DNA from: a virus
Taxonomy: Duplodnaviria; Caudoviricetes
Reading direction: 5' to 3' (one strand)
Virus record (IMG/VR): IMGVR_UViG_3300005077_000059
Location: 1-36,351 of that record
Length of the DNA: 36,351 bases
Shown: piece by piece, positions 1-36,351 of the stretch
Layout: each line of letters begins with the position of its first letter
Numbering within the stretch: the first letter of the stretch is position 1
Notes under the pieces: model-generated
The model's database searches: none
Told to the model about the DNA's origin: nothing
The model's input: the letters and a program-made list of their open reading frames with translations, nothing else
Translations under genes and position numbers: made by a program

Positions 1-99
1 GCGCGCCGCCGCGGACGGCGAGGTTGTGGTAGGCCTGCTCGAGGTCGCGGACCTGGGCCGCCTGCTCGCCCCACTTCAGGAGCTTGTGCGCGGCCGCTA
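1..99. repeat. 99-bp direct terminal repeat, left copy (circular assembly overlap)
   Basis: 1-99 is identical to 36253-36351, and an ORF reads continuously across the join. Confidence 0.97.
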
Positions 100-304
100 C
101 CGTGCCCGCGATCGCGCCAGCGGCGGACAGCGCGCCGCCGTACTGCTGCCAGAGCAGGCGCAGCATGCCGACCTGATTGCCCTGCTCCTCGCTCTCCTTG
201 CCCAGGTCCTTCTCGGCCTTGTGGACGCGCTCGAGGTCGCGCACCGCCTCCAGCGCGTTGACGACCTGGAGCTCCAGCTGGCCCTTGCGGCGGATGTCGA
301 GCAC
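1..304 (-). CDS. Tape measure protein, N-terminal part (continues across the circular junction into 36252..34625; about 643 aa in total)
   Basis: GTG at 304 with GGGAGG Shine-Dalgarno upstream; manual translation MLDIRRKGQLELQVVNALEAVRDLERV...HNLAVRGGAQGAEL joins in frame to MGDLRVATAG at 36238; lies downstream of the tail chaperones. Confidence 0.85.
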   Translation of the reverse strand, partial: MLDIRRKGQLELQVVNALEAVRDLERVHKAEKDLGKESEEQGNQVGMLRLLWQQYGGALSAAGAIAGTVAAAHKLLKWGEQAAQVRDLEQAYHNLAVRGGA

Positions 305-317
305 CTAAACCTCCCGC

Positions 318-416
318 CAGGGTCCATGGATTCGGCCCTGTGAGCTCTGCAGTTGCCCCCGGGGCCACCAGGTGGGGGGTATGGTCGCCGCCTGGCGCCG
401 GACGCCCCGGGGGCGA
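318..416. other. Intergenic inverted repeats (two hairpins)
   Basis: GCCCCCGGGGC (355-365) is the perfect reverse complement of 404-414; inner arms at 368-375/388-395; smaller stem at 318-324/334-340. Confidence 0.6.
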
Positions 417-422
417 TTTCCG

Positions 423-944
423 CTATTCCCTCGTTCGCAGCCTTCTGGCGTCCTCCTCGTTCCGGGCCTCGCGGATCGCCGCGAAGGCGTCCAGGACACG
501 GGCGGGCGGCTCGGCGCCATAGCCGTAGGCCGAGAGGTAGCCGGCCCCGTATTCCCGGGCGCCGCCTTCGAGCTCGGCCAGGTGCCAGTCCTCGCGCTCC
601 ACGAGCGCGGTCGGGCAGACGCAGAGCAGCTCGCAGAGCTCGAGGTAGCTCCGCCCCGGGGTTTCAAGCTTGAGACGGAGCAGCTCGTCGAGCAGCGCCT
701 CGCGCCCAACCGACCGCTCGCCGAACTCCTTGGAGAGCAGCAGGCCGCGGTCGGGGTCCACCTTGGCGACCGGGATCGAGGCCGCCTCGTAGTGCTTGAG
801 GCACTGGCGCCGCTGGCGATCGCGGAAGAGCCCGTGGTGCTCGCACACGTCGCAGCGGTAAACATCCGAGCGCCTCTCGTCAGGTTTCAGCTCGCCCTGC
901 CGGTAGGCCATCTCGACCAGCAGGGCGAGCCTCACGCGTTTTTT
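423..944 (-). CDS. Tail assembly chaperone C-terminal extension (gpT-like), reached by -1 frameshift
   Basis: -1 frame ORF (KKRVRLALLVEMAYRQ...RRLRTRE) overlaps the end of the chaperone at slippery A AAA AAC; lies between tail tube and tape measure. Confidence 0.8.
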   Translation of the reverse strand, partial: KKRVRLALLVEMAYRQGELKPDERRSDVYRCDVCEHHGLFRDRQRRQCLKHYEAASIPVAKVDPDRGLLLSKEFGERSVGREALLDELLRLKLETPGRSYLELCELLCVCPTALVEREDWHLAELEGGAREYGAGYLSAYGYGAEPPARVLDAFAAIREARNEEDARRLRTRE

Positions 945-1330
945 CGGCCGAGCCGGTTGGCCTCCACCACCGCGGCGCAGAGTTCCTGCCGCGCCGGCAA
1001 GGCCAGCTCCTCCAGGTAGTCCTCGAGGTCGCTGTCGGCCTTCGGCTCCCAGCCCTCGCCCATGGGGATCCGGACCAGGCGGACGTGCTTGCGGCACTCG
1101 CGCCAGTGGGCCATCAGGAGCTCCATGCCGTTCAGGTCCTCAAAGAGGCTCCGGCCGGCGGCGCGCAGCCGCTGCTGGGTCAGCAGCAGCCCGCCTTCCT
1201 GGTAGAGCAGCCGGTCGCGCTCCGTGCCGCGGAGCGTGCTGTCGACGCTGAACTCGTGGCCCTCGACGGGCCACGGTTCTCCTTCCGGCCACCACTTCGG
1301 TTGCGCCAGTGTCACGACCTTGAGGCTCAT
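932..1330 (-). CDS. Tail assembly chaperone (gpG-like), 132 aa
   Basis: ATG at 1330 (MSLKVVTLAQPK) after GGAGG; follows the tail tube gene; ends in a slippery site. Confidence 0.8.
   Translation of the reverse strand: MSLKVVTLAQPKWWPEGEPWPVEGHEFSVDSTLRGTERDRLLYQEGGLLLTQQRLRAAGRSLFEDLNGMELLMAHWRECRKHVRLVRIPMGEGWEPKADSDLEDYLEELALPARQELCAAVVEANRLGRKNA
938..944 (-). promoter_or_regulatory. Programmed -1 ribosomal frameshift slippery heptamer A AAA AAC
   Basis: CGA AAA AAC GCG TGA fits X XXY YYZ in the correct frame, just before the chaperone stop. Confidence 0.85.
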
Positions 1331-1347
1331 GCGCCTCCCTCCATCGG

Positions 1348-2415
1348 CTAGGGCCAGGTACCCGGGGTCGTCGGATCGTAGATTTTGAACTCGTAGGGCA
1401 CCGCCGAGCCGTTGCCGGCGCACTCGAGCGTGCCGCGCTCGCCCACGATCGCGTCGCCCTCGAGCGTGGGATCCTCGTGGAAGAACCCGCGGAAGCGCAT
1501 CAGCATGTGGCCGATCGCGCTGGGGTTCGTCCATCCCGCCGAGTAGCCCACGTTCGTGCCGATGATCTCGGTGTAGGTGCGGGCCTTCATCAGCGCCAGG
1601 AGCTTGTCCGCCTGCGCGCTCGAGTCCCAGGGCAGCGACATCTGCACGGTGGCCGCGTAGTCGACGGCGCCGATGATGTAGGGGTGGTCGAGCCCACGCG
1701 CCTCGACGGTGATGGTCGGCGTGAGCGTGACGACGATGTCGCCGCGGGGGTAGATCCGGTCCGCGTCGGTCACGCCGCCCTCAGAGTCGAGATACCAGAG
1801 CCATTCGCTGCTGAGCTTGTCGAGCCAGCCCGCCGTGGTCGGATACGAGAGCGTGCCCGGCACCGAGGCCTGCGTGGTGCTCGAGTCCATGCCCACCGCG
1901 CCCCAGCTCATCCGGGCCGGCCCGCCGCCCTGCCGGAAGGTCAGCGTCAGCGCGTTGCCGACGGCGCCGATGATGTAGTGGTTCACCGAGCCCGTCGCGC
2001 CGGGCTTGTGCCAGAGCGTGAACGTCGCGTTGGCGTTGTCCGGGCTGCCGGCGGGCAGGTAGATCCACTGCTTGCCGCCGGCGACGGGATAGATGCTGAG
2101 CAGCGAGGCGGCGTAGTTGGAGAAGCCGTGCATCGAGCCCAGCACCAGCGAGAGAATCGACAGGTGCAGGTTGTGGCTGAACGAGGCCGAGGCCGGCCGC
2201 ACGCCCATGCTCTGGTGGTCCTGATGCGTCATGAAGGGCAGCCCGAAGCTGCGCCGGTTGTACTCGTAGGTCTTCCCGTGCTGGAGCTTCAGCAGCTGCG
2301 GGTCGACGGGGATGAGCCCTCGCGCATCGGCGATCTTGACGCCGGCGTTGGCCGCACCCGCCGGCGTGCTCTCGCGCCCGATGGCGTAGAGGCTCTGGGT
2401 TTTGATGATGGCCAT
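1348..2415 (-). CDS. Major tail (tube) protein
   Basis: 355 aa, beta-rich, N-terminal YAIGRESTPAG typical of tube proteins; directly upstream of the frameshifting chaperone. Confidence 0.7.
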   Translation of the reverse strand: MAIIKTQSLYAIGRESTPAGAANAGVKIADARGLIPVDPQLLKLQHGKTYEYNRRSFGLPFMTHQDHQSMGVRPASASFSHNLHLSILSLVLGSMHGFSNYAASLLSIYPVAGGKQWIYLPAGSPDNANATFTLWHKPGATGSVNHYIIGAVGNALTLTFRQGGGPARMSWGAVGMDSSTTQASVPGTLSYPTTAGWLDKLSSEWLWYLDSEGGVTDADRIYPRGDIVVTLTPTITVEARGLDHPYIIGAVDYAATVQMSLPWDSSAQADKLLALMKARTYTEIIGTNVGYSAGWTNPSAIGHMLMRFRGFFHEDPTLEGDAIVGERGTLECAGNGSAVPYEFKIYDPTTPGTWP

Positions 2416-2424
2416 GCCTGCCTC

Positions 2425-5055
2425 CTAGATCGTGATGAGGTCCACGAGCAGCGGCCCGTCCGGGAGCGGGAGATCCGGCGTAACCGGATCGCTCCCTGCG
2501 AACTCGTACTCGCGCACTTGGTCCAGGGCGATGTAGTCACCGGCCGCGGTGCCCTGGTCCACCACGGCAAGATACACTCTCACGCCATCGCGCCCCAGGC
2601 TGCGCAGGCTCGACGTGTCGAGCAGGCGCTCTTCGAGCACGTGCGAGTCGCCGCCCGTCACGCGCCAGAGCACGCGCCCGTCGCTCTCGCGCACGAGTGC
2701 GAGGAACTCGCCGGCGAGGTTGGAGGCGCCGGCGATCTTCACGCTCAGCCGGTTGCGCGTGAGCTCCCACGCGGCGCTCTTGATCCAGCCCACGCGCGTG
2801 TAGTCGCCCCAGGCCTGCCCGTTGAGCCCGCGGCCCGGCACGTCCTGCTGGTAGTGCGTGTTTATGTAGCTGTTGCCCTCCATGCCGCTCGCGCCCTCGC
2901 CGCCGGCCGCCGCCTGGTCGCCCCACACCGGCTGCCGGTAGAAGGCGCCGAGCGAGCCCTGCGAGTCCTCCACCGTCCACCGGAGCGAGAGGTCCATCAC
3001 GCCTTCGCGCGTGCCGACGAGCCCGGTCACGCCGCACATCGGCCGGACCGCGGGGTGCTCGCCAACGACGTCGCACGCCGAAAAGTCGAGCTCCACGAGC
3101 GCGATGAAGTAGAAGCCGCCGGGCGTCTCCAGCAGGTGCCCGCTCATGGCGTAGAGCGCGCCGGAGCCGGCGATCTGCACGAGCTCGGAAGCCTCGCCGT
3201 AGGAGCTCCCACTCTCCGAGGGGTAGCCGCCCGCGTTCATCACCAGCGCGCCGCTCGTGGAAGCGCCGAGCCACGGGGGCCCGAGGTAGCTGGCGCCGCT
3301 CTGGTGGCGCGTGCCGGAGCTTCCCTTGGGGAACCAGTGCCAGAGCGGCGGCACCTCGAGGATGTAGCTGCTCTCGAGCTGCCAGCCACCGGCGCTGGTC
3401 GAGACGCAGATGGGAGCGGGCTCGTGAGCGGGCGCGAGCCAGTTGGGCTGCGTGCCACCGGGGAACTTGGCGAGGCCATAGACGGTGTAGCTGGCGTTCG
3501 TGTAGCGCGCGAAGGCTCCGAGGTACCAGTTGCCACCCGAGAAGAACGGGCAAGCGTCGCGCGTGAACCGGTTCCAGTCCGTGTCGTAGTTGTAGGCCCA
3601 GCTCGCCTGCACGCCGCCGACCTTGGTCCAGTAGATCGCCGCGCCGCCGTTGAGCGGCTCCCAGTCGTCGAGGTCGTCAGAGGTGCAGCCGTCGAGGAAA
3701 ATCTTCTGCTCGCTCGTGGAGAGCTGCGTGGTGAGCCACGTGGCGCCCGTGAAGAACATCAGCCACTTGTAGGCCTCGAGGGGCGCGCCGCTCACACCGT
3801 AGTTCGGGTTCGCGAGCACGTGCGGCGCCCACACCTGGCACTTCGGATCGCCGTTCACGCCCGTGCCGATCTCCAGGTCCGCCTGGCGCGTCCACGTGCG
3901 GCAGTCCGTGCTCGTGTAGTGGTCGAAGTACTTGGAGCCCGTCAGCGCGATCGCGCAGCGGATGCCGATCTTGTGGTAGAGGCCGGTGCTCGGAACGTAG
4001 ACCATCGCGTGGTCGTTCATCTTCTCGCCGGCGTCGGCCACGATGAAGCCCTGGTTGAAGTTGAAGGCGACGCCCTCGCCGGGCAGCGTGGGCTCGCTCT
4101 CGCCCTCTTCCTGATACTCGTACTTGTAGCCGGTGAATCGCAGGCTTGCGGCGACGACGTCCATGCCCAGCGTGGGCACGCGCGATGGCGGCAGCACCTG
4201 CTCGCAGCGCGAGAAGGCGAGATAGCCCCCCAGCAGGTTGACGCGCTCCGCGGGCGGGTCGAGCTCGGCCAGGAGGTCCTGCATCAGGTAGCCCGCGTGC
4301 AGCACGAGGTGGTCCTTGCCGCCGACGCTGCCGGCCGGAGTGTCCATGCCCTTGGCGTTGCGCACGAAGAGCGTGATGTCGCAGTCGATGCGCCGGCCGG
4401 TGCGCCCGTGGCCGCCGGCCATGTCGGGCTCGGGCTCGACGTAGCGCACGGAGTGCACGACGATCAGCGCGTCCTTGAACCGCGCCTCGAGCGCCTGGCC
4501 TTCCCGCTCCTCGCCGGTGTCCTTGTCGCCCACCATCACCAGGTAGGCGTCCGGCGCCGCATAGCCGGCCGCGAGCGTGTTGGTGTAGGGCGCGCTCTGG
4601 AGCTCCTGGCGCAGGTAGCTGGCGACGTCGACGAGCATCTTATGCCACCACTCCAGTCGGTAGGTTTCCACTGCCAGCGGCGCGCTCGGCATCACGATCC
4701 CCCGCACGCATAGCCGCCACCAGAGCTCCGTCCCCGTCGCGGGCCAGCCCACCACCGGCGGCACGTCCTCGGGCTTCGTGTACCAGTCGAGCGCAATCTC
4801 CACGTCCATCGCCGTCTCGAGGTGCATCACGCCAGCCCAGTGGCCATAGCCGATCTGCTGGCGCGCCTCCGCGTCGGTGAAGACCTGCACGGCGACCTCG
4901 CCGTCCGTCCCGTCGAAGTTCCGGCAGCTGACCAGCAGCCAGAGCGGCTGCGTGCGCTCCTGCCCGGGGCCGATCCAGCTCAGGTCCTCGTGCGCGATGC
5001 GCAGCAGCTTCGGATGCGCGAACCTGCGATCCCGCTGCAGCCAGCCGTAGCCCAT
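2425..5055 (-). CDS. Putative tail terminator/completion protein fused to a GH32/clan GH-J-like beta-propeller glycoside hydrolase and a C-terminal beta-sandwich
   Basis: Occupies the terminator slot before the tube gene; alpha/beta segment LVDVASYLRQEL...ASLRFTGY; motifs MNDHAM, VWAPHV, TSDDLDDW, TRDACPF, QLESSYI; C-terminal VLWRVTGGDS...YLAVVDQGTAAGDYIALDQV resembles levanase-associated domains. Confidence 0.65.
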   Translation of the reverse strand: MGYGWLQRDRRFAHPKLLRIAHEDLSWIGPGQERTQPLWLLVSCRNFDGTDGEVAVQVFTDAEARQQIGYGHWAGVMHLETAMDVEIALDWYTKPEDVPPVVGWPATGTELWWRLCVRGIVMPSAPLAVETYRLEWWHKMLVDVASYLRQELQSAPYTNTLAAGYAAPDAYLVMVGDKDTGEEREGQALEARFKDALIVVHSVRYVEPEPDMAGGHGRTGRRIDCDITLFVRNAKGMDTPAGSVGGKDHLVLHAGYLMQDLLAELDPPAERVNLLGGYLAFSRCEQVLPPSRVPTLGMDVVAASLRFTGYKYEYQEEGESEPTLPGEGVAFNFNQGFIVADAGEKMNDHAMVYVPSTGLYHKIGIRCAIALTGSKYFDHYTSTDCRTWTRQADLEIGTGVNGDPKCQVWAPHVLANPNYGVSGAPLEAYKWLMFFTGATWLTTQLSTSEQKIFLDGCTSDDLDDWEPLNGGAAIYWTKVGGVQASWAYNYDTDWNRFTRDACPFFSGGNWYLGAFARYTNASYTVYGLAKFPGGTQPNWLAPAHEPAPICVSTSAGGWQLESSYILEVPPLWHWFPKGSSGTRHQSGASYLGPPWLGASTSGALVMNAGGYPSESGSSYGEASELVQIAGSGALYAMSGHLLETPGGFYFIALVELDFSACDVVGEHPAVRPMCGVTGLVGTREGVMDLSLRWTVEDSQGSLGAFYRQPVWGDQAAAGGEGASGMEGNSYINTHYQQDVPGRGLNGQAWGDYTRVGWIKSAAWELTRNRLSVKIAGASNLAGEFLALVRESDGRVLWRVTGGDSHVLEERLLDTSSLRSLGRDGVRVYLAVVDQGTAAGDYIALDQVREYEFAGSDPVTPDLPLPDGPLLVDLITI

Positions 5056-5057
5056 CG

Positions 5058-5558
5058 CTACAGGCTCCGAGGTGTGCGCTTCTCTGCATTGCTAACCACG
5101 CGGTTCATGAACGTCTCCGCGACGCGATCCATCAGCCTGCGATTCCAGCCGATCCGCAGGCGGTTGAGCTCCGGCCGGTTCAGGTAGTCGGCCTGCCCGC
5201 CATCATGCGCGCTGGCCTTGACCGCCTCGAGTTCTGAGATCCCGGCGCCGACGAGCACGCGATCGCGCCCGAGGTTCAGGATCCGCCAGCTCGCCTTGAG
5301 CAGGCCGGTCTTGCCAAAGAGCGTCCGCCCGGTGCGGGCCGTGCCCTTCCGCTTCGCATGCGCCTCGCTCAGCGGCGCGTAGGGCTTGCCATCGCTCAGC
5401 CCGACCTGCGCTTCCATGCTGGACACGATCTCCGCGGCCATCAGTGCGCCCGCCTCTTCCATGGCCTCGCGACGCTGCGGCGTCTGCTCCTCGAGCGTGA
5501 GCCGCAGCTCGCGGAGCATCGGGCCGAGGTCGCCCTTGTACTTCACCACGACGCTCAT
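5058..5558 (-). CDS. Phage virion morphogenesis / neck protein (Mu gpG, P2 gpS-like)
   Basis: ATG at 5558 overlaps the upstream TGA; motifs DGKPYAPLS...AKRK, TGLLKASW and ASAHDGG match the family pattern. Confidence 0.7.
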   Translation of the reverse strand: MSVVVKYKGDLGPMLRELRLTLEEQTPQRREAMEEAGALMAAEIVSSMEAQVGLSDGKPYAPLSEAHAKRKGTARTGRTLFGKTGLLKASWRILNLGRDRVLVGAGISELEAVKASAHDGGQADYLNRPELNRLRIGWNRRLMDRVAETFMNRVVSNAEKRTPRSL

Positions 5559-6301
5559 CCGAGCACCACCGGCCGCGAGCTCACACCGCCAGGCGAGACG
5601 TTCTGGACTTCGGGCGGCGTGCAGGTCAGCGCCCAGCTGTCGCCGCTCGCCCACGCCGGCGAGGCGAGCGCTTCCTGGAACCGCAGCTGCAGGCCGCGCT
5701 CGACGTCCATCCACGAGCCGTCGCGCACGACGAGGTCCGTCCAGATCGCCTCGCCATCCTCGCGCGTCACGGTGATGGTCAGCGTCTCTGCGGCGATCGT
5801 GCCGCCGGCGCTGGTCACCTCGGCCGTGTAGCGATAGGGCGTCTCGCCCTGGAACCTGCCGCCGACGTAGCGCGCCTGCAGGGCGCCGTTCGTGGTCGTG
5901 AGGCTCGCCACGATCCCGACCGCGGCGACCTCGCCGGGCGTCTGCTGCTCTGCGAGCGCCGCGAGGTTGGCGAAGAGCATGGCGAGCTGCCCATAGCCCG
6001 CGTGCCCGAGCGGCGTGCAGGTGAGCCGCCGGCCGGAGTACTCCTCGGGATAGAGGTCGTCGCGCCCCTTCACGCGCCGGCGGGCCACGAGGTCCGCGGC
6101 GAGGCAGGCGCAGGCGTCGACCAGGATCGCATCGTAGGCGCCGGCCTGAGGCTGGACGGGCGTGGGCATCACCGGCGAAAGGAACGCATCGACGAGGCCA
6201 CTGGCCTTGGCGATCTCCGCGTCGCGCGCGACGGTCGTGGTCAGGATCGACGAGGCCTCGGGATAGACGGCCTCGACGTCAGCCCAGGTGCAGTAGGGCA
6301 T
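5555..6301 (-). CDS. Head-tail adaptor (Mu gp36/DUF1320-like) with C-terminal extension
   Basis: MPYCTWADV...IAKASGLVDAFL...LVDACACLAA pattern; directly downstream of the major capsid gene. Confidence 0.65.
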   Translation of the reverse strand: MPYCTWADVEAVYPEASSILTTTVARDAEIAKASGLVDAFLSPVMPTPVQPQAGAYDAILVDACACLAADLVARRRVKGRDDLYPEEYSGRRLTCTPLGHAGYGQLAMLFANLAALAEQQTPGEVAAVGIVASLTTTNGALQARYVGGRFQGETPYRYTAEVTSAGGTIAAETLTITVTREDGEAIWTDLVVRDGSWMDVERGLQLRFQEALASPAWASGDSWALTCTPPEVQNVSPGGVSSRPVVLG

Positions 6302-6325
6302 GATCGCCTCCGGCGCTAGAGTAAC

Positions 6326-6354
6326 GGGGGGCGCCCCGAGTCGGAGCGCCCCCC
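6326..6354 (-). terminator. Hairpin after the major capsid gene (terminator/attenuator or stability element)
   Basis: GGGGGGCGC-CCGA-G-TCGG-GCGCCCCCC stem; only a weak U-tract (GTTACT) on the minus strand. Confidence 0.5.
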
Positions 6355-6385
6355 ACCGTGGCCCCAGGGTGAGGGGGCTTGATGC

Positions 6386-7270
6386 CTAGCTGCCGGTGAC
6401 GATGTTGGAGACCCAGGCGCCGCCGCGCCGGACCACCATGCCGCTGTAGAAGAGCGCGCTCACGGTGTGCGCCGTGAACTCGTCCTCCCAGATCACGCCC
6501 AGCGCGAGCTCGCCGTTGGCGTACTTGTCCGGCGGCAGCTTCGTCTTCTTGAGCTTCAGCTTCAGGCCCGCGCGCGCGTAGATCGCGCTCTTCGCCGTCG
6601 CCCCCGTGCCGTTGCAGGTGTCGTCGACGTAGAGGTCGATCCCGGCGAGCGTGCCCACGTAGCGGGCCCGCGGACCCATCTGGATGTCCACGTTCCACGC
6701 GTTGCCGCTGATCTCCGAGAGCGACTTGGCGCCGATGAGCTGCGCGTAGTGCTCGGGGTGCAGGTGGCAGACCACCTGCCCGGGCGAGTTGATGATCTTG
6801 GCGCGCGCCTCCGCGAAGGCGTCCGCCGTCGCCGCCGCGCCGCCCAGGCTGACGTCGTTGGCCGTGATCGCGTTGACCACGTCGTTGGCCTGCGCGTTCA
6901 GATAGGTCGCGTAGGCGATCCCGGCCTCGAGCTTGATCGCGTCGTCGACGGACCCGGCGCCGTAGGCGACAGCCTCGTTGCTGATGGGGTACTTGAGGAC
7001 CTTCTTCGTGAACGTCACGGTGTCCTTGTCGGCGTCGAACGCCGTATAGGTGGCCGCCACCGCCTCGGCGACCTCGGTGAAGCTCACGGAGTTGGCGTAG
7101 GGCAGGCCCTCGGTCATGCCGCCCTCTTCGGTGACCTCGGCATCGGCGAGCCGGCGCACGAGGTGATGCGGGAAGGCGCTCTGCAGGATCTGGTTGCGGA
7201 CGGGCGTGAGAACGAGCCCGTCGAGCTGAGTCGCGCCGCCGCTCAGCTTGGAAATGTTGGCTACTGCCAT
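6386..7270 (-). CDS. Major capsid protein
   Basis: 294 aa; follows the scaffold; HK97-fold-like features (VCHLHPEHYAQL, YVGTLAGIDLYVDD). Confidence 0.8.
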   Translation of the reverse strand: MAVANISKLSGGATQLDGLVLTPVRNQILQSAFPHHLVRRLADAEVTEEGGMTEGLPYANSVSFTEVAEAVAATYTAFDADKDTVTFTKKVLKYPISNEAVAYGAGSVDDAIKLEAGIAYATYLNAQANDVVNAITANDVSLGGAAATADAFAEARAKIINSPGQVVCHLHPEHYAQLIGAKSLSEISGNAWNVDIQMGPRARYVGTLAGIDLYVDDTCNGTGATAKSAIYARAGLKLKLKKTKLPPDKYANGELALGVIWEDEFTAHTVSALFYSGMVVRRGGAWVSNIVTGS

Positions 7271-7279
7271 GGTAGGCTC

Positions 7280-7966
7280 CTAGCGCTTTACGCGCCCCTC
7301 GGCGATCGCGAGTGCGACTTCCTCGTTGAGCTTGGTGTCGAGCGGGTTCACGGCCTCGATCTCCGCGGCCGTCCAGATCCGCTTGCCACCCTTCTCGGGG
7401 CTCGCACCGCCCTTGCCTCCGAAGCGCTGGCTTCCTTCTCCTCCGGCACCATCGCCGTCGCCGGCGGCGGCACCGTGTGACTTCAAGAAAGCGGCCTGGT
7501 GCCCCTTGGCCTTCTCGACGATCTCCTCGGGAGAGTCGTCGCCATCGGCCTCCTGCATGGCCTGCGCGAGGAAGGCGCGCCCCACCTGGGCATCGTTGCC
7601 CAGCTCGCTCACGCGCAGCCGGCGCTCGCGCGCCGAGAGTTCCGCGGTGTGCTTGGCGTGCACTGCCTGCAGCTCTTCTTTGCTCCCGGCCTTCGCGGCG
7701 TCGAGATCCTTCTTGAGCTGCGCGTTCTCCTGCTCGAGCGTCCGGGCCTTGCCCTTCCACTTCTGCAGGTCGGGCAGCAGCGGGTTCGGCTTGCCATCGC
7801 CGCCGGCTCCGTCGCCGCCGTCCTCGCCTCCGGCTCCCTGGCCGTCGCCCTTGCCGCCTCCAGCGCCGCCGGCACCGCCGTCGCCGCCTTCTCCTGAGCC
7901 CGCGCCTGCGCCGCCCTCCTTGTCGGGGGCGTAAAGCCCTAGCGTCCAGAGCTTCTCCACCAGCAT
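7280..7966 (-). CDS. Capsid scaffolding protein
   Basis: Gly/Asp-rich N-terminus, central coiled coil, Gly-rich linker and short C-terminal helix; directly upstream of the capsid gene. Confidence 0.75.
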   Translation of the reverse strand: MLVEKLWTLGLYAPDKEGGAGAGSGEGGDGGAGGAGGGKGDGQGAGGEDGGDGAGGDGKPNPLLPDLQKWKGKARTLEQENAQLKKDLDAAKAGSKEELQAVHAKHTAELSARERRLRVSELGNDAQVGRAFLAQAMQEADGDDSPEEIVEKAKGHQAAFLKSHGAAAGDGDGAGGEGSQRFGGKGGASPEKGGKRIWTAAEIEAVNPLDTKLNEEVALAIAEGRVKR

Positions 7967-8037
7967 CGTGTTTGCCCTCCTGGGCGTTGTGGCGTCCTTC
8001 TCGTCCGAGCCGGGCGCCTGCCACTAGCCTCGCCCGG

Positions 8038-8067
8038 GGTCTATCCCCGTGCGCAGGGTGCTGTCAA
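8038..8067 (-). promoter_or_regulatory. Putative sigma70-type promoter for scaffold/capsid genes
   Basis: TTGACA-N18-TAGACC; the -35 box contains the TGA stop of the upstream gene. Confidence 0.55.
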
Positions 8068-9026
8068 CCTCTTTTGCGCACGGCCGCCTGCAGCTCGCGC
8101 ATCAGGCGCTCGTCGCCAGGGTTGATGAGGACGCGCCGCTCGGGCCCCGCCGGCAGCGCCATGACCTCCGCCATGCGGCCCTCGAGCCACGCGCGCCGGA
8201 AGAACACCGTCGAGCAGCGGTCGTTGGGCCGGAGCGGTTGGAATCCGAAGTAGCCGTCGCCGAAGTCGTGCGTGAGCCACTCGGGCTCGCTCAGCATCAG
8301 CCCGTGCCGGCGCAGGGAGTCCTCGGCCGTGCGGGGCAGCAGCACGCTGACCCATCGATAGATCCGATCCTCGGCGACAGGCTCGATCCGCGCGGCGCCC
8401 TCGCGGTAGGACATCCCGCCGAGCCGGTGCAGCTCCGTCTGCGCCATCATGCGCGCCCGCGTCTCCGCGCGCAGCACGCGCTTCCTGCCGAGCTTGTCGA
8501 TGATCTCCAGGTCCTCGAGCCATCCGCCACGCACGAGCTCGACAGCGAGCGCCTGCTTGCCTGAGCCCTGGACCATGAAGCGCGTGATGGTCGCGCGCAG
8601 CTCGTCGACCGCCTCGGTCGTAAGGTTCCGCGCGGCGAGCGTGTAAACGTCGAGCGCGGCGGCCGCCACCGTCTCGGCGTCGAGGACGAGCTGCCTGGCG
8701 ATGCTCAGTCCGCCGGCGGCGAGCACCTGCGCGACGAGCATGTCCGCGCCGGCGCGGCCGGCCTTCGCGAGCGCTTCGTGGGAGAGCTTGGCATAGACGC
8801 TGGTCGGGCCGAAGGTCTGCAGGAGCAGCTGCTCGATCAGCCGCAGCAGCTCCCGCACCTTCTCACGCCGGTAGAGCGTCTCGCCCATGCGCGTCTCGTC
8901 GAGCTGGCGCAGCCATGCGCGCACCGCCCGGCTGACCGCGCGATCGGTGCCGGCCGCGATCTTGACCAGCCGCGCCTCGAGGTCGTCGGAGAGGTCGTCC
9001 AGCGGCTTGCCGGGGTGGTCGGCCAT
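8064..9026 (-). CDS. Minor head / head morphogenesis protein (Mu F, SPP1 gp7-like)
   Basis: Follows the portal; RARMMAQTEL, YRWVSVL..RT and PLRPNDRCS motifs. Confidence 0.75.
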   Translation of the reverse strand: MADHPGKPLDDLSDDLEARLVKIAAGTDRAVSRAVRAWLRQLDETRMGETLYRREKVRELLRLIEQLLLQTFGPTSVYAKLSHEALAKAGRAGADMLVAQVLAAGGLSIARQLVLDAETVAAAALDVYTLAARNLTTEAVDELRATITRFMVQGSGKQALAVELVRGGWLEDLEIIDKLGRKRVLRAETRARMMAQTELHRLGGMSYREGAARIEPVAEDRIYRWVSVLLPRTAEDSLRRHGLMLSEPEWLTHDFGDGYFGFQPLRPNDRCSTVFFRRAWLEGRMAEVMALPAGPERRVLINPGDERLMRELQAAVRKRG

Positions 9027-9029
9027 CGC

Positions 9030-10541
9030 CTACGGCTCCGTGATCTGCCGGCGGAGCTCGTCCTCGAGCGCGCTGGTGGGCGTCGCGGCGCGAACCTCGG
9101 CGGCGATCTGGTCGATCACCGCCTGCGCGGCCTTGCGCCCCTCCGCATCGTCGGCAAGCCCGCGGTCGTGCATGATCGCCTCGAGGTGGCTTTCGAGCTT
9201 CAGCTCCAGCCGCTTGGACATCACCTCGAGGACTTCCTGCGTGCTGACGGGCACGATCTCGGACGCCCACTCGACGGTAACCTTCTCGCCGGGCTTCAGC
9301 TTCGCCTTGCCCGCGGCCGGGCTCTGCGCCAGCACCGCCGACGTGGAGTCGTAGAGCGCCTGCACGTGGCGCTCGTAGTTGGCGCGCTTGCGCCGCACGT
9401 GGGCGATCAGCGGCGCGTACTCGTAGTGCTTGGCCTTGCCGCTCTCGGCCTCGCCCTGTCCTTGGCCGAAGAGCGTGCCGAGCCCGTGCGTCGAGGCCGG
9501 CGTGTGGGCGAGCGAGAAGAAGAGGTTCAGCAGCGCGCGCAGCGGCTCCATCAGCACGTCGATGTTGAGCTGCCCGATGATCGAGGCGGGCGCCGTGCCG
9601 TTGGGGTCGAACTCCAGCGCCCAGCCGATCCCCATGGTTAGCGGGTTGGACGTGTTGGCGCCCTGCGCGCCGCGCGGCAGCGTGAGGATCGGGAAGTAGT
9701 GGTGCAGGTTCAGAATCACCTGCGAGAAGACGCGGTTGATCTCCTCGGCGATCTTGTAGGCCGGGTCCATGTCGCTGCGCCCGCCGAACGCGCCAGGCAT
9801 CAGCTTCGACCAGAGCAGCGCGCCCGGGATGACGCCGAATGGGTTGGCGCCGTCCAACCGCGGCTGCCAGAGCTCGCCGGTGACGGGATCCTTCGGCGCC
9901 GGCTCCTCGTCGAGCCAGACCTCCCACCGCGTCGGCGAGATCACCTCCATGCGGACCTTGGAACTGGCCTTGTCCGCCGGCACGCGCACGCCGCGGGCGA
10001 GCTGCCCGTCGACGACGTCATAGACGCCGTAGATCACGACGCCCTCGGGCCGGCGCTTGGAGCGGTTCACGCTGCCGCCGTTGTGGAGGGTGCGGAAGTA
10101 GCGCGGGTCGACGGCCTCGAACTCGATGTCCTCGAGCGAGCGGATGGGGTACTGCACGGGCACCAGGCGGTTGTAGCTCCAACCGTAGATCCCGGCGACC
10201 GTGGCCAGCATCTCCGAGTAGCCGAGCTGGTAGTCGTTGGCGTCGAGCAGCTCCTGCCAGACGTCGTTGGAGCCCTTGTCCTCCACGCTGGTCTGGACGC
10301 CGTCGCCCACCATGGCGGACGTGAGGACCTCGACGCCGGCTGCGCAGAGCGGCACGACCACGCGCGGGCGGTCCTTGTGGCGCTGCTCCGTCTCGGCGTA
10401 GAACCGCGGGAAGTACTGATCGCCTTCCAGCTCGCCGTAGTAGTGGTCCGCGAGCCGCTGCAGGTAGCCCTGCCGCGCCTCTTCGTCCTGCCGCTTCAAG
10501 AGCCGCAGGCTCTCCTGCACCAGCTGACTGGCCATGCTCAT
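9030..10541 (-). CDS. Portal protein (SPP1 gp6-like)
   Basis: 503 aa directly after TerL; LADHYYG, NPFGVIP, GRSDM and ESGKAK motifs. Confidence 0.85.
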   Translation of the reverse strand: MSMASQLVQESLRLLKRQDEEARQGYLQRLADHYYGELEGDQYFPRFYAETEQRHKDRPRVVVPLCAAGVEVLTSAMVGDGVQTSVEDKGSNDVWQELLDANDYQLGYSEMLATVAGIYGWSYNRLVPVQYPIRSLEDIEFEAVDPRYFRTLHNGGSVNRSKRRPEGVVIYGVYDVVDGQLARGVRVPADKASSKVRMEVISPTRWEVWLDEEPAPKDPVTGELWQPRLDGANPFGVIPGALLWSKLMPGAFGGRSDMDPAYKIAEEINRVFSQVILNLHHYFPILTLPRGAQGANTSNPLTMGIGWALEFDPNGTAPASIIGQLNIDVLMEPLRALLNLFFSLAHTPASTHGLGTLFGQGQGEAESGKAKHYEYAPLIAHVRRKRANYERHVQALYDSTSAVLAQSPAAGKAKLKPGEKVTVEWASEIVPVSTQEVLEVMSKRLELKLESHLEAIMHDRGLADDAEGRKAAQAVIDQIAAEVRAATPTSALEDELRRQITEP

Positions 10542-10553
10542 CGTGTCCGCCTC

Positions 10554-11978
10554 CTAGCCAAGGGTTCTCGGCCCCCGCAGCAGGGCCTTGCGCATCTGCC
10601 AGGCGATGGCGAGCGCGACCACGCGGTCGTCGTGGAACCCCTCCGGGGCTCCCGAGTGCTCCAGCGTGTCCTTGTACTCGAACACGAGCAGCTCCGCGCG
10701 CGTCTCATCGCCGATGCCGTCACTGAGCAGGCACTCGCGGCGTCGGATGGCGATCTCTAGCTCGTTCACCATCAGCGGCTTGCTCTTGCTGGTGGTGGCC
10801 CACCCGACCGTCAGCTTGGCCTTGCCCTCTTTGTCCCACTCGCGGTGGCGGTAGAGCCGCTCTGCAATCCGCGGACGCTGCATCAGCAGCGTGATGACGG
10901 TACCGCCTGGCCCGTTGCGCTCGATCCCGATGGGGCCCGGGTACACCTGCGCGACGCGCTCGAGCTTCTCGGTGAACACGTCGGGCCGCCACCGGCCGGC
11001 GAGGGAGAAGACCTGCCGCCCCGTCGCGCGGTGTAGCACCTCGATGGCAGAGTTGTCACCATCTTCCGTGCCCTCGGCCACGTCCACGCCGATCAGGAAG
11101 GGCGACTGATCGCCCTCGATCTCGGCCTGCGAGAGCCACGCCAGGATCTCGTGGCGCAGCGGGCGCGGGCTCTGAACGAGATCCTCCTGCGAGAAGACGG
11201 CCGCGCCGCTCTGCAGGAAGTCGCAGCCGTACTCCTGCCGCGCCATGCGCGTCGTCATGCCCTTCGTCGCCTCGGCGTACCACGCGGCGTCGCGCCCGGG
11301 GTGCTGGCGCCAGTGCACGCGGCGCGGCGTGAAGCCATTGTCTGGCGCCGCCGTGTAGACTCGGTGGAAGAGCCCGCCCACGCCGTTGGGGCTGCTGACC
11401 ATGCCCAGGCGCCCGCCGCCGGAGAGCGTCGGCTTGAGCGCGGTGAACATCTTGTCGGCGAAGGGCAGGAACGCCGCCTCGTCCATGAAGACCTCGGTGG
11501 CCGTGTAGGTGCGGCCGATCTCCTCGGACGCGGGCAGGAACTGCAGCGCGGCGCCGCCGGCGAATCCGATCTCGCCCTTGTTATCGACCTCCCGCACGTC
11601 GAGCTCGCGCACCGGCTCGGGCAGGTTGTCGAGGATGGCGCGCGCGCGGTCGCCGAGGTGCCACGCGTCCTTCTCGCGCTTGCTGACATAGAGGATGCGC
11701 GCGCGCTGGCCGTAGAGCACGCGCCACGTGCCCCAGGCCACGAGCAGCCAGGTCACGAGCATCTGCCGGCTCTTGAGCCATGCGAAGTTGTGGCCGCCGA
11801 CCAGATCGTCCACGAGCGGCGCGATGAAGTCGTGCGCCGGCCAGGCGATGCTGGCGAGGTCCGGGCGCGACTCGTCGAAGGTGCGCACGCAGGCGGCGAG
11901 GTAGAACGGGAACGACGCCGAGAGACGCTGGTGGAGCTCGGCCTCCTCGTCAGGCACCGAGTAGGCTGGCTCGCCCAT
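10554..11978 (-). CDS. terL: Terminase large subunit
   Basis: KSRQMLVTW Walker A region, VFMDEAAF Walker B, SSPNG coupling motif, IGVDVAEG and HDDRVVALAIA nuclease motifs. Confidence 0.95.
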   Translation of the reverse strand: MGEPAYSVPDEEAELHQRLSASFPFYLAACVRTFDESRPDLASIAWPAHDFIAPLVDDLVGGHNFAWLKSRQMLVTWLLVAWGTWRVLYGQRARILYVSKREKDAWHLGDRARAILDNLPEPVRELDVREVDNKGEIGFAGGAALQFLPASEEIGRTYTATEVFMDEAAFLPFADKMFTALKPTLSGGGRLGMVSSPNGVGGLFHRVYTAAPDNGFTPRRVHWRQHPGRDAAWYAEATKGMTTRMARQEYGCDFLQSGAAVFSQEDLVQSPRPLRHEILAWLSQAEIEGDQSPFLIGVDVAEGTEDGDNSAIEVLHRATGRQVFSLAGRWRPDVFTEKLERVAQVYPGPIGIERNGPGGTVITLLMQRPRIAERLYRHREWDKEGKAKLTVGWATTSKSKPLMVNELEIAIRRRECLLSDGIGDETRAELLVFEYKDTLEHSGAPEGFHDDRVVALAIAWQMRKALLRGPRTLG

Positions 11979-11981
11979 GGC

Positions 11982-12446
11982 CTACTCCCCGGCTGCTGCG
12001 GCGGCGGCCTCCGGATGCAGGAGCGCGAGGATTGCCATGCGCTTGGCCTTCGCGGAGGGCGAGACGACCAGGGAGCCCTTGATCTGCTTGGGCGCGTCCA
12101 GGCCCGTGTACTTCGCGCGGCGCTCCATGCAGCGGATGATCGCGTGGACGGCGGGCGCGGAGCCCTTGAGCGCCTTCGGCCAGAGCGCGCGCTCGAGCTC
12201 GTCGAGCCGGCGCAGCTCCCACTCGCGCAGCTCTTCGGCGGGCTCCATGGGCAGGCGCTCCATGGCCCGCACCACCGCCTGCTGCGCGCCGCTTGGCGAG
12301 CGGTAGCCCAGCTTGCTGGCAATCTGCGCGTAGCCCATGCGCGCGAGCCGCAGGGTGAGGGCCTGCTCCTCGCGCTTGCGCGCCTCGATCCGGCGCGGGC
12401 TGGTCGGGCTCTCGCCCTTGCGGGGGCCGCGCTTCGTCGTGCTCAT
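11982..12446 (-). CDS. Terminase small subunit / HTH protein
   Basis: HTH ALTLRLARMGYAQIASKLGY; ERRAKYTGLDAP motif; directly upstream of TerL. Confidence 0.75.
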   Translation of the reverse strand: MSTTKRGPRKGESPTSPRRIEARKREEQALTLRLARMGYAQIASKLGYRSPSGAQQAVVRAMERLPMEPAEELREWELRRLDELERALWPKALKGSAPAVHAIIRCMERRAKYTGLDAPKQIKGSLVVSPSAKAKRMAILALLHPEAAAAAAGE

Positions 12447-12473
12447 GTCCGCCTCCGTCTGGGGTGGTGAGCT

Positions 12474-13904
12474 CTACTCCTGGCCGTCTGGCCCTGCGAT
12501 CCCTCGCTCCGCGGCGACGGCGTCGAAGGTGGCGCCGCTCTCCTCGAGGACGGCCTGCCGGCCGGTCTCGACCTGCCACCGCTTGATGATAACATCGCAA
12601 TACGCCGTGTCCATCTCCATCAGGAAGCTGCGGCGCTCCGAGCGCTCCGCGCCGATCAGCGTGCTGCCGCTGCCGCCGAAGAGGTCGAGCACGTGCTCGC
12701 CGCGCTTCGTCGAGTAGCGGATAGCGCGCTCGGCGAGCTCGACCGGCTTCTCGGTGAGGTGAACCATGCTCTGCGGGTTGACCTTCTTCACCGGCCAGAC
12801 GTCGGTGGCGTTGGTGGGCCCGAAGAACTGGTGCGCGGCGCCCTCCCGCCAGCCGTAGAAGCAGCACTCGTGGTTGCCCATGTAGTCCTTGCGCGTGAGG
12901 ATCGGGTGCTCCTTCACCCAGATAATCCCCTGGCTGAAGTAGAGGCCAGAGGCCTTGATGGCCGGAGGGTAGTTGATCCAGTTCGAGTAGCCGCCCCAGA
13001 TGTAGAAGGCGCGCCCGGGAATCAGCACGCGCGCCATGTTGCCGAACCACGCCAGCAGCAGCGCGTCGAAGGCGTCGTCGGTGATGAAGTCGTTGGCCAG
13101 CGGGCGATCCTTGGCGCGCATCTTTCCGGTCGGCCTGGACTTCGACTTGTGCCGCGCGAGGTCGAATCCCTGGTGGTGCATGCCGCGCGCATCGGAGGCC
13201 TCGACGGCGCTCTTCGTGGCAGGGAAGCTGGACAGCCCAGCGGCGATCGCGTTGTTGGAGCGCGGCTCGACCTTCACGTTGTAGGGCGGGTCCGTGTTCA
13301 CCAGGTGGACCGGCGCGCCGCCGAGCAGGCGGTCGACCGCGTCCGCGTCGCCGGAGTCGCCGCAGAGCAGCCGGTGCTTGCCGAGGATCCAGAGATCCCC
13401 CGTGCGCGTGACCGGCGTGTCAGGCGGCTCCGGCACCGGCGCGTCCTCGCCGGCCGTCCAGTCGCGGTCCAAGATGGCGTCGAGCTCTTCGCGGTCGAAG
13501 TACTGCGTCAGGTCGACGTCGCCGCGCGCCTCGAGCGCGGCCATGACCTCCGTGTCCCAGTCCAGCCCGAGCTCGCCCGTCCGGTTGTCCGCCACCGCGA
13601 GCTCGCGGCCGCGCGCGCTGTCGAGCGCCAGGTCCGTGCGCTGGACGACGACGAGCTCCTGGCCGGCGGTCTGGACCACGCGCATGGGCAGCCCGATCTC
13701 CCTGGCCTTTTCAACCGTCTTGTTGCCCGCGATCACTTTCCCGTCGCGGTCGACGACGACGCTCCGGCCGGCGCCCAGCCTGCGGAGGCTCTGCTCCACG
13801 GCCTTGCGCCCGCGCACGGTGCCGCGGTTGGGGTTGGCGTCGTCCAGCTCGAGCTCTGCGAGGTCGTGCAACTCGCGGGCCGGCTTGCGTCTGCGCTCTG
13901 CCAT
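12474..13904 (-). CDS. Beta-class amino (N6A/N4C) DNA methyltransferase with ParB-like N-terminal domain, 476 aa
   Basis: TDPPY precedes HLTEKPVEL and VLDLFGGSGSTLI; N-terminal SVVVDRDGKVIAGN...ADNRT; ATG at 13904 after GGAGG. Confidence 0.92.
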   Translation of the reverse strand: MAERRRKPARELHDLAELELDDANPNRGTVRGRKAVEQSLRRLGAGRSVVVDRDGKVIAGNKTVEKAREIGLPMRVVQTAGQELVVVQRTDLALDSARGRELAVADNRTGELGLDWDTEVMAALEARGDVDLTQYFDREELDAILDRDWTAGEDAPVPEPPDTPVTRTGDLWILGKHRLLCGDSGDADAVDRLLGGAPVHLVNTDPPYNVKVEPRSNNAIAAGLSSFPATKSAVEASDARGMHHQGFDLARHKSKSRPTGKMRAKDRPLANDFITDDAFDALLLAWFGNMARVLIPGRAFYIWGGYSNWINYPPAIKASGLYFSQGIIWVKEHPILTRKDYMGNHECCFYGWREGAAHQFFGPTNATDVWPVKKVNPQSMVHLTEKPVELAERAIRYSTKRGEHVLDLFGGSGSTLIGAERSERRSFLMEMDTAYCDVIIKRWQVETGRQAVLEESGATFDAVAAERGIAGPDGQE

Positions 13905-13906
13905 CG

Positions 13907-14191
13907 CTAGGCCTCCTCGAACATCTGGGCCAGTGCATCGATCACGCGGCTTCCGCGCGTGTCGATCTCCATGGCCTCCCTGCGCTCCGCGAGCGCGTCG
14001 TCGATGGTGCGGACCTGGCGCAGGAGCGCCTCTCGCACGGCGCGCTGCTCGCCGGTGGAGAGCCTGAGCCCCGGGTCGCGCTCGAGCTCGGCCGCCAGTG
14101 CCGCGCGGATCTGAGCCGCCGCGATGGCGCGGGCGACGTAGCCCACGAGCACGTCCTGCCTGAGCCGTTGATCGCCGATGCCGCTGGACAC
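13907..14191 (-). CDS. Hypothetical helical protein, 94 aa (first gene of the packaging operon)
   Basis: GTG at 14191 after GGGAGGT; abuts the methyltransferase start. Confidence 0.6.
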   Translation of the reverse strand: MSSGIGDQRLRQDVLVGYVARAIAAAQIRAALAAELERDPGLRLSTGEQRAVREALLRQVRTIDDALAERREAMEIDTRGSRVIDALAQMFEEA

Positions 14192-14203
14192 GGTCCACCT
14201 CCC

Positions 14204-14239
14204 ACGAAAGAGGCCCCACGCATGGCGGCGCGGGGCCTC
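14204..14239 (-). terminator. Putative intrinsic terminator upstream of the packaging operon
   Basis: GAGGCCCC...GGGGCCTC stem followed by TTTCGT on the minus strand. Confidence 0.55.
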
Positions 14240-14279
14240 GAGGAGCTCTCCCTGATCGGGTGATGTACTGGCAGGCGCG

Positions 14280-14308
14280 AGGTTGCCCGCCAGCGCCGCC
14301 ACTGTCAA
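14280..14308 (-). promoter_or_regulatory. Putative late promoter
   Basis: TTGACA-N17-CAACCT; the -35 overlaps the upstream TGA; the -10 lies inside an inverted repeat (CTGGCGGGC...GCCTGCCAG). Confidence 0.45.
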
Positions 14309-14826
14309 GAGCTTTGATCCTCCCGCGCCGCGCCGTCCTCGGGCTCGCCCGGGGATCGCGGCTCCTGGCTGGCGAGCTGCTCGTCCATGCTCGGCCGCAC
14401 GGGCAGCCTGCGCACGTTGGTCGTCGGCAGCGGGTTCCCGGCCGCGTCGACCAGGCGATTGTCGGGCACGAGCAGGTCGCCGGCCTTCATGCGCTCCTGC
14501 ATCTCCGCGACGGCCTGGCGGTCCTCTGCGACGTGGCGGGCGTACTCGGAGCGGCTCCGCTTGAAGCAGCGGTCCGCAAGCTCCAGCGCCTCCTCGAGCA
14601 GCCCGCTCGTCACCTCCGCACGCGCGCCGCCGAGGCTCGTGCTCCCGGCGAGTAGCGCCTGGAAGATGCCGCCCGTGAGGCGCATGAAGTCGTTCGCCGT
14701 GAAGCCGACACCGCTGTCGACGATCTGGACGAGCTGCACATGCGGCCCCTCGGGCAGCGCCTGCTGCGGTGCGCGGGCATGGTGCGCGCGGGCTTCGGGC
14801 GGCTGCCTTCGGCTCCTGTTTCCCAT
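14305..14826 (-). CDS. Hypothetical protein, 173 aa
   Basis: ATG after AGAGGAG; fits the minus-strand gene tiling. Confidence 0.65.
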   Translation of the reverse strand: MGNRSRRQPPEARAHHARAPQQALPEGPHVQLVQIVDSGVGFTANDFMRLTGGIFQALLAGSTSLGGARAEVTSGLLEEALELADRCFKRSRSEYARHVAEDRQAVAEMQERMKAGDLLVPDNRLVDAAGNPLPTTNVRRLPVRPSMDEQLASQEPRSPGEPEDGAAREDQSS

Positions 14827-14895
14827 CGCGATCTCCTCTCGACGTGAGGGGCGCCGGCGCCGGCCCCACCAGCAACCGGCGCCCCGGGGGGGGGA

Positions 14896-15636
14896 TTACT
14901 TCTTGCGCGTGCTGCGCTTGGCCGCGGGCTTGCCCTTGCCGCTCGCCGCCGGCTTGCCGGCGGGCTTGCAGGGCTCCGCGCTCTTCGTGCTCATGTCGAC
15001 CACCCCCTTCTGCTCGCTGGGTTTGACCAGCGTGGGCCCGGTCACCGGGTGCGCGATCCAGGAAGCCTCCGGCTCGCCGTCCGCGAAGGGGAGCGGTTCG
15101 CCATCCTCGCTCACGACGATCCGCACGCCGGGCTGCCCGCAGCCGGGGCACGAGAAGGCCTGGTCCGCGTGCGTTGGCACCGTCTTGACCTTGGCCACGG
15201 GGTCCATGCCGCAGTTGCTGCACATCGCCTCGTAGAAGCCGGGCGCCACGAGCTTCTCGGCGCGGCCCTTGCTGCCGACGTCGGCCGGGAGGGGGCTGCG
15301 CACCATCGGCTTCTCGCCGGCCGCGGGCGCGGCGGCCTTGCCCGGGTCCTCGCCCTCCGCGGCGAGCGCGAGCTCGTGCTGCGGGAAGGCCTGCGTCGGC
15401 ACGCCGCCCGACTGGTGGCAGACGCGCCGGTACTGGTGCAGCCAGTCCTCGACGGCGGCCGCGAGCTTGGCGTGCGGGCCCTCGCCGGGCGCCTGGTGCC
15501 AGAGCACCGCGGCCTCGACGAGGCGGATGACGCTGCGGTTGGCGCCCTCGTCGGCGCCGAGGATGGGGAAGAGCTTGACGGCCTCGGCCTTGAGGTCGTC
15601 GACGCTATCGGCCTGGATTACGATGCGGCTTGCCAC
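14896..15636 (-). CDS. Hypothetical zinc-ribbon protein with Lys-rich tail
   Basis: CSNCG...CPGCG pairs; start coupled to the upstream stop. Confidence 0.65.
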   Translation of the reverse strand: MASRIVIQADSVDDLKAEAVKLFPILGADEGANRSVIRLVEAAVLWHQAPGEGPHAKLAAAVEDWLHQYRRVCHQSGGVPTQAFPQHELALAAEGEDPGKAAAPAAGEKPMVRSPLPADVGSKGRAEKLVAPGFYEAMCSNCGMDPVAKVKTVPTHADQAFSCPGCGQPGVRIVVSEDGEPLPFADGEPEASWIAHPVTGPTLVKPSEQKGVVDMSTKSAEPCKPAGKPAASGKGKPAAKRSTRKK

Positions 15637-16175
15637 TACGGGCTCCTCTCGATCGAGCGCCGCCTGGCGCTCCGGGTTTCCGACACGGCGGGCTCGCCAG
15701 CCGGGATCTCGCGCAGCTCGAGCTGGGGGCTTTCTGCCTCCGCCTCGGGCCGGCTGAACTCCTCACGGATCCACGGGCCACCGGGCCCGTCGACGGGCTT
15801 GCGCTCGCGCACGCCCACGAAGCAGCGGTCGGGGTAGATCGCCGCCGCGACCTTGACCTTGAGCCGCGAGTCCTCCGGCCAGTAGGCGCCGGCGCGGGTG
15901 ACCGGCCCGCCCTTCTCCTCGCGGTAGTTCTTCGCGCCCTTCACCTCGTGGTACTCGTACTCCATGCTGGGCAGGAGCACCTCGAAGTCCGGGGTGTAGG
16001 TGGTCTTATCGTCGATCCCGAGCCGGAAGCGGACGCACTCGAAGCGCCACGCCAGGATCTCGCCGGCCTGGCGCAGGCGCTCGAGGTGCTCCGCGTAGCG
16101 GCGCTCGGTGCGGTTGGTGACGCCGGCAGACGGGCGGTAGGCACGGCCGCGCCCCCACCGGGGGTGACCGGGCAT
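15636..16175 (-). CDS. DUF1064-like PD-(D/E)XK endonuclease, 179 aa
   Basis: ERRYAEHL...GEI, YTPDF, HEVKG and RLKVK motifs; ATG at 16175 overlaps the upstream TGA. Confidence 0.75.
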   Translation of the reverse strand: MPGHPRWGRGRAYRPSAGVTNRTERRYAEHLERLRQAGEILAWRFECVRFRLGIDDKTTYTPDFEVLLPSMEYEYHEVKGAKNYREEKGGPVTRAGAYWPEDSRLKVKVAAAIYPDRCFVGVRERKPVDGPGGPWIREEFSRPEAEAESPQLELREIPAGEPAVSETRSARRRSIERSP

Positions 16176-16780
16176 CAGCCCATGTTCTCGAGGCTCGCGG
16201 GATCGCTGTTGCCGGCCACGCGCTTCAGGTCGCGCCAGCGCTCGAGCGTGGCGTCCGGATCCTCGCCGCGCGACTCGGCGCCGAAGAGGAAGGTCTCCGC
16301 GGCCTGGATGGCGCGCGGCTCCTTCATGCCCGTGTCCATGGCGATCTGGACCATGGCCTGGCGCACGTTCTCGCGGCGCTCGAGGTACTCCTGGCTCGGC
16401 TGGCCGGCCGCGGGGCGGACGTAGCCCTTGGGCTGCGCGCCCTTGGCCGCCGCGGGCTTGGCGCCGGGCTTGCCCGTGGCAGGCGGCGCGAGCGGGCGCA
16501 GCTGCCCGTTGGGCATCCGGCGGCCGACCTCGTGCGTCTGGACCACGCCTTCGGCCGTGACTTCGAAGGCGTCGGCGAAGGCGAGCATCACGCCGATGGC
16601 GTTGGCCGCGCCGGCCGGGGTGTTGTAGGGCCCGGCGAGGCGCTGCGGGGCGCCGAGGATGAGGTACTTCCCGTCCGGCTGGGGCGCGAGCCGCAGCAGG
16701 CGGGAGAGGTTGATCCGGCGCGCCGCCATCTCGGCCTCGCGCTGCGGGTCGACGAGCTTCTGCGGGAGACGGTCCACCAT
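16175..16780 (-). CDS. Hypothetical protein, 201 aa
   Basis: Tiles tightly between its neighbours; no recognisable motif. Confidence 0.65.
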   Translation of the reverse strand: MVDRLPQKLVDPQREAEMAARRINLSRLLRLAPQPDGKYLILGAPQRLAGPYNTPAGAANAIGVMLAFADAFEVTAEGVVQTHEVGRRMPNGQLRPLAPPATGKPGAKPAAAKGAQPKGYVRPAAGQPSQEYLERRENVRQAMVQIAMDTGMKEPRAIQAAETFLFGAESRGEDPDATLERWRDLKRVAGNSDPASLENMG

Positions 16781-16783
16781 GGC

Positions 16784-17206
16784 CTACACCTCCGTCGCGC
16801 CGCGATCGGCCATCCGCTCGGCCTCGAGCGCCGCCTCGGCCTCCGCCGCCAACGCGCCGCCGCGCTCCGCGGCCAGCGCCTGCTCCTCCGGCGTGCGCTC
16901 GAGCGTGGAGCCCTCCGCGCCGGTCTTGCCACCGTTGGGCGCCTCCAGCTCGGCCAGCTGCTCCTCGCTGAGCACGCCCGCGCGGTCGGTGCCGAAGCCG
17001 GTGCGGCAGTAGGGGCCCCACGCCTGCTCGCACCGCTCGGTGCTGGGGAAGGCGCTCATGGGCAGCTTCAGCGGGTTGAACTCGCGGCGGCTGCCGGCGT
17101 TGATCTCGCCGGAGGCCTCGAGCTGGAAGTGCACGGTGGCGCCATCGGGCGTGGTGAACTGCGCCCAGCCGTTGCCGAAGGTCACGAAGAGTTCCTGCTC
17201 GTCCAT
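16784..17206 (-). CDS. Hypothetical protein, 140 aa
   Basis: ATG after AGGAGGG, downstream of a predicted promoter. Confidence 0.7.
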   Translation of the reverse strand: MDEQELFVTFGNGWAQFTTPDGATVHFQLEASGEINAGSRREFNPLKLPMSAFPSTERCEQAWGPYCRTGFGTDRAGVLSEEQLAELEAPNGGKTGAEGSTLERTPEEQALAAERGGALAAEAEAALEAERMADRGATEV

Positions 17207-17246
17207 CGGGTTCCCTCCTGGGGTTTGGTGCGCGCTGCGCGGGGCT

Positions 17247-17276
17247 GGTATAGCCCCGCCCCGCCGGCGCCGTCAA
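17247..17276 (-). promoter_or_regulatory. Putative sigma70-type promoter
   Basis: TTGACG-N18-TATACC; the -35 overlaps the upstream TGA; the -10 sits inside GGGGCT...AGCCCC. Confidence 0.55.
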
Positions 17277-17512
17277 CGTGAATTGCGAAAGAGATCCGCC
17301 TTCGGGCAGCGCGCGTGGTGCGGCGCGTAGCCCCAAACCGCCTCGCCGCCGGCGCGCACCTGCACCACGCGCCCCGTGGGCTCCACCACCATGGCGCCGG
17401 TGTCCTCGCCCGGCCGCCAGGTCCGCGGCGGCGGCTCGCACGGGATCGGGCGGCCTGTGGTGGCGCTCTTGATCCAGACCAGCTGCGCGCCGCAGCCCTT
17501 GCACGTGCTCAT
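17273..17512 (-). CDS. Small phage Cys/His zinc-binding protein, 79 aa
   Basis: MSTCKGCGAQLVWIK...IPCE...GYAPHHARCP, a pattern common in small phage proteins. Confidence 0.7.
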   Translation of the reverse strand: MSTCKGCGAQLVWIKSATTGRPIPCEPPPRTWRPGEDTGAMVVEPTGRVVQVRAGGEAVWGYAPHHARCPKADLFRNSR

Positions 17513-17745
17513 GGCCGCGCCACCAGCTTGAGCCGGAAGCGGCCGCGCGGCAGCACCTCGGTGACCACGTAGTCGTGGCCGGCGATGGTGAAGCCGTCGC
17601 CCACGCGCAGCGGCCGCACCTCGCCGGGCGCCCACGGCACGCGCACGCCGCTCGCCGGCTTGGAAGCCGGGCAGCCCGCATTGTGGGTTCCGTCCGGCGC
17701 CCCGCAGTGCTCGCACCACGCGATGGGCTCGCTACGATTCTCCAT
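17509..17745 (-). CDS. Hypothetical zinc-finger protein, 78 aa
   Basis: CEHCG..H...CP; ATG at 17745 after GGAGAGGG. Confidence 0.6.
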   Translation of the reverse strand: MENRSEPIAWCEHCGAPDGTHNAGCPASKPASGVRVPWAPGEVRPLRVGDGFTIAGHDYVVTEVLPRGRFRLKLVARP

Positions 17746-18046
17746 GGCCCTCTCCTTCGGGCTTGAGGTCCCAGAGCAGCCGCACGGCCATTGCCGCCAC
17801 CTGCAGCGCCTCCTGCTGCATGCGCTCGCGGCTGCCCCCGTGGTAGGTCGCATCGAGCGCGGCCTGCACCAGCTCGCCGGCCTCTTCTGCCACGATGGCC
17901 GCCTGGTGAACCAGATCCTCCGGCCAGCCTGGGTGCTGCTGCGCGGCACGGTTGAACTCCTGCCAGATCGCGCCTTCGATCCTCGATGCCGGGATATCCA
18001 CCGCGCCTGGCAAGCAGCCATTCCAGAAGTCGATCACGGCAGCCAC
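17732..18046 (-). CDS. MazG-like all-alpha NTP pyrophosphohydrolase
   Basis: AIVAEEAGELVQA...QEALQVAAMA, an EEXXE motif. Confidence 0.65.
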   Translation of the reverse strand: MAAVIDFWNGCLPGAVDIPASRIEGAIWQEFNRAAQQHPGWPEDLVHQAAIVAEEAGELVQAALDATYHGGSRERMQQEALQVAAMAVRLLWDLKPEGEGHGES

Positions 18047-18049
18047 CCC

Positions 18050-18946
18050 CTACAGCGAGGCCCACGTGGCCGGGTTGGTGTAGGCGTGGACGTTGCACGT
18101 GGAACCGCCGACCGCCGGCCGCTCCGCGTAGGCCAGGCCCACGATGAGGTTGCGGCCAGCCGCGATGCTGAGCAGGTCCGCGAAGACCTCGCGGTAGCTC
18201 GTGCCGCCGGCATAGCCGCCGTAGCGCTCCTGCTCCGGGCGCGTCGTCGCCCAGGTCTCGCCGTCCGCGCGCAGGCCCTTCACGAGGACCAGGTCGCCCT
18301 CGCGCGCGACGCTCTGCAACTCCTGCGGCCGGCACCAGTCGCCGAAGCCCTCCCACAAGCGCGTGCCGTGCCGCCGCCAGCCGCCGTTGACCACCAACTG
18401 CTGGTTCATGCGCTTGAGCAGCCAGATCAGCGTCGCCTCTTCCTGCTCCATGCGCGCGCGCTGCTCCTGCATCCACTGATCGGGCGAGCCGTCATAGCCG
18501 GGCCAGACGATGCGCCGCTGCTCGAGCGCGAGCAGCCACCACTCGACGCTCTGGAAGTCGTCCACCAGCACGCCGGCCTGCTGCGGGTTCTCGCGGCAAC
18601 ACTCGAGGATCTCCGCGAGCAGGCGCCCGGCGTGCTCGCCGTCGATCAGGTAGGGCCACGGGCCCTTGGGGCTGCGGACCTCGGGCAACCCAGGCGTGAG
18701 ATCCATCGGGCCCGGCTGCCAGTAGTCGCATGACGGCCGCGCCCGGTATGAGCAGCCCCATCGGTCGAAGTAGCGCAGGAGCTTCGGCATCAGCTGCGCC
18801 TGCCGGTAGCGCTGCCAGCGGTCGCTGATCTCGACCATGGCCTGGCCCTCCACCACCACCAGGTCGTTGGCCAGCACGTCGCGCTCCTGGACGCGCTTGG
18901 CAGCTGCCGTGCCGCCGCCGGAGTAGAGAAAGCACACTGAGCGCAT
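18050..18946 (-). CDS. Hypothetical protein, possible TIM-barrel glycoside-hydrolase-like, 298 aa
   Basis: ATG at 18946 after AAGGAGG; spaced GVLVDDF, LVVNGG and LWEGF motifs; CDS is solid but the function call is weak. Confidence 0.5.
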   Translation of the reverse strand: MRSVCFLYSGGGTAAAKRVQERDVLANDLVVVEGQAMVEISDRWQRYRQAQLMPKLLRYFDRWGCSYRARPSCDYWQPGPMDLTPGLPEVRSPKGPWPYLIDGEHAGRLLAEILECCRENPQQAGVLVDDFQSVEWWLLALEQRRIVWPGYDGSPDQWMQEQRARMEQEEATLIWLLKRMNQQLVVNGGWRRHGTRLWEGFGDWCRPQELQSVAREGDLVLVKGLRADGETWATTRPEQERYGGYAGGTSYREVFADLLSIAAGRNLIVGLAYAERPAVGGSTCNVHAYTNPATWASL

Positions 18947-18964
18947 GAGCGCCTCCTTGCGTTG

Positions 18965-18997
18965 GGGGCCCGGTGGCGAGAGCCACCACCGGGCCCC
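18965..18997 (-). terminator. Hairpin after ssb
   Basis: 12-bp perfect stem GGGGCCCGGTGG/CCACCGGGCCCC; no U-tract. Confidence 0.45.
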
Positions 18998-19010
18998 GCC
19001 GGGGTTGTGC

Positions 19011-19490
19011 CTAGAAAGGCAGGTCGTCCTCGTCGTCCGCCACGTAGCCGCGATCGCCGCCGCCTTGCTGATGCTGCTGCGCGGCCGCCGCGGGCTGGCT
19101 CGCCGGCGGCTGCGTGGCCGCCTGCGCCTGGGGCTGCGCGGCCGCGGTCGCCACCGCGGCATCCCGCGCGCCGATCATGAACCAGCGGCTCACCAGGATC
19201 TCCGTGGACCAGCGCTTCACGCCGTCCTTCTCCCACTCGCGCGTTCGCAGGTTGCCCTCGAGCCAGACCTGCTGCCCCTTCTTGCAGTAGCGGGCCATGT
19301 TCTCGGCGGCCTTGCCGAAGAGCACAACGTGGTGCCACTCGGTGTGATCCTGCCAGGCGCCATCGCGCTTCGTGCGCTCGTTCGTGGCGACGCTGACGTT
19401 GCAGACGGCCGTTCCGCTCTGCGCGTAGCGGAGCTCGGGGTCCTTGCCCAGGTTTCCGATCAGCTCCACGCGGTTCAGTCCGATGGCCAT
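19011..19490 (-). CDS. ssb: Single-stranded DNA-binding protein
   Basis: LNRVELIGNLGKDPELRY, TEWH and EGNLRTREW motifs; acidic DDEDDLPF tail. Confidence 0.97.
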   Translation of the reverse strand: MAIGLNRVELIGNLGKDPELRYAQSGTAVCNVSVATNERTKRDGAWQDHTEWHHVVLFGKAAENMARYCKKGQQVWLEGNLRTREWEKDGVKRWSTEILVSRWFMIGARDAAVATAAAQPQAQAATQPPASQPAAAAQQHQQGGGDRGYVADDEDDLPF

Positions 19491-19491
19491 G

Positions 19492-20763
19492 CTACTTCAC
19501 CTCCACGATCTCGAGCTGCACGGCTCCGGTTTCGCGCACGTCCTCGACCCACACCTGCAGGTCGTGCTCGCGCGCGAGCTCGTCCAGGTATCTCCGGCTC
19601 GCCAGGTCGAGCACCGAGCCGTCCTTGATGCGCAGGAGCCTGAGCTCAGGCTGGCCCATCCTGGCGAGGGCGCAGGCCACGCGCAGGCGCTGCGAGGTGC
19701 TGAGCTGCGGGAAGACGACGCCGCCGACGACCAGCTCGCCGTCCTCGCTCACCTCGAGGCCGCGGATAGGCAGCTTGCGGCGCACCTTGACCATGAGCGC
19801 CTCGCGGGCCGCGCGCGCCTGCGCGAGCGCTTCCTCTTCGCGCGCGACGATGGCGGCCTGCTTATCGACGCTCTCGTGCTCGCGGACGAGCCGGTCGACG
19901 TCCAGAACCGTCGAATTGTGCTGCCGCACCCGCTCGATCTCCTGGTCGATCGCCTCGAGGCTGCCAGCGGGCTCCGGCACTGGCTTCTCGAACACCTCGA
20001 GCCGCTTCTGCAGGTCCTTCCGCTCAGCCACCAGGTTGGCGCGCTCGGCATCCAGGCGGTTGATCTTGTCCTCGATCTGAGCGATGCGCTGCTTGGCCTC
20101 GTGCGCACGAGCCACCATCGTGCTGCGGGCGCCAAAGGCCTTGAGCAGCGCGTCGCGCTTGGCCTCGAGGTCCGCCAGGTCGATGGGCTCGATCCGCTCG
20201 TCCGCCTCGAGGAGCCGCGCCGCCGCAGGCAGGTAGGCCTCGAGCTCGCGCAGGCGCACCCGCATCTCCTCGAGCAGTCGGCCCTCGACGCGGCGGCGGT
20301 CGTAGGATGCCCGCTGCCGGCCCTCGATCTCGTCGAGCTCTTCGTGCACGCCGGCGACGGCGAGCACTGCGTCGCGGCGCTCGCGCGCCGTGCCCGAGCA
20401 CCAGGCCCAGGGGTCCATGGCGATCGCGTTCACCAGCCCGTCGAGCAGCTGCTGCGGGCGGGCGAGCGTCGCCCCGTCCGCGCGCGTCACCGTGAGCGAT
20501 GCGCCCTCGGCCGTGATCCGCCGCCGGACCGTGTCGCCGTTGTCGAGCGTCAGCTCCACCGTGGCGGCCTCGGCGCCGTTGCGAATCACGCCATCCGGGA
20601 TCGCCCGCTTGCCGGCGAGCGCGAAGAGGATCGAGTCCAGGACCGTGCTCTTGCCGGACCCGCCGGGCCCGACGACGTAGATCACCGGAACGTCCGGCGG
20701 CGGTTCGAGCGTGAGGTGCTCCAGGCTGCGCACGTTGCGCAGCTCGAGGCGTTGGATCTTCAC
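19492..20763 (-). CDS. SMC/Rad50-like ABC ATPase with coiled coil
   Basis: KIQRLELRNVRS, Walker A GPGGSGKS, central coiled coil, LSTSQ signature-like motif, IKDGSVLD. Confidence 0.85.
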   Translation of the reverse strand: MKIQRLELRNVRSLEHLTLEPPPDVPVIYVVGPGGSGKSTVLDSILFALAGKRAIPDGVIRNGAEAATVELTLDNGDTVRRRITAEGASLTVTRADGATLARPQQLLDGLVNAIAMDPWAWCSGTARERRDAVLAVAGVHEELDEIEGRQRASYDRRRVEGRLLEEMRVRLRELEAYLPAAARLLEADERIEPIDLADLEAKRDALLKAFGARSTMVARAHEAKQRIAQIEDKINRLDAERANLVAERKDLQKRLEVFEKPVPEPAGSLEAIDQEIERVRQHNSTVLDVDRLVREHESVDKQAAIVAREEEALAQARAAREALMVKVRRKLPIRGLEVSEDGELVVGGVVFPQLSTSQRLRVACALARMGQPELRLLRIKDGSVLDLASRRYLDELAREHDLQVWVEDVRETGAVQLEIVEVK

Positions 20764-21866
20764 GTGGTCTCCTTCGGCCCCAGGTTGGCGAGGATGCCCG
20801 TCAGGGCCTCTCCCGCGGTGGTGAAGTCGGCCGACGCGCGGGCCCCTGGGGCTCTATCCGCCCCGCCCGCCGGCCCTCTGGCTGCCGCCGCCTGGCGGTC
20901 AGCTCGCACTTTGTTGCGCTCGAGGCGCGCGTGCTCGTCGCGGCGCCACTGCTCGCGGGCCTCTTCCTCCGGCGATCGCCGGGAGGACTCCGAGCGCCAG
21001 CGGGCGTGGAGCTGCTGGGCGTGCTCGCGGAACTTCGCGCCGATCCCGCCGCGGGCCAGGAGCACCGGCCCCCAGTGCGGGTGGCGGGCGGCCCAGCGGA
21101 TGACCTCGACGAGCTCCGGCACCGGGTACTGGCCCGCCACCACGCGGAGCGCCTCCGCGTCGTGCATCGTGAAGGTCGGCCGCGCCGCCGGATGCGCAGC
21201 CCTCAGTTCTGCCTGGAGTAGGCGCCCGAGATCGACGCCGACCGCAGGGGGCGCCGGATCCGGGCCTGCGAGCTCTGCAGTGGCGTCCGAGCCGGCGATC
21301 TGGGGCACCGGCGCCAGCGAGGCGGTCGCGGGCGCTCCTGGCGCCTCAGGCTCGACCGGTCGAGAATCGACCGCTCGCACACGCGGCCCGCCGTTGTCGT
21401 TGTCGTTGACGTTGACGTTGTCTTTGACATTGGGGATTCCAGACGGCTGGCACTTGGATGCCGGATGGCTGCCAAGTGGCTGCCGGTTGGCTGCCAAGTG
21501 GCTGCCATCGGGCGGCCCAGGATAAGTGCTTGGCTTATAGTCCCTTGCGCGGACCTTCTGGAAGTCGGCCCAGTCGTGCAGCTCGCAGTAGCGGGCGCCG
21601 CCGGCCATGTAGGTGCGGATGAGCCGCCGCTCCTCGAGCGTCGCGAGGTAGCGCTCGACCTCGTCGACGGGGCGAGGCTGGCCCTCGACGAGCAGGTAGG
21701 CCTGGGCCGCGAGCACGGCCGGCATGATGGGCAGGCGCCCGTCATCGTCGGCGTGGTCGACCAGGTACTGCCAGAGGGTGAAGGCCGGCAGGCCGATCTT
21801 CTCGTGCTTGTGCGAGTCGCTCCACACGCCAGGGTAGTGGAGCCGCGGACGGACCTTGTGCGCCAT
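20760..21866 (-). CDS. Replication initiator (replisome organizer, lambda O analogue), 368 aa
   Basis: LWQYLVDHADDDGR...LIRTY...HDWADFQK winged-helix N-terminus; internal iterons; ATG at 21866 after GAGGAG. Confidence 0.8.
   Translation of the reverse strand: MAHKVRPRLHYPGVWSDSHKHEKIGLPAFTLWQYLVDHADDDGRLPIMPAVLAAQAYLLVEGQPRPVDEVERYLATLEERRLIRTYMAGGARYCELHDWADFQKVRARDYKPSTYPGPPDGSHLAANRQPLGSHPASKCQPSGIPNVKDNVNVNDNDNGGPRVRAVDSRPVEPEAPGAPATASLAPVPQIAGSDATAELAGPDPAPPAVGVDLGRLLQAELRAAHPAARPTFTMHDAEALRVVAGQYPVPELVEVIRWAARHPHWGPVLLARGGIGAKFREHAQQLHARWRSESSRRSPEEEAREQWRRDEHARLERNKVRADRQAAAARGPAGGADRAPGARASADFTTAGEALTGILANLGPKETT
21455..21509. repeat. Five tandem 11-bp iterons TGG(C/A)TGCCnnn; probable replication origin
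   Basis: tggatgccgga, tggctgccaag, tggctgccggt, tggctgccaag, tggctgccatc inside the initiator gene, next to a lower-GC GTTGTC/GTTGAC tract at about 21393-21431. Confidence 0.75.
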
Positions 21867-21988
21867 GTTGAGCTCCTCGGGCGGCACCCTGCCATGGCCT
21901 CCGCCCCGCGTCCAGCAGGAAGTTGGGAGCCCGCCGCGGGCTCGCACTCGCGCGCGCCCCACGCCCGCGTTCCCCGCGGGCTCCCATG

Positions 21989-22054
21989 TGGCCCAGGCTG
22001 GACTCGAACCAGCCCCGCCGGGCGCAACATCCCGGCGGCCTCCCGCGCTGAGCC
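21989..22054 (-). ncRNA. tRNA-like element lacking a D-stem (66 nt)
   Basis: Acceptor GGCTCAG/CTGGGCC plus discriminator A; T-arm GCTGG-TTCGAGT-CCAGC; central stem CGCCGGG/CCCGGCG with an 8-nt loop. Confidence 0.6.
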
Positions 22055-22086
22055 AAGGCGCCGGCCTCAGCGGCCGGCGCGCGCTC

Positions 22087-23046
22087 TCATTCCCCCCTGC
22101 TCATCCCGCGCAGGCGCTCGGCCGTGCCGGAGCTCCCCCTGCGCTCAGAAGCTGCCGAGCCGAGCTCATGTGACGTGGCGTCGGCACCCTGGGGTTGGCC
22201 CGTCTCGGCATTCTCCCACGCGGCCTCGCTGATGGGCCGCCAGTCCTGATCGCTCCACTCGATCGGCCGCGCCGGGTCCGCGCCCTGCGCGAGCTCCTGC
22301 GGCTCGCCGGCCTCGGAGCGCTCGTCGAGCTGCATCGCCATGCCCATCTCCACGCTCGTGGGCACGTACTTGAAGGCGCGCCGCGTTGGGCTCTTCGCGC
22401 ACATCTCTGCGAAGTGCGTGAGCCACGGACCCTGGTAGGGCTTGCCCCTCGATCGCTTGGCGTGCTGCTGCTTGACCCAGGCGAAGACCTCGTCCAGCTC
22501 GTGGCGCTCCATGACCTTCGGCACCTCGTGCCCGCCGGCCAGCACCGGCACGCAGTAGGCCGCCACCAGCTCGCCGCGGTCCTGGCCGCGGTAGGGCTTG
22601 TGGTGGACGAAGGGTTTCCCGCCGAGCCCGTAGTCGAACTCGTCGCGGTCGTAGACGGCGTGGGCCACGATGCGCTCGACGCGCGGGCTCCGGTAGCCGA
22701 GCTCGACGAGCCCGCGGTAGCCCAGCACGAGCTCGACGTCGTAGCCCTGCCGGCGGCTGCTGTAGAAGGGCAGGAGCCAGGCGTGCCCCAGGTGCCGGCC
22801 GGGCTCCAGACCGATCTGCGCGCAGGCGACGAGCGCGCCCACGAGGCTCGGGCCGGTGCAGGCCAGCAGCTGCGGCGTGCGTCGCACCTCGTTGTAGGCG
22901 ATGCGGATGAGCCGCTCCGCGTTCAGGTGCTTGGGCAGCAGCGAGTCGATCTGCTTCTGCTGCCGCTCAAAGAGCTGCCCCAGCGTGACCACCGGGGCGG
23001 GCGACTGTGGGGCGCCGGCGGCGGCGCCCCCTTCGACGGTTGCCAT
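22087..23046 (-). CDS. recT: RecT-family single-strand annealing recombinase
   Basis: LLPKHLNAERLIRIA, QIGLEPG..LGHAWLLPF, LGYRGLVEL and PW.THFAEM motifs. Confidence 0.95.
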   Translation of the reverse strand: MATVEGGAAAGAPQSPAPVVTLGQLFERQQKQIDSLLPKHLNAERLIRIAYNEVRRTPQLLACTGPSLVGALVACAQIGLEPGRHLGHAWLLPFYSSRRQGYDVELVLGYRGLVELGYRSPRVERIVAHAVYDRDEFDYGLGGKPFVHHKPYRGQDRGELVAAYCVPVLAGGHEVPKVMERHELDEVFAWVKQQHAKRSRGKPYQGPWLTHFAEMCAKSPTRRAFKYVPTSVEMGMAMQLDERSEAGEPQELAQGADPARPIEWSDQDWRPISEAAWENAETGQPQGADATSHELGSAASERRGSSGTAERLRGMSRGE

Positions 23047-23067
23047 GGTGAGCTCCTCTCGATCGGG

Positions 23068-24009
23068 TTACGCGCTCACGGCCCGCCAGTTGGGCCGGAA
23101 GACGCGGATCTCTTGCTGGCGCGCGAAGGCCTTGGCGAGGTCCGGATGCGCCTCGCTCAGGGCCTTGCCGTCGAGCGTCGTGCGCTTCTCCACCTTCCAC
23201 GTTGCCAGGGATCGGCCGCTCGGGTCAAGTAGCTGCCCGGCTTCGCCCATGGCGCTCTTCACGGTCAGCTCGAGCGCGGATTTCTTCGCCTCGACCGCCT
23301 CGAGCTGCTCGCGGACGGCCTTGAGCTCCATGAGCGCCTGCAGCACCGCGGGGCCGGCGACCGTGCTCGCCACCGTGTTGCGCGGCCAGCGCATCGCCAC
23401 GTCCTCGAGGTCGCGCGGCTCCGGCGGCCGGCGGTCGACGACGCGCTGCCAGAACTCTGCGAGCATCGGCACCATGGCGCCGATGACCTTCTCGTCGCGC
23501 AGGACGAGATAGGCCCGGTAGTCGCGCCCGCCGATGAGGCTGGACATGTGCCAGCGCTCCCAGCCCGTGACGGCCAGGTAGTGCTGGACCTGGATGTAGT
23601 AATGCTCGGGCACGAAGGCGGCGGATCCGGCATCCACCACGCCGGGCGGCCCCCACTCGTGCGCGAGGTGGTGCCCGGCCGTCTTGCCCTCCCAGCCCTC
23701 GGGGAATCCCTGCAGGCGCCGATCGATGTGGCCGAGCAGGAAGGGGTGATCCGGATGCTTGAAGGTTGCGCCGACGCGGCGCAGCGGCTGCCCAGTATCC
23801 TGGGTCCATCGATCCGCGAGCGCGCCCTCGAGAACCTCGCCCCAGTAGACGGCCTCGTTGCCGCTCAGGTCCGGCTCTTCGGCCTCGCCGACCTTCTCGA
23901 GGTAGAGCTGCAGCGGGCTCTTGTAGGGGTGCAGCCCGAGGGCCGCCGCCGCGTCACTTCCTCCGATGCCCGCGCGCCGGGCCTCCCGTTGCTCTGCTGT
24001 CAGTGCCAT
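23068..24009 (-). CDS. YqaJ-like viral recombinase/exonuclease, 313 aa
   Basis: RRAGIGGSDAAAALGLHPYKSPLQLYLEK, GHIDR, EGKT and YYIQVQHYLAVTG motifs; ATG at 24009. Confidence 0.95.
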   Translation of the reverse strand: MALTAEQREARRAGIGGSDAAAALGLHPYKSPLQLYLEKVGEAEEPDLSGNEAVYWGEVLEGALADRWTQDTGQPLRRVGATFKHPDHPFLLGHIDRRLQGFPEGWEGKTAGHHLAHEWGPPGVVDAGSAAFVPEHYYIQVQHYLAVTGWERWHMSSLIGGRDYRAYLVLRDEKVIGAMVPMLAEFWQRVVDRRPPEPRDLEDVAMRWPRNTVASTVAGPAVLQALMELKAVREQLEAVEAKKSALELTVKSAMGEAGQLLDPSGRSLATWKVEKRTTLDGKALSEAHPDLAKAFARQQEIRVFRPNWRAVSA

Positions 24010-24229
24010 GAGCTCCTCCGTTGAGTTGGCCGAGCTGCTCCAGCAGCTCGGCTTCGGTGATGCCAAGCCAGGCAGCCAGGCTCGCCGGGTTCACGCGCCA
24101 GTGGTTCCGGGCGATCTCCACGCCCTCGAGCGCGTGCTCGGGGTCGCGGAGGTAGGCCACTACGGTCCGCGGATCCTCGATCCCCAGGAGCGCGGCCACC
24201 TGCTTGGGCTTCGGCCAGTGGTAGTTCAT
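23954..24229 (-). CDS. HTH DNA-binding protein (excisionase/HTH_17-like)
   Basis: PKQVAALLGIE.PRTVVAYL...WRVNPASLAAWL winged-HTH pattern. Confidence 0.7.
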   Translation of the reverse strand: MNYHWPKPKQVAALLGIEDPRTVVAYLRDPEHALEGVEIARNHWRVNPASLAAWLGITEAELLEQLGQLNGGAHGTDSRATGGPARGHRRK

Positions 24230-24237
24230 GGCCGCGG

Positions 24238-24267
24238 ACGCTACCGGGCCGGCCCGCCGGCTGGCAA
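24238..24267 (-). promoter_or_regulatory. Leftward promoter, probably leaderless
   Basis: TTGCCA-N18-TAGCGT ending 8 nt before ATG 24229; no Shine-Dalgarno. Confidence 0.55.
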
Positions 24268-24289
24268 GGTAAATCTGCGCGGTTCTGGT

Positions 24290-24306
24290 CGAAAATGGGC
24301 GAAAAT
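24290..24306. promoter_or_regulatory. CGAAAAT direct repeat between divergent promoters (candidate operator)
   Basis: Copies at 24290-24296 and 24300-24306, one helical turn apart. Confidence 0.4.
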
Positions 24307-24309
24307 CCG

Positions 24310-24339
24310 TTGAACACGTGGGCGCCCGCCGGGTAGATT
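24310..24339 (+). promoter_or_regulatory. Rightward promoter
   Basis: TTGAAC-N18-TAGATT, followed by hairpin GAGCCGGCC...GGCCGGCTC (24345-24367) and a GAGGAG RBS. Confidence 0.55.
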
Positions 24340-24384
24340 CCCGCGAGCCGGCCGAGGTGGCCGGCTCGAACCGAGGAGCTCGAC

Positions 24385-24849
24385 ATGGCAGAAACCCCTT
24401 CGAACGGCGACCGCCCCGGGCTGGCAGCCGCCCGCCTGGAGCGCGAGATCCGCGACGCGATCGCGCAGTATCTCTGGTATCTGAAGGAGAACGAGGCGTG
24501 CGGCGGCATACTCACGCGCGAGCACGAGCTGGCGCTGGCGCGCTTCGCGCTGATTCGGATCTCGGACGCGATCGGCCTGGCGACGCGCCGCGGGTTCCCG
24601 ATCAACGACACCTTCCGCCAGAAGATGGTGGGCCAGTATGGGCAGGAGACGGTCACGAACCACGCCGCCCGCTTCGACCTGCTGCTGCGCGGCGAGCCGG
24701 CGACGGACGATGCGATGGTGTTCGCGCGCAGGCGCGTCGAAGAGCTGCGCGCGGCGCAAGGCGTGGCCTACATCGCCGCGCCCGGGCACTGCGCCACCGC
24801 GGATGATGACGACCCGCACGGCAGCCAGGCCAGCGACGGGGGGTGCTGA
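24385..24849 (+). CDS. Hypothetical protein, 154 aa
   Basis: GAGGAG RBS; first gene of the plus-strand operon. Confidence 0.7.
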   Translation: MAETPSNGDRPGLAAARLEREIRDAIAQYLWYLKENEACGGILTREHELALARFALIRISDAIGLATRRGFPINDTFRQKMVGQYGQETVTNHAARFDLLLRGEPATDDAMVFARRRVEELRAAQGVAYIAAPGHCATADDDDPHGSQASDGGC

Positions 24850-24851
24850 GC

Positions 24852-25100
24852 ATGGCGATCAAGCCAACCGAACTCGCGCGGCGGTTCTCCAACGCCAAGG
24901 TCAGCGCCTACGTCTGTGGCTGCCAGGTGCCGCTCGTATCGCCCGCGACCAGCGGCACGCCCGCTCGCGAACTCCGCATGATGACTTCGCAGGATGCGTT
25001 CGCCATCGAGAAGGCCCTCGAGCACTACGCCAAGCTGGTGGAGGCCCTCGGCATCCGGCCGGCATGGGAGCCCGAGAGCGTGGAGGTGAAGCAGCTATGA
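24852..25100 (+). CDS. Hypothetical protein, 82 aa
   Basis: ATG 2 nt after the upstream stop. Confidence 0.6.
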   Translation: MAIKPTELARRFSNAKVSAYVCGCQVPLVSPATSGTPARELRMMTSQDAFAIEKALEHYAKLVEALGIRPAWEPESVEVKQL

Positions 25101-25294
25101 ACCGCCGCACCGCACGGGCCTGGGCCTTGCGCGAGCTTGCAACCTTTGCCGATGGCCTGGCCCATGATGCCGAGGAGGGCGCCGCGGGGCTCGAGCGCAC
25201 CGAGGGCGCCAAGGCGGCCAGGGAGCTCCGCGAGCTGGTCGCGGCAATGCACGCGCGGGCGTTCCGCCTCGAGCGCTCGCAGGGGGAGTCTTGA
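25097..25294 (+). CDS. Hypothetical protein, 65 aa
   Basis: ATGA overlap, GGAGGT RBS; MNRRTARAWALRELA. Confidence 0.6.
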   Translation: MNRRTARAWALRELATFADGLAHDAEEGAAGLERTEGAKAARELRELVAAMHARAFRLERSQGES

Positions 25295-25716
25295 GCTGGT
25301 GGCGCCGGCGGAAGCCGGCGTCGTCGAAGAGCCTCTATGCGATCTCGCCCGAGCGCGATCCTCGATGCGCGACGGTTCCGCCGAGCGTGCGCCAGCCATC
25401 GGTCCGCGAGGTGGACCAACTGGTGCAGCTGGTTGGGCAACTCCGCCGCGAGCTCGCCACCGCCACGGCGGCCGCCGGCGTGCGCGAGGAGCAGCCGCTC
25501 TGGCTCGCCAACGTGGCCAGCGCGCTGCGCGCGGCCGCGGAGGAGCTCGCCGGCGCGCACGTGCGCGAGGGCGCCTACCTCGATCGCGCCACGGGCAACC
25601 TGCGCTTTCAGGAGTGCCCAGGCTGCCCCACCTGCCAGCGCGTGCTGCCGCAGCTGCGCGGCGCGCTCGAGCTTGTCCACGCCGCGATCCGCGGAGGCCA
25701 GCATGCCGACACGTGA
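25291..25716 (+). CDS. Hypothetical protein with CPGCPTC motif, 141 aa
   Basis: TTG start overlapping the upstream TGA, GGGGGAG RBS. Confidence 0.6.
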   Translation: MSWWRRRKPASSKSLYAISPERDPRCATVPPSVRQPSVREVDQLVQLVGQLRRELATATAAAGVREEQPLWLANVASALRAAAEELAGAHVREGAYLDRATGNLRFQECPGCPTCQRVLPQLRGALELVHAAIRGGQHADT

Positions 25717-26155
25717 GGCCCCGCGCGTGCGCAATGAGCAGGCCGTGCTGCTCTGGCTCGCCTATGAGCAGGACCGCCGGCGAAGCGGTGGCATCCCGAG
25801 CGGGCTGCCCCTGGTGCGCCGGCACCATCCGAGCGAAGGCCCCGACGAGTTCACCATGCATGAGATAGAAGACCAGTGCTGGAGCTTCTGGCAGGTGCGT
25901 GGCCTGCGCGCCTCCCGCGGCACCATGGTGCGCGCCGCGTGGCGCGTGATGGGGCCGCCGGACCACCGGCAAACGAGCGAGCGCAACGGACTGCGGCCCG
26001 AGCACCTGCTCGGCAAGGTGACATGCCGCGTGCCAGAGCGCTGCCGATTCACGGTGTTCAAGTACTCGGCCACGCCGGCCGATCTCATCGCCGCCGCCGG
26101 CTCCGGCTGGCGGTCAATCCCCCATGGCAAGAAGCCCGAGGAGGCCTCAGCATGA
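25703..26155 (+). CDS. Hypothetical protein, 150 aa
   Basis: GGAGG RBS before ATG 25703 (MPTREAPRVRNEQAVLLWL). Confidence 0.6.
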   Translation: MPTREAPRVRNEQAVLLWLAYEQDRRRSGGIPSGLPLVRRHHPSEGPDEFTMHEIEDQCWSFWQVRGLRASRGTMVRAAWRVMGPPDHRQTSERNGLRPEHLLGKVTCRVPERCRFTVFKYSATPADLIAAAGSGWRSIPHGKKPEEASA

Positions 26156-26286
26156 GAACCCGATGGGACTACGATCCGCTCTTCGCCGGCGCGCTGCAGC
26201 GCCTCTGGCGCAGCCCCTACTTCCGGCTCGCCGTGGTGGCGGTCGACATCTTGCTGCTGCTGGCCCTCGCCAACGGCCTAGACTAG
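26152..26286 (+). CDS. Small single-TM membrane protein, 44 aa
   Basis: ATGA overlap, GAGGAGG RBS; hydrophobic FRLAVVAVDILLLLALA. Confidence 0.55.
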   Translation: MRTRWDYDPLFAGALQRLWRSPYFRLAVVAVDILLLLALANGLD

Positions 26287-26294
26287 GGGGCCTC

Positions 26295-26759
26295 ATGCGC
26301 GCCGACCCCAACTGCCTGCGTGCGCTCGCACCGGGCCTGCTCGTGAGCCTCGCCATCGTCGCGCGCGCCGCGCCACCAGGTGGAATGGTGCGCGTGCTCT
26401 ACCCCGGCGGCGCGACGTGGCAGGGGTGGAGCGATAGCGCACAGCCCGCACCAATGCGAGAACTGCCCGACTCCCTGCGCCTGCGCATTGAGGCCGGCGA
26501 CGAGGATCTGCTCAAGCAGGAGCTGCCCAACACCGGCTGGCGATACGTTCACGCGGCCTGCGACAGCGTAGGCCTGATGCTGCCAGTGGCGAGCGATGGA
26601 TCCGGGCGCCACCTCTCGCCGAGCGGCTGGGTCCGCCACTACTGGATCGCCGGCTGCCTGGTGGCCATGCGCGAGCTCGAGGTTGATGGCGAGTGCAGGC
26701 TCCAGGTAGTGCCCACCTGGAGGCCGAGCCCGAGCCCGAGCTACTGCGAGGAGCGGTAG
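26295..26759 (+). CDS. Putative exported protein, 154 aa
   Basis: Signal-peptide-like N-terminus (LAPGLLVSLAIVARA); AGGGGG RBS. Confidence 0.55.
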   Translation: MRADPNCLRALAPGLLVSLAIVARAAPPGGMVRVLYPGGATWQGWSDSAQPAPMRELPDSLRLRIEAGDEDLLKQELPNTGWRYVHAACDSVGLMLPVASDGSGRHLSPSGWVRHYWIAGCLVAMRELEVDGECRLQVVPTWRPSPSPSYCEER

Positions 26760-26889
26760 GTGTTGCCCGTGGCCGGAGCGCCATCGAAGCGCGAGGGCCG
26801 CATGGTCCGTGGCGAGCGTGGAGGGCTTGGCGCGGGCGATTGCTAGACGTCAATAACCCGCGGTCCGCAGCCGCGGGCAACCTCTACCG
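26754..26889 (+). ncRNA. Candidate structured RNA/DNA element closed by a 20-bp imperfect inverted repeat
   Basis: 26754-26773 pairs with 26870-26889 (17/20 Watson-Crick); internal stems. Confidence 0.35.
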
Positions 26890-26910
26890 GCGCGTGCGGC
26901 GCCACGAGAA

Positions 26911-26940
26911 GGGCCCGGCAGCATGGAGGCTGCCGGGCCC
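26911..26940. terminator. Terminator hairpin between convergent operons
   Basis: 12-bp perfect stem GGGCCCGGCAGC/GCTGCCGGGCCC; pyrimidine tracts on both strands (TTCTC on minus, CTCTCTCTC on plus). Confidence 0.7.
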
Positions 26941-26963
26941 GCTCTCTCTCACCACTCCCGCGC

Positions 26964-27419
26964 TCAGCTCTCCGGCGTTGGCGCCTTGCCCTTGCGCGCA
27001 ATCTTCTCGGCGCTCCGGCCGGCGATGGCCACGCCGAGAATGGCCATGTTGGCGTACCAGTACTCCTCGGGCAGCACCACCGAGGTGGGCTCGTGCCGGA
27101 GCGCTGGCACGCCGTAGCAGAGCAGCATGGTGAGCACGAATTGCAGGCCCACGATGGGCCGCCAGCTGCGGCTCAGCAGGTTGCCGTGCTCCTGCTCGGC
27201 CACCTGCACCGCGTGCTGGCTCTTGAGCCTGTCCGTCTCCGCCTGGTAGAGCCGCGCCTCGAAGTCCTGCTGCGCCTGGAGCAGCTGGGCGCGGATCAGC
27301 AGCTTGCGCGCCTCGAGCTCGCCCTTCTCCTCGCCGCTCGTGTGCAGCTCGTCCACCATGCGCAGCGCGGGCTCGAGGATACCGCCCGCCGCTGCCTTCA
27401 CCACCTCGAGCAGGCCCAT
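26964..27419 (-). CDS. Holin (3TM / gene-transfer-agent holin-like)
   Basis: VDELHTSGEEK, LLSRSWRPIVG and GVAIAGRSAEK motifs with hydrophobic segments. Confidence 0.75.
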   Translation of the reverse strand: MGLLEVVKAAAGGILEPALRMVDELHTSGEEKGELEARKLLIRAQLLQAQQDFEARLYQAETDRLKSQHAVQVAEQEHGNLLSRSWRPIVGLQFVLTMLLCYGVPALRHEPTSVVLPEEYWYANMAILGVAIAGRSAEKIARKGKAPTPES

Positions 27420-27428
27420 GGCCGCCTC

Positions 27429-27644
27429 CTACTTGCTGAGCTTGGCCTTGAGCGCGGCGCCCAGGCCGCTCTCGCGCACCACGTCCACGGCCGCCTGGCC
27501 GTAGATGTAGGCCGCCAGCAGGTTGATGATCTGCTCGACCGTCTCCGAGTGCTCGGGGCCGGCGAGCTGGAGCACGAGCGCCACCACCACGCCGCCGATG
27601 GCCACGAAGAGCTTGCGCGAGATCCACTTCTTGAGCGAGTCCAT
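27429..27644 (-). CDS. Small two-TM holin-like protein
   Basis: SRKLFVAIGGVVVALVL...AAYIYGQAAVD with a basic C-terminus. Confidence 0.65.
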   Translation of the reverse strand: MDSLKKWISRKLFVAIGGVVVALVLQLAGPEHSETVEQIINLLAAYIYGQAAVDVVRESGLGAALKAKLSK

Positions 27645-27666
27645 GCCAACCTCCTGCGTTGCTGGC

Positions 27667-27909
27667 CTAGTGCCAGTTCTCGTTATTGCCGCCGTTTGGG
27701 TCCTCCACGTGCTGGCCGGGGTTGCACTGCACCTTGGCCACGATCACCACGTCGAGGCTCTCGTAGCCGCCGAGCGTGGTGTTCGAGACGGTGATGATCT
27801 CCCAGCCGGCGTTGAGGTAGGCCGCGATGCGGTCTACCACCGTGTTCCACATGCCAGCAGCTGCCGCCACGCGCTGCCAGCTCACCACGTAGCCAGGATG
27901 CCCTGCCAT
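27667..27909 (-). CDS. Hypothetical protein, 80 aa
   Basis: ATG at 27909 after GGAGGT; within the lysis cassette. Confidence 0.55.
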   Translation of the reverse strand: MAGHPGYVVSWQRVAAAAGMWNTVVDRIAAYLNAGWEIITVSNTTLGGYESLDVVIVAKVQCNPGQHVEDPNGGNNENWH

Positions 27910-27911
27910 CG

Positions 27912-28160
27912 CTAAACCTCCTCCGGCTTCACAGCCTCGAGCGGCGGCTCCAGCAGCAGCACGTCGAGCCGCTCCGCGAGCCAGCGGTTGAGAGCCTCGC
28001 ACGTGGCGCGCGGCACTTCCTCGAGCACGTAGCCGGTGGCGAGATGGATCTGGCCAAACTCTCCGCGGCTCGTGATCTGCACCAGGCCCACCTGCTCGGG
28101 CCGGTGCAGGTAGTGCATGACCGCGCGGAGCTCGAACACAAAAGCAGCCCCTCTAGGCAT
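27912..28160 (-). CDS. Hypothetical protein, 82 aa
   Basis: AGGAGG RBS; within the lysis cassette. Confidence 0.55.
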   Translation of the reverse strand: MPRGAAFVFELRAVMHYLHRPEQVGLVQITSRGEFGQIHLATGYVLEEVPRATCEALNRWLAERLDVLLLEPPLEAVKPEEV

Positions 28161-28169
28161 GAGATCCTC

Positions 28170-28568
28170 CTAGTAGCTCCAGAGCGCAGGCCGTGGGGCC
28201 TCCTCCGCTCTGAGGGTATCGAGGTGCACGTAGCGGCCGCCCCACGGGCCGCGAGCCATGATGCCGATGCCGGAGAATCCGCGAGCGAGGGCGCCCTGCA
28301 CGATCCGATAGGCCTGCTCGCCAGCCACTGCCACGTCCACCGCCTTGCCCAGCGTGTGCGGGCCGGAGCCGGCGCTCGAGCTGGAGCCGACCTGCGCGTC
28401 GTGCTTCGGGCATCGATACGCGCTGTTGAGCTTGAAGGGAAAGCCGAGCTCGCGCCGCAGCGCCTGCAGCATGTCCATGAAGGCCTCGTCCATGAGCGCC
28501 TCGCCGCAGCCGCAGTGGCAGGTGAGCTCCTCGCGCGAGAAGTTGGGCCATCGCGTTGGCGTGCTCAC
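28170..28568 (-). CDS. Endolysin, peptidase M15 family zinc peptidase
   Basis: NFSREELTCHCGCG, SAYRCPKHD, HTLGKAVD (H-x6-D) and YVHLD motifs. Confidence 0.92.
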   Translation of the reverse strand: MSTPTRWPNFSREELTCHCGCGEALMDEAFMDMLQALRRELGFPFKLNSAYRCPKHDAQVGSSSSAGSGPHTLGKAVDVAVAGEQAYRIVQGALARGFSGIGIMARGPWGGRYVHLDTLRAEEAPRPALWSY

Positions 28569-28837
28569 TTCCGCTTCTCCTCCTCGTGCTCGTGGTAGCC
28601 GAATGGGCAGTTGGGATGGGCGCAGCTGCCGTGCTCGTCGATCCGCTTGACTATCGTCTCCAGCCTGATCAGTCGCCCCCGGTGCGAGAAGTGCGAGGCC
28701 ACCACGACCACGAGCGTAGCGCCCGAGGAGAGCAGCAGCTCCGGGCTCATGTTGAGCGCTGCGCTGGCGAGGGCCAGTGCCGTGAAGGGGTCGAAGGAGC
28801 CCATCAGCATCAGCGCCTCCACGGCTAGAGCGCCCAC
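28565..28837 (-). CDS. Small membrane protein (holin-like/accessory); start uncertain
   Basis: Hydrophobic segments followed by a short coiled coil; stop overlaps the endolysin start. Confidence 0.5.
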   Translation of the reverse strand: MGALAVEALMLMGSFDPFTALALASAALNMSPELLLSSGATLVVVVASHFSHRGRLIRLETIVKRIDEHGSCAHPNCPFGYHEHEEEKRK

Positions 28838-31800
28838 TCGCTCGTCAGATAGCTGGTCACGGCCTCGCGCTCGGCCGTGGAGTGGTACCTGCCGGCCAGC
28901 ATGATCTCAAACAAGTAACCCTTCAAGTAGTAAAAGCCGATAGCCTCGGAGCCGAGCACCACCGCCGCCGTGCCATCGTTGCAGCTCGCCACGTTGGCCG
29001 AGCTCACGCCCAGCAGCGTGGCGCCGCGGTAGGCCTCCACCTTGCCCGCCGGCGACCATGCCATCACCAGCAGCTCGGCCGTGCTGCCCATGGCGTAGGC
29101 CACCTGCTCGGTGGGCGCGTAGCTGCCCAGCGAGCTTTGCACCGTGGCAATGTCCGGCCGCAGCGTCCACTCGTACTGCCCGAGGCCGAACTTGCTTAGG
29201 TAGGCCTGCAGCATCGCCTTGCTGCTATCGCGCAGCCCCACCACGTACACCGTGAGCCCCGCGCTCGGCCAGCCGCGGGCCTCGTTCGTGTGCACTTCGA
29301 GGTCGCCCAGCGAGAGCAGGTCGTTGGAGCCATCGAACCAGAGGCCCGGCTTCCCGTTCTGCACCGCCGTGCGGTAGAGCGGCTGATAACTGCCGGTGGC
29401 CTGCTCCGCCTGCGCGTAGGCCGCGCCGCGCACGTCCGGCCACGCCGCCAGCGGATCGGTGTCCGCGTAGCCGCTCAGCGCATCCACCTTGCCCCACCAG
29501 CGCAGGGAGTCCAGGACGGCCTGGTCGATGGTGGCGTGGCCCCGCAGCGGCGCCGCGCCGCCGGCATCCTCCGCGATCTCCTGCAGCAAGAGGCTCGCGC
29601 GCGCGCGGTCCGTGTTGTAGCGGTGCTGCAGCACGACGAAGGGTGCGGAGTACTTCGGCGAGGATCCGGTCCGCTCGGGCAAGAGCTGGCGGTCCGCGAC
29701 TCGCACCACGGACCACGGCTCGAGCAGCGCGGCCTCCGGCTTGGTCACGCCGCCGAGGCTGATCTGGATGCGCGGCACGCTGCCCCGTGCCACGCGCCGC
29801 TGGACGTCGAGCGACGAGAGGCGGCGGTCCATGTAGCGGTTGGCCTTCATGCCCTTCGGCTTCTCTTTCCCGTAGAGCGCGACGCCCTCGGGGTCGGTCG
29901 CCACCGCCTTGCTGTGCGAGTCGCGCGAGAGCTCCAGGCCGGCATAGCTCACGCTGATGCGGTCGCCCTCGAGCACGGGCTGCTCTTCGTCCTCCGCGCT
30001 CGTGGAGCCCTCGCCCAGCGCCGCGAAGCTGAGCCCGGTTCCGCCAACCGGCGTGCTGCGGTTGCCCGGCGGGATCGTCAGCAGCACGAAGACCTCGGCG
30101 TTCGCCGCGACGGCCTCTTGTAGGCCATCCACGGCCGCGCCGTCGTAGAGGCCGCCGGCGTCGATGTACTGGAGCTCGATCCACTGCTCGTCGCTCGCGC
30201 CCACGCTCTCATCGGCGGTGCGCCTGGGGTAGACCTTGGTCACGCGGTACAGGCTCGCCGCGGTGCTGGCCGCGCCGAAGGCGACGAGGTTGCCGACGCC
30301 GATCGCATCCAGGCTCGACACGTGGACCCGCGTGTCACCGATGCTGGCCGCGGTCAGGACCTTGGCCATCCCCTTGGGCGTTCCGCTCGCGCTCGCCCCG
30401 GGCCAGCTCCACACGCCGTCGCCCTTCTTCTCGGTCCAGACGGGTGCGCCGGCAGAGTAGGCGAAGGCGAGCGCGGTCGCGAGCGTGACGACGCCCGTCG
30501 AGTAGTTCACGCTCGCCACCTCGAGCTCCGCGTCTCCGCTGGAAATCGTGAGGCGGTCGCCGGGGTCCAGCTCCTCGACGGTTTCCAGCGTGACAGTGAA
30601 GCCGCCGGCAGCCGCGTCGGCGGTCAGCGAGCTCGTGATCCTCCGCGCCAGGTAGCGGAAGGCCCACAGCGTCTGGCCGACGAAGGGATCGTCGCTCGGG
30701 CTCGGCGCGGTGACCATCCCGCCCTGGACGCAACGCAGCTCGAGCTCGACGGGATAGACGTCGAAGCCGGTGAAGCTCGGCACGAGGTTCCACTCGGAGT
30801 AGGGCCCGAGCAGGACGGTGATGCTCGGCTCGCTCGGCGCCAGGTTGCTGACGCTGCGCATCGCGTAGGTGCAGAAGGGCGCCAGGCTCCGCTTCGCGCT
30901 CTCATAGTCGGCCGGCGTGAGCGTGCAGGCCTCCGCGTCGCCATAGACGGGGTAGCGCCGCAGGACAGCCTCGCCATCGCGGTCGAGGTAGTACAGCGAG
31001 TCCGCGAGCTCGGTGGCCATGCGGATCGCCTCCCACTTGCTGATGCTGGACCCGTCGAGAAGCGGGATCCGGCCAGCATGCGTCTCGCCGTAGTACCAGG
31101 CCTTATACTCGCCCACGGGCCAGCGCTCGGGTCCGGTGAGCGGGAAGCAGGGCGAGCTCACGCCGCACACGCGCGCGTCGGCGCGGCTGCCGTTGTTGCC
31201 AACGGCCAGCGTTCCGATCCCGAGATAGGCATCGCCCAGCGGCACCGTGTCGCGGAGCACCAGGTTGGTCGACTGGCCGGGCTGCCAGGAGTAGAGCGCG
31301 CGGTCCGCCGGCGAGTAGAGCCAGACCAGCTCGCTCTCGTCCGTGTGCACCTCGCCCTCGAGCACGCGCGAAAGGCCCATTGGCGGCAGTGCAAAGCGCT
31401 GCTGCATCGGCGTGAAGCTCACGCCGCTGATGGCGTCGGCGCCCACGTTGTGCTGGAAGGCAAGCACGCCGAACCGGTAGGGGATGCCGACCCGCTTGTT
31501 GGTCTTGCTGAGCTGGCACTCCATGCGATCGAGGCAGGCCACGAGGCAGGAGTAGGTGGTGGTCGAGCCGCTGAACTGCTGGCGGCAGCCGAGCGCGACG
31601 GGCGTCCAGCGGCCCGCCCACGAGGCAGCGAGCGTGTAGCCCTTCTCGACGTAGGCGCCGCCCTCCGCGCCACCGTAGGTGAAGAGCAGGCCCTTCTGCC
31701 GCCCGCTCGTGGCGCTGAGGTCCGGCGCGGCGGCAACGTAGACCGCGCTGAGCGGATGGATGCCCACGCCGGCGCGCGTGCTCCGCCAGCTCGGGCTGCC

Positions 31801-33516
31801 GCCCTCGTTCGTGCCGTAGTAGTCCTGCCAGCCGTAGAGCAGGTATCCCTTCAGGTTGCTGTAGCCGTTCACGTCGCAGTGCACGAAGGTTGGCTGCGTG
31901 TGCGCGGCCAGCACCACGACGCTCCCGGCGTCAACGTGCACCTGCTGCGTGGAGCCGCGGACGAGGCCCAGGCAGACGTGCCAGCGGCTCGAGGCCGCGC
32001 GCTCCCAGGCGCACCAGGCCACGAAGAAGCCGAGGCCCGAGTCGTAGTCGCCGGCCACCGCCGGAAAGCTCACGTCGATGAGCGGGCCCTGCCCGAGCGA
32101 GTAGCGGGCGCCGCCCCAGTAGGGCGAGGCCGGACCCGAGCCGCCGTAGTCGAGGTCCAGCTGGTAGTAGCCGCGCCCGCTGCGCAGCATGGCGTCGTGG
32201 AACTCCTGCGCGGCCGGGAACGGCGTGTCCGGCAGCACGTCCCAGCTCTGGCTCGTCTCCTCGTGGTCCGAGTAGAGCGCGTCCGCGCCGCCCTCGGCCA
32301 CGCTCTCCTCCGCCACGCGCTTGTAGGCCACCACGTCGAGCGCCTGGCCAACCGTGAAGTAGTACAGGTTATCGTTCGTGTCGCGCCGCCGGCTCTGGAG
32401 CGCGAAGAGGTACTGCGCGAAGGGGACGGCGAGGTTTTCGAGTTGCTCGTTGCCGGTCGTCGGCTGGCGGTCGCCGCCGTAGGTCGCGTGGACGGTGGCG
32501 CCGCCGTAGCCCGTGAATGGCGAGTGCCGATAGACCACGGGCGCGAGCGCGGGATAATAGCCCTGGTAGGCCACCGTCGTGCAGCCGGTGGGCAGGTTCG
32601 CCAGGTAGGTGGCCCGGTCGTGCTTGTAGAACGTCAGCGAGCGGCAGCCCTCGGCCTTCTGGTCCAGCGGCTGGTAGTAGCCCGAGCTCGTCGGCGTCTG
32701 CTGCACGTCGGCAACCTCGCGGATGCCGGCGAGCACCAGGTACCAGTTGGCGTTAGCGCCGGCGCCGCGGGCCCACCAGACCCGCAGGATGTCGTAGCTG
32801 CTCGACAGCGTGAAGGCCAGGCTCACCGCGGAATAGAGGCCCGTCTCGGGATCCCACTCATAGAGGCCCTCGTGCGTCGCGAAGCAGAAGACGCGGTCCG
32901 TCTCGTTCCAGCACACGTCGACGGCCTTGGCCGTCACCTGCGCGAAGCCCGCCGCCGTGTAGTCGCCCGGCCGGCCGAGCGAGCTGGCCCCGCGCTCGAG
33001 GCCGCCGCTGCCGTAGTAGTCGATCATGGCGCTCGGGTAGGTCAGCGCGCTCAGGTCATCAGGCCGCCGCAGTTTGTCGACGGCCAGCGTCCACGGCAGG
33101 TCCGTGTACCAGCCGCGATAGAGCCCGACCTCCGCAGCGTCGCCCTGCCGGAGCGGCTCGCAGAGGCTCTCCAACTTCAGCGACGCGACGCCGCTGCCAT
33201 CCGTGATGAAGCCGCCCTGCTGCGCGATGCGGAAGGTGCCCAGCGTGAGCTTCTGGCTCGCCGTGACGAGGTAAAGCCGGGCGCGGCGGCCCTGCCACGT
33301 ACCCTCCCAGACGCTACCGACCCGCGCGGGCTCCGTGAGCCACCAGCCGTCCGCGTTCTGAACGCTGACGCGCGAAGGCGGCGAGAGCAGCGCGTTGCCG
33401 CTCTCAGCCTCGGCCAGGTAGGACACCTCGCCAAGGCTGCCGATCTTCAAGCGATCGGTGACGTCGCGCCATGCGCCGGCGTTGTCCTCGAGGTAGAGCC
33501 GAAGCGCGGTGGCCAC
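28825..33516 (-). CDS. Large tail tip / host-specificity protein with C-terminal LamG/concanavalin-like domain, 1563 aa
   Basis: Second gene after the tape measure; hub-like segments (YYLDRDGEAVLR); C-terminal NGKPGLWFDGSNDLL...GYLFEIML...EREAVTSYL. Confidence 0.7.
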   Translation of the reverse strand: MATALRLYLEDNAGAWRDVTDRLKIGSLGEVSYLAEAESGNALLSPPSRVSVQNADGWWLTEPARVGSVWEGTWQGRRARLYLVTASQKLTLGTFRIAQQGGFITDGSGVASLKLESLCEPLRQGDAAEVGLYRGWYTDLPWTLAVDKLRRPDDLSALTYPSAMIDYYGSGGLERGASSLGRPGDYTAAGFAQVTAKAVDVCWNETDRVFCFATHEGLYEWDPETGLYSAVSLAFTLSSSYDILRVWWARGAGANANWYLVLAGIREVADVQQTPTSSGYYQPLDQKAEGCRSLTFYKHDRATYLANLPTGCTTVAYQGYYPALAPVVYRHSPFTGYGGATVHATYGGDRQPTTGNEQLENLAVPFAQYLFALQSRRRDTNDNLYYFTVGQALDVVAYKRVAEESVAEGGADALYSDHEETSQSWDVLPDTPFPAAQEFHDAMLRSGRGYYQLDLDYGGSGPASPYWGGARYSLGQGPLIDVSFPAVAGDYDSGLGFFVAWCAWERAASSRWHVCLGLVRGSTQQVHVDAGSVVVLAAHTQPTFVHCDVNGYSNLKGYLLYGWQDYYGTNEGGSPSWRSTRAGVGIHPLSAVYVAAAPDLSATSGRQKGLLFTYGGAEGGAYVEKGYTLAASWAGRWTPVALGCRQQFSGSTTTYSCLVACLDRMECQLSKTNKRVGIPYRFGVLAFQHNVGADAISGVSFTPMQQRFALPPMGLSRVLEGEVHTDESELVWLYSPADRALYSWQPGQSTNLVLRDTVPLGDAYLGIGTLAVGNNGSRADARVCGVSSPCFPLTGPERWPVGEYKAWYYGETHAGRIPLLDGSSISKWEAIRMATELADSLYYLDRDGEAVLRRYPVYGDAEACTLTPADYESAKRSLAPFCTYAMRSVSNLAPSEPSITVLLGPYSEWNLVPSFTGFDVYPVELELRCVQGGMVTAPSPSDDPFVGQTLWAFRYLARRITSSLTADAAAGGFTVTLETVEELDPGDRLTISSGDAELEVASVNYSTGVVTLATALAFAYSAGAPVWTEKKGDGVWSWPGASASGTPKGMAKVLTAASIGDTRVHVSSLDAIGVGNLVAFGAASTAASLYRVTKVYPRRTADESVGASDEQWIELQYIDAGGLYDGAAVDGLQEAVAANAEVFVLLTIPPGNRSTPVGGTGLSFAALGEGSTSAEDEEQPVLEGDRISVSYAGLELSRDSHSKAVATDPEGVALYGKEKPKGMKANRYMDRRLSSLDVQRRVARGSVPRIQISLGGVTKPEAALLEPWSVVRVADRQLLPERTGSSPKYSAPFVVLQHRYNTDRARASLLLQEIAEDAGGAAPLRGHATIDQAVLDSLRWWGKVDALSGYADTDPLAAWPDVRGAAYAQAEQATGSYQPLYRTAVQNGKPGLWFDGSNDLLSLGDLEVHTNEARGWPSAGLTVYVVGLRDSSKAMLQAYLSKFGLGQYEWTLRPDIATVQSSLGSYAPTEQVAYAMGSTAELLVMAWSPAGKVEAYRGATLLGVSSANVASCNDGTAAVVLGSEAIGFYYLKGYLFEIMLAGRYHSTAEREAVTSYLTSEWAL

Positions 33517-33519
33517 GCC

Positions 33520-34623
33520 CTACACCTCCTCCCACGCCAAGCTCATGTCGTAGCCGCCCGCGGAGCCGATGCCCCAGTTGGCGTTGAACGGCGTGTCCAG
33601 TGAGGACCCGCTGGCGTGCCAGTATCCGAAGAAGGGCAGCAGGCCGCCGAGGCCGAAGTCGATGCAGATCGGAACCGGGCCCGGGATGCTCGCGCCGAGA
33701 CCTTCCTGCGACGCCTGCCAGGCGGTCAGCAGCTTCTGCGTGGTCGTGGGGTTCTCGCGGTACCAGCTCGTCGTGCAGCGGAGCTTGAAGCCCTCAGGGC
33801 TCACGTTCATGCGCTGCATCGCGCCCACCATGCTCCGGCCGTCGCGCACCCCGGGGCTCTGCATGCCGAGGCTCGGCAGCGCCGCCATGCGCACGGGCGC
33901 CACGTCCACGAAGTAGACCACGCCGACGTCGTCGTACTGCAGGCCATCGGTCGCGTTGAGCATCAGCGAGAGCTCGGCGATCCCAACGTGCGACGTGCCG
34001 CTCGGGCTCTTGAGCCCGATGTGCAGCTGCACGTAGGCCGTGTTCGAGTCCATCGCCGCTGCGGTGTGGGCGACCTGCCGCCGCCACTGCTGCGTTCCGC
34101 CGAGCGCGGTCCACGTGCTCGCGAGGTTGAACTCGACCATCCCCAGGTATGCGAAGGCCGACGAGTAGCAGGCCAGCGCCGCGCGGACGTCGGTTCCCGG
34201 CGTGAGCGCCGCGGTGCCGCTGATCGTCGCCGCCAGCGTGATCGCCTTGAGGTAGTGCGACGGGTAGAGCGCGGAGAACGGCAGCATCTCGGAGTGTAGC
34301 GTCTGGCTCAGGAAAACGTGGTCGTCGAGGTCCACCGTCGTGCTGTTGCCCGCCGTCGCCATGTAGAGGTGCGACGCGCTGAGGAATCCCGCCGGGTTCC
34401 AGCGGCCGGTGACGCCGTAGCCATGGTTCGGGATCGCGCCGTTGTAGTACCAGCTGCGGAATCGCGCCTGGTTCCACGTCTTGCCGTCCGGCCCGACCAC
34501 GGTGCCGCTGAACTCCGCGGACGAGTAGTCGCGGAACTTCGGGTTGGGCAGCGGGATGCCGAGCGCGTAGCGCGGCGTGACGGAGGCGCTCAGCGGGAAT
34601 TGAAGTCCGGCCCATGCGTCCAT
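33520..34623 (-). CDS. Distal tail (Dit-like) protein, possibly with an inserted carbohydrate-binding module, 367 aa
   Basis: ATG at 34623 right after the tape measure stop; beta-rich; ends YDMSLAWEEV, typical of Dit C-termini. Confidence 0.55.
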   Translation of the reverse strand: MDAWAGLQFPLSASVTPRYALGIPLPNPKFRDYSSAEFSGTVVGPDGKTWNQARFRSWYYNGAIPNHGYGVTGRWNPAGFLSASHLYMATAGNSTTVDLDDHVFLSQTLHSEMLPFSALYPSHYLKAITLAATISGTAALTPGTDVRAALACYSSAFAYLGMVEFNLASTWTALGGTQQWRRQVAHTAAAMDSNTAYVQLHIGLKSPSGTSHVGIAELSLMLNATDGLQYDDVGVVYFVDVAPVRMAALPSLGMQSPGVRDGRSMVGAMQRMNVSPEGFKLRCTTSWYRENPTTTQKLLTAWQASQEGLGASIPGPVPICIDFGLGGLLPFFGYWHASGSSLDTPFNANWGIGSAGGYDMSLAWEEV

Positions 34624-34624
34624 G

Positions 34625-36351
34625 CTACGCCACCTCCTCGCCGGCCGGCACGACGTCGCCGGCGTCCAGTGCTTCCTGAATGTCGCCGGCCCAGGCCTCG
34701 CGCTCGGAGCCGTAGTAGACGTTGCCAAAGACGTTCTTGACGATCGAGATGCTCGTGGGCGCCGTGCGCACCACGTTCACGCTGCGCCCGCGCGGGCTTC
34801 CGCTCGCGCCGCTGACGTCCTCGGCGTTGCCCGGCAGTTCCTGCGCCGCTGGCTGCGTTGCCAGCGCGTTGAGGTTGTGGCCGATCACGCCGGCGCCCGT
34901 GCCCGCGAGCGCTGCGACGCCGAGTGCCTTGGCGGCGGCCACGAAGAAGCCGGACGCCTGCGCGAGCGTGAGGCCCTGCGCCATCGCCGCGATGCCCTTG
35001 TAGGTGTAGACCGCCGCGTCGATCGTGGCCTCCGCGGCGCGCGCAATGAGGATCGCCTGCACCTCGCGGCCGACCGCCTCGAGGACGGCCGGCACGGTCT
35101 TGACCCGCTGGTTGGCCATCGCGTAGTAGGCGCTCGACAGCGCGCGCGTGGCGGCCTCCTCGTACTTGATCCAGTCCACGCGCTGCTTCGTCTCGCGCAG
35201 GTGGAACTCGGTGAGCAACTGCTGCGCGACGATCCGCTCCTGAGCGGTCGTCTCCTCCGCGTCGAGGATCTGCAGCAGATACTCGCGCTCCGTGCCCTCG
35301 CCGTGGAAGTAGTAGTCCTCGGCTGCGTCCTTCAGCAGCCGGTAGTGGTCGGCGTGGCGCTTGGAGACCTCGGCCTGGTAGTCGCGCAGCTGGCGAAGCC
35401 ACGTCTCATAGGTCAGCCGGTTGCCATCGGTCATCTTGTCCTTGAACTGCAGCTTCATCAGCTCGAGGGCGAAGTAGTGATCGCGCTCCGCGCCCTGCTC
35501 GCGCCGGCGGCGCCGCGCCGCGAGCTCCGCGATCTTCGCATCCCAGGCCTGCTGCTCGGCCAGCGATCCGAAGCCAGGCCCGGGCTCCACGCCGGCGAAC
35601 GGGTTGGGCACGGCGTTCTGCTGAGGCCGGTTCCAGATCCCGCGGCCACCGCCGACTCCCGCGCCGATCTGCCCACCGGTCATGAAGAAGAGCAGCTGCC
35701 CGACGCCGCCCTGCTTGAGGTGGAGCTCCATCGTCTGGAACATGCCGTCCAGCAGCGTGGCCAGCGCGCGCGCCGGCGGCAGCACGGTGTCGCGCAGCGT
35801 GAGGCCGAAGCTATCCGCGTGCGTGTGCAGGCGCGCGAAGACCGCCGATTCACCCTCGCCGGCGTAGGCGCCGATCGCCTGCAGCTGGCGCTCGCCCTCG
35901 CGCAGTGCCTCGTTCACGAAGACCTGGCGCTTCTCGAGCTCGGTCATCTGCTTGACCGAGATCCCCTGGCTCTCCGCATAGCGCTTGTAGGCCTCGGACG
36001 CGTCGATCACGATGCCGAGCCCGGTGAGCGCCGCCTCGCTCTGGCGAGTCAGCGCCGCCGTGATCGCGTCGAGCACGTCCTCGGTTTCCTTGCCCGTGGC
36101 GGAGGCGATGCCGGTGGCGAGCTTGAACGCCCGCTCGATCTTCCGCGGCTCGAGGCCGTCGAGCATGGCCTGGTTGGCGGCGGCCAGGAGCGCCATCTCC
36201 TTCACCGTGCCGGCGGTCGCAACGCGCAGGTCGCCCATGAGCTCTGCGCCCTGCGCGCCGCCGCGGACGGCGAGGTTGTGGTAGGCCTGCTCGAGGTCGC
36301 GGACCTGGGCCGCCTGCTCGCCCCACTTCAGGAGCTTGTGCGCGGCCGCTA
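34625..36351 (-). CDS. Tape measure protein, C-terminal part (starts at 304 across the junction)
   Basis: Ala-rich helical protein; LTGLGIVID...YAESQGISVKQMTELEK motif typical of tape measures; frame open to the window end. Confidence 0.85.
   Translation of the reverse strand, partial: AAAHKLLKWGEQAAQVRDLEQAYHNLAVRGGAQGAELMGDLRVATAGTVKEMALLAAANQAMLDGLEPRKIERAFKLATGIASATGKETEDVLDAITAALTRQSEAALTGLGIVIDASEAYKRYAESQGISVKQMTELEKRQVFVNEALREGERQLQAIGAYAGEGESAVFARLHTHADSFGLTLRDTVLPPARALATLLDGMFQTMELHLKQGGVGQLLFFMTGGQIGAGVGGGRGIWNRPQQNAVPNPFAGVEPGPGFGSLAEQQAWDAKIAELAARRRRREQGAERDHYFALELMKLQFKDKMTDGNRLTYETWLRQLRDYQAEVSKRHADHYRLLKDAAEDYYFHGEGTEREYLLQILDAEETTAQERIVAQQLLTEFHLRETKQRVDWIKYEEAATRALSSAYYAMANQRVKTVPAVLEAVGREVQAILIARAAEATIDAAVYTYKGIAAMAQGLTLAQASGFFVAAAKALGVAALAGTGAGVIGHNLNALATQPAAQELPGNAEDVSGASGSPRGRSVNVVRTAPTSISIVKNVFGNVYYGSEREAWAGDIQEALDAGDVVPAGEEVA
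36253..36351. repeat. 99-bp direct terminal repeat, right copy
   Basis: Identical to 1-99. Confidence 0.97.

Follow-up and report, generated by a model that had tools for sequence, protein, structure and literature searches.

A predicted siphophage tail terminator with a GH32-like glycosidase domain in the same chain, a candidate glycan-cutting collar at the phage neck

Tail terminators and head-closure proteins are usually regarded as small rings with a structural role only. Searches for depolymerases focus on tail spikes and fibres. In the DNA analyzed here (36,351 nt, the IMG/VR record IMGVR_UViG_3300005077_000059, Caudoviricetes; hereafter the window), the place of the terminator is taken by a protein of 876 aa, P0001, which raises the question of what a glycosidase-like module would do at the neck of a phage. 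Our preferred answer, to which we give a probability of roughly 0.58, is that P0001 joins a tail terminator and a GH32-like glycosidase in one chain, and that six such chains likely form a ring and a neck collar likely cutting an extracellular host glycan of the furanoside type.

The preliminary description of this locus had claimed a single unbroken ORF directly after the neck gene. Both points were borne out: the ORF is intact, and the upstream gene, which matches Phage_tail_S and phrog_26, stops 2 nt ahead of the start codon of P0001 (Table 1). The GC3 of P0001 is 0.86-0.98 in each 60-codon block and matches that of the other genes of the phage, and a genome scan found one terminator-like gene, P0001 itself, with no internal stops. 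A programmed -1 frameshift yielding a short terminator found no support: a scan of the P0001 ORF for the slippery heptamer X XXY YYZ (Y = A/T) gave none. On the other side, the AGGAGG ribosome site of the putative tube gene overlaps the P0001 stop; this candidate gave no match against family libraries and phage records, and no likeness to the tube of L002 was found. P0001 by itself had no match in Pfam, PHROG, NCBIfam or PDB sequences, none as a single query against IMG/VR, and none among 50,697 INPHARED phages. Ring-borne glycosidases of this kind would thus escape annotation.

Table 1. Features of the fusion gene and its neighbours, in positions of the window
Feature	Position	Strand	Basis
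P0001, terminator-glycosidase fusion, 876 aa	2425..5055	-	ORF call and 9 relatives of same layout
N-terminal beta-sandwich, residues 1-137	4645..5055	-	AF2 strands
gpU/Mu-type tail-terminator domain, residues 138-317	4105..4644	-	Fold comparison to solved terminators
Short acidic/Pro linker, residues ~318-330	4066..4104	-	Alignments
GH32-like five-bladed propeller, residues ~331-665	3061..4065	-	Atlas model and family profile
NDH motif, D348 = predicted nucleophile	4009..4017	-	Aligned to D of NDPNG, GH32 6nu7
WAPH motif, GH43-like	3820..3831	-	Aligned to WAP of GH43 3qz4
RD motif, D500 = predicted transition-state stabiliser	3556..3561	-	Aligned to RDP/D169 of BT1760
ES motif, E561 = predicted acid/base	3370..3375	-	Aligned to EC/E221 of BT1760
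C-terminal beta-sandwich, residues ~690-855	2491..2988	-	Relatives' alignments, Pfam scan of sandwich-only matches
Neck / tail-completion gene, directly upstream of P0001	5058..5558	-	Phage_tail_S, phrog_26
Head-tail adaptor-like gene, ~120-aa C-terminal extension	5555..6301	-	phrog_195 E 0.013 and position
Putative tail tube gene, 355 aa, directly downstream of P0001	1348..2415	-	Position and size only

The protein opens with a beta-sandwich, seen in the AF2 strands at residues 3-139, where a 139-aa N-terminal domain had been proposed. This sandwich is also present on unfused terminators of the P0001 family, with 22-62% identity among relatives. Its best fold match is a FlgK domain (Z 7.4), an arrangement that is common, and no likeness was found to the C-terminal extension of the adaptor-like gene. 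The gpU-type fold that had been expected in the N-terminal half was found next to it: in an AF2 model (pLDDT 80.5, built on an 18-row alignment), residues 138-317 are predicted to fold as a gpU-type tail terminator, with VIA Z scores of 12.2 to the P74-26 neck, 11.7 to T5 p142, 11.2 to Mu and 10.1 to lambda gpU (3fz2), and rmsd of 2.8-3.4 over 127-144 aligned residues. The first 31 VIA rows all map to residues ~136-317 and, save for 2gjv and 4acv, have titles of phage or CIS neck, collar or terminator proteins. Foldseek against the PDB gave a probability of 1.0 for 2gjv and 9mu3 only, its coronavirus-spike rows at TM about 0.1 being noise, and the terminator profile against PDB sequences gave chance matches only (E 0.25 or worse). 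Lambda gpU, Mu gp37, T5 p142 and P74-26 gp92 (PDB 3fz2, 9khy, 8bcp, 9oab) share with P0001 this fold and the place after the neck gene. However, the solved gpU-type terminators are structural rings of 130-175 aa, and P0001 adds the N-terminal sandwich and an enzyme module of ~550 aa. The solved homologues are hexamers according to their structure titles; a four-copy complex prediction for residues 128-316 scored 0.00, which makes no call either way. The P74-26 terminator, as excerpts of PMC12407722 have it, is hexameric, and separate proteins with Ig domains form a collar around it.

A single-sequence AlphaFold model of the whole P0001 reached a pLDDT of 32 and was not used, and the enzyme module was linked to GH32 via profiles and predicted models. 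The Atlas model, with the propeller at residues ~329-665, superposes on a GH32N/GH43 domain over 269 residues (TM 0.81, by target) and on GH32N domains with TM 0.80-0.81, and the family profile matches GH32 structures (E 8e-12 for 3RWK); profiles match GH43, GH130, GH117 and GH137-type propellers as well, and the phage-only profile A4 had no match among PDB sequences. The four motifs lie where they had been reported. By sequence alignment, D348, D500 and E561 are in register with the GH32 triad as seen in the fructanases BT1760 (6R3R, Bacteroides endo-levanase), 3RWK (Aspergillus endo-inulinase) and 6NU7 (sucrose-6-phosphate hydrolase), in which a five-bladed propeller is likewise followed by a beta-sandwich. 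The D, RD and E of the predicted triad are kept in 39 of 39 aligned homologues. Of the 54 acidic residues of the module, only 9, which include the triad, are kept in at least 17 of the 18 neck fusions, and all three triad acids are present in 18/18. The invariant Arg of RD is a trait of clan GH-J.

The enzyme nevertheless differs from GH32 fructanases, which have NDPNG and WSG, the latter a GH32 motif, where P0001 has NDH and WAP, and its sandwich is not Pfam GH32C. Two traits recall GH43, a family of inverting propeller enzymes, namely the WAP motif and the D-x-x-hydrophobic spacing at the first Asp (3qz4 alignment). Pfam GH43 gave no match for P0001 and 16.5 bits for the neck fusion P0004 against a cut-off of 32.2, and P0001 had no match to GH32N or GH32C either. 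Because NDH and WAP replace NDPNG and WSG, we file P0001 as GH32-like and not as a GH32 member. The same replacement, together with profile matches to several glycosidase propeller families, makes the sugar substrate uncertain, and we regard fructan as doubtful. Thus, of the GH32-like fructanase originally proposed, the propeller and the full acidic triad stand, and the fructanase activity is not established.

A likely origin of the module is suggested by its cellular relatives, which are secreted proteins with FlgD-Ig or FGE domains. Proteins such as P0034 and HEX5131027.1 match P0001 over the whole propeller and sandwich (hhalign probability 100, E 6e-72, 468 columns) and have the same predicted triad, but they carry an N-terminal hydrophobic leader and a C-terminal FlgD/T9SS-like domain where P0001 has a neck protein instead. 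Cellular relatives pass Pfam GH32N with 30-65 bits against a cut-off of 22.1, some are above the cut-off for both GH32N and GH43, and none show GH32C. The names Candidatus Krumholzibacteria or Krumholzibacteriota are attached to P0034 and to genes next to L008. Also, the L001 distal-tail protein and a cellular paralogue in L006 have an identical NCBI locus-tag prefix, and composition gave r 0.98 with L006, whose organism is given as 'bacterium', one high-GC control giving r 0.88. A family of secreted enzymes in the host group is thus the likely donor of the module, and this group is probably made of Krumholzibacteria-like bacteria, a host link based on composition and on how the contig of a relative was binned.

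Among phages, six close relatives carry the same terminator without the enzyme module, which is therefore dispensable; the unfused relatives terminate just ahead of the linker. The same propeller-sandwich module was found on head-closure proteins of the lambda gpFII type, with Pfam Phage_attach above its cut-off in four of the six gpFII-type fusions scanned. L001 and L005 have such a gpFII fusion together with a separate terminator of 143 aa (phrog_4204, E 6e-19 and 2e-16), and the phage has its distal-tail and tail-tip proteins in common with them at 33-47% identity. In L002 a different fusion occupies the terminator slot. The module is putatively also carried by a second terminator type, and hhalign found no likeness between the long and short terminator domains. 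In the trees, all 'quick' runs (including a quick PMSF tree), the modules of all 18 neck fusions group in a single clade (SH-aLRT 99-100), and neither anchor type is monophyletic (AU p 0.007 and 0.001 under LG+G4, the tool itself noting that 5 of 71 true clades are falsely rejected). To judge from these sequence trees, a single origin per anchor type is rejected. A broader scenario, in which a siphophage lineage captured a secreted glycosidase of its host group and shifted it repeatedly among the core rings of the neck (the gpFII ring, two types of terminator and perhaps the adaptor) as a matrix-clearing plug-in collar, is tentative and in our view falls somewhat short of even odds.

Since the predicted triad is kept in all relatives checked and the module is fused to a predicted terminator, the neck of the virion likely bears some six enzymes that cut glycans. 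The collar of about six glycanases at the head-tail junction suggested by the preliminary description stands, by analogy with known terminators, as the best inference from a terminator fold and a propeller with a full triad. Six copies of P0001 would form a ring on the tail tube with the enzymes held outward, and with P0001 as the probable sole terminator of the phage, each virion would carry the enzyme in about six copies. The C-terminus would point outward as in phiCD508 gp53, the linker of ~13 residues placing the enzyme beside the terminator ring, and catalysis would be retaining, of the GH-J type, via the three predicted acids. As a rule, tail length amounts to ~0.15 nm per tape-measure residue. 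With a tape measure protein of 643 aa, the tail would be about 95 nm long and the collar would lie far from the tip, and thus would not itself open the receptor site. It would rather keep a thick capsule or matrix from trapping the head and neck as the tail reaches the cell.

The same active collar could instead serve release, freeing new virions from the matrix of lysed cells or from decoy glycan, as a receptor-destroying enzyme does. The distance from the tip and the dispensability of the enzyme in relatives would suit such a role, as would the immaterial choice of anchor ring, which fits a job without fixed geometry to the receptor. However, a soluble enzyme at lysis would suffice, as for the capsule enzymes of phiNIT1 (excerpts of PMC6966330), and all 18 close phage copies are joined to neck proteins. 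We consider this role unlikely. Quite unlikely is a function of propeller and sandwich as a multivalent sugar-binding adhesin for the first reversible attachment, with slow or absent hydrolysis, like the lactococcal neck CBMs. Binding-only derivatives of enzymes usually lose a catalytic acid, and against such a function the three acids persist throughout the neck fusions despite deep divergence and several anchor changes; the drift of the RDP proline in P0001 and four other neck fusions speaks for it. So do the host-binding neck CBMs shown in 936 phages (excerpts of PMC6669499).

The location at the neck would be lost if the enzyme were cleaved off after translation as a soluble depolymerase, the fusion merely timing its production with the late genes. 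A soluble phage levanase, LevP, is known (excerpts of PMC6966330), and the linker is short, acidic and Pro-rich, but its sequence is not conserved among relatives, no internal start is conserved (relatives have K, Q, W or L in place of M346), and within the close clade the module is joined to neck proteins in every case (18/18 phage copies), never to other late proteins, so that we find cleavage improbable. An assembly artefact or chance read-through of two genes has a negligible chance. Public reads (one run, 97% identity) gave one 151-base piece within the propeller, with 2 differences, and none spanning the junction, but nine other full or near-full-length proteins with the P0001 layout (39-75% identity), independent and drawn from other assemblies, are joined in frame in the same way, which refutes an artefact.

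The preferred reading, an active collar built into the terminator ring, has partial parallels. The phi29 gp12 pre-neck appendages and Staphylococcus phage Dpo7 place glycan-degrading enzymes around the neck, as proposed for P0001, and the phi29 appendages digest wall teichoic acid (excerpts of PMC9863714, PMC5380687). These are separate homotrimers of another fold, attached to the collar in short-tailed or other phages, whereas the P0001 enzyme is a propeller within the terminator chain, and the likeness would be one of working only. Bacillus phage levanases (phiNIT1 LevP, SP10) are phage-encoded, of GH32 type and thought to be host-derived, but in the excerpts of PMC6966330 and PMC5380687 they have no structural anchor domain and are not described as spike or neck proteins, in contrast to the anchored P0001. 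Lactococcal neck passage structures show carbohydrate-directed domains and domain shuffling on a siphophage neck (excerpts of PMC6669499, PMC10684548), yet they are accessory and fibre-like, with binding or lyase-like heads, and P0001 would be the terminator ring itself. The Goslar preprint, in its excerpted text, has collar filaments with no assigned role sitting on the terminator, and these are not an enzyme fusion. Among the papers listed by searches of an open-access library, none on a fusion of a glycoside hydrolase with a terminator or a head-closure protein was found. Neck-borne depolymerases are already known as separate proteins, and their fusion to a neck ring would be new. Also new beyond the preliminary description are the movement of the module between different neck rings and its secreted cellular relatives, some from Candidatus Krumholzibacteria.

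If our reading is true, a plug-in neck collar would be a route to virion-borne depolymerases apart from tail spikes, and would give access to the surface glycan of a phylum not yet in culture. The neck would tolerate ~60 kDa of cargo per subunit, of use in engineering and phage display with laboratory strains. The module belongs to an uncharacterised GH32-like family common to phages and Candidatus Krumholzibacteria and should be soluble and open to assay. An enzyme screen would yield a glycosidase specificity that is new and hint at the nature of the Krumholzibacteria surface glycan.

The last part of the protein had been compared with levanase-associated domains, and this resemblance holds: four of the nine scanned proteins that match the C-terminal sandwich only carry Pfam GH32 domains. 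By sequence, the sandwich is an accessory domain that recurs in true GH32 enzymes. D713, D833 and D845 are invariant in it, and a scan of other genomes gave one weak sandwich-only match, in a Pirellula MAG.

P0001, the protein made of a tail-terminator half and a GH32-like half, has a frame that is open from end to end with even codon usage, which bears out the uninterrupted 876-aa ORF of the preliminary description. It had no match in Pfam, PHROGs, NCBIfam, PDB sequences or 50,697 annotated phages. A phmmer search of 1.84 billion representatives returned 59 matches, six of them covering P0001 at near-full length (40-49% identity), and a profile search returned 8, including 3 additional near-full fusions. 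The in-frame fusion was found in ten proteins from separate assemblies; an assembly artefact, to which we give practically no weight, is therefore ruled out and the fusion is real. Six matches were unfused forms of 238-322 aa, holding the N-terminal domain and terminator only and ending just before the linker. Fused and unfused forms were intermixed in a terminator tree (15 rows, three fragments left out), and a single unfused clade was rejected (AU p 0.008).

Residues 1-317 were modelled with AlphaFold from an 18-row alignment (pLDDT 80.5). Among 48,161 solved chains, the best fold match of residues 138-317 was the P74-26 neck chain (Z 12.2, rmsd 3.2, 144 aligned), with further matches to T5 p142 (Z 11.7), GTA (11.6), phiCD508 (11.6), Mu (11.2) and lambda gpU (10.1). 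The gpU-like terminator fold proposed earlier was thus recovered by structure comparison, and the BFVD and ESM Atlas comparisons agree. Residues 3-139 form a beta-sandwich with only a middling fold match (FlgK, Z 7.4); hhalign gave no likeness between this domain and the C-terminal extension of the adaptor-like protein. Apart from P0001, no terminator-like gene turned up in the window genome. Because homologous terminators are described as hexamers (PMC12407722) and the C-terminal linker of phiCD508 gp53 as running out to the sheath (PMC11948020), it is plausible that the C-terminal cargo of P0001 would lie outside the terminator ring.

The window is the whole record of a tailed phage (GC 70.5%), annotated 'direct terminal repeats' with a CheckV estimate of 54%, and its 99-base terminal overlap closes it to a 36,252-base circle. 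On the (-) strand, the genes run in the order terminase, portal, Mu-F-like head protein, scaffold, capsid protein, adaptor, neck gene (Phage_tail_S, phrog_26) and P0001. Next come a candidate tube gene of 355 aa, two genes of chaperone size and the tape measure (643 aa), whose gene crosses the circle join without stops. We infer a siphophage, because the scans of window ORFs gave no sheath annotation.

Positions of features in the window and in contigs of relatives
Contig	Positions	Strand	Feature
Window	1-99 = 36253-36351		terminal overlap
Window	2425-5055	-	P0001, open from 5055 to 2425
Window	5555-6301	-	adaptor-like protein, 248 aa; beta-rich C-terminal extension of ~120 aa, a second neck decoration
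Window	12474-24066	-	genes for DNA methylase, SSB-like, AAA/SMC-like ATPase, RecT, YqaJ
Window	28170-28568	-	MepK-like peptidase, lysis region
Window	28825-33516	-	tail-tip protein, 1563 aa, no Pfam match; residues 7-1314 common to L001 and L005; C-terminal ~230 aa LamG-type lectin-like by eye
L001	6599-7396		two tandem tail-tube paralogues, ~130 aa
L005	2943-3747		two tandem tail-tube paralogues, ~130 aa
L002	7226-8689		glycosyltransferase-like ORF (by eye), between capsid and adaptor genes
L006	8270-11635; 13619-15472; ~20536		three module paralogues

In the C-terminal half, the NDH, WAPH, RD and ES motifs were found where they had been reported. The Atlas model of residues 329-665 reached TM 0.80-0.81 (by target) to GH32N/GH43 propellers, and the first matches of a 31-row profile were GH32 structures (3RWK, E 8e-12; BT1760 6R3R, E 2e-10). 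Counted along the printed profile alignment, RD and ES correspond to D169 and E221 of BT1760, described as stabiliser and acid/base (PMC6560043); with an 8-row profile, the D of NDH aligned with that of NDPNG in 6NU7, and WAP with the WAP of GH43 3QZ4. All three triad acids were present in 39 of 39 sequences chosen for propeller coverage (fragments P0015, P0017 and P0019, unfused terminators and sandwich-only matches excluded), and 9 of the 54 acidic residues of the module are conserved in no fewer than 17 of the 18 neck fusions. Genuine GH32 enzymes also possess the last domain: 4 of 9 sandwich-only matches scanned have a Pfam GH32N or GH32C domain in another part of the protein. Of the GH32-like hydrolase first proposed, the propeller and the triad in register by alignment are supported, and the module is predicted to work like a clan GH-J furanosidase. 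It is not classed in GH32, since it departs from that family in two substrate motifs and related profiles extend to propellers of the GH43, GH130, GH117 and GH137 types.

The module also occurs behind a ~90-aa domain in six proteins of ~640 aa (P0017 truncated). Four of the six scored above the Pfam threshold of Phage_attach (lambda gpFII), with P0010 falling just short; P0004 had a faint phrog_82 match only. In L001 and L005, phages sharing distal-tail and tail-tip proteins with the window phage, the gene order is lambda-like, this fusion being followed by gpZ and by a distinct terminator of 143 aa. Between the neck gene and tube candidate of L002 lies a 722-aa fusion with a different head of ~150 aa, a putative terminator judging by its location and appearance, a label that no HMM match backs. 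In quick trees, the 18 terminator- and gpFII-fused modules formed one clade (support 99-100), while AU tests under LG+G4 rejected monophyly of the ten long-terminator modules (p 0.007) and of the six gpFII modules (p 0.001); the P0001 module is nearer that of P0004 (58%) than those of most terminator fusions. Neck proteins being repeatedly the fusion partners argues that neck display is what selection acts on. P0032, P0033 and P0039 are divergent copies with long inserts; the first two begin with an adaptor-like domain (P0033 matched the SU10 adaptor weakly, at E 8.5e-4 and below the cut-off, a lead only), and P0039 seems to stand alone. A more distant copy with intact triad forms the C-terminus of P0027, a large unannotated protein of 1508 aa on contigs of up to 116 kb, possibly a component of the virion or baseplate.

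We favour, at a probability of about 0.58, a six-fold collar of predicted active glycosidases at the virion neck, which would cut host matrix or capsule glycan and keep the virion unhindered while the tail reaches the cell. A collar enzyme serving release from debris or decoys appears unlikely. Lactococcal phages are described with CBMs at the neck (PMC6669499, PMC10684548), and a module that only binds is a still more doubtful reading; phage levanases are described as non-spike enzymes (PMC6966330), and an enzyme cleaved off and soluble seems improbable. The neck-borne depolymerases phi29 gp12 and Dpo7 are described as separate trimers (PMC9863714, PMC5380687), whereas P0001 holds the enzyme within the terminator chain. 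Searches of the open-access literature turned up no description of a glycoside hydrolase joined to a core ring of the neck.

The outgroups of the module are cellular proteins, alignable across its entire length, that combine a hydrophobic leader with FlgD-Ig/T9SS-like or FGE domains. This cellular diversity, which is not a rooted test, leads us to infer transfer from host to phage. Taxon naming covered 20 proteins, most without a taxon; the secreted relative P0034 bears the name Candidatus Krumholzibacteria, and at the locus L008 two genes cluster with Krumholzibacteriota records. The bacterial contig L006 carries three paralogues of the secreted GH32-like family within 21 kb, and no sugar transporter was seen among its listed ORFs. 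The NCBI locus-tag prefix of one of these paralogues is also that of the L001 distal-tail protein, a binning link that may be wrong. Tetranucleotide correlation with the window was 0.98 for L006 against 0.88 for the single other high-GC control, which is weak support for the host link.

What the first reader, a model, noticed from the sequence alone, without database searches (positions are those of the whole stretch)
21989..22054. D-armless tRNA-like element between recT and the replication initiator
Seen on the minus strand: GGCTCAG-CGCGGGAGGC-CGCCGGG-ATGTTGCG-CCCGGCG-GG-GCTGG-TTCGAGT-CCAGC-CTGGGCC-A-CA. This gives a 7-bp acceptor stem with one U-G pair and a canonical T-arm and T-loop. The D-arm is replaced by 10 unpaired nt, and the anticodon-position arm is non-canonical (7 bp, 8-nt loop). 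Known: RNase P, RNase Z and the CCA-adding enzyme recognise the acceptor/T-arm stack, as in the tmRNA tRNA-like domain. Inference: not a decoding tRNA; possibly an mRNA-processing signal that uncouples the initiator from recombination genes, a decoy for anticodon nucleases, or a decayed tRNA.
Basis: partly seen in the sequence, partly recalled or inferred. Interest (0 to 1): 0.7.

Follow-up and report, generated by a model that had tools for sequence, protein, structure and literature searches.

The report
Hairpin-flanked tRNA mimic in phage operon
Between two genes of an uncultured phage lies a 66-base tRNA look-alike with no D-arm and no usable anticodon, wedged between two predicted RNA hairpins; it likely tells the host's tRNA-trimming enzymes where to cut the phage message, but no cut has been observed.

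Summary
The element is real: 7-bp acceptor, 5-bp T-stem with a canonical T-loop, no D-stem, and an 8-bp arm with an 8-nt loop. It lies in non-coding DNA between recT and the initiator gene. One of 1000 shuffles gave this layout. Rfam and ARAGORN do not call it. One relative was found (one contig, one study). All 11 listed substitutions in 276 nt lie in or beside the element; the T-arm and 3' acceptor strand are unchanged; 3 of 4 touched pairs are kept, one by a double change; the loop differs. This argues against a decoding tRNA, an anticodon decoy or attP, and modestly against decay (P 0.01-0.08). Best reading (0.55): a cis signal at which RNase P and a 3' nuclease would split the recET-rep message into two hairpin-protected RNAs. 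There are no RNA data, and in full context a rival helix is predicted to beat the acceptor stem. This scan's AI notes report similar mimics in other phages. New variant of t-elements.

The parts
21989..22054 (-). D-armless tRNA-like element, 66 nt, G1 to discriminator A
   Evidence: variation in one relative
22048..22054 (-). Acceptor stem 5' strand (pairs with 21990-21996); U(-1)/G(+1) at the predicted RNase P site
   Evidence: both substitutions in the relative keep pairing (U.G to C-G, C-G to U.G)
22039..22047 (-). Stemless D-replacement linker with GGA (element positions 12-14), the candidate elbow partner of the T-loop
   Evidence: sequence; GGA unchanged in the relative; the elbow contact is inferred
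22015..22038 (-). 8-bp arm with 8-nt non-anticodon loop (22023-22030)
   Evidence: perfect inverted repeat I10; C17-G40 becomes G-C in the relative, G24-C33 is broken, the loop changes
21997..22013 (-). Canonical T-arm (5-bp stem, UUCGAGU loop)
   Evidence: unchanged in the relative
21990..21996 (-). Acceptor stem 3' strand, then discriminator A21989; no encoded CCA
   Evidence: unchanged in the relative except 21987 just behind it
22058..22080 (-). Perfect 9-bp hairpin ending 3 nt before G1; would be the 3' end of the upstream recE-recT RNA after a cut
   Evidence: I9; pair probability about 0.99; no substitution in the relative
21924..21986 (-). Long stem-loop with a perfect 11-bp base, starting 2 nt after the discriminator; would be the 5' end of the rep RNA
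   Evidence: I3; pair probability 0.73-0.96 in full context but about 0.01 in the isolated 3' product; no substitution, one 1-nt deletion in the relative
21914..21921 (-). Pyrimidine-rich tract predicted to pair with the element's linker in an alternative fold that opens the acceptor stem
   Evidence: prediction only
20760..21866 (-). Replication initiator-like gene (368 aa), start ATG 21866 behind a GAGGAG ribosome-binding site; four iteron-like 8-mers at 11-bp spacing inside (21466-21506)
   Evidence: homologue P0010 starts at the same Met
22087..23046 (-). recT
   Evidence: the relative's protein P0160 is 92% identical
23068..24066 (-). recE-like YqaJ exonuclease

Best explanation
The 66-nt element is a tRNA-shaped fold lacking D-stem and anticodon, in non-coding DNA between two perfect stems, and it likely acts in cis as a processing signal: host RNase P would cut at G22054 and a CCA-less-tRNA 3' nuclease (RNase Z or RNase E plus trimming) would cut behind A21989, splitting the recE-recT-rep message. 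The upstream RNA would then end in the 9-bp hairpin and the initiator RNA would begin at the 11-bp stem, so the two could have separate stabilities; the excised piece would be a by-product. Shown: sequence, non-coding position, flanking inverted repeats, and the pattern of change in one relative. Predicted: the folds. Inferred: transcription through the region, cleavage, enzymes and purpose.
For: The 12-bp acceptor/T stack, canonical T-loop, U(-1)/G(+1) and purine discriminator match the RNase P determinants in PMC10731613 (passages). PMC4919913 says the D-loop appears dispensable and that RNase Z takes CCA-less substrates (passages). These are the parts that do not change in the relative: 0 changes in 22013-21989 against 9 in 22054-22014. 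3 of 4 touched pairs are kept, one by a two-sided change, and a new A16-U41 pair becomes possible (null P 0.009-0.034 with at least 4 pairs touched, 0.04-0.08 without that condition). The two changes outside the fold fall in the short unpaired spacers (22057, 21987). Perfect stems of these sizes are rare in the window: about 0.06% and 0.08% of positions lie this close to one (thresholds set afterwards). No promoter or terminator consensus lies in the gap, and every annotated gene is on the minus strand. The acceptor stem has probability 0.98 when the transcript ends at 21985. Precedents: t-elements (PMC1920247), M. smegmatis YrlA cut by RNase P (PMC4201824), phi80 M3 and P1 C4 RNA.
Against: No RNA evidence exists. 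There is only one relative, a single 7966-nt contig from one study. In the full intergenic context Vienna gives the acceptor stem only about 0.1, and the tRNA-like fold is 4 kcal/mol above the best fold (tertiary contacts are not modelled). The isolated 3' product is not predicted to keep the 11-bp stem (about 0.01), and the predicted openness of the rep ribosome site does not change on cutting (0.52, 0.51, 0.52). A hairpin 3 nt from the cut site may slow RNase P (PMC10731613), and the window has RCA rather than RCCA. One pair (G24-C33) is broken in the relative. The near-identity of the flanks could come from recent recombination rather than selection. No such element was found at this position in 80 distant RecT loci or 80 distant AAA-ATPase loci.
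Confidence: 0.55

Rival explanations
1. A decaying tRNA pseudogene. An ancestral tRNA lost 6-8 nt at its 5' end, so that the D-stem's 5' strand took over the acceptor pairing, and what remains has no function.
For: The 5' strand sits in the register of canonical positions 9-15. tRNA-Met(CAT)-type genes share the same acceptor and T-stem (L513, L429) and align with a short deletion. Nine substitutions in 41 nt is about a neutral rate. Vienna z is weak.
Against: Pairs are mostly kept, one by a double change; 25 nt of T-arm and 3' strand are unchanged (P 0.16, 0.02, 0.004 at 7, 14, 20% divergence); both flanking stems are intact. No canonical tRNA is a close parent (best global scores about 60 among 714 unique tRNAs from a biased set). 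A tRNA origin is compatible with a present function.
Confidence: 0.15
2. A stable trans-acting small RNA. After processing and CCA addition it would act as a decoy for host proteins that read the tRNA elbow (SmpB, EF-Tu, T-arm enzymes, tRNA-targeting defence nucleases).
For: Its shape resembles the tmRNA tRNA-like domain, whose stemless D-loop and T-loop bind SmpB (PMC3968760 passages). The GGA is kept.
Against: The loop that an anticodon nuclease would read is 8 nt and differs between the two alleles. There is no G3.U70, no Ro60 gene and no promoter consensus of its own. The tight flanking stems point to a role in the host transcript.
Confidence: 0.12
3. An uncut structured leader or switch. 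The tRNA-like fold forms first during transcription and is then replaced by a larger junction in which the linker pairs with 21914-21921, tuning rep expression or gating the cut.
For: The predicted best fold of the whole gap uses this helix. The G11 change in the relative turns a G.U of this helix into A-U. The 120 nt downstream have no substitution.
Against: The change at position 16 breaks the end pair of the same helix. Predicted openness of the ribosome site does not differ between folds. At 75% G+C such helices are easy to find. A switch alone does not need a perfect T-loop.
Confidence: 0.12
4. An attP site: the unchanged T-arm and 3' strand are the duplicated 3' end of a host tRNA gene used for integration.
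For: The invariant part is exactly a tRNA 3' end.
Against: No tyrosine or serine recombinase was found in the record (CheckV completeness 54%, though it has terminal repeats). The 25-nt 3' end has 0 exact matches in the genome collection. The 5' strand keeps pairing with it. Integration here would split recT from rep.
Confidence: 0.02
5. A functional D-armless decoding tRNA, like mitochondrial tRNA-Ser(AGY).
For: The acceptor and T-arm are intact, and D-armless tRNAs exist in mitochondria (recalled; PMC4919913 mentions them).
Against: The loop is 8 nt on an 8-bp stem and changes between alleles; ARAGORN in mitochondrial mode finds nothing at default.
Confidence: 0.02

Closest known systems
t-elements of plant mitochondria (Forner et al. 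2007, PMC1920247; passages read)
   Same: Non-canonical tRNA-like folds with a conserved GGTTCRANYCC T-arm, placed between or beside genes and read as cis signals for RNase P and RNase Z.
   Different: Here a bacteriophage, with perfect stems on both sides; RNA ends are not mapped.
tRNA-like domain of tmRNA (PMC3968760; passages)
   Same: Acceptor stem, T-arm, stemless D-loop with GG, and a helix in place of the anticodon arm.
   Different: No G3.U70, no encoded CCA, no pseudoknots or tag frame; the helix is closed by a short loop; 66 nt against 230-400.
Phage non-tRNA RNase P substrates: phi80 M3 RNA, P1/P7 C4 antisense RNA, T4 gene 32 mRNA (PMC10731613, PMC11143913; passages)
   Same: Phage RNAs cut by host RNase P.
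   Different: C4 has an extended stem and no T-loop; there is no Rfam C4 match and no sign of an antisense target here; none of these is described as a T-loop element between recT and rep.
YrlA Y RNAs (PMC4201824; passages)
   Same: tRNA mimics found in phages; the M. smegmatis one is cut by RNase P and gets CCA.
   Different: YrlA is encoded next to Ro60 and has a D-arm; no TROVE gene is in this record and there is no Rfam match.

Membership tests
Canonical decoding tRNA | 7-bp acceptor and 5-bp T-stem with T-loop | tested here: met
Canonical decoding tRNA | D-stem with U8-A14 | tested here: not met
   9-10-nt unpaired linker, C at position 8; Rfam deletes the D-arm
Canonical decoding tRNA | 5-bp anticodon stem with a conserved 7-nt loop | tested here: not met
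   8-bp stem, 8-nt loop, loop differs in the relative; ARAGORN 0
tmRNA | G3.U70 alanine identity pair | tested here: not met
   pair 3 is C-G in both alleles
tmRNA | Tag reading frame and pseudoknots | tested here: not met
   ARAGORN tmRNA mode finds nothing even at relaxed score; no Rfam tmRNA hit at gathering
tmRNA | Stemless D-loop with GG beside a T-arm | tested here: met
   GGA at 12-14, kept in the relative
Y RNA (YrlA) | Encoded next to a Ro60/TROVE gene | tested here: not met
   PF05731: 0 of 1 records
t-element / RNase P-RNase Z processing signal | Non-canonical tRNA-like fold with conserved T-arm motif outside a tRNA gene | tested here: met
t-element / RNase P-RNase Z processing signal | 12-bp acceptor/T stack with U(-1)/G(+1) and 3' RCCA | tested here: inconclusive
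   stack and U(-1)/G(+1) present; 3' end is RCA in the window and RCC in the relative; the acceptor is predicted at 0.98 in the nascent RNA but about 0.1 in full context
t-element / RNase P-RNase Z processing signal | Mapped mRNA ends coincide with the element's ends | not testable with these tools
   no RNA holder listed
attP in a tRNA gene | Integrase gene and identity to a host tRNA 3' end | tested here: not met

The most novel reading that the evidence does not exclude
The whole 220-nt gap is a gated tRNA-punctuation device. The tRNA mimic folds first and can be cut by RNase P only in a short window during transcription; later the linker pairs with the tract at 21914-21921 and hides the substrate. 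The phage would thus set the ratio of initiator to recombination proteins through the host's tRNA-processing capacity, a form of regulation I did not find described for phages.
Probability: 0.12. Interest if true: 0.78.

Novelty: new variant of a known kind. Interest (0 to 1): 0.5.

Why it matters
tRNA punctuation of mRNA is established in mitochondria, and a few phage RNAs are known RNase P substrates. My searches found no paper on T-loop-bearing, anticodon-less processing signals inside phage operons. If the cuts are shown, phages reuse host tRNA maturation to divide long single-strand transcripts, and annotation tools miss these signals. This element is a compact test case, with exact predicted cut sites, two natural alleles and flanking stems. 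Its weight is limited by having only two alleles and no RNA data, and this scan has already noted the class in other phages.

Tried and rejected
Homologue hunting mostly failed. RecT and Rep in viral contigs: no relatives. T-arm pattern: 121 loci from 8 of 64 parts, nearly all canonical or degenerate tRNAs, no homologue. Linker plus T-arm: 0. Arm plus T-loop: 39 hits, no homologue. The one metagenome scan was swamped by canonical tRNAs (121 loci, 8 of 64 parts). Genomes: 0 for the exact 3' end; the looser pattern gave 115 matches in 113 loci, 94 called tRNA by ARAGORN and 21 not, none a homologue by eye. blastn against GenBank phages gave only short T-arm or chance matches. The best RecT relatives outside its own cluster are 50% identical or less. 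L318 first looked like a D-armless element before recT but is the 3' part of a larger RNA with its acceptor about 110 nt further upstream, so I dropped it as a homologue. No RNA holder was listed; this says nothing about expression. I rejected the reading with an acceptor at 22062-22056 and a true D-arm (ARAGORN at relaxed score): it has mismatches, those bases belong to the upstream hairpin, and the relative's changes destroy the D-arm-like motif while keeping the 22054 acceptor. A translational switch at the rep ribosome site had no support in folding. No covariance model or alignment-based pair count was made, because the relative is available only as a table of differences; its allele was not folded. 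Papers were read as search listings or passages only; no supplements were seen.

Full report
Observation. The window is a 36,351-nt IMG/VR virus record with direct terminal repeats, 70.5% G+C. All genes I could annotate lie on the minus strand. It has a 7-bp acceptor with one U.G pair, a 9-10-nt linker containing GGA, a perfect 8-bp arm (one pair more than reported) with an 8-nt loop, a canonical T-arm, discriminator A and no encoded CCA. ARAGORN finds nothing; Rfam tRNA gives 19.3 bits against 29; no Rfam family reaches its cut-off in the window. Folding energy alone is unremarkable (z -1.55), but the layout is not chance: 1 of 1000 shuffles reproduced T-arm, acceptor and hairpin together (descriptor set afterwards).

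Surroundings. The order is recE (YqaJ), recT, a 220-nt gap, the initiator-like gene, an AAA ATPase, ssb. The gap has no codon-position GC bias in any overlapping frame I tested, unlike the genes. The initiator starts at ATG 21866 behind GAGGAG, and homologue P0010 starts there too. No sigma-70 promoter or intrinsic terminator consensus lies in the gap. Two perfect stems sit against the element: 9 bp at 22058-22080, ending 3 nt before G1, and 11 bp at 21986/21924, starting 2 nt after the discriminator. On this strand the window has 5 distinct hairpins of the first kind and 7 of the second; about 0.06% and 0.08% of positions lie that close to one.

The one relative. A 7966-nt contig in two soil metagenome runs of one study covers 21736-24608 with 195 differing letters; its RecT is 92% and its Rep 54% identical. 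Across 21850-22125 it has 12 differing letters, of which 11 are listed, all between 21987 and 22057. The twelfth is probably the recT E310D codon near the end of the piece (inferred). Eleven in 71 nt against one in 205 nt gives Fisher P 2e-6. In element numbering: U4 to C (U.G becomes C-G); C5 to U (C-G becomes U.G); G11 to A (linker); C17 to G with G40 to C (two-sided change); G16 to A with G41 to U (a new pair becomes possible); G24 to A (breaks the loop-closing pair); the loop has a substitution and two 1-nt indels; and one change falls in each flanking spacer. The T-arm, the 3' acceptor strand, the discriminator, the GGA and both flanking stems have no substitution. A random-placement null gives P 0.04-0.08 for at most one broken pair, and 0.009-0.034 if at least four pairs must be touched, as observed. 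This is real but thin evidence, from two sequences, and the identical flanks could partly reflect recent recombination in a RecET phage.

Mechanism. The unchanged parts are those read by tRNA-end enzymes. RNase P measures the acceptor/T stack from the elbow, prefers U(-1)/G(+1) and pairs with RCC (PMC10731613). The D-loop appears dispensable, and RNase Z takes CCA-less substrates (PMC4919913). The variable part is what a synthetase, ribosome or anticodon nuclease would read. I therefore commit to a cis processing signal (0.55): cuts at both ends would leave a recE-recT RNA ending in a hairpin and an initiator RNA starting with one; end protection by terminal hairpins is general knowledge, recalled. 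Against this: in full context Vienna gives the acceptor only about 0.1, because the linker pairs with 21914-21921 and that fold is 4 kcal/mol better; the isolated 3' product is not predicted to keep its 5' stem; and ribosome-site openness does not change. The acceptor is 0.98 in the nascent RNA ending at 21985, so cutting would have to be early or helped by tertiary contacts that the model ignores. A hairpin 3 nt from the site may also slow RNase P.

Rivals. Decay (0.15) fits the likely origin: tRNA-Met(CAT)-type genes share the acceptor and T-stem and a 6-8-nt deletion would recruit positions 9-15 as the 5' strand, although only 21 of 534 short tRNAs in my biased set allow 6 such pairs and none 7, and no close parent was found. 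A trans-acting elbow decoy (0.12) and an uncut or gating switch (0.12) are not excluded. attP is rejected: no integrase and no exact match of the 25-nt 3' end in the genome collection. Y RNA is rejected: no Ro60. tmRNA is rejected: no G3.U70 and no tag.

Breadth. Folds of similar layout but unrelated sequence do occur in other phages, several just before a ribosome-binding site: L369, L379, L381, L395 among 63 loci (no null computed) and L557 among 80 AAA loci. The position between recT and rep is not conserved in distant phages: none of 80 RecT loci had a D-armless element, and L569, with the same recE-recT order, has no T-arm there. Earlier AI notes of this scan describe armless and D-armless mimics in other phages with the same reading; they are leads, not support, and none shares sequence with this element. 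The t-element comparison and paper came from those notes; I read the paper's passages myself.

Verdict. A real, selected-looking tRNA mimic that works most likely like a t-element. It is not a member of tRNA, tmRNA or Y RNA. I did not find it in print in the searches; subscription papers and supplements were not seen. New variant of a known kind; interest 0.5.

Noticed in passing
L318:1589-1736; also L367 (same contig), L374, L380, L385, L388, L401, L403, L406, L418, L427: A separate family of roughly 140-150-nt tRNA-like RNAs in 10 of 63 viral loci: acceptor stem with matching changes on both strands, a short D-like arm with UGGA, a long structured insert with a conserved module before the T-arm. 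In L318 it lies between recE and recT. Rfam gives only tmRNA at 19.6 bits for L318 and nothing at E 0.5 for four others.
   Followed up: partly
window 21466-21506: Four copies of an 8-mer at exact 11-bp spacing inside the initiator gene, like lambda-type iterons; a likely replication origin.
   Followed up: partly
window 21867-21986: The 120 nt between the element and the rep start have no substitution in the relative (two 1-nt indels), while the surrounding block differs at about 7%; strong constraint or recent exchange.
   Followed up: partly
window 21736-24608 against 19176-21600: The relative is about 93% identical over the rep N-terminus, recT and recE, but only 75-87% in the patches that align further on; mosaic exchange with a boundary early in rep.
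   Followed up: no
window, whole record: All annotated genes are on one strand, no integrase was found, and the lysis genes (endolysin 28170-28568, two holin-like genes) are followed directly by the recombination-replication genes; recE, recT and rep share nearly the same ribosome-binding context.
   Followed up: no
L363 about 2423-2550 (phage HK75 late leader): Unannotated tRNA-like fold with a D-arm, T-arm and a long insert in place of the anticodon arm, between pR' and the holin gene.
   Followed up: no
L364 about 1951-2027 and L365 about 1947-2051: Unannotated intergenic tRNA-like folds with abnormal anticodon regions in phages Toutatis and Xkcd426.
   Followed up: no
L557 about 9672-9755: Anticodon-less tRNA-like fold with a perfect 7-bp acceptor between a stop codon and a ribosome-binding site in a DNA-metabolism operon.
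   Followed up: partly
L008, minus strand, inside a tRNA cluster: A short D-armless fold (27 nt between acceptor and T-arm) that ARAGORN does not call.
   Followed up: no
window 26911-26940, 24344-24368, 24029-24052, 23009-23030: Four other perfect hairpins of 9-12 bp, all in or just before the early region.
   Followed up: no
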